64,000 bases of DNA from an uncultured Staphylococcaceae bacterium (GTDB taxonomy: Bacteria; Bacillota_I; Bacilli_A; RFN20; CAG-826). The notes under the pieces were generated by a model. That model made no database searches and was not told where the DNA came from. It saw only the letters and a program-made list of their open reading frames with translations. The translations under genes were made by a program, and so were the position numbers. Positions 1 to 64,000 of this stretch are shown one piece after another (the first letter of the stretch is position 1; the number at the start of each line of letters is the position of its first letter). The stretch is taken from contig CAZCCJ010000007.1 of NCBI GenBank assembly GCA_964497235.1, positions 16,503 through 80,502 of the forward strand, in the 5' to 3' direction.

Positions 1-56
1 GTGTGGTTTTTGTCAGAAATCCCCGAAAGCTTTCGATATCACGCGTGCGCTATATG

Positions 57-65
57 TGCTAAGAT
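57..65 (+). promoter_or_regulatory. extended -10 box TGcTAAGAT for the gene at 73 (leaderless geometry)
   Basis: tgctaagat lies at 57-65, followed by the 7-nt spacer ttagcct and then ATG 73. There is no purine-rich SD in between. Confidence 0.45.
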
Positions 66-72
66 TTAGCCT

Positions 73-1866
73 ATGCGGATGACGCAAGCTTCTTTTAAAA
101 ACGGATTGGCTGCCTTGAATGGTTTTTTCAGCCTCGAAAATCTTCCGAATCTCTTAATAACCGCAGCATTGTTGCTATGCATCGTTTTCGTTGTCGTCTT
201 GATCGTCACTTGGATCGTCTATTCGAAAAACGACGTCAAATACCTAAGGCATATGAATAGCGAGGTTAATAGCGTCCGTATCTACCGCATTGAAGCGGAG
301 CGAGCGCAAGTCACTTTCTTCGACTTGGGAAGGCTATCCAAGCAGAGGCATTGCACATTGAACGAATTCTATAATTCCTTCCCAGGCGGCGAGCCGACGA
401 GGGTCCGTAACTGGATCAACGACATTTTGGCCGAGAAGAAATCGGCCGATTATCTTCAGACTTCCGTCTATTTCCATCAGTCGAAAAGAAGGATGAACGC
501 CTTCTTGCATGTCCGTAAAACCGACGTCGCCCATGGCGTCATCCATTTGGAGAGCTATTTGCTGCCTTCGAGAAAAACCAAGGCATCGATAGGATCCTAT
601 ATCCGCTTATCGAGCGAAAGGGAATTCTCCGAGGCCCTTAGAAGCGTTAGCGGCGGGGCGGGCACCACCTATTGCTTCAGCCTCATCCAAAAAGCCCCTA
701 AAGGCATTAAGAGACAGACGAAATTGACGCAAGGGGCATCCTTCCGTTTCCGCATGGCCCTCGAGCCTTTCGTCAAAGGGAGCATGAAACTCATCCAAGC
801 CAGCGAAAGCGAATTCCTGATCGCCTCCTTCGAACAAGTCGATTCCACGGAGGCCATATCGTTCGCTTTGATGGCTGCCCATGAGGTTGAGAGGGAACTA
901 GCCCCTTTCAAGAGCAACAAACACCCAATCGAACTTCGCGTCGGAATCGTCAAAAACAAGGATTTGATGGGGGATGGGGACGCCATCATATCGAGTGCTA
1001 GAAGAACGGCCATGAACGCCTTTGAGACTACGAGCTCCATCGCTTTCTTCAAGCGCGGCACCGAGGATTATAGCGATAACGAAATCACCCAATATCGAAG
1101 CGAGGTCGAGCGCATCATCTATGAGAAGAGGATACTCTATTCATTCCGCCCGGTTTATTCTGTTTCGAAGAAAAAGGTTATTGGATATATGGGTAAGGCG
1201 ACGCCGAAATCGGATTGCGCCTTCGACTCGATAGACGAGCTTAAAAACTACGCCGTGCGGGCCAAAGACGATAAGAACCTCTTCGCCGCTTTGGCGAAGA
1301 ACTTGGTCGGGACCTTCGTTTCGGAAAGGGAACTAAAAAGCCAAAAGCTCTATTATCCGATCAGAGCCAGGGAAATGCCTTCCGTCCCTTCCTTCTTCAA
1401 GCGTTTAAAAGGAGCCAAAGACGCGAATATCGTCTTCACTTTGACTAATGATGACATCGCTTCCTCCGTTACGACTATCGGTTTGGAAACGCTAGTGGAG
1501 AACATGAACGCCATCAAGGAGAGCGGATACGGAATCGCCTATTCCTTAAGCGGAAAGAACCTCAACATCGAGCCTAATTTGCTCTCTTTGGCCGACGCTT
1601 TCTTTGTTGATTTCTCATCGAATGACGACGATTCGGGGCTTGATACGGCCATACGAAGCCAGCTTCACGCGCTCGTCGAAAAACTCCTCAAATACAAGAA
1701 ACCGATCATTGGCTCTAACCTTTCCAATTGGAATGCCTTAGAATTGGTCGTCGGAAGCGGGATGGAGTGCATATCGAGCGACGTCTTTGCCCCATATTCC
1801 CCGGCTTTGGCGCCGGTCAACGAGAAGAATGAAAACAGGATATTGATGCTGAAAGGAAATGCATAA
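73..1866 (+). CDS. membrane-anchored protein with fully degenerate GGDEF-like and EAL-like domains
   Basis: 597-aa ORF with a TM helix LLITAALLLCIVFVVVLIVTWIV. ASESEF occupies the GGDEF position, and ELRVGIV/ARRTAMNA resemble the GGDEF C-terminus. The C-terminal half is colinear with the EAL fold (ILYSFRPVY..VIGYMG, IVFTLTNDD, YGIAYSLSG, FFVDFS, PIIGSNLS), but the catalytic residues are substituted. Confidence 0.6.
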   Translation: MRMTQASFKNGLAALNGFFSLENLPNLLITAALLLCIVFVVVLIVTWIVYSKNDVKYLRHMNSEVNSVRIYRIEAERAQVTFFDLGRLSKQRHCTLNEFYNSFPGGEPTRVRNWINDILAEKKSADYLQTSVYFHQSKRRMNAFLHVRKTDVAHGVIHLESYLLPSRKTKASIGSYIRLSSEREFSEALRSVSGGAGTTYCFSLIQKAPKGIKRQTKLTQGASFRFRMALEPFVKGSMKLIQASESEFLIASFEQVDSTEAISFALMAAHEVERELAPFKSNKHPIELRVGIVKNKDLMGDGDAIISSARRTAMNAFETTSSIAFFKRGTEDYSDNEITQYRSEVERIIYEKRILYSFRPVYSVSKKKVIGYMGKATPKSDCAFDSIDELKNYAVRAKDDKNLFAALAKNLVGTFVSERELKSQKLYYPIRAREMPSVPSFFKRLKGAKDANIVFTLTNDDIASSVTTIGLETLVENMNAIKESGYGIAYSLSGKNLNIEPNLLSLADAFFVDFSSNDDDSGLDTAIRSQLHALVEKLLKYKKPIIGSNLSNWNALELVVGSGMECISSDVFAPYSPALAPVNEKNENRILMLKGNA

Positions 1867-1867
1867 T

Positions 1868-3307
1868 ATGGAAAACAAGAACAACGCGATCACCTCAAGG
1901 GACGTCGATTTCGCCCAATGGTATACGGATGTCTGCAAAAAAGCTAAGTTGATGGACTATGGCAGCGTGAAAGGATTCATCAACTATCTCCCGTATGGAT
2001 ATGCGATTTGGGAGGAGATACAAGCGTATCTCGATAAGAAATTCAAATCGATCGGCACGCAAAACGTCTATTTGCCGACGGTTATTCCCTCCTCTTTGTT
2101 CAACCGCGAGAAAGAGCATATCGAGGGGTTCGCGCCGGAATGCCTTGTTTGTACGATCGGAGGTGGGCAAGAGCTCGCCGATCCTTTGATCGTCCGTCCG
2201 ACTAGCGAGGTCCTCTTTAGCGACTTATTCAAGAAAATAGTCTCTTCATACCGCGATTTCCCGATTCTCTTCAATCAATGGTGCAGCGTCGTCCGTTGGG
2301 AAAAGACCACCCGTCCTTTCCTTCGCGGCTCGGAATTCCTTTGGCAAGAAGGGCATTGCCTTTTCGAGACCGAAGAAGACGCCGAAAACAACGCGAAATG
2401 GATTCTCGATAACGCATACGACGCTTGTGGAAAAGAACTTTTGGCCATCCCATTCCTAAAGGGCAAAAAGACGGAGCACGAGAAATTCGCCGGCGCCGTC
2501 AATACCTATTCCATCGAGGCTTTGATGCATGATGGGAAAGCCCTTCAAAGCGGCACTTCCCATTATTTAGGGACGGGATTTGCCGAGGCTTTTGGGATTT
2601 CTTATCAAGGAAGGAACAACGCTTTGACGGCCCCGCACCAGACTTCGTGGGGAGCGAGCACAAGGCTTTTAGGCGCCATCATCATGGTTCATGGCGATGA
2701 CAATGGACTCGTCCTTCCGCCATATGTCGCCCCAATCCAAGTCGTCATCATACCGGTCAGACAAAAAGAAGCGGGGGTGCTTGAGGCTTCGCAAAAGCTT
2801 TGCGACGAGCTCAAAGCCAAAGGAATCCGCGTCAAGCTCGATGCCGATGATTCGAGGACCCCGGGATGGAAGTTCGCCGAATATGAGATGAAGGGCGTGC
2901 CGCTACGCATTGAAATCGGCCCGCGCGATTTGGCAAAAGGGGAAGCGACACTCACCAAACGCGTCAATGGTGAGAAGAAGTCGTTGCCATTAGATTCCTT
3001 ATCTTCCTTAATTCCTGATTTGCTAAAGGAAATCCATCAGAATATGTACGATAAAGCCCTGGCTTTCCTTAACGACAACATCCATGACGTCAAAGACATC
3101 CAAGAGCTTAATGCCGTTTTGGGGAAAGGCGGCTACGCCCGCATGGCGTTTTGCGGCAAACCGGAATGCGAAGACGAGATCAAGGCCATCACCAATGGCG
3201 GCTCGGCCCGCGTCATTTACCAAGAGCTTCCGTCGGATACCGAGCTTCGTTGCCCAGTCTGCGGGGAGAAGGCGAAAGTCATCGCCTATTTCGCGAAAGC
3301 GTATTGA
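1868..3307 (+). CDS. proS: proline--tRNA ligase, archaeal/eukaryote-like class II type
   Basis: Motifs DFAQWYTDV, GFINYLPYGYAIWEEI, RPTSE, HQTSWG and the C-terminal CPVCGEKA. ATG 1868 has AGGA about 10 nt upstream. The alternative ATG 1859 overlaps the stop of gene 1. Confidence 0.93.
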   Translation: MENKNNAITSRDVDFAQWYTDVCKKAKLMDYGSVKGFINYLPYGYAIWEEIQAYLDKKFKSIGTQNVYLPTVIPSSLFNREKEHIEGFAPECLVCTIGGGQELADPLIVRPTSEVLFSDLFKKIVSSYRDFPILFNQWCSVVRWEKTTRPFLRGSEFLWQEGHCLFETEEDAENNAKWILDNAYDACGKELLAIPFLKGKKTEHEKFAGAVNTYSIEALMHDGKALQSGTSHYLGTGFAEAFGISYQGRNNALTAPHQTSWGASTRLLGAIIMVHGDDNGLVLPPYVAPIQVVIIPVRQKEAGVLEASQKLCDELKAKGIRVKLDADDSRTPGWKFAEYEMKGVPLRIEIGPRDLAKGEATLTKRVNGEKKSLPLDSLSSLIPDLLKEIHQNMYDKALAFLNDNIHDVKDIQELNAVLGKGGYARMAFCGKPECEDEIKAITNGGSARVIYQELPSDTELRCPVCGEKAKVIAYFAKAY

Positions 3308-3324
3308 TCGCATGCTGAAACCCA

Positions 3325-3350
3325 ATGGGCGCAAATGCGCCCATTTTTTA
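3325..3350 (+). terminator. rho-independent terminator after proS
   Basis: Perfect 8-bp stem atgggcgc/gcgcccat with loop aaat, followed by ttttt. Confidence 0.8.
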
Positions 3351-3383
3351 TATCTTTCGTGGCTTTAGGCACATCGTTTAGAT

Positions 3384-3389
3384 TATAAT
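3384..3389 (+). promoter_or_regulatory. -10 box TATAAT for the giant helicase gene
   Basis: tataat lies 9 nt upstream of ATG 3399, with spacer ctaagaaac and no SD. Confidence 0.5.
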
Positions 3390-3398
3390 CTAAGAAAC

Positions 3399-6300
3399 AT
3401 GGAACGAAACGAACAACTGGAACTCTCCCTTAGCATCAGAAAAGACATAAACTATGTCAATTATCAGGCGGAGACGCTTAAAAAAGAAACGACGGAAGGG
3501 GAATCGAATTCCTTCTCTTTTTTACGCTATATCGAAATAAAGAACATATCCGAAACGGACGTCAAGGATGTTTGGATCCGTTTCTCCACTAACCCTGAGC
3601 GTTTCCTCTCAATCGATCCGATACATATCTCTTTTCTAGAGAAGAAGAAAAGAACGGTCGTCAACCGTTTCGGCATCCATTTGGATATCGAATCGCTATA
3701 TAAGATAACCGAGAAGGCGTTGGCTTCGATAAAGGTGACGCTTGAAGACGATGCCGGAGATGTTTTGGCGGAAAAAGAAGAAAACATCGCCTTTTTGCCG
3801 ATTGAGGAAAGCGCATCGAACGATAGAATCGATGAGATACTCGCTTCTTTCGTGACCCCTAACGACCCTTCGGTCATCGACGTTCTTTCTAAAGCGCAGG
3901 AAATCAGCAAAGAGAAATACGGCCATTCGTCTTTCGAGGGGTATCTGCTTCACGATCCGAACAAGATCCTAGAGGAGATGGATGCGATATACACCGCTTT
4001 GAAGGGGTTAGGGATCCGCTATTCCTTGCCTCCCGCTTCCTTCGAATCGACCTTCCAAAAGATTAGGCTTCCGCGCGACGTCATCGCGAATAAGATCGCC
4101 ACTTGCATCGATTTCTCGATCCTTTTCGCCAGCGTCTTGGAAGCGGCCGGCATCAAGCCGATTCTCTTGATGTATAAAGGGCATTGCAACTTAGCGGCGT
4201 GGCTAGACGAATCATGCGCCTTTTATTCATCCAAAGAAGAGAATTCCCAAACGATACTCAATAACGCCTCCAAAGGATTCAATAACCTCGTCATCGTCGA
4301 GACCACCCATCTTGCGGACGGGACGGATATCTCATTCCATGAATCCACCGATAGGGCCTATCAAGAATTCGAGAAAGGAAAAGAATTCCAATATGCCTTG
4401 GATATCGCCTCTTGCCGTCATGATGGCATTTTGCCGATCCCTTCCCCAAAGACCCTTTCCGACGGAACCGTGTCCTTCGATTTCCCTTCGCTAAAAAGCG
4501 ATGACGCGAAGGCTCCAACCGTGGATTTGTCTTCCCGTCGTTTCCTTGATCCCTTAGCGAAAGGGAGAAAGAACCGCTTCGACTATTGGGAAGATAAGTT
4601 GCTAGATTTAAATCTCCGCAATCGCCTTATTTCCTATAAAAGCGGATCTAGCGGCATCGAACTTCTCTCTTATGACCCTGAGAAGGCCATTTCCTTCTTG
4701 TCGGACAGGGCGAAGGTGACGTTAGTCCCGGCGCCTTTGAACATCGATTCCGGCGGGAGAGCGCCGGCGATCCTATCCTTATCGCCTGCGGTTATAGCGA
4801 AAGACGTGGAGAATGCCTACTCGCACGACTCCCTATTGGCCGTCAATTTCTCAAATACCAGCGAGACGGCCCTCAAGAACCTATCGAGAAAAAGCAACAC
4901 AGCTCTTGAGGAAAGCGGATGCAACCCATTGTTTTTAACCCTCGGCTTGATACGTTGGTTCGATAATCCGAAAGCGGCGAGTAACGGCACAGGCGCGATG
5001 TACGCTCCTATTTTCTTGCTTCCCGTCAAGATGCCGCGCCGCAAAAGCGGTTCTTACTATTATCTGGAATATTCATTCGATGACCTCCAGCTCAATAGAA
5101 CGGCGTTCGAATATTTCAAAGAGGCATATGACCTCGATCTTTCGCGCCTTAATCCTCTTCCAAAAAAGAGCGACGGGCTTGTCGATTTACGCCTTATCTA
5201 TAACGAAATACGAAACACCATCGCCCCGATGAAGAATTGGGCTTTGATCGAGAACACGAGCGCTTTGTCGCTCTTCTCTTTCTCCCATTACGTCATGTGG
5301 AACGATCTAAGGAGCCATCGGAATGAGATGATGAACCATCCAATCGTCGCCTCTTTCGTCTATGGCGAGAAGAAGTGGAATTCGGCGGAGAACCTCGTCT
5401 CGCCAGAAGAGATGGACGCGAAGATATCGCCAAGCGATTTCGCCGCCCCATTGCCTGCGGATTCGTCGCAAATCAAAGCGATTATCGACGCAGAGAAAGG
5501 CGAATCGTTCGTACTCGATGGCCCTCCTGGCACTGGCAAAAGCCAAACGATAGCCAATATGATCGTCAATTTCCTTTACCATGGCAAAAAGGTTCTTTTC
5601 GTCGCAGAGAAGGAAGTGGCGCTAGACGTCGTCAAAAGGAGGCTTGACGATTTGCATTTAGGGCAATTCGTTTTGGAACTCGCTAACCTTGGCATGCCAA
5701 AAAGCGACATCTTATCCAATTATTCTCGCTTGCTTGAGCTCGGGCAGCTTTCGAACGACGAGAATTACGATAAGCAAAGCGAGGACTTGCTCGAAAAGAG
5801 AAAGAACCTCAACGCCATCATGTCATCCATGCATACCGATGCGCCGTATTTCCTTTCCCCATATGATGCGATAGTGATGTATCTAGAGAATGAGAAATAC
5901 GCGACGCCTGATGAGATTCCCTTCTCTTATGTTACCGATCTCTCGCATCTCGAATATAAGAAGGCCATCGCCTCTTTGGATGAATTGACCCGTTTGTCAA
6001 TGGGTTTCGGCGGCTATCATCTCTCTTCTTTCCTCGCTTTCCAAAAGAAGGAATATTCTTTGGCATATCGCGAAAAGGCCAAAGAAGAGGCCGAGAGCCT
6101 AAAGGCCTTATGCGACAAATTGCGTTTGGCATCGTATAACGCCATGTTCAAAGGCGGCATCAAGAAGGATAGCCGTCGGAACGTCGAAGCGTATTTGTCG
6201 ATAATCGCCACTTTGCAAAGCGGCACCCCAACCTATAAGGAATATTATCTCGATTCCCTCTTCTTAGAGAAAAAGGACATGGTGCTCTTCTTAGCGGAAA

Positions 6301-9221
6301 AGAAACTTGAACTTGCGAAAGGACTTGAGCAATGCTCCCTTTATTTCAACGATAGAGCGTATATCCTTAGCGACGTAGCTTCCTTGCTTAAAGAATTCGA
6401 AGGCATAAAGAAACTCTCCTTTTTCAAGAGAATAGGCGCGAAAAGGACGTTCTGGAAGAAACTAAAACCTTATTTCCTTTCCTCAAAGCGGCTCAAAGAC
6501 GATGAATTGTCCTCTGCCCTAAAGGAACTCGATTCCGTTAATGCCTTGAAGAAGGAGATCGAGAGCGCCGACCCATATGCGAAAGCGGTCCTTAAAACCC
6601 TTCCATTCGACGATTCTTCATCTTCTTCCGAAAGCGTCAACGAACTTAAGGCGACTTTCGCCATCGCTTCGGAACTAAAGAAGATGGAATACGATTCCGA
6701 TCCCGAGGAATTCGTTTCCTATCTCTCGGAAATGGGGAATGGGAAACTATTCGGCAAGACGAATGAGACGCTGAAATCGCTATACGACGAATTCCTTTCG
6801 AAGACGAAACGCATGGAAGACGAATTCGAAATCGACGTGTCTTTATATGGCGACGCTTCGAACTATTTCGGATACATCGCCTCGAAGATGAACGACGTTG
6901 TTTCATCGATTGGCAGGCTAAGCGATTGGACGAACGTCGTTTTGGCGTATCTAGAAGCCGCCAAAATGGTGCCCGAATCCCTTATGCTTTCCTTCCGAAA
7001 TGGAAAAATCCCCGACAAAAACCTATCGGATTCCTATATCGCGGACGTTTGCTTCGCTTTATTGACGCACGTTCTTTCGGAAAGGGGAATCGGGACGTTG
7101 TCACACGAGAAGACACTTAGCGAGATCTCTTCTTACCAAGAGGACATCAAAGCCTTCCAAAACGCATCGATCGTCGAGACGGCGTCAAGGATCACCGCCA
7201 AATTCCCAATCGGCGCCTCTTCCTTCGCTTCCTCGACTTCCGCTTATCAATTATCCAAATTGGCGAAAAACGGAGGTCGCGGATGCTCATTAAGGCACCT
7301 ATTCCACGAATATCGCGATTTGATATCCATCTTGACGCCTTGCTTCATGATGTCGCCGGCCACTTTGGCGCAATATCTTGATCCAAACGATTACCATTTC
7401 GACGTCGTCATATTCGATGAAGCTTCGCAAATACCGACAAGCGAAGCCGTCGGCGCTCTCTATCGCGCCTCTTCCTTCGTCATCGCCGGAGACGAGGAGC
7501 AGATGCCGCCATCGAATTATTTCGCTTCGTCTTTGTCGAATCAGGACGAAGCTTCTTCCTTGTCTTCCATCGATGAGGATTTGGAAAGTCTTTTAGACGA
7601 TGCAATCGTCCTTCGCTTGCCTAGGAAGCGTCTCACATGGCATTATCGCTCGCGCCATGAATCCTTGATATCTTTCTCGAATAACCGTTTTTATGGCAAT
7701 TCCCTTTTGACTTTCCCATCGCCTTCTTCCGAGAAGGGGAGCGTCTCTTTCAAGCTCGTCAAAGGCGCTTACGAAAGGGGAAGAGGAATCAATAAGCCAA
7801 GCGCTAAAGCGATCGTCTCCGAGATAATAAAGCGGTTGAAAGACCCTCTTTTAAGAAAGAAATCGATTGGTGTCATCACCTTCAATGAAGCGGAGCAAAA
7901 CCTCATTGAGGATATGCTAGAGAAGGAGCTTGCCCAGAATCCGCGTTTAGACAATGCGCCAGGCGGGGAGAAGATCTTCGTCAAGAACCTCGAAAACGTT
8001 CAAGGAGATGAGCGCGACGTCATCTTATTCGACATCACTTATGGGCCGGATAAGAATGGAGAATTATCGTTGAATTTCGGCCCTCTTTCACTAAAGAAAG
8101 GCGAAAGGAGGCTCAATGTCGCCGTATCCAGGGCAAGGGAAGCTATGGTCGTCTTCTCTTCCTTCGATCCTTCCTTGATCCGCGCCGAAAAGGCGAAAAA
8201 CGAAGGTGCCTCTTACCTAAGGGATTTCCTTTATTTCGCCAAAGGAGGCTATGACGCCCTTCCGAATCGATATGGCAACGAGAATTCGGAGAATCGCCTG
8301 GGCGTCGCTTCTTTCTTGGCGAACGATTTGAGGAAGAACGGATATAAGGTCACGGAGAACCTCGGCAACAGCTCCTTTAAGATCGACTTGGCGATAGCTT
8401 CGAATGAAGATCCTGAAGATTATGTCTTAGGCGTCCTTTTCGATAACCCATATATCGCGAAAATGAGTTGCCGAGATAGGCTTGTGAATGAGCCTTCCGT
8501 TTTGAAGCGGCTTTCCTGGAACCTAATTTCCCTCTATGGCGTCGAGTATTTGGACCATCGCGACGAAGTCCTTAAGACAGTCGTGAACGCGTATAACGAG
8601 GCGCTAAGCAAAAAAGAAAGAGGGGAAGACGAAAAAACGGTCCATGATTCGCCTCTATTCATCAAAAAACCCCGTCAAACCCCCAAGAATTTCAGGCCTT
8701 ACGCGAAAATGCCGATAACGAAGAAAGATGGGATATACGTTGAAACGTCCTTCTTGCAAGACGTCATAAACGCCGAATATCCGATAAGCACCGCCCTCTT
8801 AGATAAGAGAGTTCGCGATGCGTATGGCTTCGAGCGGATCGGAAGCAACATCAGGAATCAGATCTCCGGATGCTTGGCGAGCCTTGCTCCAGGCGTCGAG
8901 ACGTGCGGCAGCAGGACCTTCTACTATCCGCGTTACTACGTTCCGATGAACTATAGGTTCTGGAGAAAAAGCGACGAAAGCGTGCCGGAAAGAAGGATAG
9001 TCGACGTCGGATTCATCGAAATCGGCAATTGCGCGGCCGATATCTTACTTGAACAAGGGTCGATGTCTCTCGATGACCTCGCCAAATCCGTCTCCATGGC
9101 CTTCGGCTATTCGCTTCTTTCCAAGAGCGCGAACGATTATCTTAAGCAAGGCATCCGCTGGAACGATTCGAAGCGCTTAGGCATCTATATAGACGAGAAC
9201 AACATCGTCTCCCTCCGCTAA
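3399..9221 (+). CDS. 1940-aa multidomain Upf1-like SF1 helicase: transglutaminase-like N-terminal module, DUF4011-type region, AAA_11/AAA_12 helicase core, Vsr/DUF559-like nuclease-fold segment and DUF3320-like tail
   Basis: ATCIDFSILFASVLEAAGIKP..KGHCNLAAW (TGase-like). FDYWEDKLLDLNLRNRLISYK, NPLFLTLGLIRW and LSLFSFSHYVMWNDL (DUF4011-like). Helicase motifs GPPGTGKS, VVIFDEASQ, GDEEQMPP, WHYRSRHESLISFSN, QGDERDVILFD and RLNVAVSRAR. Nuclease-fold segment FKIDLAI..LGVLFDNPYIAK..CRDRL. DUF3320-like tail YPISTALLDKRVRDAYGFERIG. Confidence 0.85.
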   Translation: MERNEQLELSLSIRKDINYVNYQAETLKKETTEGESNSFSFLRYIEIKNISETDVKDVWIRFSTNPERFLSIDPIHISFLEKKKRTVVNRFGIHLDIESLYKITEKALASIKVTLEDDAGDVLAEKEENIAFLPIEESASNDRIDEILASFVTPNDPSVIDVLSKAQEISKEKYGHSSFEGYLLHDPNKILEEMDAIYTALKGLGIRYSLPPASFESTFQKIRLPRDVIANKIATCIDFSILFASVLEAAGIKPILLMYKGHCNLAAWLDESCAFYSSKEENSQTILNNASKGFNNLVIVETTHLADGTDISFHESTDRAYQEFEKGKEFQYALDIASCRHDGILPIPSPKTLSDGTVSFDFPSLKSDDAKAPTVDLSSRRFLDPLAKGRKNRFDYWEDKLLDLNLRNRLISYKSGSSGIELLSYDPEKAISFLSDRAKVTLVPAPLNIDSGGRAPAILSLSPAVIAKDVENAYSHDSLLAVNFSNTSETALKNLSRKSNTALEESGCNPLFLTLGLIRWFDNPKAASNGTGAMYAPIFLLPVKMPRRKSGSYYYLEYSFDDLQLNRTAFEYFKEAYDLDLSRLNPLPKKSDGLVDLRLIYNEIRNTIAPMKNWALIENTSALSLFSFSHYVMWNDLRSHRNEMMNHPIVASFVYGEKKWNSAENLVSPEEMDAKISPSDFAAPLPADSSQIKAIIDAEKGESFVLDGPPGTGKSQTIANMIVNFLYHGKKVLFVAEKEVALDVVKRRLDDLHLGQFVLELANLGMPKSDILSNYSRLLELGQLSNDENYDKQSEDLLEKRKNLNAIMSSMHTDAPYFLSPYDAIVMYLENEKYATPDEIPFSYVTDLSHLEYKKAIASLDELTRLSMGFGGYHLSSFLAFQKKEYSLAYREKAKEEAESLKALCDKLRLASYNAMFKGGIKKDSRRNVEAYLSIIATLQSGTPTYKEYYLDSLFLEKKDMVLFLAEKKLELAKGLEQCSLYFNDRAYILSDVASLLKEFEGIKKLSFFKRIGAKRTFWKKLKPYFLSSKRLKDDELSSALKELDSVNALKKEIESADPYAKAVLKTLPFDDSSSSSESVNELKATFAIASELKKMEYDSDPEEFVSYLSEMGNGKLFGKTNETLKSLYDEFLSKTKRMEDEFEIDVSLYGDASNYFGYIASKMNDVVSSIGRLSDWTNVVLAYLEAAKMVPESLMLSFRNGKIPDKNLSDSYIADVCFALLTHVLSERGIGTLSHEKTLSEISSYQEDIKAFQNASIVETASRITAKFPIGASSFASSTSAYQLSKLAKNGGRGCSLRHLFHEYRDLISILTPCFMMSPATLAQYLDPNDYHFDVVIFDEASQIPTSEAVGALYRASSFVIAGDEEQMPPSNYFASSLSNQDEASSLSSIDEDLESLLDDAIVLRLPRKRLTWHYRSRHESLISFSNNRFYGNSLLTFPSPSSEKGSVSFKLVKGAYERGRGINKPSAKAIVSEIIKRLKDPLLRKKSIGVITFNEAEQNLIEDMLEKELAQNPRLDNAPGGEKIFVKNLENVQGDERDVILFDITYGPDKNGELSLNFGPLSLKKGERRLNVAVSRAREAMVVFSSFDPSLIRAEKAKNEGASYLRDFLYFAKGGYDALPNRYGNENSENRLGVASFLANDLRKNGYKVTENLGNSSFKIDLAIASNEDPEDYVLGVLFDNPYIAKMSCRDRLVNEPSVLKRLSWNLISLYGVEYLDHRDEVLKTVVNAYNEALSKKERGEDEKTVHDSPLFIKKPRQTPKNFRPYAKMPITKKDGIYVETSFLQDVINAEYPISTALLDKRVRDAYGFERIGSNIRNQISGCLASLAPGVETCGSRTFYYPRYYVPMNYRFWRKSDESVPERRIVDVGFIEIGNCAADILLEQGSMSLDDLAKSVSMAFGYSLLSKSANDYLKQGIRWNDSKRLGIYIDENNIVSLR

Positions 9222-10732
9222 CTGGGTTTTCTTTTCCTCTCTTTCTCTTCCATCCTCACGATGGCGTTCTTTTTCCCATATATCGCCAAAAAGCAGGGGA
9301 CGACCATCACGAGCGTCGCCGCAAGCCATGCCAAAGGGTCGCCTAGCGCGGCTCCGATATAACTAGATAACGGCGATTCGCTGTTGGTTGGATTCATATC
9401 GTTGAGCGCCATAGGGAGATAGACGCAGATAATGACCCTGGCAAGGAGCTCCGCGACGCCGGAAAGGAAATTTGGCAAAGGGATTTCAAGCCCTTGCAAA
9501 GTGTTCCTAAGGATCAAAAGGAAGATGAGAAGGCACGATGGCGTCATCGCCACATAGATATAGGCATTGCCATAAGTGATAGATGCCTCGGTGATTTTGT
9601 CGCGGCTCAGGAATATGTATTGATAGGCCCCGTTTATCGTGAGTAGCAAAGAGGCCGCCAAAACGACCAAATAGATCGCCAAACCGATAAACAATGAAGA
9701 TATGAAGCCTTTTTTGATCCTATCTAAGTTCCTCGCCCCTAGGTTTTGGGAATGGAAGTTTAGCATCGCCATCCCGAGAGCGTTCATCGGAACCATGAAG
9801 AAATTGAGGATTTTGCACCCGACTCCATAGCCGAGCTCAGCCGGAAGGTCTGTCACAGCGGCGCCGCTAGGGGAGATGTCAAAACGGTTCACGGCCGATT
9901 GCATGACGATGATACCGACCGCCAAAATCGATAAGGCGAAGCCCAAAGGGAGTCCGTTTCGCAAGGATGATGAATTGATTTCGCCATCCCATTTGAAATC
10001 CTCTTTCGTCGGGCGTAGGTCTTTATAACGCCAATAAGCGTATACATAGCAAGCAAGCGCGGCGAGGCCTTGCGCGAATACCGTCGCGGCGGCGGCTCCG
10101 GCGACGCCCCAATAAAAGATCTTGATGAAGAGGAGGTCTAAGCAGATGTTTAGCGCGGTGCTCACCAATAAAAAGCAAAAAGGCGTGAAGCTATCGCCTT
10201 TCGCCCTAAGGACCGAGACGATATGGTTATAGAAAATCTGGGTGAGCATGCCGCCGAAGATAATCGAAAGATATATGCGTGCGCTTCGATAGATCTCGTT
10301 TCGAAGAGGATCTGAATCGCTAGGGGCGATGCCGATGAGTGAGAGAAGAGGGTCGATTGAAAAGACGCCAATCACGGTCAAAACGGCTGTCATTATGGCC
10401 AATAGGTATATCTGATTGACGATCGTCCGACGCGTCTTCGCCATGTCCTTGCTTCCGACGGCTTCGCCCACTACGACGCCGAAACCGCTCATGGCGCCGC
10501 TAGCGAAGTTAAGGAGCAAATAGACGATGTTAGTTGCGTTATTGACGGCCGAAACGTCGACTTCGCCTAATGTTTGCCCGACTATTATGCTATCGACGAG
10601 GGTATAGATCTGTTGGAAGAAAAGACTAAGGATTATCGGTATCAAAAACCGCAAAATGCCTTTCGCGACGTTTCCGCTAGTCAAATCTTCGGCTGAGAAA
10701 TAAGCCGCTATTTTCTTGATTCCCTTGCCCAT
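9218..10732 (-). CDS. MATE family efflux transporter
   Basis: 504-aa polytopic membrane protein. The N-terminus FLIPIILSLFFQQIYTLVDSIIVGQ is typical of MATE/NorM-like proteins. Its stop codon overlaps the stop of the convergent helicase gene at 9218-9221. Confidence 0.85.
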   Translation of the reverse strand: MGKGIKKIAAYFSAEDLTSGNVAKGILRFLIPIILSLFFQQIYTLVDSIIVGQTLGEVDVSAVNNATNIVYLLLNFASGAMSGFGVVVGEAVGSKDMAKTRRTIVNQIYLLAIMTAVLTVIGVFSIDPLLSLIGIAPSDSDPLRNEIYRSARIYLSIIFGGMLTQIFYNHIVSVLRAKGDSFTPFCFLLVSTALNICLDLLFIKIFYWGVAGAAAATVFAQGLAALACYVYAYWRYKDLRPTKEDFKWDGEINSSSLRNGLPLGFALSILAVGIIVMQSAVNRFDISPSGAAVTDLPAELGYGVGCKILNFFMVPMNALGMAMLNFHSQNLGARNLDRIKKGFISSLFIGLAIYLVVLAASLLLTINGAYQYIFLSRDKITEASITYGNAYIYVAMTPSCLLIFLLILRNTLQGLEIPLPNFLSGVAELLARVIICVYLPMALNDMNPTNSESPLSSYIGAALGDPLAWLAATLVMVVPCFLAIYGKKNAIVRMEEKERKRKPS

Positions 10733-10764
10733 GGCGATTGCAGTATGCGTTAAAGCGGCTTCTT

Positions 10765-11301
10765 TCAGTTTTCGAAGTCCTCATACGTCAAAAAGGAATC
10801 CGTGTTTATCCGTTTGTCGATGGATGAAGAACGGTCGAAGAAGGCGATGTCCTCATGCCCTCCGATCGTTTTGAAGGCGAAGGAATAGATCTTGCGCGCT
10901 ATGGCGAAGAATCTGACTTTCTCTTTGTCTGGATAATAGTCATAACGGGAAAAAATGTCGTAATCGCCGAAATTGGATAGGTAATCGGGAATTCTGACCG
11001 ATATCCCTTTATACGTCAAAATGCCGAAGGAATGCCAGATGTTAGGGGATTTTGCGTATTTCTTCGCGTATTCCAAAAAGAAATCTTCCTCCTTCGCCAT
11101 GTATTCCTCAAATGCCGCTTTGTCATCGGTTTTGATATAGGCCTCGCCTTTGACGATCGTTCTTTTTTGGCCGTTGACGTGTAATTCCTTGGTTATTAGT
11201 TTCTTCATGTCGTCATCGCAAACGACAAGCAGGGAATCCTTGGATTCCGGATGCTGGTAGTAACGGTTCGAAGGAACGATGAAGGAGAATAGATTTGGCA
11301 T
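10765..11301 (-). CDS. hypothetical protein (178 aa, soluble, no family recognised)
   Basis: Clean ORF sitting 32 nt upstream of the MATE gene, preceded by a good leaderless-type promoter. Confidence 0.6.
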   Translation of the reverse strand: MPNLFSFIVPSNRYYQHPESKDSLLVVCDDDMKKLITKELHVNGQKRTIVKGEAYIKTDDKAAFEEYMAKEEDFFLEYAKKYAKSPNIWHSFGILTYKGISVRIPDYLSNFGDYDIFSRYDYYPDKEKVRFFAIARKIYSFAFKTIGGHEDIAFFDRSSSIDKRINTDSFLTYEDFEN

Positions 11302-11307
11302 GCGCTA

Positions 11308-11336
11308 AGTCTATCGCTCTTTGGTAAGGTAAGCAA
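11308..11336 (-). promoter_or_regulatory. promoter TTGCTT-17-TAGACT, 6 nt from ATG 11301
   Basis: Reverse complement of aagcaa (11331-11336) and agtcta (11308-11313). The spacer to the start codon is tagcgc, with no SD. Confidence 0.55.
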
Positions 11337-11346
11337 GGAAGCCCAC

Positions 11347-11374
11347 TTGCGTTTCCTTGTCCTTCGGTTACCAT
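11347..11374 (+). promoter_or_regulatory. promoter TTGCGT-16-TACCAT, 6 nt from ATG 11381
   Basis: ttgcgt at 11347-11352 and taccat at 11369-11374, then spacer aatggc and the ATG. Confidence 0.4.
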
Positions 11375-11380
11375 AATGGC

Positions 11381-11980
11381 ATGGCGAAGAGAAGAAAGAT
11401 CAAAATATCAAACACGATATCCGTGCATGATCCTAACACCAATCAAAACGCCTCTTTTTCCGTCGATAGCAAGCCTTTGAGCCAAGAAGAGCTTCAAAAT
11501 GAGGAAATAGGGGAGGATACGACGCTCCTATATTTCGTTTACCGCGATCAGAAGGGCTTCCATGCCGGATGGGTATGGAGCAAAGAGAAAGAGAAAGTCG
11601 TTTCCTATTTGTTCGACTCTTTGATAGCGAAGTCCCTTCGCTTAGAGCATGACGTCAAGACGAAGAAGGAACTAGGCTTCGGCGGGACGCTTGGGAAGCT
11701 ATTGCTAAATTTCAAGAAGAAAGGCGATAACTCCGATCCGACGTTGCTAATTATCCTTGGCGCCATCGCGGCCAGCATTCCGCTTGTAAGCAATAAGGAT
11801 GGCGACGATCTTAATGCGCTCTCGGAAGAATTATCGGAGATTTTCTCTGAGTGCTATTACTCGGTTATGTGGACATTCGTGCATGGGAAAGAAGGAGCGA
11901 TATCCGAACTCAAAGCCCATGGTATATCCGTAAAAACTCGTGATTTGCAGGAATTATTGAAGAAAGACATCAGCATTTGA
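11381..11980 (+). CDS. hypothetical protein (about 199 aa, one hydrophobic segment)
   Basis: The ORF track starts at TTG 11357. ATG 11381 (MAKRRK...) fits the promoter geometry better. No family recognised. Confidence 0.55.
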   Translation: MAKRRKIKISNTISVHDPNTNQNASFSVDSKPLSQEELQNEEIGEDTTLLYFVYRDQKGFHAGWVWSKEKEKVVSYLFDSLIAKSLRLEHDVKTKKELGFGGTLGKLLLNFKKKGDNSDPTLLIILGAIAASIPLVSNKDGDDLNALSEELSEIFSECYYSVMWTFVHGKEGAISELKAHGISVKTRDLQELLKKDISI

Positions 11981-12021
11981 ACGCATCGGTTAGAAAAATG
12001 GTGCGCAGATAAAAATATTGG

Positions 12022-12030
12022 TGTATATTA
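12022..12030 (+). promoter_or_regulatory. candidate -10 region (TGTATATTA) for tRNA-Ser
   Basis: tatatt lies 12 nt upstream of the mature 5' end, the same distance as at the tRNA-Asp promoter. It is embedded in the palindrome ggtgta-tat-tacacc. Confidence 0.35.
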
Positions 12031-12041
12031 CACCTTGCTAC

Positions 12042-12134
12042 GGAGGCGTACCCAAGAGGCCGAAGGGGGCAGGTTGCTAACCTGTTAGACGGGAGTCATC
12101 CCGTGCTCGAGTTCGAATCTCGACGCCTCCGCCA
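12042..12134 (+). tRNA. tRNA-Ser (anticodon GCT), long variable arm, encoded CCA
   Basis: Acceptor GGAGGCG/CGCCTCC, anticodon stem-loop GCAGG-TTGCTAA-CCTGT, long variable arm, T-loop GTTCGAATC, 3' GCCA. Confidence 0.92.
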
Positions 12135-12146
12135 GTAGAAAAAAAT

Positions 12147-12171
12147 GACCAGATTCCTCTGGTCTTTTTTT
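12147..12171 (+). terminator. rho-independent terminator after tRNA-Ser
   Basis: Stem gaccaga/tctggtc with loop ttcc, then ttttttt. Confidence 0.8.
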
Positions 12172-12358
12172 GTTCCCGTTTTCATATTATTAATCAAAAT
12201 CTTATTCGCGCGGCACGTTCTTGTGCTGAGATGGATTCTCATGATTTTCAATTTTTTGCGATTCATTTAGCATAAGAGTCCTCAAAAAGACGGAAGATGC
12301 ATGTAGATAACATGCTTTCCGTGATTTTGCCCACTGATTGGCTTAAACTCTTTGTGAT

Positions 12359-13327
12359 ATGAGATATTTGTTCTTCGACATTGAGTGTTCCAATTGTTTC
12401 GACGGAATCGGGAAGATGTGCGAATTCGGCTACACGCTAACGGATGAGGAGTTTAACGTGATCGCCAAGCATGAATTCCCGATGAGCCCAGGTAAAGGAA
12501 AGAACAACCGTTTTCATCTTAGGGATCGTCTAAAGGGATCGGATTATATCGTTTTGGCGTATGACGAAAGCTATTATTACGAGCAACCCGAATTCCCTTA
12601 TTTCTATGAGAAGATAAAGAAACTGTTGTCTAATGAAGACACCTTGTGCTTCGGCTGGGCCATCTCTAACGACATTCAGTTTCTTTATGGCACTTGCAAG
12701 CGATATGGGAAAGAGCCTATCTCTTTCGACTATGTCGATGTCCAAAGAATCGCCGACATGTATTTCAAACTCAAGGCCCAAAGTGGACTCAAAGACGTTT
12801 GCGAGCGCCTGCTAGGCAAATCCGAATTGATTGGCATCCAAGAGCATCTGTCGAGCGACGACGCCAAAATGACGATGATGGTTTTGCGCTCGATCGCAAA
12901 GAAAGAGGGGCTTTCCTCAAAGGAACTACTCAAAAAGCTCGAATCCGCAAAACGAAACTCATCGCAATTCGCAAAGCGATACGAAGCGAAAATGGAAAAG
13001 ATGGCGCTTATCGAGAAGAACAATAAGGTCTATCGAAACGCCTTGAACGAGGACCACGAACGGGGGGCCGTCTCCCAAATCGGGCATCGTTATAGATTAA
13101 GCGGCGACGCCAAAAATAAGATCGAAGATATGGAAGCATTCATAAAAGCAATCCACGATAAAGGCGGCTTCTTCGTCAAAGAGCTTGGCGATGCGGACTT
13201 CTTGATACTTGGCGACATCGCGAAAAAAGACTCGATCGATGAGCATATCAAAGGACTTTTTCGAGGCGAATACGTATCATTGTCTTCGGTTATTGATGGT
13301 GAAACTTATGAGAATAGTCGAATCTGA
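12359..13327 (+). CDS. DEDDh 3'-5' exonuclease (DnaQ/KapD-like) with a BRCT-like C-terminal domain
   Basis: Exo I FFDIECSN, Exo II FGWAISNDIQFL, Exo III HLSSDDAKM. The C-terminus YRLSGD..GGFFVKELGDADFLILGD resembles BRCT. Confidence 0.7.
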   Translation: MRYLFFDIECSNCFDGIGKMCEFGYTLTDEEFNVIAKHEFPMSPGKGKNNRFHLRDRLKGSDYIVLAYDESYYYEQPEFPYFYEKIKKLLSNEDTLCFGWAISNDIQFLYGTCKRYGKEPISFDYVDVQRIADMYFKLKAQSGLKDVCERLLGKSELIGIQEHLSSDDAKMTMMVLRSIAKKEGLSSKELLKKLESAKRNSSQFAKRYEAKMEKMALIEKNNKVYRNALNEDHERGAVSQIGHRYRLSGDAKNKIEDMEAFIKAIHDKGGFFVKELGDADFLILGDIAKKDSIDEHIKGLFRGEYVSLSSVIDGETYENSRI

Positions 13328-13583
13328 AGATACGATATCCGTTGAAGTGGATGGGGTAGCTAAAGCGGTCTTATCGTTCTATACGGAATCCGACGTTTGC
13401 TATGTTACCAAGACTTACGTGGACGCATCTCTTCGGGGACAAGGCATAGCGTCGAAATTGATGGATGCGCTCATCGATAAAGCGAGAAGAGACGGGTTCA
13501 AAATAAAGCCGATTTGCGCTTATGCCGCCTCCTATTTCGAAAAGCATCCCGAATCAAATGATTTGCTTGCGCTAAGGGAATAA
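13308..13583 (+). CDS. small GNAT-like N-acetyltransferase (YjdJ / Acetyltransf_CG type)
   Basis: VTKTYVDASLRGQGIASKLMDALIDKARRDGFKIKPICAYAASYFEKHPE. The start is set at ATG 13308 (or 13296), because the longer ORF from 13209 overlaps the exonuclease gene. Confidence 0.7.
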   Translation: MRIVESEDTISVEVDGVAKAVLSFYTESDVCYVTKTYVDASLRGQGIASKLMDALIDKARRDGFKIKPICAYAASYFEKHPESNDLLALRE

Positions 13584-13584
13584 C

Positions 13585-14565
13585 CTATATAACGAGTTTC
13601 TTGGCTAATTCTCTAAGCCCTTCGATATCCAAAAATCCATGCAGATCGGCAATGTTTTTTATTTCCGTGCCTTTCAAAAGGAAATGCAGGCCATTTATCA
13701 ATCTATCGCCAAGCGTCTCGGATTCCATGTAATCGTTATCGCTCGTTTCCCGATTCATCTCTTCGTCGAACAAAACGATTAGCGAGCGCCTTATCAAAGA
13801 AAGCATCGACTTCTCTATCCAATAGGAGAAGGTCGCATTTGGGTGGATGTCTTCGTATTTTCTTAATTTGATATACATCGGGAGCCCATCTTCCGGCATA
13901 TGCCATAAATCGGCGAAGCAATAGTCGAATGCTTTGGCGTGTGAGAGATATTCAAACGCATCGCCTTCGATTATCTTTAGTTTTTCTTTGTTAGGGAAAA
14001 AGGGGAGCAAATGCTTCTTAAAAACCTCGATGATGTCTTTGTTATACTCAACGACCGTGACCTCTTCGACGTTCTTTTTCATAAGGACGTTATAGACGTA
14101 ATAGCCGATTCCTAGCCCTAAGGTCAAAACCTTGCCGTTGGCTTCTTCTATCGGTTTCCTCATCGTGTTGATTTCGTGCGGTATGACGCTCATCCAGGTC
14201 GCGTCTCCCTTCCCTAAAGCGAGATAACGGAATCCTTCGTCGAAATAGCCAAACGGCGTTCTTTCTTGATAAGTCATCGGATCATACGTTATTTCGTCAT
14301 ATACGAACCCTTCCTTTTTCCGATAACGTTCATAACGCAGGAAAACATCGTCGATTTCGCATTCTTTCGGAAGGACGTTATTCATGTATGGATCGTCGAT
14401 ATAATCGGAAATGGAAAGCCTTTTGGCCTTAGGAAGCCACTCGTTTTCGGGGATTTCTCCGAACAAAACGGCATTCCAGAAATCGGATTCCTCTATCGTG
14501 AGATCGAGAGAACGAAGTATCTTTTTCCATTCTCTCTTTTCCTTTTCGCTTAAGAAAATTTTCAT
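13585..14565 (-). CDS. class I SAM-dependent methyltransferase / spermidine-synthase-like fold protein
   Basis: VLTLGLGIGYY (motif I), VVEYNKDII, IIEGDAFEYL and FDYCFADLW. ATG 14565 is preferred over GTG 14571 because of the TAGAAT-6-ATG promoter geometry. Confidence 0.6.
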   Translation of the reverse strand: MKIFLSEKEKREWKKILRSLDLTIEESDFWNAVLFGEIPENEWLPKAKRLSISDYIDDPYMNNVLPKECEIDDVFLRYERYRKKEGFVYDEITYDPMTYQERTPFGYFDEGFRYLALGKGDATWMSVIPHEINTMRKPIEEANGKVLTLGLGIGYYVYNVLMKKNVEEVTVVEYNKDIIEVFKKHLLPFFPNKEKLKIIEGDAFEYLSHAKAFDYCFADLWHMPEDGLPMYIKLRKYEDIHPNATFSYWIEKSMLSLIRRSLIVLFDEEMNRETSDNDYMESETLGDRLINGLHFLLKGTEIKNIADLHGFLDIEGLRELAKKLVI

Positions 14566-14571
14566 ACGCAC

Positions 14572-14600
14572 ATTCTATGTTTTGAGAGATTTCTTCTCAA
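14572..14600 (-). promoter_or_regulatory. promoter TTGAGA-17-TAGAAT, 6 nt from ATG 14565
   Basis: Reverse complement of tctcaa (14595-14600) and attcta (14572-14577). Mirror image of the plus-strand promoter. Confidence 0.6.
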
Positions 14601-14610
14601 GGCGTATCAT
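14582..14610 (+). promoter_or_regulatory. promoter TTGAGA-17-TATCAT, 6 nt from ATG 14617
   Basis: ttgaga at 14582-14587 and tatcat at 14605-14610, then spacer atcgcc and the ATG. Confidence 0.6.
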
Positions 14611-14616
14611 ATCGCC

Positions 14617-15015
14617 ATGAACGAATCCAAGGTGATATTAACGAATCTATGCATGGTCTATCGCGATGATGGTTCGTTTTTGGTGCAGCTTAGGAAAAAG
14701 AAGGATTGGCCGGGGATAAACTTCCCGGGGGGACATGTCGAGAAAGACGAATCGATTCTCGATAGCGTGCGCCGCGAAATGAAGGAAGAGACGGGGTTAG
14801 AGGTTTTCGATTTAAAGCCGTGCGGCTATTTCGAGTGGAATGTGCCAAGCGAAAACGTCAGGCATCTTTCTCTCTTATTCAAAACGAATGAATTCAAAGG
14901 GGAAATATCATCGAGCGAAGAAGGGGAGGTCTTTTGGATTAAAGAAAGGGACCTCAACAAATACCCCCAATCGACGGATTTCGATTTATTGCTCAAGCAA
15001 ATGAAGGAATATTAA
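14617..15015 (+). CDS. NUDIX hydrolase (MutT-like)
   Basis: Nudix box GGHVEKDESILDSVRREMKEETGL. Confidence 0.88.
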   Translation: MNESKVILTNLCMVYRDDGSFLVQLRKKKDWPGINFPGGHVEKDESILDSVRREMKEETGLEVFDLKPCGYFEWNVPSENVRHLSLLFKTNEFKGEISSSEEGEVFWIKERDLNKYPQSTDFDLLLKQMKEY

Positions 15016-16613
15016 TCGAAGAATTCTTTTCTTTTCTCGATTTCCTTAGCGTCGATTTTGCCGATTGGCGTGCGAGGCAACCTATCGATGAAGAAGATTT
15101 TTTCTGGCATATAGGAGAATGGCAACGACGACGATATCTTCTCGGTTATCGCTTTTTTCGCCTCTTCGTCGCTTATCGGGTGATCACCCTTCCTTTTGAC
15201 GGCCAATAGCCGAAGCTTCGAGCCTTTCCGTGCATCGCTTACGCCATAGCAATAGGCGTCGAAAACGTCTTCTAGGGAAAGAACGACATCCTCGATTTCG
15301 CTAGGGCAAATCGTCTCGCCGTTGATTTTGACGATTCTTCTGATCCTTTGACGAAAATAATTGAAGCCGTCTTCGTCGCAATAGCCGTAATCCTTCGTCA
15401 AGAAATAACGTTCCCCATCGATATGGATGAATTCGTCTTCGTTTGCTTCTGACTCGGTGAGATAGCCGTTCATCAAGGAAGGTCCGCCTATCGCTATTTC
15501 TCCCGATTCGCCATTCTTTTTCTCTATTTTCGTAGCGGTATCGAGTATTTTGATCTTAACGCCTGGAAGCGCCGTTCCGATTGAGCCGTTTTTATCGTGC
15601 CCTTTGGTGCTTACGGCGACGACTCCGGCCTCGGTTAGGCCATAGCCTTGGTATAGCTTCGCCTCGCTTCCGTTATTTCTCATGGCCGCGTTCCATCGCT
15701 TCAAAAGGCTTTCGGGGACGTTATCGCCTCCGACAAAGGCGGTTATCTGCTTCCTTAGGTGTTTCCCATAGAATGAATCTCGTGCCAATAACGCATTATA
15801 TAGCGAAGGCACGCCGAGGATGACCGTGCTATCGCCCTTCTTGATGTGTCTAATGGCTTCCTTTGTTCGGAAACGGAGCATTAACACCGACGCGCCGCCA
15901 AATGACAAAGGAGTGTGGACGCCCATCTCAAGGCCGAAGACGTGGAATAGGGGAATGGCCGTCAAGATCCTTATCGATTCATATGGCCCGCCGATCAACT
16001 GATAGCTGTTTTTGCCGATATGGTTTATGGCCTCGTTCGACAAACGGACGACTTTGGGCTTTCCATCCGTCCCACCGGTGTTTAGATACACGGCATCGTT
16101 GTTTTCACTCACATCCGTTTTCGGAAAAACCCCGCAAAAGGGCTTTATTTTTGAAAAATAAACGGAATTCGTAGGCTTTTTTGCTTTCATTTTGAAAACG
16201 AACGATTTGATTTTGGATGAGGATTCATATGGGTTCACGGCGAATGCGCGAATGTCTTTCCCATAATCATCTTCTCTTTCTTTCCCAGTGACGAAAAGAA
16301 ACTTGGAATTGGCCTCTTTCATCATTTTGATGACGTTATCGACTGGCGAAAGGGGATGGATGTTATAGGAGATGGCACCGATTTTGCTAATCGCGTAAAA
16401 GATGGAAACGGTCTCTATTGAATTCGGTAACGCCAAAGTGACGACGTCGCCTTTCCTTATTCCGATGGATATGAGCCTTCTGGCGGCTGAGTCGATTAAT
16501 TTATCTAGTTTCTTATAGCTTATCTTTTTCCTCTCGAAAAGAATCGCAAGGTTATTGGGGAATCTTTTCGCCGTTTCGAAGAATTGGTCGTATAGCGATT
16601 CGATTTTCATCAT
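15012..16613 (-). CDS. AMP-dependent synthetase/ligase (acyl-CoA synthetase family)
   Basis: TGGTDGKPKVV, YGLTEAG, GEIAIGGPSLMNGY, TKDYGYCDEDGFNYF and LPRTPIGKID. The start is at MMKIESLY (ATGATGA overlap with the upstream gene's stop), not at 16736. Confidence 0.88.
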   Translation of the reverse strand: MMKIESLYDQFFETAKRFPNNLAILFERKKISYKKLDKLIDSAARRLISIGIRKGDVVTLALPNSIETVSIFYAISKIGAISYNIHPLSPVDNVIKMMKEANSKFLFVTGKEREDDYGKDIRAFAVNPYESSSKIKSFVFKMKAKKPTNSVYFSKIKPFCGVFPKTDVSENNDAVYLNTGGTDGKPKVVRLSNEAINHIGKNSYQLIGGPYESIRILTAIPLFHVFGLEMGVHTPLSFGGASVLMLRFRTKEAIRHIKKGDSTVILGVPSLYNALLARDSFYGKHLRKQITAFVGGDNVPESLLKRWNAAMRNNGSEAKLYQGYGLTEAGVVAVSTKGHDKNGSIGTALPGVKIKILDTATKIEKKNGESGEIAIGGPSLMNGYLTESEANEDEFIHIDGERYFLTKDYGYCDEDGFNYFRQRIRRIVKINGETICPSEIEDVVLSLEDVFDAYCYGVSDARKGSKLRLLAVKRKGDHPISDEEAKKAITEKISSSLPFSYMPEKIFFIDRLPRTPIGKIDAKEIEKRKEFFD

Positions 16614-17566
16614 AACCCTTTGATCTTCGCCCCCAAAGAAAGAATCATGACAATCATTATGGCATAGATGACGACTTGGTGCGTGACGTATATGAGAAGA
16701 GAATGTCGCCCCATGAAAGCAATCGGCTTGCCCCATTTCGTCGGGAAGGAATCCGGCAATATCGATTTTCTCTCCTTATAGAGGTTTTTTCCTATCGCAC
16801 TTCCGAGCAAAATCACGATCGTGACGTTAAGCGGCGAGAAATAATCGTCGCCATAACGGAATTTTCCAAGCATTAGGCCGATTAGGTTATAGACGCAATC
16901 GCCGAAATCCTTCGCGTTTTGCGGATTGATTCTCTCCATATACCCATGGGAATGGGCGTTTAGCGTCACGAAGCCGTTTAGCGCGATTAGAGGCAAGGCG
17001 AGAAGCAAATCTTGCCACCATTCTTTGAAGAAAAGATCGAAAAGGGAATAGATCAATAGCCCGATGGACATCGAATTCAATATGCCGAACCAAATATGGA
17101 TTTCGATGATTCCGGTGTAGGAGATGGAATCCAGCGCGATCGTGACTAGGATCGCCAAATAGCATAGCTTGACGGATCGCGACATATTCGACTTCGAAAA
17201 GGCACAGGAGATGCCGGATAGCAGCATGAAGACGCCGGAAAAGAAGATTTCCAAGCAATAGAGGTTGGTGTGGAGGTTATAGCCGGCTAGGGCGAAACTC
17301 GAATTGACTCCGCCAGAAAGGGCGCCATTCGGCTGCGTCACCGATAGGAAGACGAACTCGAAGAAGGTCGACATCCCTTCGATCCATGAAGGAGCCTCTC
17401 CTTCGAAGCTCATCATCGCCTCATAGCCATATCCGAAAGTGTAGCAGCCATGGATCAAAATCATCAAAAAAACGGCGATGCCGCGTATGAAATCCAATTC
17501 GAATATCCTTTTCGGCTTCTTTTCTCCAGCACGAAGCGGCAAGGACATCGCCTTGTCGCAGGTCAT
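16610..17566 (-). CDS. DUF1624 / heparan-alpha-glucosaminide N-acetyltransferase-like membrane acyltransferase
   Basis: FELDFIRGIAVFLMILIHG plus about 9 TM segments. 4-nt overlaps with both neighbours. Confidence 0.7.
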   Translation of the reverse strand: MTCDKAMSLPLRAGEKKPKRIFELDFIRGIAVFLMILIHGCYTFGYGYEAMMSFEGEAPSWIEGMSTFFEFVFLSVTQPNGALSGGVNSSFALAGYNLHTNLYCLEIFFSGVFMLLSGISCAFSKSNMSRSVKLCYLAILVTIALDSISYTGIIEIHIWFGILNSMSIGLLIYSLFDLFFKEWWQDLLLALPLIALNGFVTLNAHSHGYMERINPQNAKDFGDCVYNLIGLMLGKFRYGDDYFSPLNVTIVILLGSAIGKNLYKERKSILPDSFPTKWGKPIAFMGRHSLLIYVTHQVVIYAIMIVMILSLGAKIKGL

Positions 17567-18639
17567 TTCCTCTTTCTTCCTTTCGCGTGTGCCTCACTAA
17601 GTGACGAGACGGCTAAGAAGGTTTTCGAAGAATTGTACTTCTTTTTCATCATCATCTCTCTTCTAGATGAAGTTCCTTTGCTAAGGCGGAGCGCTTTCGC
17701 GGAAGCGTTTTCGCCATGCATCCTCAGCTTATATCCTTCTTCTTTTGTCATAACGATGACGGATTCGGCGGAATAGAGCCCTTTATTGGAAATGAGCAAG
17801 ATGATGAGAAGCGAAACGATTATAAGCCCCCAGGCGATTTCGCTTAGGTAGTGATTGCCATCGCTAAGCTCGGAAACGATCGAGAGGATGATGAAAAGGA
17901 AAGCGAAAGCCGAGGCTATCGCTTCCTTCATCTTGATTTTCTTTGGCATCGCTAGGGGGAGCAAAAGCGTTAAGGCGGACAAACTCGAATTCAAGGATAT
18001 GCCGCCTCTTAGATAAGCGATATCCAAACCCGCCTTTTCTATATATTCGGGATCGCTCGATTTGAAATTCCACCAATCGAGGAAAAGGTCGCTAGCGCCT
18101 TCTTTTTCAAGCATGCCCTTATATGAGGGGCGGATGACGACGAGATTGGACAAGAAAGAGATGAGGAACGCCAAGACGAAAGACGTCAAAAGGACGTAGC
18201 CGGCGCTGGTTAAGCTCTTTTCTCCTAACTTCTCGTATAGCCACATGAATAGCATCGTAAGACCGACCATCAGGACGATTCCTATCGATACTGCAAGGTA
18301 AATGGATGATATTATCTTGCTTATCGACATAAACCCATATAAAGCGCCGGAGCCGATTGACATGACTATCAAAGGGATGGTGTTTAGCAAATCTTTGGCC
18401 TTCGAGGATTCGTCGGCGATTTCCGAAGTGATCATATAGCCGGATAGTGCGAAAAGAAGGTAGCCTGGCAAAACGGCGATGGCGGATACATAGGGGGCCG
18501 CCTTATCAAGCGAGCCATAGGCCGAAGAGGCTATTTCCAAATCTTTCGAACCTGCTACCAGTAAAAGGACGATGGCTGCCAAAAGGACGGCTAACGACGA
18601 TAGCAATGGCGTTTTCCTCAAAAGCTTGGCTTTGCTCAT
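17563..18639 (-). CDS. polytopic membrane protein, unknown function (weak PAP2-like traces)
   Basis: 358 aa with about 8 TM segments. VVIRPSYKG and SDGNHYLSE faintly recall PAP2 motifs. Basic C-terminal tail. Confidence 0.6.
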   Translation of the reverse strand: MSKAKLLRKTPLLSSLAVLLAAIVLLLVAGSKDLEIASSAYGSLDKAAPYVSAIAVLPGYLLFALSGYMITSEIADESSKAKDLLNTIPLIVMSIGSGALYGFMSISKIISSIYLAVSIGIVLMVGLTMLFMWLYEKLGEKSLTSAGYVLLTSFVLAFLISFLSNLVVIRPSYKGMLEKEGASDLFLDWWNFKSSDPEYIEKAGLDIAYLRGGISLNSSLSALTLLLPLAMPKKIKMKEAIASAFAFLFIILSIVSELSDGNHYLSEIAWGLIIVSLLIILLISNKGLYSAESVIVMTKEEGYKLRMHGENASAKALRLSKGTSSRREMMMKKKYNSSKTFLAVSSLSEAHAKGRKRK

Positions 18640-18650
18640 AAAACCACTAC

Positions 18651-18656
18651 ATTATA
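18651..18656 (-). promoter_or_regulatory. -10 box TATAAT, 11 nt from ATG 18639
   Basis: Reverse complement of attata. No SD in the spacer gtagtggtttt. Confidence 0.4.
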
Positions 18657-18698
18657 TTATTTCGCCGGCATAAAACACTTCTTTTCGCTATGCGAATG

Positions 18699-18728
18699 TT
18701 GTTATGCGTGGGCGCGCGGTGCTAGAAT
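18699..18728 (+). promoter_or_regulatory. promoter TTGTTA-18-TAGAAT, 7 nt from ATG 18736
   Basis: ttgtta at 18699-18704 and tagaat at 18723-18728, then spacer tcatcgt. Confidence 0.5.
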
Positions 18729-18735
18729 TCATCGT

Positions 18736-20124
18736 ATGAAAAAGATCAGCAAAAAAGCAAAAGAGGTCGAAAAGCACTTCTTCGACAACGATTCGGAGAT
18801 CCTAAAGAGCGATAAGTGCACGTGCTTAAGCTGCTTGAAAACCTACGATGCCAAAGAAGTTTCCGAATGGGTGAGCTATGGCGAGGCAACGGCGGCCGTA
18901 TGCCCTAAATGCGGATCTGAGTCGGTTATCGGTGACGCTTCTGACATTGATTTCGCCGATATGGACGAGAAACTCGCGATAAGCGAAGAATTATATGGGA
19001 AGGGCTTTGGGCCAGCGAAGATAGATAATGCCAAGAAATTCATCTATCACTACAAGAACAAGGAAATCGCACATAGCAAATACAACGAGATGCTTTATCT
19101 TGCCAACCTAAGGAACCTCGCGAGGATAAACGACGCCGACGCTTGCTACACGCTAGGTGAATTCTATGCCTACGATAGCCCTTATACGAAGCATTCCTAC
19201 GCCAAAGCGATCAAATTCCTCACTAGGCCTTGCTTATCCACGAACCCTTCGGCCCTCGATAAATTGGGCGAGATATACCAAGCGAAAAAACAATACGCCG
19301 AAGCCTTCGTTTGCTATTCAAAGGCCATGTCTCTTGGCTCGGCGATGGGGTTCATCCATTATAACGATTGCTTCAATGACGGGATGTTCGTCAAAAAGGA
19401 CACCTCGTTCGCTTTGAATTCATATTTAGGGGCTTTTAGCGACGCCATCGCCAAATTCGTAAGAAGCGAAGGGCGTTGCGTCAGCGTTTTGCCAGAGGCT
19501 TGCGTGAGGGTTTTCTCGACCGTCGCGATGGCCGCTCCATCCAAGCCCGTGAATGCCGATATGGTGAGGACGTTCCTATTGATCGCCTTATTCTCGCTTG
19601 ATTCGCTATCGGAAGTCGAACGTGATGAGCCGAATGTCAGGGAGCTATTGGACTTCTGCAAGAAAAGCTATAAGACCTTCTACGAAAAGGAGTGGGACGA
19701 TAACGACGTGGAGCCGTTATACGACACCATGACGTTCGTGGATTCGCTTATCAATGCGAATGCCTTGCCGTTTGTTTACCAAGGCTCTGCCAAAATCGTT
19801 TCCGCTGATTTAGACAAATCGACCGATACGATGACTTTGACGATCGACTATCCCCATTTGCCGCTCATAATCGACGTCGATAACGGCTATTGCGGCTTCG
19901 GCCCAAAGAGGATAACCTGGACATTCGAGAAAGTCGAAAGCCTTGAATTCAAAGAGGGGGCCAATTTCAATTACGTCAATATGGGCCCTGATTTTAGCGG
20001 AGCCAGTTTCATCTATGACGATGGCAAGGGCGAGGAAAAGACGGTTTTGACCTATAAAGAATTCGAACTGAGCTCCGAAGAGATGGAAGATTTCGAAAAG
20101 ATAAAGAAAGCTGGTATGGCATGA
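18736..20124 (+). CDS. zinc-ribbon plus Sel1/TPR-like repeat protein, unknown function
   Basis: CTCLSC...CPKCGSESVIGD near the N-terminus. Sel1-like repeats (ACYTLGEFYAYD..AKAIKFL, LDKLGEIYQAKKQYAEAFVCYSKA). Beta-rich C-terminal domain. Confidence 0.65.
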   Translation: MKKISKKAKEVEKHFFDNDSEILKSDKCTCLSCLKTYDAKEVSEWVSYGEATAAVCPKCGSESVIGDASDIDFADMDEKLAISEELYGKGFGPAKIDNAKKFIYHYKNKEIAHSKYNEMLYLANLRNLARINDADACYTLGEFYAYDSPYTKHSYAKAIKFLTRPCLSTNPSALDKLGEIYQAKKQYAEAFVCYSKAMSLGSAMGFIHYNDCFNDGMFVKKDTSFALNSYLGAFSDAIAKFVRSEGRCVSVLPEACVRVFSTVAMAAPSKPVNADMVRTFLLIALFSLDSLSEVERDEPNVRELLDFCKKSYKTFYEKEWDDNDVEPLYDTMTFVDSLINANALPFVYQGSAKIVSADLDKSTDTMTLTIDYPHLPLIIDVDNGYCGFGPKRITWTFEKVESLEFKEGANFNYVNMGPDFSGASFIYDDGKGEEKTVLTYKEFELSSEEMEDFEKIKKAGMA

Positions 20125-21854
20125 AAAAGGAAAATGCGCTGACGCCTCTAAAAAAATACCGAGTCAAAGTGATTTTGGCGCCGTGTTTAAAGCTTTTTGA
20201 ATGCGTGACGGAGCTCGCTTCGCCGTTTTTGGTGCGTTACATAATCGATTCCGGCATCAAAAATAACGATTGGGACACGACTTGGAAGCTCGGGCTTCTT
20301 CTTTTCTCTTTCGCCGTCATGGGCTTTTTGATCACGATGGTCGCCCAATATCTCGCGGCCAGCGTCGCTTCCGCATATTCATACGATTTGAGGAGGTCGT
20401 TATTCGATAAAGCGGCTTCTTTGTCGGAGAAACAGCTTGACTCCTTTGGCAGAGAGAAGGTCTTGACGCTTATCGGAAGCGATTCCTACGCCATGCAAAG
20501 CGGGGTCATGATGTTCATGCGCCTTATCTTCCGCCCGCCTTTCTTGCTTCTTGGCTCGACCATCATCAGCTTCATCATCGATTGGCGCGCCGGCCTTATC
20601 TTCCTTGGCGTCGTCCTTCTTAGTGCCGTTGTGATCGGTTTGGTGATGTTATTGTCGCCAAAAAGATACGCATCGATACAAAACGATCTCGATAAGGTTT
20701 CGACAATCGGCAACGATTCGCTAAAAGGCGCCCGTCCAATCAGGGCCTTCAACAAGCAGGAATTCGAAGAAAGAAAGTTCGAAAAGGTCAATGAATCGTA
20801 TAAGAAAAACACGATTTCCCTTGCAAAACTCAATTCTTTCTTGAATCCTTTGACCTTTTTCCTCGTCAATGCCGGATTAATCGCCATCGTTTGGATAGGG
20901 GGACTTGATCTAGGCAATGATAGCCTTACGACTGGCAAAATCGTCTCTTTGATATCCTATCTCGTTTCTTCTTTGGCCGCTTTGACGATGTTCTCCAGGC
21001 TCATCCTTTCCTTAAACAAGGCGAGCGCCTCAAAAAAGAGGATCGATTCCTTCCTTTCGTTAGAGCCGTCTTTGCGAAACGAGGCCCAATATTCGAAGGA
21101 AGACGAAAAAGGAGAAGATAAAATCATCTCTTTCAAAAGCGTCTCATTCACTTACGGGCATAAGGGGGAGAAGAACGCCATAAGCGGAATTTCATTCGAC
21201 TTGAAGAAAGGCGAGTCGCTTGGTCTAATCGGCGGGACGGGAAGTGGCAAATCCACGGTCATCGGCCTATTGACGAGGCTATACGATCCTAGCGGTGGCG
21301 AGATATCTTACCGCGGCTTGCCGTTAAAAGAATACGATTTGGATGCCCTCCATAAGGAAATATCATTCGTCTCGCAACGCCCATCGTTATTCAAAGGCAC
21401 CATCAGATCGAACCTCTTGCTTGGGAAAGAGGATGCGAGCGAAGAGGAGATCGTCAAAGCGCTACAAGACGCTTGCGCATATGAATTCGTTCGCTCCTTC
21501 CCCGAATATTTGGAGCATCCGGTGAACGAAGGCGGATCGAATCTAAGCGGTGGGCAAAAACAAAGACTACTCATAGCCAGAGCCTTCTTAAAGGGCGGGG
21601 ACATATTGATTTTGGATGATTCCATGAGCGCGCTCGACTATTTAAGCGAGCAAAAGATAAGGAAAATCCTAAAAGAGAAGAAAGAACTCACGAAGATCAT
21701 CGTCTCGCAGCGCGTTTCCTCGCTTAAGGATTGCGATGACATCTTGGTTTTCGATAATGGCAAAGTGGTGGCGGAAGGGAATGATGAGACGTTACGCGAA
21801 ACCTCCTCTCTTTACGCCGATTTCGCCTCTTCTTCGTTGGAGGAAGGAAAATGA
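20121..21854 (+). CDS. ABC transporter, fused permease/ATP-binding subunit (type I exporter half)
   Basis: 6-TM domain. Walker A GGTGSGKST, signature LSGGQKQR, Walker B ILILDDS. Confidence 0.92.
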   Translation: MKKENALTPLKKYRVKVILAPCLKLFECVTELASPFLVRYIIDSGIKNNDWDTTWKLGLLLFSFAVMGFLITMVAQYLAASVASAYSYDLRRSLFDKAASLSEKQLDSFGREKVLTLIGSDSYAMQSGVMMFMRLIFRPPFLLLGSTIISFIIDWRAGLIFLGVVLLSAVVIGLVMLLSPKRYASIQNDLDKVSTIGNDSLKGARPIRAFNKQEFEERKFEKVNESYKKNTISLAKLNSFLNPLTFFLVNAGLIAIVWIGGLDLGNDSLTTGKIVSLISYLVSSLAALTMFSRLILSLNKASASKKRIDSFLSLEPSLRNEAQYSKEDEKGEDKIISFKSVSFTYGHKGEKNAISGISFDLKKGESLGLIGGTGSGKSTVIGLLTRLYDPSGGEISYRGLPLKEYDLDALHKEISFVSQRPSLFKGTIRSNLLLGKEDASEEEIVKALQDACAYEFVRSFPEYLEHPVNEGGSNLSGGQKQRLLIARAFLKGGDILILDDSMSALDYLSEQKIRKILKEKKELTKIIVSQRVSSLKDCDDILVFDNGKVVAEGNDETLRETSSLYADFASSSLEEGK

Positions 21855-23581
21855 TCAAGCGTTTGAAGAAAATATTTCCATATCTGAAGGGCTCATATCC
21901 GAAAATCTTCCTTTCTTTATTCTTCGCCCTTCTTTCGACGGGCTCGAAGCTCGCCATCCCCTTTTTGGCTGGCAAAGTCGTCAATTTCATCGCCTCATCG
22001 GATTATTCCAATATGCATTTATATGTGCTTTTGATGACCGTTTTCCTGGTCGTCGGAGCTTTTTTCCGTTATCTATTCGACTTCTCGACTTCCTTAATCG
22101 GCGCTGATCTCATATATCGCCTGAGGAAAGAGGTCTTTCATTCCTATAACGACGTTTCGATCGCCTCAATCGATAAAAGTGCGAAAGGCGACCGCTTACT
22201 CACCCTCACCAGCGACATCGAGAAGATCCAAAACGGCTTGGTGAGCGGTTTTGCCGCTTTCTATGACGGCGTCATCGCCATCGCCATAACGCTTGTCTTC
22301 ATGGCCATGATCAACTACATCCTCGCCATATTGGTCGTCGTTTTGACGCCTCTTTCGATGCTTATCTCTCGTTTCATCTCCCGCTTCAACAGCAAATATT
22401 TCAAATCTCAGGCGAAAGCGACCGCCGAACTCAACGCTTTCTCCCTCGAAGAGCTCACCAATAGCGAGGCGATTACCTCCCTTGGCTTAACGAAAAGGAG
22501 ATCGGATGAGTTCGAAAAGCTCAACGAAAGCCTTAAAGAGGATACCTTCAAGGCAAATCTCGGCGCCTCTTTGATCAACCCTTCGACGAGGTTAGTCAAT
22601 GCGCTCATCAATTCCTCTTTGATACTTTTGGGCGCCCTTTTCATCATCAAGGACTTCGGCTCGCATTTGGGGATCGTCTTCTTAGTCGGCGATTTGAGCG
22701 CTTTTTTGACTTATGCGTCGAACTACATGCAGCCGTTTAATGAAATATCCGACGTCATCAGCGAAATCGACTACGCTTTCTCTTCCCTTGACCGCGTGGA
22801 CGAAGCGCTTCACGAAGCGAAAGACGTTGACAATGGAACGCTTGACGTCACTGGATCTTTGAACGATTTGTCGGCCGAGAACGTCACCTTCTCCTACGAT
22901 ATGAAACGCGACGTCATCAAGGATTTCACTTTCAAATTCAAAGATGGCGACCGCATCGCGCTAGTTGGGCCGACGGGATGCGGGAAAAGCACGCTCATCA
23001 ATCTTTTGCTACGTTTCTACGATCCGCAAAAAGGGACCTTCAAAGCCGGTGAAGACTCCTTCCTCGATATAAAGAAAGATGGTTTGCGAAAACATATCGG
23101 CATGGTTCTCCAAGACACTTGGATCTTCAAAGGAACCGTTTTCGAAAACATCGCCTACGCGAAAGAGGGGGCGACTTTAGAGGAAGTCAAAATCGCCGCC
23201 CATAAAGCGCAGTGCGACAAGCTCATCGAACGTTTGCCGCAAGGCTACGACACCATGATTTCCGATAGCTCCGGTCTATCGATCGGCGAAAAGCAGCTTA
23301 TCTGCGTCGCCCGCGTGATGCTATTATCTCCCGAGATCGTCATTCTTGATGAAGCCACCTCGAATATCGACCTTAGGACGGAACGAATGTTAAACGAATC
23401 CTTCAAGGAATTGATGAAAGGGAGAACGTCGCTAGTTGTCGCCCATCGTCTAAGCACCATCGTCTCAAGCGACGTGATCCTCGTGATGAAAGACGGCGAG
23501 ATCATCGAAAGCGGATCGCATTCCGCTCTCCTTGCCAAAGGCGGCTTCTATAGCAAGCTTTATGGGGCGCAGTTCTTATGA
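21851..23581 (+). CDS. ABC transporter, fused permease/ATP-binding subunit (partner half)
   Basis: Walker A GPTGCGKST, signature LSIGEKQL, Walker B IVILDEATS. ATGA overlap with the upstream half. Confidence 0.92.
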   Translation: MIKRLKKIFPYLKGSYPKIFLSLFFALLSTGSKLAIPFLAGKVVNFIASSDYSNMHLYVLLMTVFLVVGAFFRYLFDFSTSLIGADLIYRLRKEVFHSYNDVSIASIDKSAKGDRLLTLTSDIEKIQNGLVSGFAAFYDGVIAIAITLVFMAMINYILAILVVVLTPLSMLISRFISRFNSKYFKSQAKATAELNAFSLEELTNSEAITSLGLTKRRSDEFEKLNESLKEDTFKANLGASLINPSTRLVNALINSSLILLGALFIIKDFGSHLGIVFLVGDLSAFLTYASNYMQPFNEISDVISEIDYAFSSLDRVDEALHEAKDVDNGTLDVTGSLNDLSAENVTFSYDMKRDVIKDFTFKFKDGDRIALVGPTGCGKSTLINLLLRFYDPQKGTFKAGEDSFLDIKKDGLRKHIGMVLQDTWIFKGTVFENIAYAKEGATLEEVKIAAHKAQCDKLIERLPQGYDTMISDSSGLSIGEKQLICVARVMLLSPEIVILDEATSNIDLRTERMLNESFKELMKGRTSLVVAHRLSTIVSSDVILVMKDGEIIESGSHSALLAKGGFYSKLYGAQFL

Positions 23582-24327
23582 GAAAACGCCTGGCTCTTTT
23601 CCTTTTCGCTTCCTCCCTTGGCGCCTGTTCTTTCGTCTATCCGAAAGCGATCACCTTTAACGAGGCGAAAAACATCCTCTCTTCCTCGATATCTTCTTTT
23701 AATGAGAAAAAAGGGGAAGCGAAGACGTTTGGAATCGGGTTAAAGAAGAAGGAAAGGAAGACCACGAAGGAAGAAACGAAAGAGGAAATCGAAGAGACTT
23801 TCTTCGTCCGTTACCATCTCCTAGGCGAGTCGTCTTTCTCATTCGATTATTTCGATGATATGACATCTAGTGAAACCACTTTCGTGACGGTTACGAAAGA
23901 TGGTGGATCGATAGAGGTCAATGACGTCTATACGGATGAAAAACGTCAATATGATGCGGAAAACGATAAGGATTTGCAGCCTTTTTTCGATTTCTCGTCC
24001 AATTATTATCCGAAACTCGCCGAATCGTTCTTGAAAACGGCGTCTACCCTCATGAGTGCGATAGGGGATGAGGAGAAGACGAATGAACTCACCCTTTATA
24101 CCGCCCTTTCCAGCGCTTCGGATCAGCTTAGCCTATATTTCCAAGGCAAGGACATAGGACTACCGGATCTACTCTTCTTCGAGATAAGCGAAGGCGCGAA
24201 ATGCGATTCGCTCGATGTCACGATAGAAAACGGCCTTCTAAGCAAAGTGGCCGTGGAATATGCCTATAGCGAAAGCGAAGACACTTCAGTCAAAGGGACA
24301 TTCACTTTGGATTTTGAGATGAAATGA
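23578..24327 (+). CDS. lipoprotein, unknown function
   Basis: Signal peptide with lipobox SLGAC. ATGA overlaps with both neighbours. Confidence 0.7.
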   Translation: MRKRLALFLFASSLGACSFVYPKAITFNEAKNILSSSISSFNEKKGEAKTFGIGLKKKERKTTKEETKEEIEETFFVRYHLLGESSFSFDYFDDMTSSETTFVTVTKDGGSIEVNDVYTDEKRQYDAENDKDLQPFFDFSSNYYPKLAESFLKTASTLMSAIGDEEKTNELTLYTALSSASDQLSLYFQGKDIGLPDLLFFEISEGAKCDSLDVTIENGLLSKVAVEYAYSESEDTSVKGTFTLDFEMK

Positions 24328-24746
24328 AACGGGATGAGGCCATTGTTTCCTATACGATGTCTAGAATCAAAGGCAAAGACACCGGCATCGAACTATCGTT
24401 AAGGAAAGAGCTATATGCGCTCGGCTTTAGGTATAGGGCCAATAGCAACAAGGTATTCGGACATCCCGATATCTCTAGCAAGAAATACAAAATCGCCGTT
24501 TTCTGCGACTCGGAGTTTTGGCACGGCTATCGCTTCGAGGAAAATGAGGCGAAGATAAAAAGCAACCGCGATTATTGGATACCGAAGATCAAAAGGAACA
24601 TAGCGCGTGACGAAGAGGTTAATGAACGTTTAAGGAAAGAAGGCTATGCCGTCATCCGTTTCTGGGGCAAGGAAATCGAAAAAGACCCGAAAGGGTGCGC
24701 GAAGAAGGTTATGGACGTTCTTTTGGAACGCGGCTTCAAGAAGTAG
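24324..24746 (+). CDS. vsr: very short patch repair endonuclease
   Basis: Colinear with E. coli Vsr: SRIKGKDTGIELSLRKEL..GFRYR..GHPDIS..IAVFCDSEFWHG..YWIPKIKRNIARD..GYAVIRFW. Confidence 0.85.
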   Translation: MKRDEAIVSYTMSRIKGKDTGIELSLRKELYALGFRYRANSNKVFGHPDISSKKYKIAVFCDSEFWHGYRFEENEAKIKSNRDYWIPKIKRNIARDEEVNERLRKEGYAVIRFWGKEIEKDPKGCAKKVMDVLLERGFKK

Positions 24747-24762
24747 TTTCGCTAAAACCAAT

Positions 24763-24789
24763 AAAAAAAGACGCCCGTTTCCGGACGTC
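24763..24789 (-). terminator. rho-independent terminator for the minus-strand gene ending at 24807
   Basis: On the minus strand, gacgtccg-gaaa-cgggcgtc (one mismatch) is followed by ttttttt. Confidence 0.6.
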
Positions 24790-24806
24790 CGATAGTTACT
24801 ATAAGA

Positions 24807-25289
24807 TTAGTCGACGGTGACTTTTTTCTTGCCCATCGCGATGATTAAGAAGGATAAGAAAGCGGCCACGAAAGAGAAAACGGAAACGCAAATCGGGCCA
24901 GCGCCTAAGCCGGTTTCGCCAGTGCTAGCCAAATCGACGCCGTTGGCGGACGAGAAGAAGTTCCAGGTGAGCAAATATAAGACGCCGGTTGCGATGGCGA
25001 GGACTATTTCGATCAAAGCGATGAGTTTGTGATGCTTATCGCCAAGGACGAAGCCGACGATCGACATGATCGTAAGCAATGACAACGTCGACATGGCGAT
25101 GACTAGTGGGGTGACGATGTTATATCCTTCGCATAGCCCATAAGCGTAAATCGAATTGAAGAGGTTGCCATGGACGCTGCTATGGTAATCGGTGCTGAAG
25201 GTCGGGGCGAAGTTGCAGAAGAACGCCACTAAAGCGGCGATGGCCACCAATGCGTTTAGGATGCGCGGCAATGAACGTGTTTTCTTCAT
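24807..25289 (-). CDS. small 4-TM membrane protein, unknown function
   Basis: The hydrophobic ORF is taken from MKKTRSLPRIL. The 45-aa K/R-rich extension to 25424 is judged non-coding. Confidence 0.55.
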   Translation of the reverse strand: MKKTRSLPRILNALVAIAALVAFFCNFAPTFSTDYHSSVHGNLFNSIYAYGLCEGYNIVTPLVIAMSTLSLLTIMSIVGFVLGDKHHKLIALIEIVLAIATGVLYLLTWNFFSSANGVDLASTGETGLGAGPICVSVFSFVAAFLSFLIIAMGKKKVTVD

Positions 25290-25365
25290 AAATGTCTCTC
25301 TTTTCAAAAATATCCTTATCGAAAGGAAAATTAACGACGCTATTTTAACCTTAACGCCACCTTTT

Positions 25366-25388
25366 GCAAACTCTATAGTTTGCTTTTT
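25366..25388 (+). terminator. terminator-like hairpin inside a divergent intergenic region
   Basis: gcaaact-ctat-agtttgc followed by ttttt. No plus-strand gene lies upstream of it. Confidence 0.35.
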
Positions 25389-25439
25389 CTTTCTCTTTTG
25401 CCGATTATGGGGCATAATTCGCATTGATAGAAGGAAAAA

Positions 25440-26231
25440 ATGGAAATTTACATCAATTTCGTGGCCCTTAGTGCCCTCTTCTTCCTCGGCGGTTTGTCCG
25501 GTTGGGTGATAGAACTATTCTTCCGCAGGATTTTCACTCAGAAAAGGTGGGTGAATCCTGGCTTTTTGTCGGGACCGATGCTCCCTTTATACGGCTTTGG
25601 CCTCACCGGTTTCTATGTCTTTGCCAATTTCATTCCTTTTTACACGCTGGGATGGGAGAGGTGGCAAATCGAATTGCTGATCGTCTTGGTGGCCGGCGTG
25701 GCGATGACTTTGATCGAGTACATCGCCGGGCTCATCTTCATAAAGGGACTAAAGACCGCCTTATGGGATTATTCGGATAGACTAGGCAATATCCAAGGGA
25801 TAATCTGCCCATTGTTCAGCTTCTTTTGGCTCCTTATCGGCGCCGTCTATGTCTTCTTGGCTAACCCTCTCTTCGTCACGATCTATGACTTCGCTTGCGA
25901 TAATGCGATGGTCTTCGGATTCGTCGACGGCTTGCTATATGGCGTCCTCTTCGTCGATTTCGGCTGGTCGATAGGGTTACTCGCGCGGATCAGGAAGGCG
26001 GTCAAAGACTCAAAACTCATCGTCTATTGGGAGAACATCAAAGTCTCCTTCCAAGACCACTATAAGAAGATGGAGGGGAAACACCATTGGATTTTCGCCT
26101 TCCGGACGAAGCGCGAAGAATGGAATGCGCTTATGAATGAGTACATATTGGCGCTAAAAAACAAAAACGCTTTGCGGATCGAGGAAAAGAAGAATAAAGC
26201 GAAGCTAAAGAAAGAGAAAAAGAAGGATTAG
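25440..26231 (+). CDS. membrane protein of the putative ABC-transporter type IV (DUF1113/CmpB-like) family
   Basis: GWVIELFFRR, ALWDYSD, several TM segments and a Lys-rich tail. SD gaagga 5 nt upstream of the ATG. Confidence 0.65.
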   Translation: MEIYINFVALSALFFLGGLSGWVIELFFRRIFTQKRWVNPGFLSGPMLPLYGFGLTGFYVFANFIPFYTLGWERWQIELLIVLVAGVAMTLIEYIAGLIFIKGLKTALWDYSDRLGNIQGIICPLFSFFWLLIGAVYVFLANPLFVTIYDFACDNAMVFGFVDGLLYGVLFVDFGWSIGLLARIRKAVKDSKLIVYWENIKVSFQDHYKKMEGKHHWIFAFRTKREEWNALMNEYILALKNKNALRIEEKKNKAKLKKEKKKD

Positions 26232-26821
26232 GAGTCCTTTTTGAGGAATTCGAGGAGTTTCACGATGGCTTTTCCGCGGTGCGAATATTTGCTTTTCGTT
26301 TCCTCATCGCATTCCCCGAAATTGATGTTTCCCTCGAGGGAATGGAATATCGGGTCGTATCCAAAGCCCTTTTCACCTGTCACTTTGACGAGGATGCTCC
26401 CAGGGCATTCGCCCTCGAAATAATAGGTTCTCTTGCTGACGATGAGGGCCAGCACGCAATAGAAAGCGGCGCTTCGGTCGCCCGCTCCGCGCATAAGGGA
26501 AAGGACTTTCTTATCCGCTTCGATGGGGTCATCGCTAAGGCTTTCGAGGAAACGTGCGCTCTTAATGCCCGGGAAGTTCGGGCCTAAGGCCTTTATCTCG
26601 ATCCCCGAATCGTCTGCCAAGACGGGATAAGGGGAGAAAGGCTTGACGGCGTTCGCCTTGATGAACGCGTTTTCGTGGTATGTTTCGCCGTCTTCCTTGA
26701 CTTCGAGGTTCTCGACGAATTCCTTTTCGCTATGGACCTTGATTCCTAAAGGCGACAAATAATCGCTAAATTCCTTGAGTTTATGCGGATTGTGGGTGGC
26801 TAGGACTATGTCTTTAATCAT
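26228..26821 (-). CDS. rdgB: dITP/XTP pyrophosphatase (RdgB/HAM1)
   Basis: IVLATHNPHKLKEF, DDSGIEI, FGYDPIF and SHRGKA. The start at MIKDIV overlaps the MFS stop. Confidence 0.9.
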   Translation of the reverse strand: MIKDIVLATHNPHKLKEFSDYLSPLGIKVHSEKEFVENLEVKEDGETYHENAFIKANAVKPFSPYPVLADDSGIEIKALGPNFPGIKSARFLESLSDDPIEADKKVLSLMRGAGDRSAAFYCVLALIVSKRTYYFEGECPGSILVKVTGEKGFGYDPIFHSLEGNINFGECDEETKSKYSHRGKAIVKLLEFLKKDS

Positions 26822-28238
26822 CATTCTTTTCCTTTTCGCTCGGTATTGTAGCATTTATGGCCGTTTTCTTGCTCGCTTTATCGAGCCAAATCGTCGGAAA
26901 GATCGATAAGACGATGAAAGCGAGGGCCACGAAGAACATGACGCTTGATGGCGTTTTGCCGTTTAGCGCGAAATTGGCGTCGTCGTGGTACTCCGTCACC
27001 GGGAACAAAGCGCTTGATATAAGGGGCCCAGTGACCATCGGCAAAAGGACGCAGAAGACCATGCGGATGCCTTGGAAGAGACCGACTTCCTTTTTGGGCG
27101 TCAAGTCGCGCACGATGGCGCCGAGAATCGACGTCGTTATGAGGTAACCGGTGATCAAGAACGTCCCGAAGACGATGATCCATGCCATTTCGTTTAAGAA
27201 AGCAAGGCCAAGAAGCCCGATCACCGAGAAGATGAAGGATACGTATAGTTGCTTGATGCGGTCGAAACGATCGAGCAAGAAGACGCCGTTAAGGACGGCG
27301 ATGATGCTGCTGATTATGAAAATCACGCCGATCGCGATATAGAAATCCATCCCAACTAGCCCCGCGCCGCCGAATTCCGTCGATAGCTGCATATAGACCA
27401 TGTAATAGGGCATGAATGAGTTGACTGCGCTATTGAAGCAAAGGAAGACGAGAAGCGCGATATATAGCAAAGCGTTCTCCTTGATGACGCTTGGCCTAAA
27501 GCCGTGAACGAGGTTCTTTAAGTAGGCGCCATCGCGATTGGGCACGCACTTGTCTTTCGGGATGAGGAAGAGAGAGACGATGCCGCTAAGCGTCACCAAA
27601 GCGCCGCAGATTATGAAATATATGAACCAGCCATTCGCCAAAGCGCTTGCGCCATCCGAATAGACGCCGCTTGCTATTTGCTCACTCAAATACTCGTCAG
27701 GCGTGGCCCCGATATGCAAAGGCATCCCGATCACCATCATCACGACGTTGGCGAACAAAGGAAGGACGGAGAGGAAACTTTCAACTTTTCCGCGGTTTGA
27801 GTTATCCGTCATGTCGGTGACCATGGCGTTAAAGCAAGCGTCGCTTGCGGTGCTGCCGAAGAAAGTCATCAAGCAATCGATCACGACCATCCATACGCCG
27901 ACCATCATTATGGCGTTGGAAGCGCCATACGCCGCTTCCATGTTGTCTTTGCTTATGAGCCCAAAAGAGAAGACCGTGGCGCCCCAGATGATGAAACCCC
28001 AGGATATGAATAGCTTCCTCTTTCCGATTTTGTCGCTGAGGGCGCCCATGAAGAAGGTCGTTATGGTGGCCATCAAGGCGCTTAATATCGTCATATAGGT
28101 GATGGCGTCGCTATTTCCGGTCTGGGAGAAGACCCAGAGGTTTATGTAGTTGTTCTCAATCGCCCAGGCGAGTTGCCCGATGAATCCCACTAAGGCGATG
28201 GCCGCCCAGAAGCGTCCGCCGAGTTTTTTCTTTTCCAT
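26814..28238 (-). CDS. MFS transporter
   Basis: About 12 TM segments and GALSDKIGKRK (MFS loop 2-3 motif). ATG 28238 has AGAGGA 6 nt upstream, whereas ATG 28244 directly abuts it. Confidence 0.85.
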   Translation of the reverse strand: MEKKKLGGRFWAAIALVGFIGQLAWAIENNYINLWVFSQTGNSDAITYMTILSALMATITTFFMGALSDKIGKRKLFISWGFIIWGATVFSFGLISKDNMEAAYGASNAIMMVGVWMVVIDCLMTFFGSTASDACFNAMVTDMTDNSNRGKVESFLSVLPLFANVVMMVIGMPLHIGATPDEYLSEQIASGVYSDGASALANGWFIYFIICGALVTLSGIVSLFLIPKDKCVPNRDGAYLKNLVHGFRPSVIKENALLYIALLVFLCFNSAVNSFMPYYMVYMQLSTEFGGAGLVGMDFYIAIGVIFIISSIIAVLNGVFLLDRFDRIKQLYVSFIFSVIGLLGLAFLNEMAWIIVFGTFLITGYLITTSILGAIVRDLTPKKEVGLFQGIRMVFCVLLPMVTGPLISSALFPVTEYHDDANFALNGKTPSSVMFFVALAFIVLSIFPTIWLDKASKKTAINATIPSEKEKNDD

Positions 28239-28342
28239 ACCCATTCCTCTTTCGTCTATCCTACTACTTATTGGGCTTCCGATGGTATCCGAAGACGTGG
28301 GAAACGGCTAATTTCGTTAGTCTATGATGAAATTTGGGCAAT

Positions 28343-28366
28343 AAAAAAAGCCTCGAATACCGAGGC
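28343..28366 (-). terminator. rho-independent terminator after tRNA-Gly
   Basis: On the minus strand, gcctcg-gtatt-cgaggc is followed by ttttttt. Confidence 0.8.
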
Positions 28367-28377
28367 GAGGTTCCGTT

Positions 28378-28451
28378 TGGAGCAGGTGACGGGAATCGAA
28401 CCCGCGTATTCAGCTTGGAAGGCTGAAGTTCTACCATTGAACTACACCTGC
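28378..28451 (-). tRNA. tRNA-Gly (anticodon TCC), encoded CCA
   Basis: Reverse complement reads GCAGGTG-TA-GTTC..GAAC, anticodon arm TCAGC-CTTCCAA-GCTGA, T-loop TTCGATT, CACCTGC-T-CCA. Confidence 0.92.
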
Positions 28452-28453
28452 GC

Positions 28454-28530
28454 TGGCGGACCATACGAGATTCGAACTCGTGATCTCCTCCGTGACAGGG
28501 AGGCATGTTAGACCGCTACACCAATGGTCC
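28454..28530 (-). tRNA. tRNA-Asp (anticodon GTC), encoded CCA
   Basis: Reverse complement reads GGACCAT...CCTCC-CTGTCAC-GGAGG...GTTCGAATC...ATGGTCC-G-CCA. Confidence 0.92.
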
Positions 28531-28543
28531 GGGTGCGTGAAAG

Positions 28544-28552
28544 AATATACCA
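28544..28552 (-). promoter_or_regulatory. extended -10 box TGgTATATT for the tRNA-Asp/tRNA-Gly pair
   Basis: Reverse complement of aatataCCA. It lies 13 nt upstream of the mature tRNA-Asp 5' end. Confidence 0.45.
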
Positions 28553-28597
28553 CAACTGTTGGAAGGGTGGAAGAAAAAACGAAAAAACGTATGGCGG

Positions 28598-28903
28598 CTA
28601 GATTTTCGCGAAGCGGAGGACGCTTTCCTCAGGCAGATAGCCGACTCTCATGTCGACGGCTTTCCCTTCTTCGAAAAGGATGAGGGTCGGGATGCTTCGG
28701 ATCCCGAATTTCGAGGCGATCTCCGGCGCTTTGTCGACGTCGACTTTGATGATGTCGACGTTTTCGTGCTCGGAGGCGATTTTCTCGAGGACCGGGGCCA
28801 ACATGCTGCATGGACCGCACCAAGTGGCGTAGAAATCGACGACGATCTTTCCTTTGCTCGTCGCTTCCAAGAATTCCTTTTCATTATCGATGTGTTTTAG
28901 CAT
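28598..28903 (-). CDS. trxA: thioredoxin
   Basis: WCGPC active site, 101 aa. SD GGAG upstream. Confidence 0.95.
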   Translation of the reverse strand: MLKHIDNEKEFLEATSKGKIVVDFYATWCGPCSMLAPVLEKIASEHENVDIIKVDVDKAPEIASKFGIRSIPTLILFEEGKAVDMRVGYLPEESVLRFAKI

Positions 28904-28915
28904 GGCGTTATCTCC

Positions 28916-29827
28916 TTAATGCATAAAGCATAATACGAAAATGCCCCAAATCAAAACCAGATGCACTGGATAATATAGGTAGTTGAATATCTTCCACCAT
29001 TTGGCGTTGTATCCGCGCTTCCCGTTATAGAAGATGATGAGAACGGCCGCTATAGCGGCATAAGACTGCGCTTCCATGTAGTAAGGGTCAGGCAAGCCGA
29101 ATTTGATGAGCGCCCAGAAAATTAGATTGATAACGACGAGGAAAAGAGCCGATATCGCGTTCGAAAAGCCTTGAAGCTTGCTTTCGGTCGCGACGACTCC
29201 GTACATCTCTTCGTCACCTCCGGTCATCATTTTGAGGACTCGTTTCGCAAGCGGCAAAGCGAAATAGAATGAGACGATGATAAGGAAACCATAGAGGTTA
29301 TATGAACATCTAAGGAAAGACGGATAGAAACTAGACCATACGGATATGGCGTTGTTATTCGAAGCGTAGATCTCGCTTATATCCATGGCGTAGCACAAAA
29401 GGACGTATCCGAATGGGAGGATGGCTAATGGCCTAAGCCATTTGTTTGGATGCTCAAGGAGATAAATGAAGAGAGCGGCTACGATCAAATCCAAAAAGGC
29501 GTTCCCTTCCATTGTCCCAGCCATATCCTTATCGATTAAGAACATCGCGGTTTGGACGAGAATTATCGCAAGGCACATGAGCCCCAGCCTCATTATGTAA
29601 TTGAGGCGGTCATGAGTTTTCCTCATCCCCTCAGCCAGCATGAAGGCGAATAAAGGGAAAGCAAGCCTTCCGATGTATTGGAGAATCATCGCGGCCATAT
29701 AGCCAGGGCTATCGACGGCGAAATACCCTCCGGTTATCATCATGTATCCGATGTGGCTGGAGGTCATCGTCAAAAGGGCGATGATCTTAAGGGCGAATTG
29801 GTTTATGAAGAGTTTCTCTCCCTTCAT
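28916..29827 (-). CDS. TraX family membrane protein
   Basis: ALKIIALLTMTSSHIGY N-terminal motif and a polytopic topology. Confidence 0.7.
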   Translation of the reverse strand: MKGEKLFINQFALKIIALLTMTSSHIGYMMITGGYFAVDSPGYMAAMILQYIGRLAFPLFAFMLAEGMRKTHDRLNYIMRLGLMCLAIILVQTAMFLIDKDMAGTMEGNAFLDLIVAALFIYLLEHPNKWLRPLAILPFGYVLLCYAMDISEIYASNNNAISVWSSFYPSFLRCSYNLYGFLIIVSFYFALPLAKRVLKMMTGGDEEMYGVVATESKLQGFSNAISALFLVVINLIFWALIKFGLPDPYYMEAQSYAAIAAVLIIFYNGKRGYNAKWWKIFNYLYYPVHLVLIWGIFVLCFMH

Positions 29828-29829
29828 CG

Positions 29830-30738
29830 CTATGACCCTTTCCCTTCTAGTAAAATCAAGATGACGCTAAGAAGGTTGTTTAAGGAGTGGGCGGTCCAAG
29901 AGGTGGCAAGCCCAAATCTCTCATACGCGAAGGCCAGGGCTAAGCCAGAGAAGACGTAAGTGGGGTAGGATAGCCATTCGTTAGGGCTAGTGAAATCCTG
30001 GATATGGATGAGCCCGAACAAAAGGCTTGCGACGATGTAGGCCAAGACGCGGTTGATGCGCTTGGCGAAGCCGAACAACCCGACTCGGTAGGTGAGTTCC
30101 TCGCATAAAGGGCCGATTATGCCGGTGATAAGAACTGCGCAAACGGGGCTATAGAGAACCATCTCGTTGACGGCCAATTGGTTTTCGTTGGTGGTCGCCT
30201 CGAAGAATTGCTGGCTTATGAAGCTCCATAAGAAACTGAAGCCGATGCAAACGCCGGCCACCCCGAACGCGGCTAGATAATTCGTGGCCCGCTTAAAGGA
30301 GGGGAAGAGCTTTGGGATTTCGTTCCAAAGGATGAGCATCAACCCGGCGAATAAGACGATGTAGGAAGGGTAATTGCACCAAGCGAGGGCTTCGGCCGAT
30401 TTGGTGAAAGCCTGGTATTCCGCTTCAAGGGCGTCCCCGGTATAGCCCATGTTCGCCAAAGAAGACATCTTCACTCCGGCGACGATCAAGCTGGTGACGA
30501 TGGCAATCGCTTGGAAGCCAAGCCAGCCCATCAAGAAAAGGAAAAGCTCCCTAAGGGGCGAGACGTTGGAGATCTTGCCGAAGCTTCTTAGAAATCTATC
30601 GTCATCCACGTTTTTTTCGTGGCAATTCGGGCAAGCGCTTGACGCTCCGTCATAGCATGCGCCGCATTTTGAGCAGCGATTCTTCTTGAATGGATTATGG
30701 AAGCAAGGTTCCGTTTTCGCGTGGTTTTGGTTTTTCAT
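29830..30738 (-). CDS. CPBP family intramembrane glutamic endopeptidase with an N-terminal zinc ribbon
   Basis: CSKCGACYDGASSACPNCH. CPBP motifs CEELTYR, FGLIH and HSLNN. Confidence 0.8.
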   Translation of the reverse strand: MKNQNHAKTEPCFHNPFKKNRCSKCGACYDGASSACPNCHEKNVDDDRFLRSFGKISNVSPLRELFLFLMGWLGFQAIAIVTSLIVAGVKMSSLANMGYTGDALEAEYQAFTKSAEALAWCNYPSYIVLFAGLMLILWNEIPKLFPSFKRATNYLAAFGVAGVCIGFSFLWSFISQQFFEATTNENQLAVNEMVLYSPVCAVLITGIIGPLCEELTYRVGLFGFAKRINRVLAYIVASLLFGLIHIQDFTSPNEWLSYPTYVFSGLALAFAYERFGLATSWTAHSLNNLLSVILILLEGKGS

Positions 30739-30745
30739 GGCGATT

Positions 30746-30751
30746 ATTGTA
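30746..30751 (-). promoter_or_regulatory. -10 box TACAAT, 7 nt from ATG 30738
   Basis: Reverse complement of attgta. Spacer aatcgcc, no SD. Confidence 0.4.
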
Positions 30752-30788
30752 ATTGATAAATGTTTCGATTACACCGAAAATTGTCGGT

Positions 30789-31415
30789 ATGGAAACGGAA
30801 GCCATTTGCCCATTTGAGGAGAAGGAAGAGGAAATCGACGTCTTGGGGTCGCGTTTCATCGCCTCCCTATATCCGCTAGAGGAGAAGGATGACGTCAAGA
30901 AGTGCATCGAAAGGACGAAGGAACGCCATCCTAAGGCGACCCATTATCCGTATGCTTATAGGCTAATGCCATTCGAAGGAATGAGCGACGAAGGGGAGCC
31001 GAAAGGAAGCACCGGAATCCCCCTTTTAGAAGCGTTAAGGCAAAAGAAAGTCGATAGGGCGCTAGTCGTCGTAACTAGGTATTTCGGCGGGACGAAGCTC
31101 GGATTGCCAAGGCTCACGAGGACCTATCGCGAGGCCCTTTTGCTTGCCGTGACGAATATGGAAGAAGCGGTTTTCGTCCCGACGATGCGCGTCAAAATCA
31201 AGACGACGTATCCGATATACGAGAGCCTAAAAAGAGACGCAAGCAGATATGGATATGAGATTTCGAACGTCATTTTCTCGATATCCGTCGAACTGGATCT
31301 CGTCGGAGATGCTAAGATAATCGCATCCCTTTTGGATAGACATCAGAAGGAGATTGAAACAATCGCGAAAAGCGAGGAAACGATAAGGAGAAAAAAACAT
31401 GATCAAAGCCGATGA
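30789..31415 (+). CDS. yigZ: YigZ / IMPACT family protein
   Basis: GSRFIASLYP, HPKATHYPYAYRL, DEGEPKGSTGIPLL and VVVTRYFGGTKLG. ATG 30789 is preferred over TTG 30753. Confidence 0.85.
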   Translation: METEAICPFEEKEEEIDVLGSRFIASLYPLEEKDDVKKCIERTKERHPKATHYPYAYRLMPFEGMSDEGEPKGSTGIPLLEALRQKKVDRALVVVTRYFGGTKLGLPRLTRTYREALLLAVTNMEEAVFVPTMRVKIKTTYPIYESLKRDASRYGYEISNVIFSISVELDLVGDAKIIASLLDRHQKEIETIAKSEETIRRKKHDQSR

Positions 31416-32685
31416 ATATAGAAGCAGAAGGGCGAAACTGCTTTCGCTAATGGACTATGGAAGCGCCTTATTGGTGTATAGCGGCGTCTCGAAGGTCAAA
31501 AGCGCGGACGAAACCTACCCCTTCGAAGTGAATAAGAATTTCTATTATTTGACGGGCATCGAGCAAGAAGACAGCGCTTTGCTTCTTATCAACGCCGAAG
31601 GCGAGCAAAAGGAATACCTTTTCATCTCCCCATACGATGAAAGGAAAGAGAAATGGTATGGGAGAAGGATCAAGACGGCTGAGGCAAGCGAGATTTCCGG
31701 CATCCATAATGTTTTGGTCAACACTTCCCTCGAGGCCAAGGTCCAAATGTGCCTAAACCCCGATGAGGCGGAATATGGCGACCTCCGTACCCTTTATTTG
31801 GATTTGGATCATGAGCTCAAAATCGCCGAGGACACGACGACCGTCGATATGAAGAACACTTTGTCGGCCGCCTATCCGGATCTCTGTATAGAAGACGCCT
31901 ATCCACTCATCACCACGTTGAGGCTCCGTAAAAGCACTTCTGAAATCGACCTCTTCCGCGAAGCCATCTCCAACACGCGAATCGGAATCTATTCGATATG
32001 GAATGAGATGGCGGTCGGAAAGAAAGAATACGAATTGGCCGATACTTTCCTTCATAAAGTGAACGATCTATCCGGCTATCAAGGCTTAAGCTTCCCAACC
32101 ATCATGGCATCGGGGAAAAACGCGGCGATCCTCCATTATCCAACGCCGCTAGCCGAATTAAAGGACGGCGATTTGTTGCTTATGGACCTCGGCTCCAGAA
32201 GCGGGTATTACTGCGCCGACATATCGCGCACCGTGCCGGTCAATGGCAAATTCACCGATTTCCAGAAGACGGTTTACGAAATCGTCTTAGGAGCCAATAA
32301 GATGGTGGCGGCGATGGCGAAGCCCGGCGTCAAGATAAGCGAATTGCAGGAAGCGACGATCGAATATCTTGCAAAGGGCTGCTTGGAAGCCGGACTCATT
32401 GAGAAGCGCGAAGACATAACGAAATATTATTTCCACAGCGTATCCCATCTCATCGGCCTCGATACCCATGACCCATACCTTAATGTCGAGAGCAGGGAAT
32501 ATAAGGACATCCCCCTCGAACCTGGCATGGTGATCAGCGATGAACCGGGGCTATACATAGCCGAAAAGAATATCGGAGTCAGAATCGAAGACGATCTATT
32601 GATAACGAGAGACGGCTGCGAAGTCCTTAGTGCCTCAATCGTCAAGGAAGTCGCCGATATCGAAGAAAGACTCGCCGCCAAATAG
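31399..32685 (+). CDS. M24B Xaa-Pro aminopeptidase
   Basis: Metal ligand contexts LLMDLGSRSGYYCADISRT, HSVSHLIGLDTHD, ISDEPGLY and VRIEDD. SD AAGGAG. Confidence 0.9.
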   Translation: MIKADEYRSRRAKLLSLMDYGSALLVYSGVSKVKSADETYPFEVNKNFYYLTGIEQEDSALLLINAEGEQKEYLFISPYDERKEKWYGRRIKTAEASEISGIHNVLVNTSLEAKVQMCLNPDEAEYGDLRTLYLDLDHELKIAEDTTTVDMKNTLSAAYPDLCIEDAYPLITTLRLRKSTSEIDLFREAISNTRIGIYSIWNEMAVGKKEYELADTFLHKVNDLSGYQGLSFPTIMASGKNAAILHYPTPLAELKDGDLLLMDLGSRSGYYCADISRTVPVNGKFTDFQKTVYEIVLGANKMVAAMAKPGVKISELQEATIEYLAKGCLEAGLIEKREDITKYYFHSVSHLIGLDTHDPYLNVESREYKDIPLEPGMVISDEPGLYIAEKNIGVRIEDDLLITRDGCEVLSASIVKEVADIEERLAAK

Positions 32686-32691
32686 CGATAT

Positions 32692-32717
32692 AGCCTCTAG
32701 AGATTAGGGGCTTTTTT
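32692..32717 (+). terminator. rho-independent terminator after the aminopeptidase gene
   Basis: agcctct...aggggct hairpin (one mismatch) followed by tttttt. Confidence 0.6.
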
Positions 32718-32731
32718 GTTGCTTCCGATAT

Positions 32732-32759
32732 TTACTAACGAAAAACCGAGGGCGATAAT
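32732..32759 (+). promoter_or_regulatory. promoter TTACTA-16-GATAAT, 6 nt from ATG 32766
   Basis: Spacer atcagc, no SD before glpK. Confidence 0.5.
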
Positions 32760-32765
32760 ATCAGC

Positions 32766-34247
32766 ATGCGAAAATACATATTGTCGATTGACCAGGGCAC
32801 GACCTCGACACGTGCCATCTTGATTTCCAAGACCGGTGAGCGCCTTTTCCACGCCCAAAGGGATGTGGCTTGCCTTTATCCTAAGCCAGGTTGGGTGGAG
32901 CAAGACCCGGATCAGCTATGGATCAGCGTCGTCGACGTGATCAACGAGCTTCTCATCAAAAGCGGGGCCTCGATGAACGACGTCGCCGCGATAGGGATCA
33001 CCAATCAGCGCGAAACCACGGTGATATGGGATAAGAACACCGGCAAGGCGATAGCCAACGCGATCGTTTGGCAATCCAAGCAAACGCAGCAGATATGCGA
33101 CAAATACCTTTCGAAAGAGAAGAAGATCAGCGCGAAGACGGGATTACGCATCAACCCTTATTTCAGCGCCTCGAAGATTAGGTTCATACTCGATAACACC
33201 AAAGGCGCGAAGAAGAAAATGGAAGATGGCGACTTGCTTTTCGGCACCGTCGATAGCTGGCTCATCTACAAGATGACCGAAGGGAAGGTCCATGCGACCG
33301 ACGTCTCAAACGCTTCAAGGACCCTGTTATTCAACATCTTCGACATGAAGTGGGATGAGGAATTATGCGATCTCTGGGGCATCGACATGAGGATGCTTCC
33401 GGAAGTCAAGGAGAACGTGGCAGATTACGGCGAAGCCTCTTTCTTTGGCGGGCACGTCCATATTCATGGGGTGGCAGGCGATCAACAAAGCGCGCTATTC
33501 GGCCAATGTTGCTTCCGCGAAGGGGAAAGCAAGAACACCTATGGGACGGGTTGCTTCATGCTTATGAACATCGGAAACAAGCCGGTTTTGTCGAAGAAAG
33601 GCCTCTTAACCACGGTGGCTTGGAAGATAAACGGCGAAGTGACGTATGCGCTAGAAGGATCGGTGTTCATCGGTGGCGCGGTGGTCCAATGGCTTCGCGA
33701 TGAGATGGCGTGGTTCAAGGATTCCTCCCAAAGCGAGGAATACGCCCAAAGGAAAGCGGATACGGCGGGGGTCTATTTCGTTCCCGCCTTCGTCGGGCTT
33801 GGCACGCCTTATTGGGACGATGACGCCCGTGGCGCGATCTTCGGCCTAACGAGGGGAGCCGATAGGCATAACATCACCAGAGCCGCCCTTTATGGCGTGG
33901 CATATCAATCAAAAGACGTCATCGACCTTATGAAAAAAGAAGCGGGGCTTGAGCTACCGATATTAAAAGTCGATGGCGGCGCAAGCGCTAATTCCCTCCT
34001 TATGCAGTTCCAAAGTGATATCCTCCAATGCGAAGTCTCCTTGCCAAAATGCATCGAGACCACGGCTCTAGGAGCCGGCTATCTTGCCGGGCTTGGCTCT
34101 GGCTTCTGGAAGAGCGTCGATGAGATAGAGAAGAATCACAGCTATCAGAAACGTTACCTCCCATCGATGGATCCTTCGGAGGCGAAACGTCTATACAAGG
34201 GCTGGCAAGCCGCCGTCAAAGCGACCAGGGCTTTCAAAGTGAAATAG
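32766..34247 (+). CDS. glpK: glycerol kinase
   Basis: YILSIDQGTTSTRAI, GITNQRETTVIWD, GDQQSALFGQ and VDGGAS. Confidence 0.96.
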   Translation: MRKYILSIDQGTTSTRAILISKTGERLFHAQRDVACLYPKPGWVEQDPDQLWISVVDVINELLIKSGASMNDVAAIGITNQRETTVIWDKNTGKAIANAIVWQSKQTQQICDKYLSKEKKISAKTGLRINPYFSASKIRFILDNTKGAKKKMEDGDLLFGTVDSWLIYKMTEGKVHATDVSNASRTLLFNIFDMKWDEELCDLWGIDMRMLPEVKENVADYGEASFFGGHVHIHGVAGDQQSALFGQCCFREGESKNTYGTGCFMLMNIGNKPVLSKKGLLTTVAWKINGEVTYALEGSVFIGGAVVQWLRDEMAWFKDSSQSEEYAQRKADTAGVYFVPAFVGLGTPYWDDDARGAIFGLTRGADRHNITRAALYGVAYQSKDVIDLMKKEAGLELPILKVDGGASANSLLMQFQSDILQCEVSLPKCIETTALGAGYLAGLGSGFWKSVDEIEKNHSYQKRYLPSMDPSEAKRLYKGWQAAVKATRAFKVK

Positions 34248-34336
34248 CCATAACCAAAACTTTTCGATCTTGTTTGGCTGATGTCTTGTTTTTTTCGGAA
34301 TGGCTCTGATAGTGGCGACAAATCGCCTTAACATTG

Positions 34337-34342
34337 TATAAT
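34337..34342 (+). promoter_or_regulatory. -10 box TATAAT, 8 nt from ATG 34351
   Basis: ttgtataatgttggtatATG, no SD. Confidence 0.45.
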
Positions 34343-34350
34343 GTTGGTAT

Positions 34351-36780
34351 ATGCCAATCGCTTTCAAAGACAATGAATCCTATGTCGTCATTTGCCCCAA
34401 AGAAAGGCAAGACGATTTCTTGCGCCTAAGGAGGGAATGCCCTCTCTTACGTCTTTCGATATACACCAAAGAGGAAGCCGTCGGGTTATTCGGCAGGTCC
34501 TATGACGCCAGAGCGGTTTCTTATCTCCTAAGCAAAGGAATCAAATATTCTTTGGCCAAAGAGCTTTTGGAGGCTTTCTGTGCGCCGAAATTCGAGAAGA
34601 CGACTTCACCAAAACTCCTAAAATACAAGCAATACTATGACGAATTGACCGACGCATCGAATGGGAAGACGCCTCTTTTGGCGAGGACTTTCTCGCCTGA
34701 GAGCTCCTTCAAAGACAAGCACATAATCATTAACGGCTATGGCGAGGCTTCGAGAATCAGCGAATACATATCCTCATGCACTTCGAACATGACGATCGAT
34801 TTCGATATAGAAGGGGAGAATGAACCCCCAAAAATGTATCTTGAATTTCCTGACATCTACGAAGAGCTCCATTACGTATTCAACGAGATAGCCAAGAAAA
34901 TAGACGAAGGCACGAAGCCCGACGACATCTATATAGTCGGTGCAGACGATCAGCACTCGCTATATCTAAAGGACTTCGCGAAATATTACGGTTTCGGCAT
35001 CGATATGCCTTCTTCCACGAGACTATGCGATCACCCATCTTTCCGTTTGCTCGAAGAAGAAATGCTTCTGGATAGCCCATTCGACGAGGCGCTAGCCAAA
35101 GTGGAAAGAGAATACCCATCGATCGATTTCATGCCGTTAAGGAATGAGGTAACGCCTTTGCTAGAGCCATTCGAGCGAAGCGAAGAGAAACTGAAAATCA
35201 TCAAAGAAATCGCGAAAACCCTCGTGGTTTCCGAGCCGAATAGCCGAAACGCCGTCCATTTGTCCTCCCATTTCATCGTTCCGAAAGGGGCGAAGGCCTA
35301 TATCATCAATTTCGCGATGGGCTCCTTCCCTTTGGTCTATAAAGAGAATGGATACCTATCCGATTTCGAAAAGAAGGAGATAGGGCTAGGGACGTCGAAG
35401 GAAATGACGATTGACGACATGACTCGCTTGGACAATCTCCTTAAGTCAGGCCAAATCGAACTCATAACCTTCAAGAAAATGGCTTTTGGGAAAACCGTTT
35501 TCCCTAGCGGCTTGGCGGCGACATACGGAATCGAGAAGGCGATTCCGTCTTTGAAACCCTATGAATATTCGCACGCCAAAGGGGCATTCTTGCTTTCGAT
35601 GCTAAAAGACAAAGAGGTCGATTACGACGAATGCGATGAGAGAATCGCGATGCTAGAGAAGAACGTCGACCCATCCTTTAGGACATACGACTATAAAGTG
35701 AGCGAGAAGAATATCCCGATCGAAAACGATGGTCGCGTCTTTTTCACGCAGGGAAGCCATGACGATTACGCGTCCTGTCCCTTCAAATATCTTTATAACC
35801 GTCATCTGAAGCTTGCCCCATTCGAATCGACCTTCTATATCCGTATCGGCAATATCTTCCATAAGGTTTTGGAGTGGCATCACGCCGATCCGTCGATCGA
35901 CCCTCTTGAACTCTATAAGAAAGCGGTCGAAGAAGAAAACGATGGCCAGCCCTTTAACGCCAAGGAACGATTTATCCTCGATAACATCGCGGCCTATAGC
36001 AAGAAAGACGTTTTGTTCCATGATGAGCTAGGCGCCTCGCTAGAGAAATACTCCTCCGAAGAAGAAGCGGAAGGGGAATTCAACGTCACGATAGACGAGA
36101 AGACCGAATTATGCGGCCGCTTCGACAAGCGGATATCCTTTTCGAAGGACGGCGCCGGATACCTCATGATAATCGACTATAAGACGGGCGGGGCGCGATT
36201 CGATTACGATCGCTTCTTATCTACCGGCGTCGGGTCGCAGCTTCCGATCTATCTATACGCCGCCTCCAATGATCCGAAATACGAAGACTACAAAGTCGCC
36301 GGGCTATTCATCGCGCCGCTTCTTAAGGATGCGAAAGAAACGCAGGACAAAGACGGCCCTCTTGACGATACGGATAGAGGCAGGATGAGGTTGGAAGGCG
36401 CTTTCATCGACGATCCGTCTTTATGGACTCAAATCGGATTATGGACGGAGAGGAATGTCAGTTTGGCTTTCGCCCATATGTCCATAGTAAAAGGCGGGAA
36501 TTTCAAAAAAAGCGGAGAAAAGAAGTATTTCCTAAGCGAAGAAGAATTCGAAAAACTATGCAATTCCCTTGTGAATCGCCTCAAAAATGAGTCGAAAGCC
36601 ATCTTAAACGGCGAATTCGAAATCAATCCGATAAGGATCAAAAACAAAGTCGATGCTTGCGAATATTGTTCTTTTAGAGACGTGTGTTATCGCTCGGAGA
36701 AGGATTTCCCATTACGGAAAGCGAATGGAGAAAAGATCGAAGAAGACACGGAAAGCGAGGAAAAAGATGGCCTGGACTAA
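34351..36780 (+). CDS. addB: helicase-nuclease complex subunit B (AddB/RexB-like), short form
   Basis: PD-(D/E)xK nuclease GRFDKR..IIDYKTGG. Fe-S cysteines C476 (SCPFKY) plus CEYCSFRDVC (CxxCx5C). No Walker A seen. The gene overlaps addA. Confidence 0.8.
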   Translation: MPIAFKDNESYVVICPKERQDDFLRLRRECPLLRLSIYTKEEAVGLFGRSYDARAVSYLLSKGIKYSLAKELLEAFCAPKFEKTTSPKLLKYKQYYDELTDASNGKTPLLARTFSPESSFKDKHIIINGYGEASRISEYISSCTSNMTIDFDIEGENEPPKMYLEFPDIYEELHYVFNEIAKKIDEGTKPDDIYIVGADDQHSLYLKDFAKYYGFGIDMPSSTRLCDHPSFRLLEEEMLLDSPFDEALAKVEREYPSIDFMPLRNEVTPLLEPFERSEEKLKIIKEIAKTLVVSEPNSRNAVHLSSHFIVPKGAKAYIINFAMGSFPLVYKENGYLSDFEKKEIGLGTSKEMTIDDMTRLDNLLKSGQIELITFKKMAFGKTVFPSGLAATYGIEKAIPSLKPYEYSHAKGAFLLSMLKDKEVDYDECDERIAMLEKNVDPSFRTYDYKVSEKNIPIENDGRVFFTQGSHDDYASCPFKYLYNRHLKLAPFESTFYIRIGNIFHKVLEWHHADPSIDPLELYKKAVEEENDGQPFNAKERFILDNIAAYSKKDVLFHDELGASLEKYSSEEEAEGEFNVTIDEKTELCGRFDKRISFSKDGAGYLMIIDYKTGGARFDYDRFLSTGVGSQLPIYLYAASNDPKYEDYKVAGLFIAPLLKDAKETQDKDGPLDDTDRGRMRLEGAFIDDPSLWTQIGLWTERNVSLAFAHMSIVKGGNFKKSGEKKYFLSEEEFEKLCNSLVNRLKNESKAILNGEFEINPIRIKNKVDACEYCSFRDVCYRSEKDFPLRKANGEKIEEDTESEEKDGLD

Positions 36781-39700
36781 TTATCAAAAAGCTGCCATAG
36801 ATTCCAGAAAGGGCAACTATCTCGTGAGCGCCGGCGCCGGAAGCGGAAAGACCGCCGTTTTGACCGAGCGCATAAAGCAAATAGTGCTCGACGGCGAAAA
36901 AGAGAAAGCGAAAGGGACTCCCGAAAAAGAAAGAGTGGGGGCCTCTGTCGATGAGCTATTGGTCCTCACCTTCACCAATAAAGCGGCCGCCGAGATGAAG
37001 TCCCGTATCCGTACCTCTTTGCTAAAGGCCTATCAAAATGGCGAACTAAAAAACGACGTCTCTTCCTTGGTCGAATCAAGTGACATCACGACCTTCGATT
37101 CCTATTTCTATAGCCTCGTCAAGAAATATCATTACGAGCTTGGGATAGATGAGGATATGGAGATCGCCGATTCGGTTTTCTTCACTTTGAAGCAAAAACA
37201 GATAATCGACGAGATCTTCTTGTCTCATTATGAGAAAAAAGACAAGAGCTTCTTGGATTTGTTCCCCGTTTTTGGCTGCATCAAAGACGACACCAATATC
37301 TCTGATATGGTCGAGAACGTGTTATCCGTCGCTTCCCAAACGGTGGATCCCATAGCCTTCATGAGGTCCTTATCGACCGATTTCCTCACCGATGAGTATT
37401 TCGAGAAGAGAGGGAGAGAATGGGACGATTGCTTGGAGAAGAAAATCCAATTCATAGAGAAGAACGCCGAAAAGAAAATCGAAAGCAAGGAAGTGTCCGA
37501 TTATCTCCTCACCCATACGGCTGCGTTAAGAGACATCGTTCGCAGAGGATGCTCTCAATCGGAGGCTTCCGAATACAAGGCTTCGATGAATAGAGATTTC
37601 CATTTCCGCCCCGAAAGCGCAGAAGAAAGCAAAAGCAACAAAAAATACCCCATCGTCTCGGATTTCGATTTCCACGCCGGAAGCGAACTCAAAGATAAAA
37701 TCAAAGAAATACTCGGCACCATCATAGAGACTGCGCCATTCGAGGTGGCGAAAGGGGCGCAAAAGGGGCTCAAAGCCAATATAGAAACCATCTCCTCACT
37801 AGCCATCGAAGTCTATGAGGCTTTGAATAAGTTCAAAAAGGAAAACAACGTCTACGATTTCGCCGATATCGCCGCCATGGCCAGGGAAATACTCGATGAT
37901 CCGGCGATTCGTCAATCGATCGCGAGCTCATATAAATACGTCATGGTCGACGAATATCAGGATACTTCGGACCTTCAGGAGGATTTTCTCCTCAAAGTGA
38001 CGAACGACAATCTCTTCGCCGTCGGCGACATCAAGCAATCGATTTACCGTTTCAGAAACGCCAATCCCAAGATCTTCGGCGAGAAGTTCGATGCCTATAA
38101 CGCGAAGAAGGGCGGGAACTTAATAACGCTCAACTCCAATTTCCGTAGCAGTAAAAACGTAATCGACGACATGAATTCATTCTTCGGCGAGACGATGTCG
38201 CTTGAAACGGGCGGCATCGAGTACGACGAGAACCAAAAGATGATTTTCGGAAACGCCGATCTATATGGGGCTTCGACGAAAGATGAGTATGCGACTCAGA
38301 AGATCGTTTACGAAAAGAAGAAAACCGCTTCGGAGAATATCGAAGAGGAAGCGAGGCTCGTTGCCTTGGATATCCTTTCGAAGGTCGGCAAATATCAGGT
38401 CTTCGATGGCGAGACGAGGAAATTGAGGCCGGCCAGATTCGAAGATTTCGTCATCCTCTCAAGAGGAAAGAAGTGCTTTCAAACGTTCGTTAGGGTCTTC
38501 TCCGATTACAAAATCCCTCTTTTGACGTCCGATAAGATAGACTTATCCGGCAAAGACGTCTCTTTGCTTTTCAAGAGGTTCTTACGGCTTTCGCTTGCCA
38601 TCGAGCACGATGAGAAAGAGGAGATGAAGCACTCCTATGCGTCGATAATGAGGAGCTATCTATACCGCAAGAAGGATTCCGAAATCGTTAGTAGACTCGA
38701 GGATGGTTCCTATTCGGATAGCGATTTCTTCCTTTCTTTTAAGAAGCTCAATAAAGAACTATGCAAAATGCCGCCTTCCGAAGCGGTAGAGAAGCTTCTT
38801 TCCGTCTATCCCTTCTTCGATAAGCTTCCGACGATAGGGCACCTCGTCGACAATTATGAGAATATATCCTTTTTCCGCAAGACCGCGAAAACCTGCGAAA
38901 GGCTCAAGATGGATTACGAGCAATTCTGCTCTTTCTTCGTCGATATCGAAAAGAACGATATCTCGCCGTCGCTAGACGCTCCAGCCGAAAGCAAAGGGGC
39001 CGCCCGCATCATGACCATCCACGCTTCGAAGGGATTGGAATTCCCGCTTGTCTATATCGTTTCGAATGACACGGAATTCAATGGCAAGGTTCCGAATATC
39101 TCAAAGAACTATGGCGTTTTGCTTGACTTCGCCGATACGTCAATAGGCGAGAATCCATTGATAGCCCTCATGAAAAACGAGGAGATGAAAGAAAACACGG
39201 ATGAGGAAATCAGGATCCTTTACGTCGCTTTCACGAGGGCCAAGCAAAAACTGATAATCGTCAAATCCGAAGGAAAGAAGGCCGAATTCTATCCGATGGT
39301 GTCTTCATACCTTGCCTTCGAAGAAAAGAAGAAGGAAGGGGAGAATGTGCCTACGTGGACGCTCAAAACGCTCAATTCCTATAGCGGTTTCTATAATCTC
39401 TCCGAAACCTTCGCCAAATTCGGGAAGCTCGACGTTAAAGTGATCGAAGATAATCCTGATGAGCCGAAGACGAAAGACGCTTCTGAGCCCGATGCCAAAG
39501 ACGCTCCGGAATTGAGGTCGATTTGCTATGAACCCGAGAGAATAATCAAAGCCCGCGCATCGAAAAACGAAGCCATGAAACTCGAGGATTACGCGAAAGT
39601 GGCGTACGGCTTAAGGATGCACCGAATCCTCGAATGCGTCTCCTTCATAAAAAAAGATCTGTCCTTCTTGCCTGAAGGATATGAAAAACGAAAAATCTCC

Positions 39701-39982
39701 GCAATTCTCGCCCATCCTTTCTGGAATGACATGGATAACGCCAAGGAATTCCACGAATATTCGTTCTATGACGAAACACAGGGCATCCATGGCTCGATCG
39801 ATTTGCTCATCGTCAAAGACGACGTTTGCGACATCGTCGATTTCAAGAGCCACAAAGTCGACGATCCGGCGTATAGGAAGCAACTAGGGGCGTATAAGGC
39901 CTATGTCGAGAAGACATTCGGGAAGAAGGCTCGCACCTATCTTCTTTCGATAGCGGATGCCTCCATCGTAGAGTTAGAATAG
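36767..39982 (+). CDS. addA: helicase-nuclease complex subunit A (AddA/RexA, UvrD-type)
   Basis: YLVSAGAGSGKT, LVLTFTNKAAAEM, VMVDEYQDTS, GDIKQSIYRFR, MTIHASKGLEFP and VAFTRAK. C-terminal nuclease HGSIDLL..DIVDFKS. The start is at MAWTNYQ. Confidence 0.92.
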   Translation: MAWTNYQKAAIDSRKGNYLVSAGAGSGKTAVLTERIKQIVLDGEKEKAKGTPEKERVGASVDELLVLTFTNKAAAEMKSRIRTSLLKAYQNGELKNDVSSLVESSDITTFDSYFYSLVKKYHYELGIDEDMEIADSVFFTLKQKQIIDEIFLSHYEKKDKSFLDLFPVFGCIKDDTNISDMVENVLSVASQTVDPIAFMRSLSTDFLTDEYFEKRGREWDDCLEKKIQFIEKNAEKKIESKEVSDYLLTHTAALRDIVRRGCSQSEASEYKASMNRDFHFRPESAEESKSNKKYPIVSDFDFHAGSELKDKIKEILGTIIETAPFEVAKGAQKGLKANIETISSLAIEVYEALNKFKKENNVYDFADIAAMAREILDDPAIRQSIASSYKYVMVDEYQDTSDLQEDFLLKVTNDNLFAVGDIKQSIYRFRNANPKIFGEKFDAYNAKKGGNLITLNSNFRSSKNVIDDMNSFFGETMSLETGGIEYDENQKMIFGNADLYGASTKDEYATQKIVYEKKKTASENIEEEARLVALDILSKVGKYQVFDGETRKLRPARFEDFVILSRGKKCFQTFVRVFSDYKIPLLTSDKIDLSGKDVSLLFKRFLRLSLAIEHDEKEEMKHSYASIMRSYLYRKKDSEIVSRLEDGSYSDSDFFLSFKKLNKELCKMPPSEAVEKLLSVYPFFDKLPTIGHLVDNYENISFFRKTAKTCERLKMDYEQFCSFFVDIEKNDISPSLDAPAESKGAARIMTIHASKGLEFPLVYIVSNDTEFNGKVPNISKNYGVLLDFADTSIGENPLIALMKNEEMKENTDEEIRILYVAFTRAKQKLIIVKSEGKKAEFYPMVSSYLAFEEKKKEGENVPTWTLKTLNSYSGFYNLSETFAKFGKLDVKVIEDNPDEPKTKDASEPDAKDAPELRSICYEPERIIKARASKNEAMKLEDYAKVAYGLRMHRILECVSFIKKDLSFLPEGYEKRKISAILAHPFWNDMDNAKEFHEYSFYDETQGIHGSIDLLIVKDDVCDIVDFKSHKVDDPAYRKQLGAYKAYVEKTFGKKARTYLLSIADASIVELE
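39975..39980 (+). promoter_or_regulatory. -10-like box TAGAAT overlapping the addA stop, 6 nt from ATG 39987
   Basis: gttagaatagcgatATG, no SD. Confidence 0.35.
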
Positions 39983-39986
39983 CGAT

Positions 39987-41117
39987 ATGGAAAACCGGAT
40001 GAGCAAAGAGGATTTTGAAAAGCTACTCGATGCGGTGAATTGCCCGAAGAACATCGACCGCGATTTCATCTACGATTGCTTTTCCGACGCCCTCGAAAGC
40101 GCATCCTCTCTCCAAGAAGAGTCCTCGCTTCTAAGCAAAATACCCCTCAATCCCGTCCAATTGGCCCTTTATCTGCTTAATGAGCACGTCTTTTTCCTAA
40201 AGACCCATGCCGATAAGAAAGAGGAAGAAATAATCAAGGATCAGGGATATGAGACCCTTTTGCTGTCTTTGTCTTTGGACAAATATTACACGAATGAGAG
40301 ATTGGCCCATAAAAACAAGAACTTTGCCAATCGCTTCACGCCAGAAATCAGCACCATAACCCTATACATCAATTTCGTCTTGGGGATGCTCTCCCGCTAT
40401 GAGCAAGGCGATCCGAGCAAAACCCTCATCGTCGATATCCTCCGCAAAGGCTTCTCGATGGCGCAATGCATCGTCACATTGCTCACAAACGGCTTTGAGA
40501 CCGAGGCTTTTAGCACCTGGAGGACGCTCCATGAGAATGAATGCATGCTGCAAGTCTTGCTTCGCTATGGCAAGCCCGTCATCGAGGCCTATTTGAAGCA
40601 TCTTCGCTATGCCATCGCTTTCCGCGGCGGGATCTCTAGCAAAGAGGAGACCGACAAAATCTTCGAGGAGATAAAGGAAGGGATGCGGAGTAATGACCTT
40701 AAGAGCAAGGACATGAAGCGCTACATCGAATATGGCTGGTTGCTTTCCATAGACGACGTAAAGAACGGGAAAATCGATGAATTCAAGCTCAATTTCCGAG
40801 ACGGCGTCGAGAGGGTGGCCGGGCTACGCCGCTACGCGAAAGCCTATGAGATGTCGAGCGAAATCGCCCATAGCTCCCCATTGCTCATCTATTCCCGCAA
40901 GAATTATTTCTATTACGTCACGATAATGAACCTATATGAGTCTTTCTTCCGATTGGAAAAAATCTTTGGTAGCGTCTATCTAAGCTCGGTGACGGAGGAA
41001 GAGAAAAAACGCTACGAATCGCTTCGGAAGCTTTATTTCGGCGAGCTTCTCTCTTGCTACGCTTATGAGCAGAAGTGCTTCGCTTCCCTAAACGAAAAGA
41101 AAAAAGCGGAAGCATAA
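39987..41117 (+). CDS. hypothetical all-helical protein (possibly DUF5677-like)
   Basis: 376-aa ORF. FSTWRTLHENECMLQVLL and SSEIAHSS resemble DUF5677-type motifs from memory only. Confidence 0.5.
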   Translation: MENRMSKEDFEKLLDAVNCPKNIDRDFIYDCFSDALESASSLQEESSLLSKIPLNPVQLALYLLNEHVFFLKTHADKKEEEIIKDQGYETLLLSLSLDKYYTNERLAHKNKNFANRFTPEISTITLYINFVLGMLSRYEQGDPSKTLIVDILRKGFSMAQCIVTLLTNGFETEAFSTWRTLHENECMLQVLLRYGKPVIEAYLKHLRYAIAFRGGISSKEETDKIFEEIKEGMRSNDLKSKDMKRYIEYGWLLSIDDVKNGKIDEFKLNFRDGVERVAGLRRYAKAYEMSSEIAHSSPLLIYSRKNYFYYVTIMNLYESFFRLEKIFGSVYLSSVTEEEKKRYESLRKLYFGELLSCYAYEQKCFASLNEKKKAEA

Positions 41118-41122
41118 TAAAT

Positions 41123-41151
41123 TCATTTTGAAAGTTTTGTCATTTCAATGA
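41123..41151. terminator. imperfect hairpin between convergent genes
   Basis: tcatt(tt)gaaa - 9-nt loop - tttcaatga, with only a weak U-tract on either strand. Confidence 0.3.
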
Positions 41152-41180
41152 GATAGCACGGTTTTAAGCGGGAGAAATTC

Positions 41181-42293
41181 CTAGTCCGTCGTTTTTAAAA
41201 CGTTTTTAATCGTTTTGATCGTTTCTTCGCATTTTTTTCTCGATAGGTTGAAGTCGCGTCCGATTTGTAGCAGGTCCGCTTCAGTCGGTTTTCCATTCAT
41301 GTTCACCGTCATTTCGCGCTCAGCTTTGTTTGGCTGGCTCGTGATGTCGTAGGCTGGCGAAAGCCTATACCCTTTTAGCTCTTCGTCATATATGAAAGAA
41401 AAGTTTTTCCCATGGTCGTCTTTGTTTTTATAGAAAACATTGAAGCACATCCGTCTAAAGGCCTCGTAAAGGTCTTCTTCTCTCTTAATGCTTATCCTAT
41501 ATATGACTTGAAAGAGGTGGCCGTAATCGAGATTGGGCAGTCGATGCGTCGTTTCTAGCAATGCGGAGAGCGATATCATGTGCACTTTGTTCCCGTTTTT
41601 TCTGTCAAATCTTTTGGACGCGAAGAAACCATCGCAGATTTTAGAATCGAACAATTTGAATTCGTTGACGTTTATTCCGCATTTTTTCGCAAGTTCATTC
41701 GCTTTAAACTCCCTTGTGCCGATGTTTTTCGGATCGAAGGAGCAGGGGAACTTGACAATCCATTCGAAGCCTTCGCGAATTATATGCGCCTTTGGCCTCG
41801 CGCCTCCGCTTGAGCCTCCGAGATTGTACACGAGATCCAAATCGACGCCCTTCGCATCATCATTCAAAAGCGCTTCCGCTTCTTTGGCAACGACATCTAA
41901 ATCCAAGCGATCGTCATTAGCGGTCATAAAGCCTTTGTTTGGCTCGTACTCCAATGCTCCTAGACCGTTTTTGTTTGTTATTGATAGCTTTTGCAAAGGT
42001 GAAAGCTTATCGAAATCGATTCCGTGTTTTGCTAACATTCGGCGGACAAGAAGCTCGCTCCAGCCATCTGGCAGCGAATCCCAAAACACGCCATATAAAC
42101 CATTTAAAATAGGTTTATTGCTTATGTATTTTTTATTCGATAAAGGCAAGGAAAGGGGGGAAACAGAAAATCCGTTTCTTATCCATTCTTCATCATATTG
42201 AAAGATAATGCTCCCGTTTTTAAGCTCGGCTAAATATCCGACGGTTTTGCAGTGATATTTGACATTCAATTTTCTCGTTTCTTCGAATTCCAT
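41181..42293 (-). CDS. hipA: HipA-family serine/threonine kinase toxin (short form)
   Basis: GGSSGGARPKAH (P-loop-like), NKDDHGKNFSFIY (catalytic loop) and LSPAYDITS. Confidence 0.88.
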   Translation of the reverse strand: MEFEETRKLNVKYHCKTVGYLAELKNGSIIFQYDEEWIRNGFSVSPLSLPLSNKKYISNKPILNGLYGVFWDSLPDGWSELLVRRMLAKHGIDFDKLSPLQKLSITNKNGLGALEYEPNKGFMTANDDRLDLDVVAKEAEALLNDDAKGVDLDLVYNLGGSSGGARPKAHIIREGFEWIVKFPCSFDPKNIGTREFKANELAKKCGINVNEFKLFDSKICDGFFASKRFDRKNGNKVHMISLSALLETTHRLPNLDYGHLFQVIYRISIKREEDLYEAFRRMCFNVFYKNKDDHGKNFSFIYDEELKGYRLSPAYDITSQPNKAEREMTVNMNGKPTEADLLQIGRDFNLSRKKCEETIKTIKNVLKTTD

Positions 42294-42294
42294 A

Positions 42295-42579
42295 CTAATA
42301 ATCCTTTAAATCGCCGATGATTTCGTTGCTGAAAAGAGTTTCGAAATCGGCCAATGCGTCTAGCGCATCAGCGATTCTCAAAAGGGAGCGCAAAGAGATC
42401 TCCCCAGTTCTCTCGAATCTTCTTATCGAGGCATAGCTCACGCCCGATTTAAGCGAAAGCCCTTTTTGGGTGAGTTTCGCCTCCTTACGTCTTTCTTTGA
42501 TCCTCTTCGTGAGATTGCTTAGTACTTTTTGCTCCGTCAGAACTGGGACGAAATCGCTTAAATCATACTTGTTTTTCAT
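42295..42579 (-). CDS. hipB: XRE-family HTH antitoxin (HipB-like)
   Basis: KEAKLTQKGLSLKSGVSYASIRRFERTGEISLRSLLRIADAL, with a 1-nt gap to hipA. ATG 42579 is preferred because the -10 box abuts ATG 42588. Confidence 0.8.
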   Translation of the reverse strand: MKNKYDLSDFVPVLTEQKVLSNLTKRIKERRKEAKLTQKGLSLKSGVSYASIRRFERTGEISLRSLLRIADALDALADFETLFSNEIIGDLKDY

Positions 42580-42588
42580 AGTGCTCAT

Positions 42589-42618
42589 ATTTTAGCATTT
42601 TTTAATGCTTTTTGACAA
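42589..42618 (-). promoter_or_regulatory. hipBA promoter TTGTCA-18-TAAAAT with the inverted repeat AGCATT-N4-AATGCT as a candidate operator
   Basis: The -35 is the reverse complement of tgacaa (42613-42618) and the -10 is the reverse complement of atttta (42589-42594). A perfect 6-bp inverted repeat at 42594-42609 fills the spacer. Confidence 0.6.
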
Positions 42619-42695
42619 TAATCGCTAATATATTAATCATATTTTTTGGAATAGAAATGAATGTTGCGGCAGATTTTCGTCTTCCCCGAATCATC

Positions 42696-42730
42696 AAAAA
42701 AAGAACTTAGCGTGAATCCGCATCGTTCTT
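42696..42730 (-). terminator. rho-independent terminator after the uridine-kinase-like gene
   Basis: On the minus strand, aagaac...gcg-gattca-cgc...gttctt is followed by ttttttt. Confidence 0.6.
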
Positions 42731-42750
42731 TTGATTGTTTTATTGATCGC

Positions 42751-44403
42751 TTATACGTCGGCGTAGCAGCTTCCGCCGATGAATTCCCTCATCAAGGAGT
42801 TCGAAGGAACCCAATCGTCTGGGAGGTCAGAGAAGTATTTGAGCATCCTTAGTAGCCTTCCGGCGTCCGGATAATATGGCGAATCGTCTGGTATTGCCGC
42901 CAAAAGGGGATAGGCGTATTTCTTCATGACGGCGAGTTCGTATGGCAAGAAGCTGTTATATACGTAATCGCTTCCTTCTTGCGTCGGATAGATCCACTTG
43001 AATTCGCCAGCCCTGACTTTCGGCCACATGGAGAAGGTCTCTTCGGCTGGGCTCTTGCGGAATTTCTGATCGCGGACGATTCTTCTAAGGAGCCTCAAAT
43101 CGGTGAGGCTAAGCGGGTTATGGTCGTCGAGGTTGATCTGAGCCTGCGGGGAGATGAAGATCTTGAATTTGTCGCTCTTTGGGATGCTGTTGGTGAGTTG
43201 CTCATTTAAGGCGTGGATGCCTTCGATGATGATCGGCTGTTCCTTTCCGATCTTTATCTTTCTTCCTGGGACCCTATATCCGAGGGCGAAGTCAAAACGC
43301 GGAAGCTCGACCTCCTCCCCGGCGATCAAACTAAGCATATTCTGCTGGAAATATTCGATATCCAATGCGTCGATCGCCTCGAAATCCCTTTCGCCATCCT
43401 CTCCGACCGGAATCTCTTCCTTCGCCTTGTAATAGTCGTCGATGGAGATGCGAATCGGCTTGATGCCGCGAGAGAGGAGCTCGATTCTCAAACGGTTCGC
43501 GAACGTCGTTTTGCCAGAGCTTGAAGGCCCGGCGACGCAGATGAGCTTGATGTCTTGGATGTCGTCTTCGATTAGCTGCCCAAGCTCGCAAAGCTGTCGG
43601 TTATGCCTCGCTTCGCAGATGTTGATTAGCTCCGCTCCGCCAGTCGTTGCCAACTCCTTATTGATCAGGGCGACTGTGTTAATGCCGACGACTTTGGCCC
43701 AGTCGTGCGATTCCTTCAAAACGCGCCCGAAAGTCGGGGCATCCTCGAAATCCGGTATCTCGCCGCCGCACTCGCTTCTCGGGTATTGGACTAAGAAGCC
43801 TGGCGCATATAGGCGGATTTTGTATTTCTTGACGTAGCCGGTGCTTGGGACCAAGCGGCTATACATGTAATCCAAATAGCCTTCGCAGGAATAGAGGTGA
43901 ACCGTCTTCTCTGGGCGGTATTTAAGAATCTCGGTCTTATCTTCGAAGCCTCTTTCCGAATAGATCTTTCTCGCCTCGGCGTTTGGCACGACGATTCGCT
44001 TCATCGGATAATCGCCTTTGACGATTTCCTCGACTTCGTGGTTTATCTTAAGGAGCATCGCGGTGGTGGCGACGACGCCTTTATTGAGGATATGGATGGA
44101 AATGCAACGGCTCACGTTATATGCGAAGCGGATTTTAAGATTCGGATAGGCCTTCGAAAAGGCCATCGCCAAGACGTATCTGAGGGAGGCCTCGTATATC
44201 TTCATGGCCTCATGGTCATCGAAGGAAAGGAATTCGATGTCGGCGTCGTAATAGACCTCATATGTGAGCTCCCTGACACGGTTATTGACCTTGGCGCATA
44301 GGATGTTCTTTTCTTCCCTCTCTTTGTCGCTAAGCAACGAAAGCAAGGAAGTTTTTTTATCGAATTTCTTCTCTTCGCCATTGATTTTTAGAGTAAAAGA
44401 CAT
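42751..44403 (-). CDS. uridine kinase family protein with an N-terminal TGS/ThrRS-like extension
   Basis: P-loop VAGPSSSGKTTFANRL in the C-terminal half. The 550-aa architecture is known from Clostridia-type nucleoside kinases. SD AAGGAGG. Confidence 0.8.
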   Translation of the reverse strand: MSFTLKINGEEKKFDKKTSLLSLLSDKEREEKNILCAKVNNRVRELTYEVYYDADIEFLSFDDHEAMKIYEASLRYVLAMAFSKAYPNLKIRFAYNVSRCISIHILNKGVVATTAMLLKINHEVEEIVKGDYPMKRIVVPNAEARKIYSERGFEDKTEILKYRPEKTVHLYSCEGYLDYMYSRLVPSTGYVKKYKIRLYAPGFLVQYPRSECGGEIPDFEDAPTFGRVLKESHDWAKVVGINTVALINKELATTGGAELINICEARHNRQLCELGQLIEDDIQDIKLICVAGPSSSGKTTFANRLRIELLSRGIKPIRISIDDYYKAKEEIPVGEDGERDFEAIDALDIEYFQQNMLSLIAGEEVELPRFDFALGYRVPGRKIKIGKEQPIIIEGIHALNEQLTNSIPKSDKFKIFISPQAQINLDDHNPLSLTDLRLLRRIVRDQKFRKSPAEETFSMWPKVRAGEFKWIYPTQEGSDYVYNSFLPYELAVMKKYAYPLLAAIPDDSPYYPDAGRLLRMLKYFSDLPDDWVPSNSLMREFIGGSCYADV

Positions 44404-44596
44404 ACATGTTTCCTCCTTCGAACAAAGCCCATAATTCTACTTGAGAAAAGAAAAGAAACGCAAGTGGTAAAACGAAGAAAATGAAAGCGCTTTCAAAAAT
44501 GAAGCCGAAACCAAATCGAAAAACCGCGTTTCCATCGAAGGAAATTTGTTATCTGCAAAGAAAGAAGCGATTAAAGATAAAACCGCTTTCAGATTT

Positions 44597-44625
44597 TTGA
44601 CTTTTTCCTAAAAGGAAAGTAGAGT
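44597..44625 (+). promoter_or_regulatory. atp operon promoter TTGACT-17-TAGAGT, 10 nt from ATG 44636
   Basis: ttgact at 44597-44602 and tagagt at 44620-44625. Confidence 0.55.
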
Positions 44626-44635
44626 ATTTATTCGT

Positions 44636-45106
44636 ATGAGGGAAAAGATGCTCGCATGGTATATGAAACAAGATGAGAAGGGGAGAACCGTTTTTTGGCT
44701 TCTCGTCGTCTCCGTCTTCGTCTTCCTTTGCCTTTGCCCGTTGTTTTTCTTCTATGACGTCAAAGGCTATTCTTATCCCGTCGGCTGGTTGCTCGGCTCG
44801 CTAGTCGCCGTCTTCGCCTATATAAGCTTCGATTATCAAAGCAAAGCCATATCCCCGTCTTCGAATGCGAAATCCCCGCTGATCGCGATCCTTTTTATGG
44901 GCCTTCGCTTCATCGGCTATGCCGCCTCGTTAGTCGTTTCGGCGATTTGCACCTTCAAAAACGAGCTTTTCGCCGGGTTCTCCGCTTTCAATTTCTTCAC
45001 CACGATGGCGGCTTTGGTCGCCATGCCGTTCTTGCTTCTCGTCATCCGTCTTTGCTCAAAGGGCAAAAAGGATAAAACCACCGTCAAAGAGGACGATAAA
45101 CGATGA
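44636..45106 (+). CDS. atpI: ATP synthase protein I-like small membrane protein
   Basis: 156 aa with 4 TM segments, the first gene of the atp operon. ATGA overlap with atpB. Confidence 0.65.
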   Translation: MREKMLAWYMKQDEKGRTVFWLLVVSVFVFLCLCPLFFFYDVKGYSYPVGWLLGSLVAVFAYISFDYQSKAISPSSNAKSPLIAILFMGLRFIGYAASLVVSAICTFKNELFAGFSAFNFFTTMAALVAMPFLLLVIRLCSKGKKDKTTVKEDDKR

Positions 45107-45978
45107 TAATGACATTGGATGCGGCTTCTAGGGAACGGATGGCCTCGATGTTCGAGTGGAACGGGGCCGATAGTTTGGACGCCCCTTTATATAGCTCCTT
45201 GATCATCATGATCGTTTTGCTTTTAATTGGGGCGATTATCGGGATCAGAGCGACGGTGGCCTTAAAGAAAAAAGAATATCTCGAGCGCCCGAAAGGCATT
45301 CTTTTCTTGGCTGAGCTCTATTATGACATGTGCCATAATTTCACCGTTTCCAATATGGGTGAAAGCGGAGAGAAATACACCGGCTATTTCTGGACATTGT
45401 TTTCCTATTTATTCCTAGGCTTCACGTTCTCTTTGCTCGGCCTTCCGAGCGTCATCGATTGGCTCGCCGCCCCGTTATCTTTGGCGATAATCATGTTCGT
45501 CTTGATCCAAGCGGTGGCCATCAGATATCAGCATTTCGGCTATTTCCATCGCTATATCGAGCCGATTCCGGTCTTTTTGCCGATTAACCTCGTCACCATG
45601 TGGTCGCCGATCATCAGCACCACGATGCGTATGTTCGGCAATTGCTTGGCTGGCTCAGTCATCATCGGCCTCATCCAATGGGCGTTATCGAACGCCTCGA
45701 ACGCCATTTTCGGCGCCATTGGGGTGAGCGGTTTGATCGGAGCGGATCCCACTAGCTATTGGAACGTTTGGCCGAATTGGACCGGCGTCTTCTTGGCCCC
45801 GGTGCCGATCGGCGTCCTAAATCTATACTTCAGTCTCTTCTCTGGATTCGTCCAGACTCTCGTATTCGCAAGCCTCACCGCCCTATGGGTGGCTCAGGAA
45901 AGGCCCGAAGAAAAGAAAGAAGAGAAGAAGGAAGATGTCGTTATCACTAACGAGAATCTGGAACCAAATATCATATAG
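45103..45978 (+). CDS. atpB: F0F1 ATP synthase subunit a
   Basis: MRMFGNCLAGS (conserved Arg helix), polytopic topology, Lys/Glu-rich C-terminal extension. Confidence 0.9.
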   Translation: MIMTLDAASRERMASMFEWNGADSLDAPLYSSLIIMIVLLLIGAIIGIRATVALKKKEYLERPKGILFLAELYYDMCHNFTVSNMGESGEKYTGYFWTLFSYLFLGFTFSLLGLPSVIDWLAAPLSLAIIMFVLIQAVAIRYQHFGYFHRYIEPIPVFLPINLVTMWSPIISTTMRMFGNCLAGSVIIGLIQWALSNASNAIFGAIGVSGLIGADPTSYWNVWPNWTGVFLAPVPIGVLNLYFSLFSGFVQTLVFASLTALWVAQERPEEKKEEKKEDVVITNENLEPNII

Positions 45979-45989
45979 GAGGTAAAAAT

Positions 45990-46217
45990 ATGACTGATTT
46001 GGGTTTACGTGCCATTGCCGCCGCGATCTGCGTGGCATTCGGCTGTTTGTCGGCTATCGGCGAGGCTCTCATCTGCTCCCGCGCCCTTGAAGGGATGTCG
46101 AGGAATCCGGAGATGGCCGATAAGCTCCGCTCGAACATGATCGTCGCCGTCGCCCTCGACGAATCGACGGCCATCTACACGCTCATCGTCGCGATCTTGA
46201 TCATCTTCGTCATGTAA
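45990..46217 (+). CDS. atpE: F0F1 ATP synthase subunit c
   Basis: 75-aa hairpin with loop RNPE and ion-site residues E25 and E58-S59-T60..Y63. SD GGAGG. Confidence 0.92.
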   Translation: MTDLGLRAIAAAICVAFGCLSAIGEALICSRALEGMSRNPEMADKLRSNMIVAVALDESTAIYTLIVAILIIFVM

Positions 46218-46224
46218 GGAAAAT

Positions 46225-46776
46225 ATGGATTCGATCTTTTTGACCTTAGACGGAACGGCCCCATTCTCGCAAGAGGATTTTTTGAACAAACTCTTCCCGA
46301 ACTTTTGGAGTTTCCTCATCAATTTCGTAGCGCTTATCGTTCTTTTCGTTGTTCTTTACTTCATTGCGTATAAACCGGTCAAGAAATATCTCGAGGCCAG
46401 GAAAAACCATATCGAGAAGAACATCAAGGATAGCGAAAGCGCCAAAGCAATATACGAAAGGAAGGCTTCTGAAAGCGAGGCTTTGATCGCCAAAGCCAAA
46501 GCCGAAGGCGCCTCGATAATCGAGAAATCGCAAGCCGATGCCGTCAAAAACGCCGATTTGATAAAGAATGAGGCCAAAGAAGAGGCTTCGAGAATCAAGA
46601 AGCAAGCGGATGAAGACGTCAAAAACGCCGTCTCGAAGGCCAAAGCGTCTCTTCATGACGAAATCGTCAACATCGCATTGGATGCTTCGAAGGAAGTCTT
46701 ATCCGACTCAATCGACGAGAACGTCGAAAAGAAGCTTGTCGACGGCTTCGAGAAGTCAATCAACGAGGAAAAATGA
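46225..46776 (+). CDS. atpF: F0F1 ATP synthase subunit b
   Basis: N-terminal TM segment plus a long charged helix. Assigned by operon position. Confidence 0.88.
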   Translation: MDSIFLTLDGTAPFSQEDFLNKLFPNFWSFLINFVALIVLFVVLYFIAYKPVKKYLEARKNHIEKNIKDSESAKAIYERKASESEALIAKAKAEGASIIEKSQADAVKNADLIKNEAKEEASRIKKQADEDVKNAVSKAKASLHDEIVNIALDASKEVLSDSIDENVEKKLVDGFEKSINEEK

Positions 46777-47327
46777 TGGGGAAGAGCTCTTTATCATATG
46801 CCAAAGCGTTGTTTTTGCTCGATAAGGAAAACGGGAACGTCGCCCTCTCCAAAAAGGAGCTTGGCGAATTAAGCTCCTTCTTGTCGAGCCAAGAAGGGGA
46901 AGAGCTATCCTCTTTCCTCTCTTCTTTCGCTTTGCCGTATGAGAAGAAGCTTGAAGTCCTTTCCAAGGCCGTGCTTTCTTCCCTTTCTTCCAAGAACCTA
47001 ATAGCCTTTTTGAAACTCATCTTATCCAAAAACCTTTTCTCCGAATTGCCTCATATCGAGCGTGATTATCGGACGCTAGCAAACGAATATCTTGGCATCG
47101 ACGAAGGCGTCGTCTATAGCGTGCGTCCGTTGACGAAAGAGGAGATAACGAAGATAGAGAAATCGCTATCGAAGAAGCACGGATGCGCCGTTGAGTTAGA
47201 AAACAAGACGGATCCGAGGCTCATCGGCGGCGTGAAAGTCTATGTCGGAAACAAACTATACGATCAATCGATAGAAGGGAGAATCGAATCCCTTCGCGCC
47301 AAATTGCTTAAAGGAGGCAACCTATGA
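46773..47327 (+). CDS. atpH: F0F1 ATP synthase subunit delta (OSCP)
   Basis: 184 aa with [21 protein letters not shown] at the C-terminus. Assigned by operon position. Confidence 0.88.
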
Positions 47328-48828
47328 ACTTCAACGCATCGGAAATAAGTTCCTTGATCAAAGAACAGATCAAAGGATTCGAAGGGAAAATCGAGAATAG
47401 CGAAGTCGGAACCGTCGTTTCGGTGGGAGACGGCATCGCCTCGATTTATGGGCTTACCGGCGCAATGCTTGGCGAACTCCTTTTATTCCCTAACGACGTC
47501 TATGGCATGGTCATGAACCTAAATATGGACGACGTCGGCGCCGTTTTGCTTGAAAGCGATCAATCGATCAAAGAAGGCGACACCGTCAAAAGGACGGGCC
47601 AAGTCGTTCAGGTTCCGGTCGGAGACGCATTGCTAGGACGCGTCGTTTCGCCTTTGGGATTACCAATCGACGGCATGGGGCCAATCGAGACGAAGAAAAA
47701 GCGCCCAATCGAGAGAATAGCGCCAGGCGTCATGACGAGGAAAAGCGTCAATACCCCACTAGAAACCGGCATCAAAGCCATCGATAGCATGATCCCTATC
47801 GGTCGCGGTCAGCGTGAACTCATAATCGGAGACCGCCAAACCGGAAAAACCTCGATCGCTTTAGACACGATAATGAACCAGAAGGGGAAAGGGGTCAATT
47901 GCGTCTATGTCGCAATCGGGCAAAAGAACAGCTCCGTCGCGAATATCGTCGCCAAACTCAAGGAAAGAGGCTGCTTCGATTACGTGACTGTCGTCAATGC
48001 GAGCGCCTCAGAACCCGCCCCGCAGCAATATATCGCCCCTTTCAGCGGCATGGCCATGGCGGAAGAGTGGATGGAGCAAGGGAAAGACGTTTTGATCGTC
48101 TTCGACGACCTCTCTAAGCACGCCGTCGCCTATCGTGCCTTATCGCTTCTACTTCGCCGCGCACCAGGAAGAGAGGCATATCCCGGCGACATCTTCTATC
48201 TCCATAGCCGTTTGCTCGAAAGGGCTTGCAAACTATCGAAGGAATACGGCGGCGGCTCGATCACCGCTTTGCCGATAGTCGAGACCCAAAGCGGCGATAT
48301 CAGCGCTTATATTCCCACCAACATCATTTCCATCACCGATGGTCAGATATTCTTGATGGCCGATTCCTTCGCAAGCGGGCAACGTCCCGCCATCGATAGC
48401 GGCCTTTCCGTCTCCCGTGTCGGCTCAAGCGCCCAGATCAAGGCGATGAAGCAGGTTTCTAGCTCCTTAAAAATCGAACTCGCCAATTACCATGAGAACC
48501 TTAGCTTCGCCCAATTCGGAAGCGATTTGGATAACGAAACGAAGAAGATACTCACGCACGGCGCTATCGTGATGGAGGCTTTGAAACAAAAGAACTGGGC
48601 TCCTTTGTCGATGTGGGAGGAGATAATCGACCTCTTCGCCATCAAAGAGAGGTTCCTCGACGACCTCGATAAGAAGGAAGTCTTGCCGTTCCTTCATGAT
48701 TTATACGCTTACATATCGAGCTCCCATCATGAGCTTCTTTCCTCACTAAAAGAGAAGGGATCGTTCGATGAGGCGAGCAATAAGGCCTTGAAAGAGGCGA
48801 TTTCCGATTTCAAAGGAATGAGGTCATA

Positions 48829-48829
<1 letters not shown>
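47324..48829 (+). CDS. atpA: F0F1 ATP synthase subunit alpha
   Basis: GDRQTGKTS Walker A and overall alpha-subunit colinearity. Confidence 0.97.
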
Positions 48830-51469
<2,640 letters not shown>

Positions 51470-51483
51470 CTGGGTTTTGCAGG

Positions 51484-52299
51484 TTATTTTAGATATTCGT
51501 TGAGCTTTTCTACCGCTTCTTCCGAAGAATATAGATTGCCTTGATATCTTAGGAATCTCTTTTCACCGTTGATCGAGAAAAGCGTTTCTACCGCTTCGGC
51601 TTTATCTTCTTCGCTTAGGAATAAGGAGTCCAATATATAGAATTCCTTTCTGTTTTTCTTTAAAAAAGGCGTAACGCCATCTTGATAGAAGGATAAGGAA
51701 GACGCGTCATCACGGTCGAGATAGAACGATAAAGAGGAAGCGCGCTTATCGGCCATGAATGAATCAAGGCTGATATAGCGGCAAGCGTTATAAGCGCTAG
51801 CCCATGCGGACAAATTGCTTTTTATTTGGTTTTTGAGACCTTCCTTGTTCTTCTTGGTGCCATAAAGCACTTCACTCACTTTGTCTTTGCTTACGAGGTA
51901 CCAACTCGGCGTTCCTTTGCCGAAGTTTCCGCCATCCAAAGAGAAATGCTTCGCGATTTTATCCGCATCGCTTGGATTTAATCCCCAGGTCTCGATGCCC
52001 AATTCCGAATTCAATTCCTTGAAGGTCTCGAAAAGATCTTCGCAAGCGGAGCACCCGTCCTTCCATAGATATAGCGACAAAGATTCGCCGTTTTCTAACG
52101 CTGCGATGGCTTTACCGTAGTCGATATTCGTTAGCAACGAAGAATAATCGGCGGCATCCGCGTTTTGACGCGCTTCTCTAAAAACGACGAAATCTTTGCT
52201 CATATTCGGGGTTTCGCCGAAAGGAAATAGACTCTTCTCTCCGCAAGAGGAGAGAAGAAACAACGGGAACATCAACGAAACGAGGACTTTTTTTCGCAT
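51484..52299 (-). CDS. lipoprotein with a thioredoxin-like CxxC motif
   Basis: Lipobox LLSSC. WKDGCSACEDLF suggests a thioredoxin fold. Confidence 0.6.
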   Translation of the reverse strand: MRKKVLVSLMFPLFLLSSCGEKSLFPFGETPNMSKDFVVFREARQNADAADYSSLLTNIDYGKAIAALENGESLSLYLWKDGCSACEDLFETFKELNSELGIETWGLNPSDADKIAKHFSLDGGNFGKGTPSWYLVSKDKVSEVLYGTKKNKEGLKNQIKSNLSAWASAYNACRYISLDSFMADKRASSLSFYLDRDDASSLSFYQDGVTPFLKKNRKEFYILDSLFLSEEDKAEAVETLFSINGEKRFLRYQGNLYSSEEAVEKLNEYLK

Positions 52300-52444
52300 G
52301 CCTTATTTTCGCACATGTCGCACGGGAAAAGAAGAAGGCTACCCATTTCCAAAAGCAATGACAAACTGAAACATCGATCTAATGAAAAGACGTTTTTCTT
52401 TTCGGCCGACTTTGTGTCGTTTTCTTTCCGCTTATTTGTGTCTA

Positions 52445-52453
52445 TGATAGACT
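52445..52453 (+). promoter_or_regulatory. extended -10 box TGaTAGACT, 6 nt from ATG 52460
   Basis: tgatagact followed by agtcac and then the ATG of ppa. No SD. Confidence 0.5.
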
Positions 52454-52459
52454 AGTCAC

Positions 52460-52999
52460 ATGAATAAACACACGATTTGGCATAGCATCGCAAAGGAAAG
52501 AATTAAACCGGAAGCTTTCTTGGCTTGCATTGAGATAAGCGCCGGTTCCAAAAACAAATATGAACTCGATAAGGAGTCAGGTTCTTTGATACTCGATAGG
52601 ATATTGAGCACCTCGACGAGCTATCCGCATAACTATGGTTTCATACCGCGAACTCTTAGCGATGACGGCGACCCGCTGGATGTCCTTGTCATATGCAGCG
52701 AGCCGATTTTGCCCTTGTCCTTGACCCTCGCTTATCCGATCGGCGTCCTTTCGATGATCGATAATGGCAAGCGCGACACCAAGATAATCGCCGTGTGCGC
52801 GCATGATCCTTTATATTCGTCCTATCGCGACATCAGCGAGCTTCCGCCATACGTCGCTAAGGAAATCGCGCATTTCTTCCGCGTTTATAAAGATTTGGAG
52901 GAAGGCGCTTTGACGGAAGTCGGCGAAATGAAGGGCAGGAAAGAGGCGTTGGAGGCCATCAAGCATGATATTGAAGCCTATGAAAGGGCCTTCGAATAA
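52460..52999 (+). CDS. ppa: inorganic pyrophosphatase, family I
   Basis: [29 protein letters not shown] and a 179-aa length. Confidence 0.94.
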
Positions 53000-54749
53000 A
53001 GGCAAGAGAATCGCCTCTTACGTCGCGCTTGGATTCTCCATCCTTTTTGGCGTTTCGCTCATAACGTTCAGCTCTTTTCCCGGTGATCTAAGCGCCAAAC
53101 AAAGCAATTTCGTAAGCTATATCCTAAGCGGCGTGATAAATTCCGTCGCGACCCCTTCCTATCGCACGATGGTGGAGCCGACGGGGCTTAATCTTCTCTC
53201 CGATAGCAGCTTGCTAGAAAAGAAAGACGGCGTCTCGCAGATGGCGGAAGGGACGACGACGATGCTCGTTTTCGGCGTCGATTCGCCATTTTTAGGCAAA
53301 GACGAATACCTTAATCCGTCTTTCGTCTGCAATATCCCCGAAAAAGACGAAGGGAAAGTCCAGATATTCCTAAGCGAAAGCGGTTCCCGCAAGACCGTTT
53401 GGATCGAGACGCATAGCCTTGGCCATTACGATTTGGAGTTCGTCGCCGGGAAAGACAAAAAAGTCGATTATAGTTTCGACGTCATTCCTCTTCCAAAGCC
53501 CGATGACGCCTCATATAAGGATATTCCCGAGACTTTGAACGTCGGCGAATCCTACCGTTTCGATTTCGAAATGGAGGATCCGAAAGTCAAAAGCCACGAC
53601 AATTTCTATTATCACCGCTATTTCTCGCCTGAAATGACGTCTTTCGTAAGCGATGATACGAGCGTATGCCGCTTTGAGAAGAATGTTCTATACGCTTTGA
53701 AAGAAGGAAAAACGAATATCCATATAGGTTCCTTGACTTATCCCTTGACGATCGAAGCGAAAGGAGAGGACGTCACGATCGAAGACGGCTATGAACTAAC
53801 GAGATCCGGCTCATATTTAGCCAAGAACGATTGCGATTACTTCACCCCGACGGATGGCGTTTACTCCGGCGTGAAATTCGTTTCGCCATGCGATTCCTAT
53901 TTCTATATCGTCGACCAAGACGGCAAGAAGATTTCGGAGAGCGAATACAATCTGAACGCCAGAATCTGGCAAATAGACAGCAAGGCCGCATATGTGCTCG
54001 GCTATCGCGAAGCCAAAGAATTGTTCGTCAAAGCGGAATCGCGCTCCCTTGATTCCTCCTATAAACCTCATTCTTCCAAAATAGAGAAAGTCGAATATAA
54101 CGAGATACTTCCGATATCGATGGAACTGTCGATAAACGGCGAGAAAGCTTCGGATTCCGTGATGAGCGGAATGCAGGGGAAGACCTATTACATCAAAGGC
54201 GATTTCTTGGGCGAAGGGAATAATTCCAACGTCACGAACAAGAAACTACAGGTCCTCAATCTCGCCGAAAACGTCTATAGCGTGGCCGGACAAGGGACGG
54301 AAAGCCTTAGCATCACTTTCAAAAAAGAAGGCAATTACCAAATTGAAATCGCTAGCCTAGCCGATGATTCCTTAAGAAAGACGCTCGATTTCGAGGTCAC
54401 TTTGCGCCCCGTTGCCGATCCGACGGATTCTGATTTCCTGAGTTTCATAAGAAAGCTCATCGGGCATGGAACATTGTTCGCCCTCTATGCCATATCGACT
54501 TTCCTTTTCTTCTATTTATATAGCGATGAGAAGTGGGGGCTATTCGGTTTCCTTGCCTCATCCGTCGCCCTCGTTTTCTTGGCTTTCCTAACGGAAGGCA
54601 TCCAGTGCCTCGTCCCGGATAGGGATGGGAATTTGACGGATGTCGGGATCGATTCGCTAGGTGGATTCATCGGTATCGCGATCGTCTATTTGGTGGTTTT
54701 GGTCGTTCTTTTGATAAAGAAACTCAGGAAGAAGAACAAAAAAGACTAG
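52965..54749 (+). CDS. membrane protein with an extracellular beta-rich region and a C-terminal VanZ-like domain
   Basis: N-terminal TM segment. C-terminus [50 protein letters not shown] is VanZ-like. GGAGG lies 9 nt before ATG 52965. The gene overlaps the ppa 3' end. Confidence 0.7.
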
Positions 54750-54752
54750 TCG

Positions 54753-56150
54753 TCATTCCGACATTTTGGTCGCGCTTTCGAGGAGTTTTTTCGTCTCATC
54801 GCTTATTTTTGTAACGCGAATCACCTTGTATTCCTTAAGAATCGCTTCGCCCAACGCTAGGCCTTTTCTGATGTCTTTCCTAAGCGCAACCATGACTTGA
54901 CCATCTTCCTTCTTCGCTTCATATATGGCGATTTCGGCTGCGGTTTTCTTTAATTTCTCGCTAGGCGAATCGCTTTTGATTATGACATGGGGGCCACGCG
55001 TTCCGAGGATATGGAACCAAAGATGGTTCTTTTGCGTCATAAGCAAGAACGTCAAGATATCGTTTTGCTTCGCGTTCTTGCCGAAAAGTATTTTTACGCC
55101 GTCTAGGGTCACTTGATAAGGCAACGACGAAGATCCGAATGGCTCAGCGCCTTTTTTCTTTTCCTTCCTCTTCTCGCCTAACATCTTTTCAAGCGCGAGC
55201 TCATCGGCGTTTTGGATTTGGAAAAGAGCGGCCTTGGCGTCCGATAATTCATTCTCTGCTTTCGCTAGGTTTTCTTGTCCTCTTTCGATCGTCTCCTTGG
55301 CTTTCTTCGCCCTCTTATAGTAACGTGAGGCGTTTTCCGAAAGCGAGATCGCCGGATTTAGCTCTATCCTCTCGCCTTCGTATGCGAAAGAAGAGGAGTT
55401 TCTATCTATCTCGCCCATGCACATGTATATGGCGTCGCCTTTCTCGTTGTCCTTTAAATGCTTTTTCGCCTCGTCGATGTCGTTTTGGATCGCTTTGATT
55501 TTCCTATCGGCCCTTTTCGCTTTGTTCTTCAAATCTTTCAAAATCGGCGCAAAACGCGCTTCTTTTCTTTTGCTTAGCAGTCTTTTTTCCTCTTCCTTCG
55601 CCATAAGGAGGTATTCGTCGATATTGAATTTGGCCTCTTTCTTCTTTTCGACGTTCTTTTTCTTTGGGGCTTCGTAGATGAGCCCTTTCATAAGCGGTCT
55701 ATCGCTTTCTAGCGAGGCGGCGCGATAGGCCAAAAGGATCTTTCCTTCGCCGTTTAGGAGCAATAGATTCGGCTTCGAAGGGAATAGCTCGATGATGAGG
55801 GTTCTTTTCTCTTCCTTATAGACTTTGTTGAGTATCGTCGTTTCGATGGTGATGATCCTGTCTTCTCCCAAGATATCCACCGAATCGACGTAAGGATTCG
55901 GAAATTCCTTCTTAAGTCCCTCAAAGAAAGGGGAGGAAGAGGAAGAGAAGGAAGCGTTCTCATCGTCGAAAGAGACGAACGGAGAGCCGTTTTCCAAAGA
56001 GATGACGAGCCTTTTCGCCCCTTTGCCTGAAAGATGAAAGAAAAGAGCCCGATCAAAAAGCAATGAAGGGGAGGAAAGGTGTTTGCCTTCGATTTCCCTT
56101 TTCAAGAACGGCAATAGCGATTTCAATTCTTCTTTGCTTAGGGCGCGCAT
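54753..56150 (-). CDS. rqcH: ribosome quality control factor RqcH (NFACT / FbpA family), short form
   Basis: NFACT-N-like N-terminus, coiled-coil middle region, and an NFACT-R/DUF814 motif WFHILGTRGPHVIIKSD. Confidence 0.8.
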   Translation of the reverse strand: MRALSKEELKSLLPFLKREIEGKHLSSPSLLFDRALFFHLSGKGAKRLVISLENGSPFVSFDDENASFSSSSSPFFEGLKKEFPNPYVDSVDILGEDRIITIETTILNKVYKEEKRTLIIELFPSKPNLLLLNGEGKILLAYRAASLESDRPLMKGLIYEAPKKKNVEKKKEAKFNIDEYLLMAKEEEKRLLSKRKEARFAPILKDLKNKAKRADRKIKAIQNDIDEAKKHLKDNEKGDAIYMCMGEIDRNSSSFAYEGERIELNPAISLSENASRYYKRAKKAKETIERGQENLAKAENELSDAKAALFQIQNADELALEKMLGEKRKEKKKGAEPFGSSSLPYQVTLDGVKILFGKNAKQNDILTFLLMTQKNHLWFHILGTRGPHVIIKSDSPSEKLKKTAAEIAIYEAKKEDGQVMVALRKDIRKGLALGEAILKEYKVIRVTKISDETKKLLESATKMSE

Positions 56151-56156
56151 AGAGAA

Positions 56157-56162
56157 AGTATA
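56157..56162 (-). promoter_or_regulatory. -10 box TATACT, 6 nt from ATG 56150
   Basis: Reverse complement of agtata. Spacer ttctct, no SD. Confidence 0.5.
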
Positions 56163-56280
56163 TCGTGAGTGGGCGATAAAATCCCTTTTTTCGTGTGCGG
56201 TAAAAAGAGAAAGGAAAACGCTTTCAAGGTTTTCACAATAACAAATGTTTTGAAAATGCCGATGAATGGCTTATTTTCGC

Positions 56281-56308
56281 TTGTCTAAAGAAAAATAATC
56301 TTTATAAT
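56281..56308 (+). promoter_or_regulatory. promoter TTGTCT-16-TATAAT, 6 nt from ATG 56315
   Basis: ttgtct at 56281-56286 and tataat at 56303-56308. Spacer ctaact, no SD. Confidence 0.65.
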
Positions 56309-56314
56309 CTAACT

Positions 56315-56887
56315 ATGCAGATGAAAAAAGGAAAGCTCTTTATCATCTCCGGTCCTTCCGGAGTCGGCAAAGGCTCCATTCGCCAAAAGGTCATGGAAAG
56401 AAATGACCTCAATCTCGTTTATAGCGTTTCGATGACGACGCGTTCCATCCGCCCTGGGGAGAAAGACGGCGTCGATTATTATTTCGTTTCCGACGATGAG
56501 TTCCAAAAGAACGTCGAAAACGGGAATTTCCTCGAATATAACCTTTTCGTCGGCCATAGCTATGGGACGCCGAAAGACAAAGTCGAGGCAATATTGTCCT
56601 CTGGCAAAAACGTCTTGCTTGAAATCGACGTCAATGGCGCGTCGAAAGTGATGGGGAAGCTTGGGAAGGAAGTCGTTTCGATTTTCATTTTGCCCCCATC
56701 CCTAGAAGAACTCGAAAAGAGAATCAGGGGAAGGATGACGGAGAAAGAGAAGGACATCGAAGGGCGTTTGGAACGGGCGAAACAGGAAATAAAGCTCAAA
56801 GGCCATTACGATTATTCAGTCGTGAACGATGATTTAGACAAAGCGTCAGCCGAAGTCGCTTCCATCATCGCGAAATCCATTGCCTGA
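56315..56887 (+). CDS. gmk: guanylate kinase
   Basis: ISGPSGVGKGS, TTRSIRPGEKDGVDYYF and YGT. Confidence 0.95.
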   Translation: MQMKKGKLFIISGPSGVGKGSIRQKVMERNDLNLVYSVSMTTRSIRPGEKDGVDYYFVSDDEFQKNVENGNFLEYNLFVGHSYGTPKDKVEAILSSGKNVLLEIDVNGASKVMGKLGKEVVSIFILPPSLEELEKRIRGRMTEKEKDIEGRLERAKQEIKLKGHYDYSVVNDDLDKASAEVASIIAKSIA

Positions 56888-56911
56888 CGTTTTTTGTGTT
56901 ATCTTAATAGA

Positions 56912-59113
56912 GTGAAGATAGTTGAAGTTTTAACCGAATACGGAACGATGTCCTTGAATCGGACGTTCACGTATCTTTACGGTGGGAAAAAGAAGATAGG
57001 CGAGCGTTTTCGCGTTCATATATCCTTTGGGCCGCAAAACGTCATCGGCTTCGTCGTTAAGATCATCGATAGCGAGAAGGACAAGGAGACGATAGAGAAG
57101 GAGAAGGGCTTCTCGATAAAGGTGCTTCGCGAAGAGGACATCATCGATGAAGAACCGCTTCTAAGCCCGTCTTTGTTGCTTCTCGCCCAAAAAGTCGCCG
57201 ATTACTATTTCGCCCCATTGATATCCGTCCTCCAAGCAATGTTACCGAAGACCCTTTCGCCTAGAAGCAGCGCCATGAAGGGGCCGAAGATCGCCTATGA
57301 GAAATGGGTGAGGCTACTAGATCCATCGGAAGAAGGGCTCACCGATAAGCAGATAGAACTTCTCCGTTTGGTGGCCTCTTCCGGGCCGATTCTCAAAAAA
57401 GAGGCCGGTTCTGCGTCGATTTTAGGAAAATTGCTCGAGAAAAAACGGGTCGAAGTGTATTTGGAAGAGAAAAGAAGGCTCGTCGTGCGGCCTGAGGAGA
57501 GAGAAGAAGCGCACGCTTTGACGTATGCGCAACAAGCCGCCTTCGATTATTTGCTCGCAAGTGAGAAGACCGTCAATCTACTCGAAGGGGTGACGGGAAG
57601 CGGCAAGACGGAGGTGTACCTCCATCTCGCCGACGCTATGTTGAAGAAAGGGAAAAACGTCCTGTTCCTCGTCCCGGAAATCAATTTGACGCCCGCCCTC
57701 ATGGATTATTGCCTAAGAAGGTTCGGCGATTCGGTCGCCATCCTCCATAGCGGTCTTACGCCAGGCGAAAGGTATGACGAATACCGAAGGATATCGGCGG
57801 GGAATGCGAAAGTGGTTGTCGGAGCGAGAAGCGCCGTCTTTGCCCCGTTATCGAATATTGGCTTAATCATCTTGGACGAAGAGCACGTCGAATCGTATAA
57901 ACAGGATAACTCCCCGTACTATCACGCCAGAGAAGTGGCGATAATGCGCGCCGAGATGGAGGGAGCCAAACTCATTTTGGGTAGCGCCACCCCAAGCTTG
58001 GAAACCAGAGCGCGCGCTCTAAAAGGAGTATACGGCTACGTCACGATGACGGAGAGGGTGAATGCCAAGCCTTTGCCGAAGGCCACGATCGTCGATTTGA
58101 CCAACCGCCATAACATCGGGCGCGAAAGCGAGAAGATATCCTTGCCATTACTAGCGAAGATAAAAGAAAAGCTCGACAAAAAAGAGCAGGTGCTGCTATT
58201 GCTTAACCGAAGAGGCTATTGGACGGGGATCGAGTGTCCGAAGTGCGGGCATCTTTTCGTTTGCCCAAGCTGCAGCGGCAATTTGACCTATCACAAACAA
58301 GACAACATGCTCAAATGCCATCATTGCGGCTATGTTTCGCGTTACCCCGAAGCCTGCCCGAAATGCGGAAACACGAGGCTAAGAAGAGTCGGCTATGGGA
58401 CGGAAAGGATAGTCAAAGAGATCCAAGATCTTTTCCCAAACGCGAGAGTGGCCAGGATGGATGGCGACGTCGGGAAGATATCGAGAGAAGTCGAGAAAAC
58501 GATCAGAGCTTTCAAAGATGGCGAATACGATGTCTTGGTCGGCACTCAGATGATCGCCAAGGGGCATGATTTCCCTCTTCTCACCCTTTCTTCCGTCGTC
58601 TTGGCCGATATCGGCTTATCTTTGCCGACATATCGCGCCGCCGAAAGGACCTTCGAGCTAATCGCTCAAGCAGTGGGTAGAAGCGGCCGAAGCGAGAAGG
58701 CAGGCGAAGCCATCATCCAGACATATAACCCAAATCATTACGCGATAGTCTATGGCGCGAAGCAAGATTACGCCTCTTTTTACGTCAAAGAGATGCAAGA
58801 GAGGAAGATATCGCAATATCCGCCATATGTGTATTTGCTCTTGCTTATCTTTTCCGGAACGAATGAGGCGAAAGTGGCCAAGGCCAGCTATGAGTTCAAA
58901 GAGGAAATCGCCGCGAAAAAGTTAGAGAATGTCTCTTTATTGGGCCCGATAGTGCCCTTTTACGCGATGGAAGGCGACAAATACCGGAGAATGCTTCTCG
59001 TCAAATTCAAGAAAAGGGAGATAATCGAGCCATATATCAAGGAGATGCTCCGCAAATACGGATCCTTCGGCGGGATAACGATTTCCGTCAACGTCGACCC
59101 GCTTGATTATTAG
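56912..59113 (+). CDS. priA: primosomal replication restart helicase PriA
   Basis: GVTGSGKTEVY, ILDEEH, and the Cys-rich zinc region CPKCGHLFVCPSCSGNLTYHK..CHHCGY..CPKCGN. GTG 56912 (VKIVEVL) is preferred over TTG 56894. Confidence 0.92.
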   Translation: MKIVEVLTEYGTMSLNRTFTYLYGGKKKIGERFRVHISFGPQNVIGFVVKIIDSEKDKETIEKEKGFSIKVLREEDIIDEEPLLSPSLLLLAQKVADYYFAPLISVLQAMLPKTLSPRSSAMKGPKIAYEKWVRLLDPSEEGLTDKQIELLRLVASSGPILKKEAGSASILGKLLEKKRVEVYLEEKRRLVVRPEEREEAHALTYAQQAAFDYLLASEKTVNLLEGVTGSGKTEVYLHLADAMLKKGKNVLFLVPEINLTPALMDYCLRRFGDSVAILHSGLTPGERYDEYRRISAGNAKVVVGARSAVFAPLSNIGLIILDEEHVESYKQDNSPYYHAREVAIMRAEMEGAKLILGSATPSLETRARALKGVYGYVTMTERVNAKPLPKATIVDLTNRHNIGRESEKISLPLLAKIKEKLDKKEQVLLLLNRRGYWTGIECPKCGHLFVCPSCSGNLTYHKQDNMLKCHHCGYVSRYPEACPKCGNTRLRRVGYGTERIVKEIQDLFPNARVARMDGDVGKISREVEKTIRAFKDGEYDVLVGTQMIAKGHDFPLLTLSSVVLADIGLSLPTYRAAERTFELIAQAVGRSGRSEKAGEAIIQTYNPNHYAIVYGAKQDYASFYVKEMQERKISQYPPYVYLLLLIFSGTNEAKVAKASYEFKEEIAAKKLENVSLLGPIVPFYAMEGDKYRRMLLVKFKKREIIEPYIKEMLRKYGSFGGITISVNVDPLDY

Positions 59114-59206
59114 CCATGTTTTTGGCGCATCTATTTGCTCTTCGAGGCTACTACTTTTCCCTTTATACCTGTGGTATACTTCTCTAACAAATAGGAAGAA
59201 GGAAAA

Positions 59207-59767
59207 ATGATCACGATATCCATTCTCGGCCTTGACCAATATGTGGTCGGCCATTATTCGAAAGAACACAGCGAAAACCTCGCGAATCTCATGGAAATAA
59301 GCGAGGATGATCTCAATTTCTATGCCCCGTATTCCGCCATTTTCCATAAGGGCGTTGAGCAGACGAGCTGGCATACCGAAGTCATAGTGAGAGCGCCGGA
59401 AAGGCTTATGGTGATGGAAGAGAGGATCGCCGATTATTTGCTTAGAACCCTGAACGAGGTCTCTATCAACGTCGAGCTTTCCTTCCAATATTTCGACGAA
59501 AACAGGCATTATGAGATACATAACGACGCCTATCCCCGCTACATCGAAAGCGAGAACGTGATGGAAGTCGAAGCCGATAACGATTCCGACCTCGACGAGG
59601 AAGAGCCGAATCCCGCCGATCATCCTGAACTTGACATCAACAATCCCGATGAGATCTATTTGGGCAACGTCTTCGCCGGCCACGAGGAAGAACTCGAGCA
59701 TATAGGTGAAGAGAAAGAGCACGAATGCCATCACGACCATTGTTGTTGCGGCCATAAGCACGATTAG
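59207..59767 (+). CDS. DUF1904-like (tautomerase-fold) protein with an acidic linker and a His/Cys-rich C-terminal tail
   Basis: MITISILGLDQYVV..ISEDDLNFYAP..TEVIVRAP.. pattern typical of DUF1904. The tail is EKEHECHHDHCCCGHKHD. SD AAGGA upstream. Confidence 0.65.
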   Translation: MITISILGLDQYVVGHYSKEHSENLANLMEISEDDLNFYAPYSAIFHKGVEQTSWHTEVIVRAPERLMVMEERIADYLLRTLNEVSINVELSFQYFDENRHYEIHNDAYPRYIESENVMEVEADNDSDLDEEEPNPADHPELDINNPDEIYLGNVFAGHEEELEHIGEEKEHECHHDHCCCGHKHD

Positions 59768-59784
59768 CGAAAAGGAGAATAGCC

Positions 59785-61119
59785 ATGCAAGAACTCGAAT
59801 TAGCGAAAAGAACGCTTGACGACATCCTAGATAACGGCACGCCGTTTAACGAAGCCCTAAAGAAAATCTTCCAGGCCGACGTTTCCTTGCGCCCTCTCCG
59901 TAGCCTTGTCGCGGGCCTCGTCGGATGCGAGCTCCGCCATCATCTCCTCTTTTCAAGCGTCCTCGCAAAAGTCGGAGGGGAGCTTAACGAAAACGAGAAG
60001 AGATACGCCGCTTTGACGCTCGCCGATCTCTATTTCGTCAAGAGAATCGACAAAGACGCGATGACGTCTGGGCTAAAGGAAGTGCTAGGGGAAGAGAAGA
60101 TTGTCTTATTCGCCGATCTATTCGAAAAAAGCAATCAGCCGGAGACGCTTATACCGGAAGAATTACCGAAATCGAGCAACAAATACCTTTCGCTCCGCTA
60201 TAACACCCCCGAATGGGTTTTGAAGATCTGGGAGCATTTCGGTTTCGGGACGACTTACAAAATACTCAAAAAAAACAACCGACCCGGTTCGGAGACGGTG
60301 CGCGTGAGAACATCGAAAATCAGCGTCGAATCGGTTTTGAATAACAACCCCGATTTCGCCTCCTCGCCCATTGAAGGGATGCTTTTCTATGGTGGTAAGA
60401 CGCCATTGCGAAAAATGGAAGCCTACCGCAAAGGCGACATTTTCTCGGAAAGGCTTTTGACGAAATCCCTTTTGGATGAATGCCATATCTCCGAGCCGAT
60501 GGAGCTCTTTTGCTATAACGGCAACAAGGATTCGAGCATCCTAAAGGAAATCATCGAAACATACGGTGATCGAATCGGGCTCAATCTCGGCGTCCCATCT
60601 CTCGACAATTGCACCGATGTCCTCGGGATGATAAAGAGAGATAGGCTTAAGAACGTCAATCTCTTCGCTGCTCCGGCCGATTCCTTTGAGTCAGCGATAT
60701 CGAGTCCTCAAGATCTCGTGATCGCGGCCCCAGACAGCTCCAACTTCGATTTGGTCCGCGAAGAGCCGGATTTCTTGCTTCACTTCAAGAAAGATGGGAT
60801 GGACGCATTGCTAGCGCAAGAGAAGGAAGTCCTTGAGAATTGCTCCAAATACGTGGCCGAAGGCGGAACGCTCATCTATATGGTCTATACGATTTCCAAA
60901 AAGGAAGGGCATCAAACCGTTGCCACGTTCCTATCCGATCATCCGGAATTCCAACTCGTCAAGGAAAAGCAGTGCTTCCAATACGAAGAACTCGATACGG
61001 CGATGTATTACGCCATCCTCCATAAGGATTCGAACGTCAAGAAAGAAGGCGTTCCCGCGAACCCTCTCTTTAATCCGGTTTCGAACGAGGCGGCGAGCGC
61101 TTCGATCCAAATGAAATAA
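59785..61119 (+). CDS. RsmB/Sun-family 16S rRNA m5C methyltransferase homologue with degenerate catalytic motifs
   Basis: NusB-like N-terminal domain plus an MTase fold colinear with RsmB. The CAAPGGK position reads CYNGNKD, the DAPCS position reads AAPDS, and the TCS position reads TIS. Confidence 0.75.
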   Translation: MQELELAKRTLDDILDNGTPFNEALKKIFQADVSLRPLRSLVAGLVGCELRHHLLFSSVLAKVGGELNENEKRYAALTLADLYFVKRIDKDAMTSGLKEVLGEEKIVLFADLFEKSNQPETLIPEELPKSSNKYLSLRYNTPEWVLKIWEHFGFGTTYKILKKNNRPGSETVRVRTSKISVESVLNNNPDFASSPIEGMLFYGGKTPLRKMEAYRKGDIFSERLLTKSLLDECHISEPMELFCYNGNKDSSILKEIIETYGDRIGLNLGVPSLDNCTDVLGMIKRDRLKNVNLFAAPADSFESAISSPQDLVIAAPDSSNFDLVREEPDFLLHFKKDGMDALLAQEKEVLENCSKYVAEGGTLIYMVYTISKKEGHQTVATFLSDHPEFQLVKEKQCFQYEELDTAMYYAILHKDSNVKKEGVPANPLFNPVSNEAASASIQMK

Positions 61120-61133
61120 GCTTGGGAGCCAAT

Positions 61134-62177
61134 ATGAAGAAGAACCTTTTTGGCTTCACTATGGATAAACTCACCGAAGAGATGCTTTCGATCGGCGAGA
61201 AGAAATATCGCGCCGTCCAGCTTTTTTCGTGGATTTACGTCAAAAAAGTATATTCATTCGATGAAATGACGGATATCTCGAAATCCTTCCGCGAAAGATT
61301 GAAAGAGGAATATTGCCTCGATATTCCAAATGTTTATTCGGAGCAAAGGGCGAAGGATGGGACGATCAAATTGCTTTTGGAGATGAATGACGGGGCCAAA
61401 GTCGAGACGGTCCTAATGCGTTACGACTATGGGAACGCCATCTGCGTCTCTAGCGAAGTCGGCTGCTCTATGGGGTGCGCTTTCTGCGCCTCGGGGCTAT
61501 TAAGGAAAGAAAGAGGGCTAAAGACAGAGGAGATGATAGGGCAAGTCGTGGCGATGAACGAATTGCTTCATAAAGAAGGCGAAAGCGTATCCCACGTCGT
61601 CGTGATGGGAACGGGCGAGCCCTTCGACAATTACGACAACGTCAGTGATTTCCTCCATATATTAAATGACCCGAAAGGCCTAGGAATGGGTGCGAGGCAC
61701 TTAACCGTCTCGACCTGTGGCATAGTGCCCGGCATCCTCCGTTATGGGAAAGAGGGGATGCAAGTCAATTTGGCGATATCGCTACACGCTTCGAACGATG
61801 AGACGCGAAAGAAACTCATGCCGATCGACACCCATTATCCGCTGGATCAATTGATCGAGGCGGTCAAAACCTACATTTCCGATAGCGGCCGCCGCGTGAC
61901 CTTCGAATACATCCTGATAAAAGGGGTCAACGATTCGATTGAGAACGCGAAAGAGCTCTCAAAGCTCCTTAGAGGGATGAATTGCTACGTGAATCTCATC
62001 CCTTTGAATCCCGTTAAAGAAAAGCCTTTCGAAAGAAGCGAAACGAGGGTGACGAAGGCCTTCGCCGAATATCTGAACGGACACGGAATCAATTGCACGA
62101 TCAGGAAAGAATGGGGCACGGGAATCGACGCCGCCTGCGGGCAACTTCGCGCCAAAGCGATGGGGAGGATAAAATGA
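61134..62177 (+). CDS. rlmN: 23S rRNA/tRNA m2A radical SAM methyltransferase RlmN
   Basis: CVSSEVGCSMGCAFCASG (CxxxCxxC) and the C-terminal GIDAACGQL. ATG 61134 is preferred over TTG 61122. Confidence 0.93.
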   Translation: MKKNLFGFTMDKLTEEMLSIGEKKYRAVQLFSWIYVKKVYSFDEMTDISKSFRERLKEEYCLDIPNVYSEQRAKDGTIKLLLEMNDGAKVETVLMRYDYGNAICVSSEVGCSMGCAFCASGLLRKERGLKTEEMIGQVVAMNELLHKEGESVSHVVVMGTGEPFDNYDNVSDFLHILNDPKGLGMGARHLTVSTCGIVPGILRYGKEGMQVNLAISLHASNDETRKKLMPIDTHYPLDQLIEAVKTYISDSGRRVTFEYILIKGVNDSIENAKELSKLLRGMNCYVNLIPLNPVKEKPFERSETRVTKAFAEYLNGHGINCTIRKEWGTGIDAACGQLRAKAMGRIK

Positions 62178-62935
62178 GCAAGGTATACCATGGGACATAC
62201 GCCTATAAGATAGACATCGGTCGGAAAAGGCAAAACAACGAAGACCAAGCCATGGTCTTGATGAATTCGTACGGCGAGGCGTTCCTCGTCGTTTGCGATG
62301 GAATGGGCGGTGCGAAAAAAGGCGAACTCGCCTCGAAAATCGCCATCGACGTATTGACGGAATCCTTCCGCCATAAGCCGAAGCACGCTTTAGCGTATGG
62401 TAACCGCCTATGGATAACGAAGGCCGCCAAGGAAGCCAATGCGAAGATAAACCGCTACGCCGATAAGAACAACAAAGTTAAGGGGATGGGGACGACGATG
62501 GTCGCCGCGCTCATCTTCGGCTCGAAGATAATGATCGCCAATATCGGCGATTCGAGATGCTATCTATATAGCCACGACAAGGACAAGATCAAATTGATGA
62601 CCGAGGACGACACATATGTGCGTTATCTAGTTAGCACTGGAAAGATAAGCGAAGAAGACGCCCTCTCGCATCCCGATAGGCATGTGCTCATGAACGCTTT
62701 AGGAATCTATCCTAGCGTCTCTTTGACCGTCGACATCAAGCCATATCGCGGCGAAAGCGTCCTTTTATGCACGGATGGCTTATATAACCAAGTGACGATG
62801 GAGGAAATGGGGAATATCCTTTCGACCGACGATCGCGTCGATCAGAAGGTCTCCTCCCTTATCGCCGAAGCCAATCATAACGGCGGCGACGACAACATCG
62901 GCATAGCTTTGTGGGAGAACATAGCAAATGATTGA
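62174..62935 (+). CDS. PP2C-family Ser/Thr protein phosphatase (Stp/PrpC-like)
   Basis: GRKRQNNEDQ, VCDGMGG, GTTMV, NIGDSR, CTDGL and GGDDNI. ATGA overlap with rlmN. Confidence 0.92.
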   Translation: MSKVYHGTYAYKIDIGRKRQNNEDQAMVLMNSYGEAFLVVCDGMGGAKKGELASKIAIDVLTESFRHKPKHALAYGNRLWITKAAKEANAKINRYADKNNKVKGMGTTMVAALIFGSKIMIANIGDSRCYLYSHDKDKIKLMTEDDTYVRYLVSTGKISEEDALSHPDRHVLMNALGIYPSVSLTVDIKPYRGESVLLCTDGLYNQVTMEEMGNILSTDDRVDQKVSSLIAEANHNGGDDNIGIALWENIAND

Positions 62936-63803
62936 CATCGGCATGAAGATAGATGACCGTTATCGGGTCACCTCAAGGATCGCCCATGGCGGCATGGCCG
63001 ACGTCTATGAGGCCTATGATATTTTGATGCATCGCACGGTCGCGCTAAAAATCATGCGCACCGACATGATAAATGAAGTGAACATCGAACGTTTCGAGAA
63101 GGAAGGAATCGTCTCCGCCTCGCTAGATAGCCCCCTTATCGTCAAAGTCTACGGGCAAGGCGAGGTCGATGGCCGTCCTTATATGGTCAACGAATACGTC
63201 GAGGGGAGGACCCTCCGCGATAAATTGAACGTCTCGACGGGGCATAACCTCACTCCGCTAGAGGCGATAGACGTCATGCTTCAGCTCACGGAAGGAGTCT
63301 CTTATATCCATGAGCACGGAATCCTTCATCGCGATTTGAAACCGGACAACCTTTTCTATCTTTCGGATGGATCGATCAAAATCGCCGATTTCGGAATCGC
63401 CATGAAAATCGGGGAAAGCGACGAGAGCGACGGCGTCGCCGGGACGATCTATTATTGCGCCCCTGAGACTTTGGTCGGGCAAAAGCCAAACGTCACTAGC
63501 GACATCTATTCGATGGGCGTCATCTTCTTCGAGCTTTTGACGGGCACGGTGCCTTTTGAAGGCGAGACGACGGACGACATCGCGATAGCTCAGATCAAGA
63601 AGCATTTCCCAGAGCCTTCGAAGATAGTTCCTTCTTTGCCGAAGGTGCTCGACAAGATCGTCGTTAAAGCGTGCCGCAAAAGCCCGGACGAAAGGTATCA
63701 AAGCTCCAAGGAAATGCATGACGCGATCAAGAAAACCCTTGAGAATGAAGATAAACTAAAGGAAAGGAAATCCCTCTTTTCGAGGATTTTTGGCTTCAAA
63801 TGA
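62928..63803 (+). CDS. Ser/Thr protein kinase, catalytic domain only (no TM or PASTA region)
   Basis: HGGMADVYEA, VALKIM, HRDLKPDNLF, DFGIA and GTIYYCAPE. The ORF ends after 291 aa. Confidence 0.9.
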   Translation: MIDIGMKIDDRYRVTSRIAHGGMADVYEAYDILMHRTVALKIMRTDMINEVNIERFEKEGIVSASLDSPLIVKVYGQGEVDGRPYMVNEYVEGRTLRDKLNVSTGHNLTPLEAIDVMLQLTEGVSYIHEHGILHRDLKPDNLFYLSDGSIKIADFGIAMKIGESDESDGVAGTIYYCAPETLVGQKPNVTSDIYSMGVIFFELLTGTVPFEGETTDDIAIAQIKKHFPEPSKIVPSLPKVLDKIVVKACRKSPDERYQSSKEMHDAIKKTLENEDKLKERKSLFSRIFGFK

Positions 63804-64000
63804 GCGTGTTTCTGGGATTTGACGCCCCTCTGGTGGCTCCTTCCTTGCTATCGGCCGACAAAAGCCGATTGAATGAGGAAATCGCCTTCGCGCTCGATAA
63901 TGGCGCCAAGGTCCTTCATTTCGACGTCATGGATGGGAAGTTCGTGCCAAACGTCTCTTTCGGGCTCGATGCCCTTTCCTCGATTTTGTCGTCTTTTCCC
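63800..64000 (+). CDS. rpe: ribulose-phosphate 3-epimerase (5' part, runs off the window)
   Basis: VAPSLLSADKSRLNEE..GAKVLHFDVMDGKFVPN. ATGA overlap with the kinase stop. Confidence 0.9.
   Translation, partial: MSVFLGFDAPLVAPSLLSADKSRLNEEIAFALDNGAKVLHFDVMDGKFVPNVSFGLDALSSILSSFP

Follow-up and report, generated by a model that had tools for sequence, protein, structure and literature searches.

The window, that is, the whole 64-kb stretch of DNA analyzed here, has its longest open reading frame (ORF) at positions 3399..9221 of the plus strand. This ORF starts with ATG and comprises 1940 codons for amino acids, the second-largest ORF of the window encoding 1109 residues. ORF and domain analysis revealed an intact gene of 1940 residues, and homologues cover 100% of the protein. 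Its upstream neighbor is proS (1859..3307, plus strand), encoding a prolyl-tRNA synthetase with the Pfam domains tRNA-synt_2b, HGTP_anticodon, and ProRS-C_1. A conserved gene of unknown function (73-1866; 597 amino acids) precedes proS, and the same pair is located upstream of the large gene in relatives. On the opposite side, a convergent MatE-family efflux gene occupies 9218..10732 of the minus strand. Its stop codon at 9218-9220 overlaps the TAA of the large ORF at 9219-9221, and a MatE-family gene is also the downstream neighbor in the relative loci L001, L002, L006, L010, L011, L090, L100, and L102-104.

The intergenic region behind proS contains an intrinsic-terminator-like hairpin with a T run (3324..3355, plus strand; hairpin at 3324-3345), whose 9-bp stem includes six GC pairs. 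Comparable hairpins are present in the relative loci L001, L003, and L005. A TATAAT −10-like box is located at 3384..3389 of the plus strand, 9 nt 5′ of the ATG and without a Shine-Dalgarno sequence, and TATAAT likewise occurs 2-9 nt ahead of the start in L001, L002, L003, L090, and L100. A full promoter scan upstream of the ORF at 3399 yielded no two-hexamer promoter. Judged from the sequence, the mRNA of the 1940-aa gene is likely leaderless or near-leaderless. A preliminary description of this DNA had already noted the size of the ORF, the terminator (placed at 3325-3350), the TATAAT box, and the overlap with the MATE gene, all of which we confirmed.

The protein begins with an Ig-like beta-sandwich (3417..3797, plus strand; aa ~7-133), which was identified by AlphaFold and Foldseek. 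The pLDDT was mostly 85-91 across this part, and Foldseek matched it to Caf1M/FimC chaperones, HAP2 domain 3, RhoGDI, and UNC119 with a probability of ~1.0. A transglutaminase/PNGase-like papain-fold domain follows (3951..4433, plus strand; aa ~185-345). Its Pfam scores were below threshold for both DUF553 (19.8 vs. 20.5) and Transglut_core (14 vs. 23). Foldseek returned TG2, TG3, factor XIII, PNGase, and the putative cysteine proteases 3isr and 3kd4 for this segment, matches that were weak by E value (4e-4 to 2e-2) at probabilities of 0.6-1.0. Proteins of the transglutaminase-like superfamily were defined here by a papain-like fold and a Cys-His-Asp/Glu triad, with the Cys at the N-terminus of a helix and the His on the next strand. 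In the predicted model, C236 is located at the start of a helix and H262 at the start of a strand. Together with E301, they form a candidate triad that is strongly conserved among 86 diverse representatives (C236 in 83, H262 in 82, and E or D at position 301 in 84 of them). The uncharacterized Cys-His-Glu domain is a candidate enzyme, apparently active by its residues. The N-terminal module is almost confined to proteins of about 1900-2000 aa.

DUF4011 (Pfam PF13195, E 3.1e-25) is encoded at 4596..5102 of the plus strand (aa 400-568), and conservation extends beyond it to about aa 690. In an alignment of 40 homologues, the invariant residues of this region include W397, L401, L402, D403, N408, R497, G507, and N509. 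The N-terminal part of the RecA1 domain (5460..5831, plus strand) carries the Walker A motif GPPGTGKS at aa 708-715 and is covered by AAA_11 (aa 688-811), which matches a second stretch as well. Next comes a large insertion within RecA1 (5832..7268, plus strand; aa ~812-1290) of about 480-520 aa that splits the helicase-core matches and shows low column conservation in the homologue alignment. The core then resumes with motif II (DEASQ, aa 1340-1344) and continues through RecA2 (7269..8168, plus strand; AAA_12 at aa 1397-1587), where motifs III-VI read GDxxQ(M)PP, WHYRSRHESLI, QGDERD, and RLNVAVSRAR. The helicase motifs, including GPPGTGKS (708-715) and FDEASQ (1339-1344), are invariant or nearly so in the 40 homologues. 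As the criterion for Upf1-like SF1B helicases, we used motifs I, Ia, II, III, V, and VI together with AAA_11 and AAA_12 matches above the gathering scores. The protein carries these motifs and reached 57.4 bits for AAA_11 and 64.3 bits for AAA_12, at a cut-off of 27 each. In the PDB, sequence searches matched IGHMBP2 and Upf1, and profile searches matched Sen1, Dna2, and Upf1; whole-protein sequence and profile searches retrieved Upf1-like helicase cores only and no solved relative of ProA or Hhe. The protein is an Upf1-like SF1B helicase with a core split by an insertion. Both the helicase motifs and the insertion had been recognized in the preliminary description, and the motifs lie at the residues given there.

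Behind the helicase, a Vsr/DUF559-like (MTES_1575) endonuclease domain is encoded at 8316..8591 of the plus strand (Pfam PF18741, aa 1640-1731), with a score of 48.7 bits at a cut-off of 38.2. In the AlphaFold model, its fold matched 3hrl (Foldseek probability 1.0, TM 0.71) and 3r3p (TM 0.70). Of its acidic residues, D1663 and D1693 are invariant in the alignment, and D1682 and E/D1716 are conserved. By Pfam score, fold, and acidic active-site residues, the domain belongs to the Vsr/DUF559-like, PD-(D/E)xK-related nucleases. The C-terminus consists of two winged-helix domains in the DUF3320 region (8745..9218, plus strand; aa ~1783-1940), modeled with a pLDDT above 90. They resemble the winged helices of cullin WHB, ESCRT-II, and kleisin/JetB in Foldseek. 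The Pfam score for DUF3320, which has been described as a wHTH (PMC3710099), was marginal (24.3 bits vs. 25). Pfam revealed no RNA-binding or RNase domain in the 1940-aa protein. Of the domains for which the preliminary description had proposed HMM searches, DUF4011, AAA_11, AAA_12, and MTES_1575 all scored above the Pfam cut-offs. DUF3320 and Transglut_core remained sub-threshold in Pfam, but AlphaFold models and Foldseek backed both folds. The predicted structures also agree with the beta-rich N-terminus, the transglutaminase-like core, and the Vsr/DUF559-like segment that had been read from the letters.

We then compared the protein with cataloged systems. The NCBIfam model NF058533, "anti-phage protein ProA," aligned with it end to end (aa 36-1905 to model positions 6-1902 of 1903), and the score of 1467.2 bits was narrowly below the curated cut-off of 1500, which places the protein just outside the model. 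Relatives from Klebsiella plasmids, Bacteroides, and Ruminococcus scored 2110-2224, and one Bacilli relative scored 1524. The N-terminal module, DUF4011, the split SF1B helicase, the Vsr-like nuclease, and DUF3320 are collinear with ProA. The protein thus shares with ProA the domain order, including the beta-sandwich and transglutaminase-like module, and a length of about 1900-2000 aa. However, its clade is only ~30% identical to typical members, which score 2100-2200, and the window gene is chromosomal, vertically inherited, and syntenic, and not located on plasmids or ICEs. The PADLOC model PDC-S37 matched as a stand-alone gene with 929 bits (E 1.2e-279; model positions 8-1537 of 1550). Like PDC-S37, the gene stands alone without a conserved partner gene; unlike the protein, the PDC-S37 model begins at DUF4011 (aa 392) and so excludes the N-terminal 390 aa. 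PDC-S37 is listed in PADLOC-DB v2 as a phage defense candidate only and is not known to have been validated. Literature searches and cluster names led to no experimental publication behind the name ProA, and our literature searches found no work on PDC-S37, no published mechanism for the ProA/PDC-S37 family, and no report that joins transglutaminase, Vsr, helicase, and phage defense.

Hhe is said to go back to Gao et al. in 2020. The comparison with it was made through Hhe models. These gave strong matches that were, however, only partial and sub-threshold: NCBIfam NF042953 reached 589 bits at a cut-off of 2000, with its best stretch at aa 970-1795, and PADLOC Hhe reached 392 bits, with its best stretch at aa 1293-1734 in the C-terminal half. 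The protein is therefore outside the Hhe model, yet both combine DUF4011, a split Upf1-like helicase, a Vsr-like nuclease, and DUF3320 in one chain, and the acidic nuclease residues are kept. Direct anti-phage evidence exists only for Hhe, this more distant relative. Hhe confers protection from lambda, T3, T7, and PhiV-1, which is lost upon a point mutation in its nuclease (10.1101/2022.06.16.496414), and T7 genes for DNA metabolism are candidates for its triggers (10.1101/2024.10.10.617714). Aravind's group described a transglutaminase combined with a Vsr REase and a wHTH (DUF3320) (Anantharaman et al. 2013; PMC3710099). MTES_1575, after which the Pfam nuclease model is named, likewise has a transglutaminase, a Vsr-family REase, and a wHTH (DUF3320) in one large protein, but it carries an extra HEPN (SWT1/Abi2) RNase domain that Pfam did not detect here. 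The SF1B core motifs are also shared with eukaryotic Upf1, IGHMBP2, Sen1, and Dna2, from which the accessory domains differ. The same applies to Mokosh (MkoA/MkoC). Compared with this whole group, the protein has neither a PLD nuclease nor a CH domain. Membership in Mokosh, which would call for a PLD nuclease in an MkoA/MkoC-type protein or a full-length MkoA/MkoB match, was rejected, since the Mko models matched the helicase core only (87-94 bits) and Pfam detected no PLD domain. The preliminary description had drawn the same distinction.

We conclude that the 1940-aa protein is probably a divergent member of the ProA/PDC-S37 family and sister to Hhe, i.e., a single-polypeptide helicase-nuclease of a type listed in curated resources as anti-phage or as a candidate. 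The earlier defense guess is in line with the NCBIfam ProA and PADLOC PDC-S37 models and with the kinship to Hhe. The preliminary description also recognized the anatomy rightly, namely a self-contained helicase that carries enzyme modules and lacks partner genes. Its statement that the DUF4011…DUF3320 architecture has no assigned function did not hold: Hhe is validated as anti-phage, the combination was described in 2013, and the exact architecture is modeled as ProA. The observation itself was confirmed and its interpretation partly supported. Because ProA, PDC-S37, and the related Hhe already represent this architecture in catalogs, the gene does not constitute a new type of system, and a false lead is removed.

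The family has more than 597 matches in species-representative genomes from at least seven phyla and occurs in 540 plasmid records. Members are found as ICE or plasmid cargo beside toxin-antitoxin, AbiJ-domain, and IS genes, and a reverse-transcriptase-family gene adjoins a Bacteroides member. Such a distribution is characteristic of defense or accessory genes. The family is essentially absent from phage genomes, and a megablast search with the Klebsiella plasmid homologue gave no match in E. coli genomes. The window gene has the native composition of its neighbors, with equal GC and GC3, and a dN/dS of 0.066 against a 91% identical orthologue. The neighbor annotation revealed no defense genes next to it. 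Its place behind proS is retained in relatives with as little as 42% identity; across these relatives, the large protein is 91, 68, 53, 47, and 42% identical, compared to 97, 85, 70, 70, and 73% for ProRS. One relative directly follows gidA-gidB-parA-parB near the origin region. In one subclade, the gene is missing after proS, and elsewhere shorter opposite-strand paralogues take its place; the gene is therefore dispensable. A recently transferred island was rejected on the basis of the neighbor-like GC and GC3 and the deep synteny, and a universal core gene on the basis of absence or replacement in one subclade. The local picture does not look like that of a typical defense-island gene. The preliminary description had named a universally present, syntenic core gene without defense association as the finding that would count against its reading. 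The long-lived synteny beside proS and the absence of defense neighbors correspond to this picture, but the gene is not universal. Since the picture applies in part, we infer a defense function of this gene through homology only.

The analysis establishes the domains and the order in which they occur, the intact catalytic residues, membership of the family in a broad sense, purifying selection, and the distribution. On this basis, a mechanism can be proposed, in which substrate, trigger, polarity, the part played by the transglutaminase-like domain, and the defense phenotype in this organism are presumed. A promoter of its own would drive the gene, whose mRNA is probably leaderless. DUF4011, the RecA1 insertion, and both C-terminal winged helices would act with the Upf1-like SF1B motor to engage nucleic acid and presumably to translocate in the 5′→3′ direction. 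Where the motor encounters DNA that is foreign or aberrant, for example intermediates of phage replication or recombination, cleavage by the fused Vsr-like endonuclease would follow. For the N-terminal Cys-His-Glu module, the likeliest role is that of an enzyme or sensor directed at proteins (thiol peptidase, amidase, or cross-linker), which might couple protein recognition or processing to the nuclease or serve as a second effector.

Other functions were weighed against a ProA-like defense role. The gene could encode a domesticated housekeeping enzyme for genome maintenance in a small-genome, Bacilli/Mollicutes-like lineage, i.e., a Dna2/Sen1-like helicase-nuclease acting on replication, repair, or R-loop intermediates and not in immunity. 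The long vertical inheritance beside proS with a divergence that tracks ProRS, the strong purifying selection, the native GC and GC3, the lack of defense neighbors, and the relative next to gidA-gidB-parA-parB all fit such an enzyme, as does a helicase core like those of Dna2, Sen1, and IGHMBP2. A large DUF4011 gene is, moreover, core in P. aeruginosa, where it occurs in every isolate (PMC10250203). Loss of the gene after proS, or its replacement by shorter opposite-strand paralogues, in some relatives argues against this function, and in Mycoplasma hominis, a strain whose DUF4011 gene is interrupted by an ICE is viable (PMC12228374). Given also that members of the wider family are patchily distributed, often reside on plasmids and ICEs, and are named anti-phage by curated models, we regard a housekeeping role as unlikely.

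The ICE insertion in the M. hominis DUF4011 gene (PMC12228374) would suit a nuclease that surveys DNA entry, directed mainly against conjugative plasmids, ICEs, or transforming DNA and comparable to DdmDE or Wadjet. A helicase joined to a DNA nuclease and wHTH domains is suited to recognizing foreign DNA as it enters or replicates, and competition between elements is expected where members are plasmid or ICE cargo, as they often are. The sole experimental data in the wider family, those on Hhe, concern phages, however, and we consider this specialization improbable. An RNA surveillance or decay helicase, which the Upf1-like motifs might suggest, is disfavored and highly improbable. Although the RNA helicases Upf1, Sen1, and IGHMBP2 are among the closest solved helicase cores, the fused effector has the fold of a Vsr-type DNA endonuclease and is accompanied by tandem winged helices, Pfam found no RNA-binding or RNase domain, and Hhe defense requires the Vsr nuclease (10.1101/2022.06.16.496414).

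Within the favored assignment to the ProA/PDC-S37 family, the transglutaminase-like domain with its strongly conserved Cys-His-Glu residues stands out as an enzymatic module that lacks an explanation. Very tentatively, the Ig-like/transglutaminase-like module may actively modify or cleave proteins and thereby provide ProA-type proteins with a protein-level sensing or effector step. In this Mollicutes-like lineage, domestication may also have turned the protein into a chromosomal guardian that is stably inherited, or even into a housekeeping factor. If true, a protein-level step would be mechanistically new among helicase-nuclease defense proteins. A defense-type gene that stays at one chromosomal site over deep divergence is a rare case, found here in an uncultured lineage of gut Bacilli. 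This lineage is useful for asking whether helicase-nuclease defense proteins can turn into fixed host functions.

The 1940-aa gene (3399–9221, + strand) is an uninterrupted ORF of 1940 codons and the largest in the window, the runner-up encoding 1109 aa. Its product aligned over aa 36–1905 to positions 6–1902 of the 1903-position NCBIfam equivalog NF058533, "anti-phage protein ProA". The score of 1467.2 bits lies under the curated cut-off of 1500; a relative from the Bacilli (36% identity with the window protein) reached 1524 bits, and homologues from a Klebsiella plasmid, Bacteroides, and Ruminococcus reached 2224, 2197, and 2110 bits, respectively. The PADLOC model PDC-S37, a single-gene phage defence candidate, matched with 929 bits at model positions 8–1537 of 1550, beginning at DUF4011. 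Models of the related helicase-Vsr protein Hhe gave partial, sub-threshold matches (589 bits versus a cut-off of 2000 in NCBIfam; 392 bits in PADLOC). Judged by these scores, the window protein belongs to the ProA/PDC-S37 family as one of its divergent branches, and the next relative is Hhe. An identity with Mokosh was rejected, as MkoA and MkoC matched via the helicase core only.

The preliminary description had regarded the DUF4011...DUF3320 architecture as lacking an assigned function. This view does not hold, given the ProA and PDC-S37 models and a 2013 description of MTES_1575 (PMC3710099), which joins transglutaminase, Vsr REase, and wHTH (DUF3320) and differs by an extra HEPN domain. 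Since such an architecture has been described and modelled before, the 1940-aa gene is a new, divergent addition to a known family. Older database names for family members read only "DUF3320/DUF4011 domain-containing protein". Literature searches found no publication behind the name ProA, and literature and PDB searches turned up neither mechanism nor structure for the family.

The domain composition was analyzed with Pfam and with two AlphaFold models, covering aa 1–690 (mean pLDDT 80.7) and aa 1575–1940 (mean pLDDT 84.7). As predicted beforehand, DUF4011 (aa 400–568, E 3e-25), AAA_11 (aa 688–811 and a second stretch, 57.4 bits versus a cut-off of 27), AAA_12 (aa 1397–1587, 64.3 versus 27), and the Vsr-type REase MTES_1575 (aa 1640–1731, 48.7 versus 38.2) all exceeded their thresholds. 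DUF3320 (24.3 versus 25), DUF553 (19.8 versus 20.5), and Transglut_core (14 versus 23) remained below threshold; these calls are backed by matching folds in the AlphaFold models. A beta-sandwich at aa ~7–133 resembled Ig-like folds (Caf1M/FimC chaperones, HAP2 domain 3, RhoGDI, UNC119), and an alpha/beta domain at aa ~185–345 resembled transglutaminases 2 and 3, factor XIII, PNGase, and the putative cysteine proteases 3isr and 3kd4. Foldseek probabilities for the aa 1–690 model were 0.6–1.0 with only modest E-values (4e-4 to 2e-2), because the query comprises several domains. The C-terminal model contained a Vsr/DUF559-like nuclease fold (3hrl, probability 1.0, TM 0.71; I-Bth0305I 3r3p, TM 0.70) and two winged-helix domains resembling cullin WHB, ESCRT-II, and kleisin winged helices. 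The helicase core belongs to the Upf1-like SF1B type, with PDB sequence and profile matches to IGHMBP2, Sen1, Dna2, and Upf1. These matches fall in two blocks, aa ~685–811 and aa ~1331–1585, which confirms an insertion of ~480–520 aa in RecA1.

In an alignment of 40 sequences (29–91% identity), Walker A (G708–S715), motif II (D1340–Q1344), and the later helicase motifs were invariant. The nuclease domain showed invariant D1663 and D1693, with D1682 and the acidic character of position 1716 conserved. In the AlphaFold model of the transglutaminase-like domain, C236 sits at the N-terminal end of a helix, and H262 opens a strand. Among 86 long representatives of 50%-identity clusters, C236 was kept in 83 and H262 in 82, while position 301 was Glu in 78 and Asp in six; D238, E248, Y182, and D335 were also nearly invariant. 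With their catalytic residues conserved, all three predicted enzymatic modules (helicase, nuclease, and transglutaminase-like) look active.

The gene follows proS (1859–3307, +), the prolyl-tRNA synthetase gene, which ends 17 nt ahead of a terminator-like hairpin (3324–3345; 9-bp stem and T run). A TATAAT box (3384–3389) lies 9 nt 5' of the ATG. The TAA stop (9219–9221, +) overlaps the stop of the convergent MatE-family gene (MATE gene; 9218–10732, –). Gene size, terminator, TATAAT box, and stop overlap had all been noted in the preliminary description and were found in the window. TATAAT boxes also precede the start codon by 2–9 nt at the orthologous loci L001, L002, L003, L090, and L100, and post-proS hairpins recur in L001, L003, and L005. 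Therefore, the 1940-aa gene very probably forms its own transcription unit. Scanning for paired promoter hexamers gave no full sigma-70 site, and no Shine-Dalgarno sequence precedes the ATG; the mRNA is possibly leaderless. The close TATAAT spacing without a Shine-Dalgarno sequence (window 3384–3401 and the same orthologous loci) suggests leaderless translation in the lineage.

The host is an uncultured gut Bacilli/Mollicutes-like bacterium with relatives labelled "Bacilli bacterium", "uncultured Mollicutes bacterium", and "Tenericutes bacterium". In the window and at the orthologous loci, a 597-aa gene and proS directly precede the large gene, and this pair is kept across the whole clade (28–95% identity). 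The conserved 597-aa protein (73–1866, +) had no Pfam or PADLOC match; its gene overlaps the proS start by 8 nt, suggesting translational coupling. Orthologues of the 1940-aa protein at syntenic loci were 91, 68, 66, 59, 53, 52, 47–48, and 42% identical, with ProRS identities of 97, 85, 89, 79, about 70, 73, 68–72, and 73%, respectively. These paired values indicate that the helicase gene diverged in step with proS, at a faster pace. The base composition of the gene (GC 0.480, GC3 0.595) matches that of its neighbours, and dN/dS, computed against the locus of the 91% orthologue, was 0.066 for the 1940-aa gene, 0.024 for proS, and 0.092 for the MATE gene.

The large gene is absent after proS in L105–107, L110, and L111, which fall in one subclade of a neighbour-joining ProRS tree, and in the outlying locus L120. 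L108 groups with this subclade, with only 2.7 kb downstream of proS covered. GH31, RhuM, HTH-HIT, APH, AraC, and thioesterase genes fill the post-proS space of the subclade. In L092–L098, a shorter opposite-strand paralogue takes the place of the large gene: 1592 aa lacking the N-terminal transglutaminase module in L095 (16895–21673, –), and 1318 aa lacking this module and DUF4011 in L092 (17798–21754, –). HD-domain and glyoxalase genes are interposed in the post-proS region of this sister subclade. More distant relatives reside elsewhere, one (44% identical) after parB and one (39%) in a polysaccharide locus. The pattern is that of an early acquisition followed by prolonged vertical inheritance, with the gene lost or replaced from time to time.

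The preliminary description had tied a defence role to patchy presence and defence-gene neighbours. Presence is indeed not universal; in this lineage, co-location with defence genes was not found, and the position next to proS is kept. Flanking genes in the window had no defence-model match beyond generic domain similarity, which is what a NUDIX protein (14617–15015, +; weak PADLOC PDC-S07 match, 46 bits) and a DEDDh/RNase_T-like exonuclease (12359–13327, +; weak match to a Cas-associated DEDDh model) appear to reflect. Two adjacent tRNA genes (28381–28530, –) were the sole Rfam gathering-threshold matches in the window. L002, carrying the 68%-identical relative, has insertions on both sides of the large gene (9215–9777 and 16181–16813): two small ORFs separate it from proS, and a KilA-N domain gene separates it from the MATE gene; the flanks therefore tolerate small insertions. 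An AAA_14/DUF4143 ATPase gene, which may be mobile or accessory, lies at differing positions a few kb from the large gene in L001 (4550–5890, –) and L006 (15926–17275, +).

Beyond this lineage, proteins of ~30% identity with the full-length architecture are spread over Bacillota, Bacteroidota, Pseudomonadota, Actinomycetota, Verrucomicrobiota, Planctomycetota, and Lentisphaerota, with at least 597 confirmed matches. Homologues were present in 540 plasmid records (including Klebsiella, 244, and Ralstonia, 108); phage genomes essentially lack them. The homologue carried by a Klebsiella IncF plasmid is surrounded by IS elements and a gene with an AbiJ domain. The P. aeruginosa protein (L125 7917–14582, +; 2221 aa, ~200–280 residues extra), found on at least 1000 contigs (UniRef group Q1W553_PSEAI, 37 entries), is apparently ICE or plasmid cargo, encoded on an ICE-like plasmid next to ParDE and the bacteriocin PaeM. 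In Bacteroides (B. finegoldii, L124), rpsA precedes the ProA-scoring homologue, and a gene annotated "reverse transcriptase family protein" (13822–14952, –) follows in convergent orientation; this record is labelled plasmid yet contains housekeeping genes and may instead represent a piece of the chromosome. Searched alone, the N-terminal module matched 3765 representative clusters at E≤1e-3 and, at the stricter E≤1e-10, 1797. Of the 150 best matches listed, most were ~1900–2000-aa proteins, and the shorter ones may be fragments.

The best-supported reading is that the 1940-aa protein is a ProA/PDC-S37-family single-protein helicase-nuclease directed against foreign or aberrant DNA. An SF1B motor moving 5'→3' would act on DNA together with the Vsr-like DNA endonuclease and the two winged helices in tandem. 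Hhe protects experimentally against lambda, T3, T7, and PhiV-1, and its nuclease mutant E1731A is inactive (10.1101/2022.06.16.496414); a knockout screen suggested T7 DNA-metabolism gene activity and Bas63 gene 40 as triggers (10.1101/2024.10.10.617714). Together, domain logic and the Hhe data support a nuclease-dependent interference that would be set off by phage DNA metabolism. A protein-directed sensing or processing role is proposed for the conserved Cys-His-Glu domain that follows the Ig-like sandwich.

Chief among the alternatives is a domesticated role in genome maintenance, supported by the deep synteny at proS and the Dna2/Sen1-like helicase core and weakened by loss of the gene in a subclade and by the patchy, mobile distribution of the family. 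Precedents point both ways, since a DUF4011 gene is a core gene in P. aeruginosa (PMC10250203), whereas another was disrupted by an ICE in a viable M. hominis strain (PMC12228374). The remaining interest lies in the ProA/PDC-S37 family itself, for which these searches gave neither mechanism nor structure, in its conserved transglutaminase-like enzyme domain, and in the unusual stability and core-like retention of the gene in this lineage.
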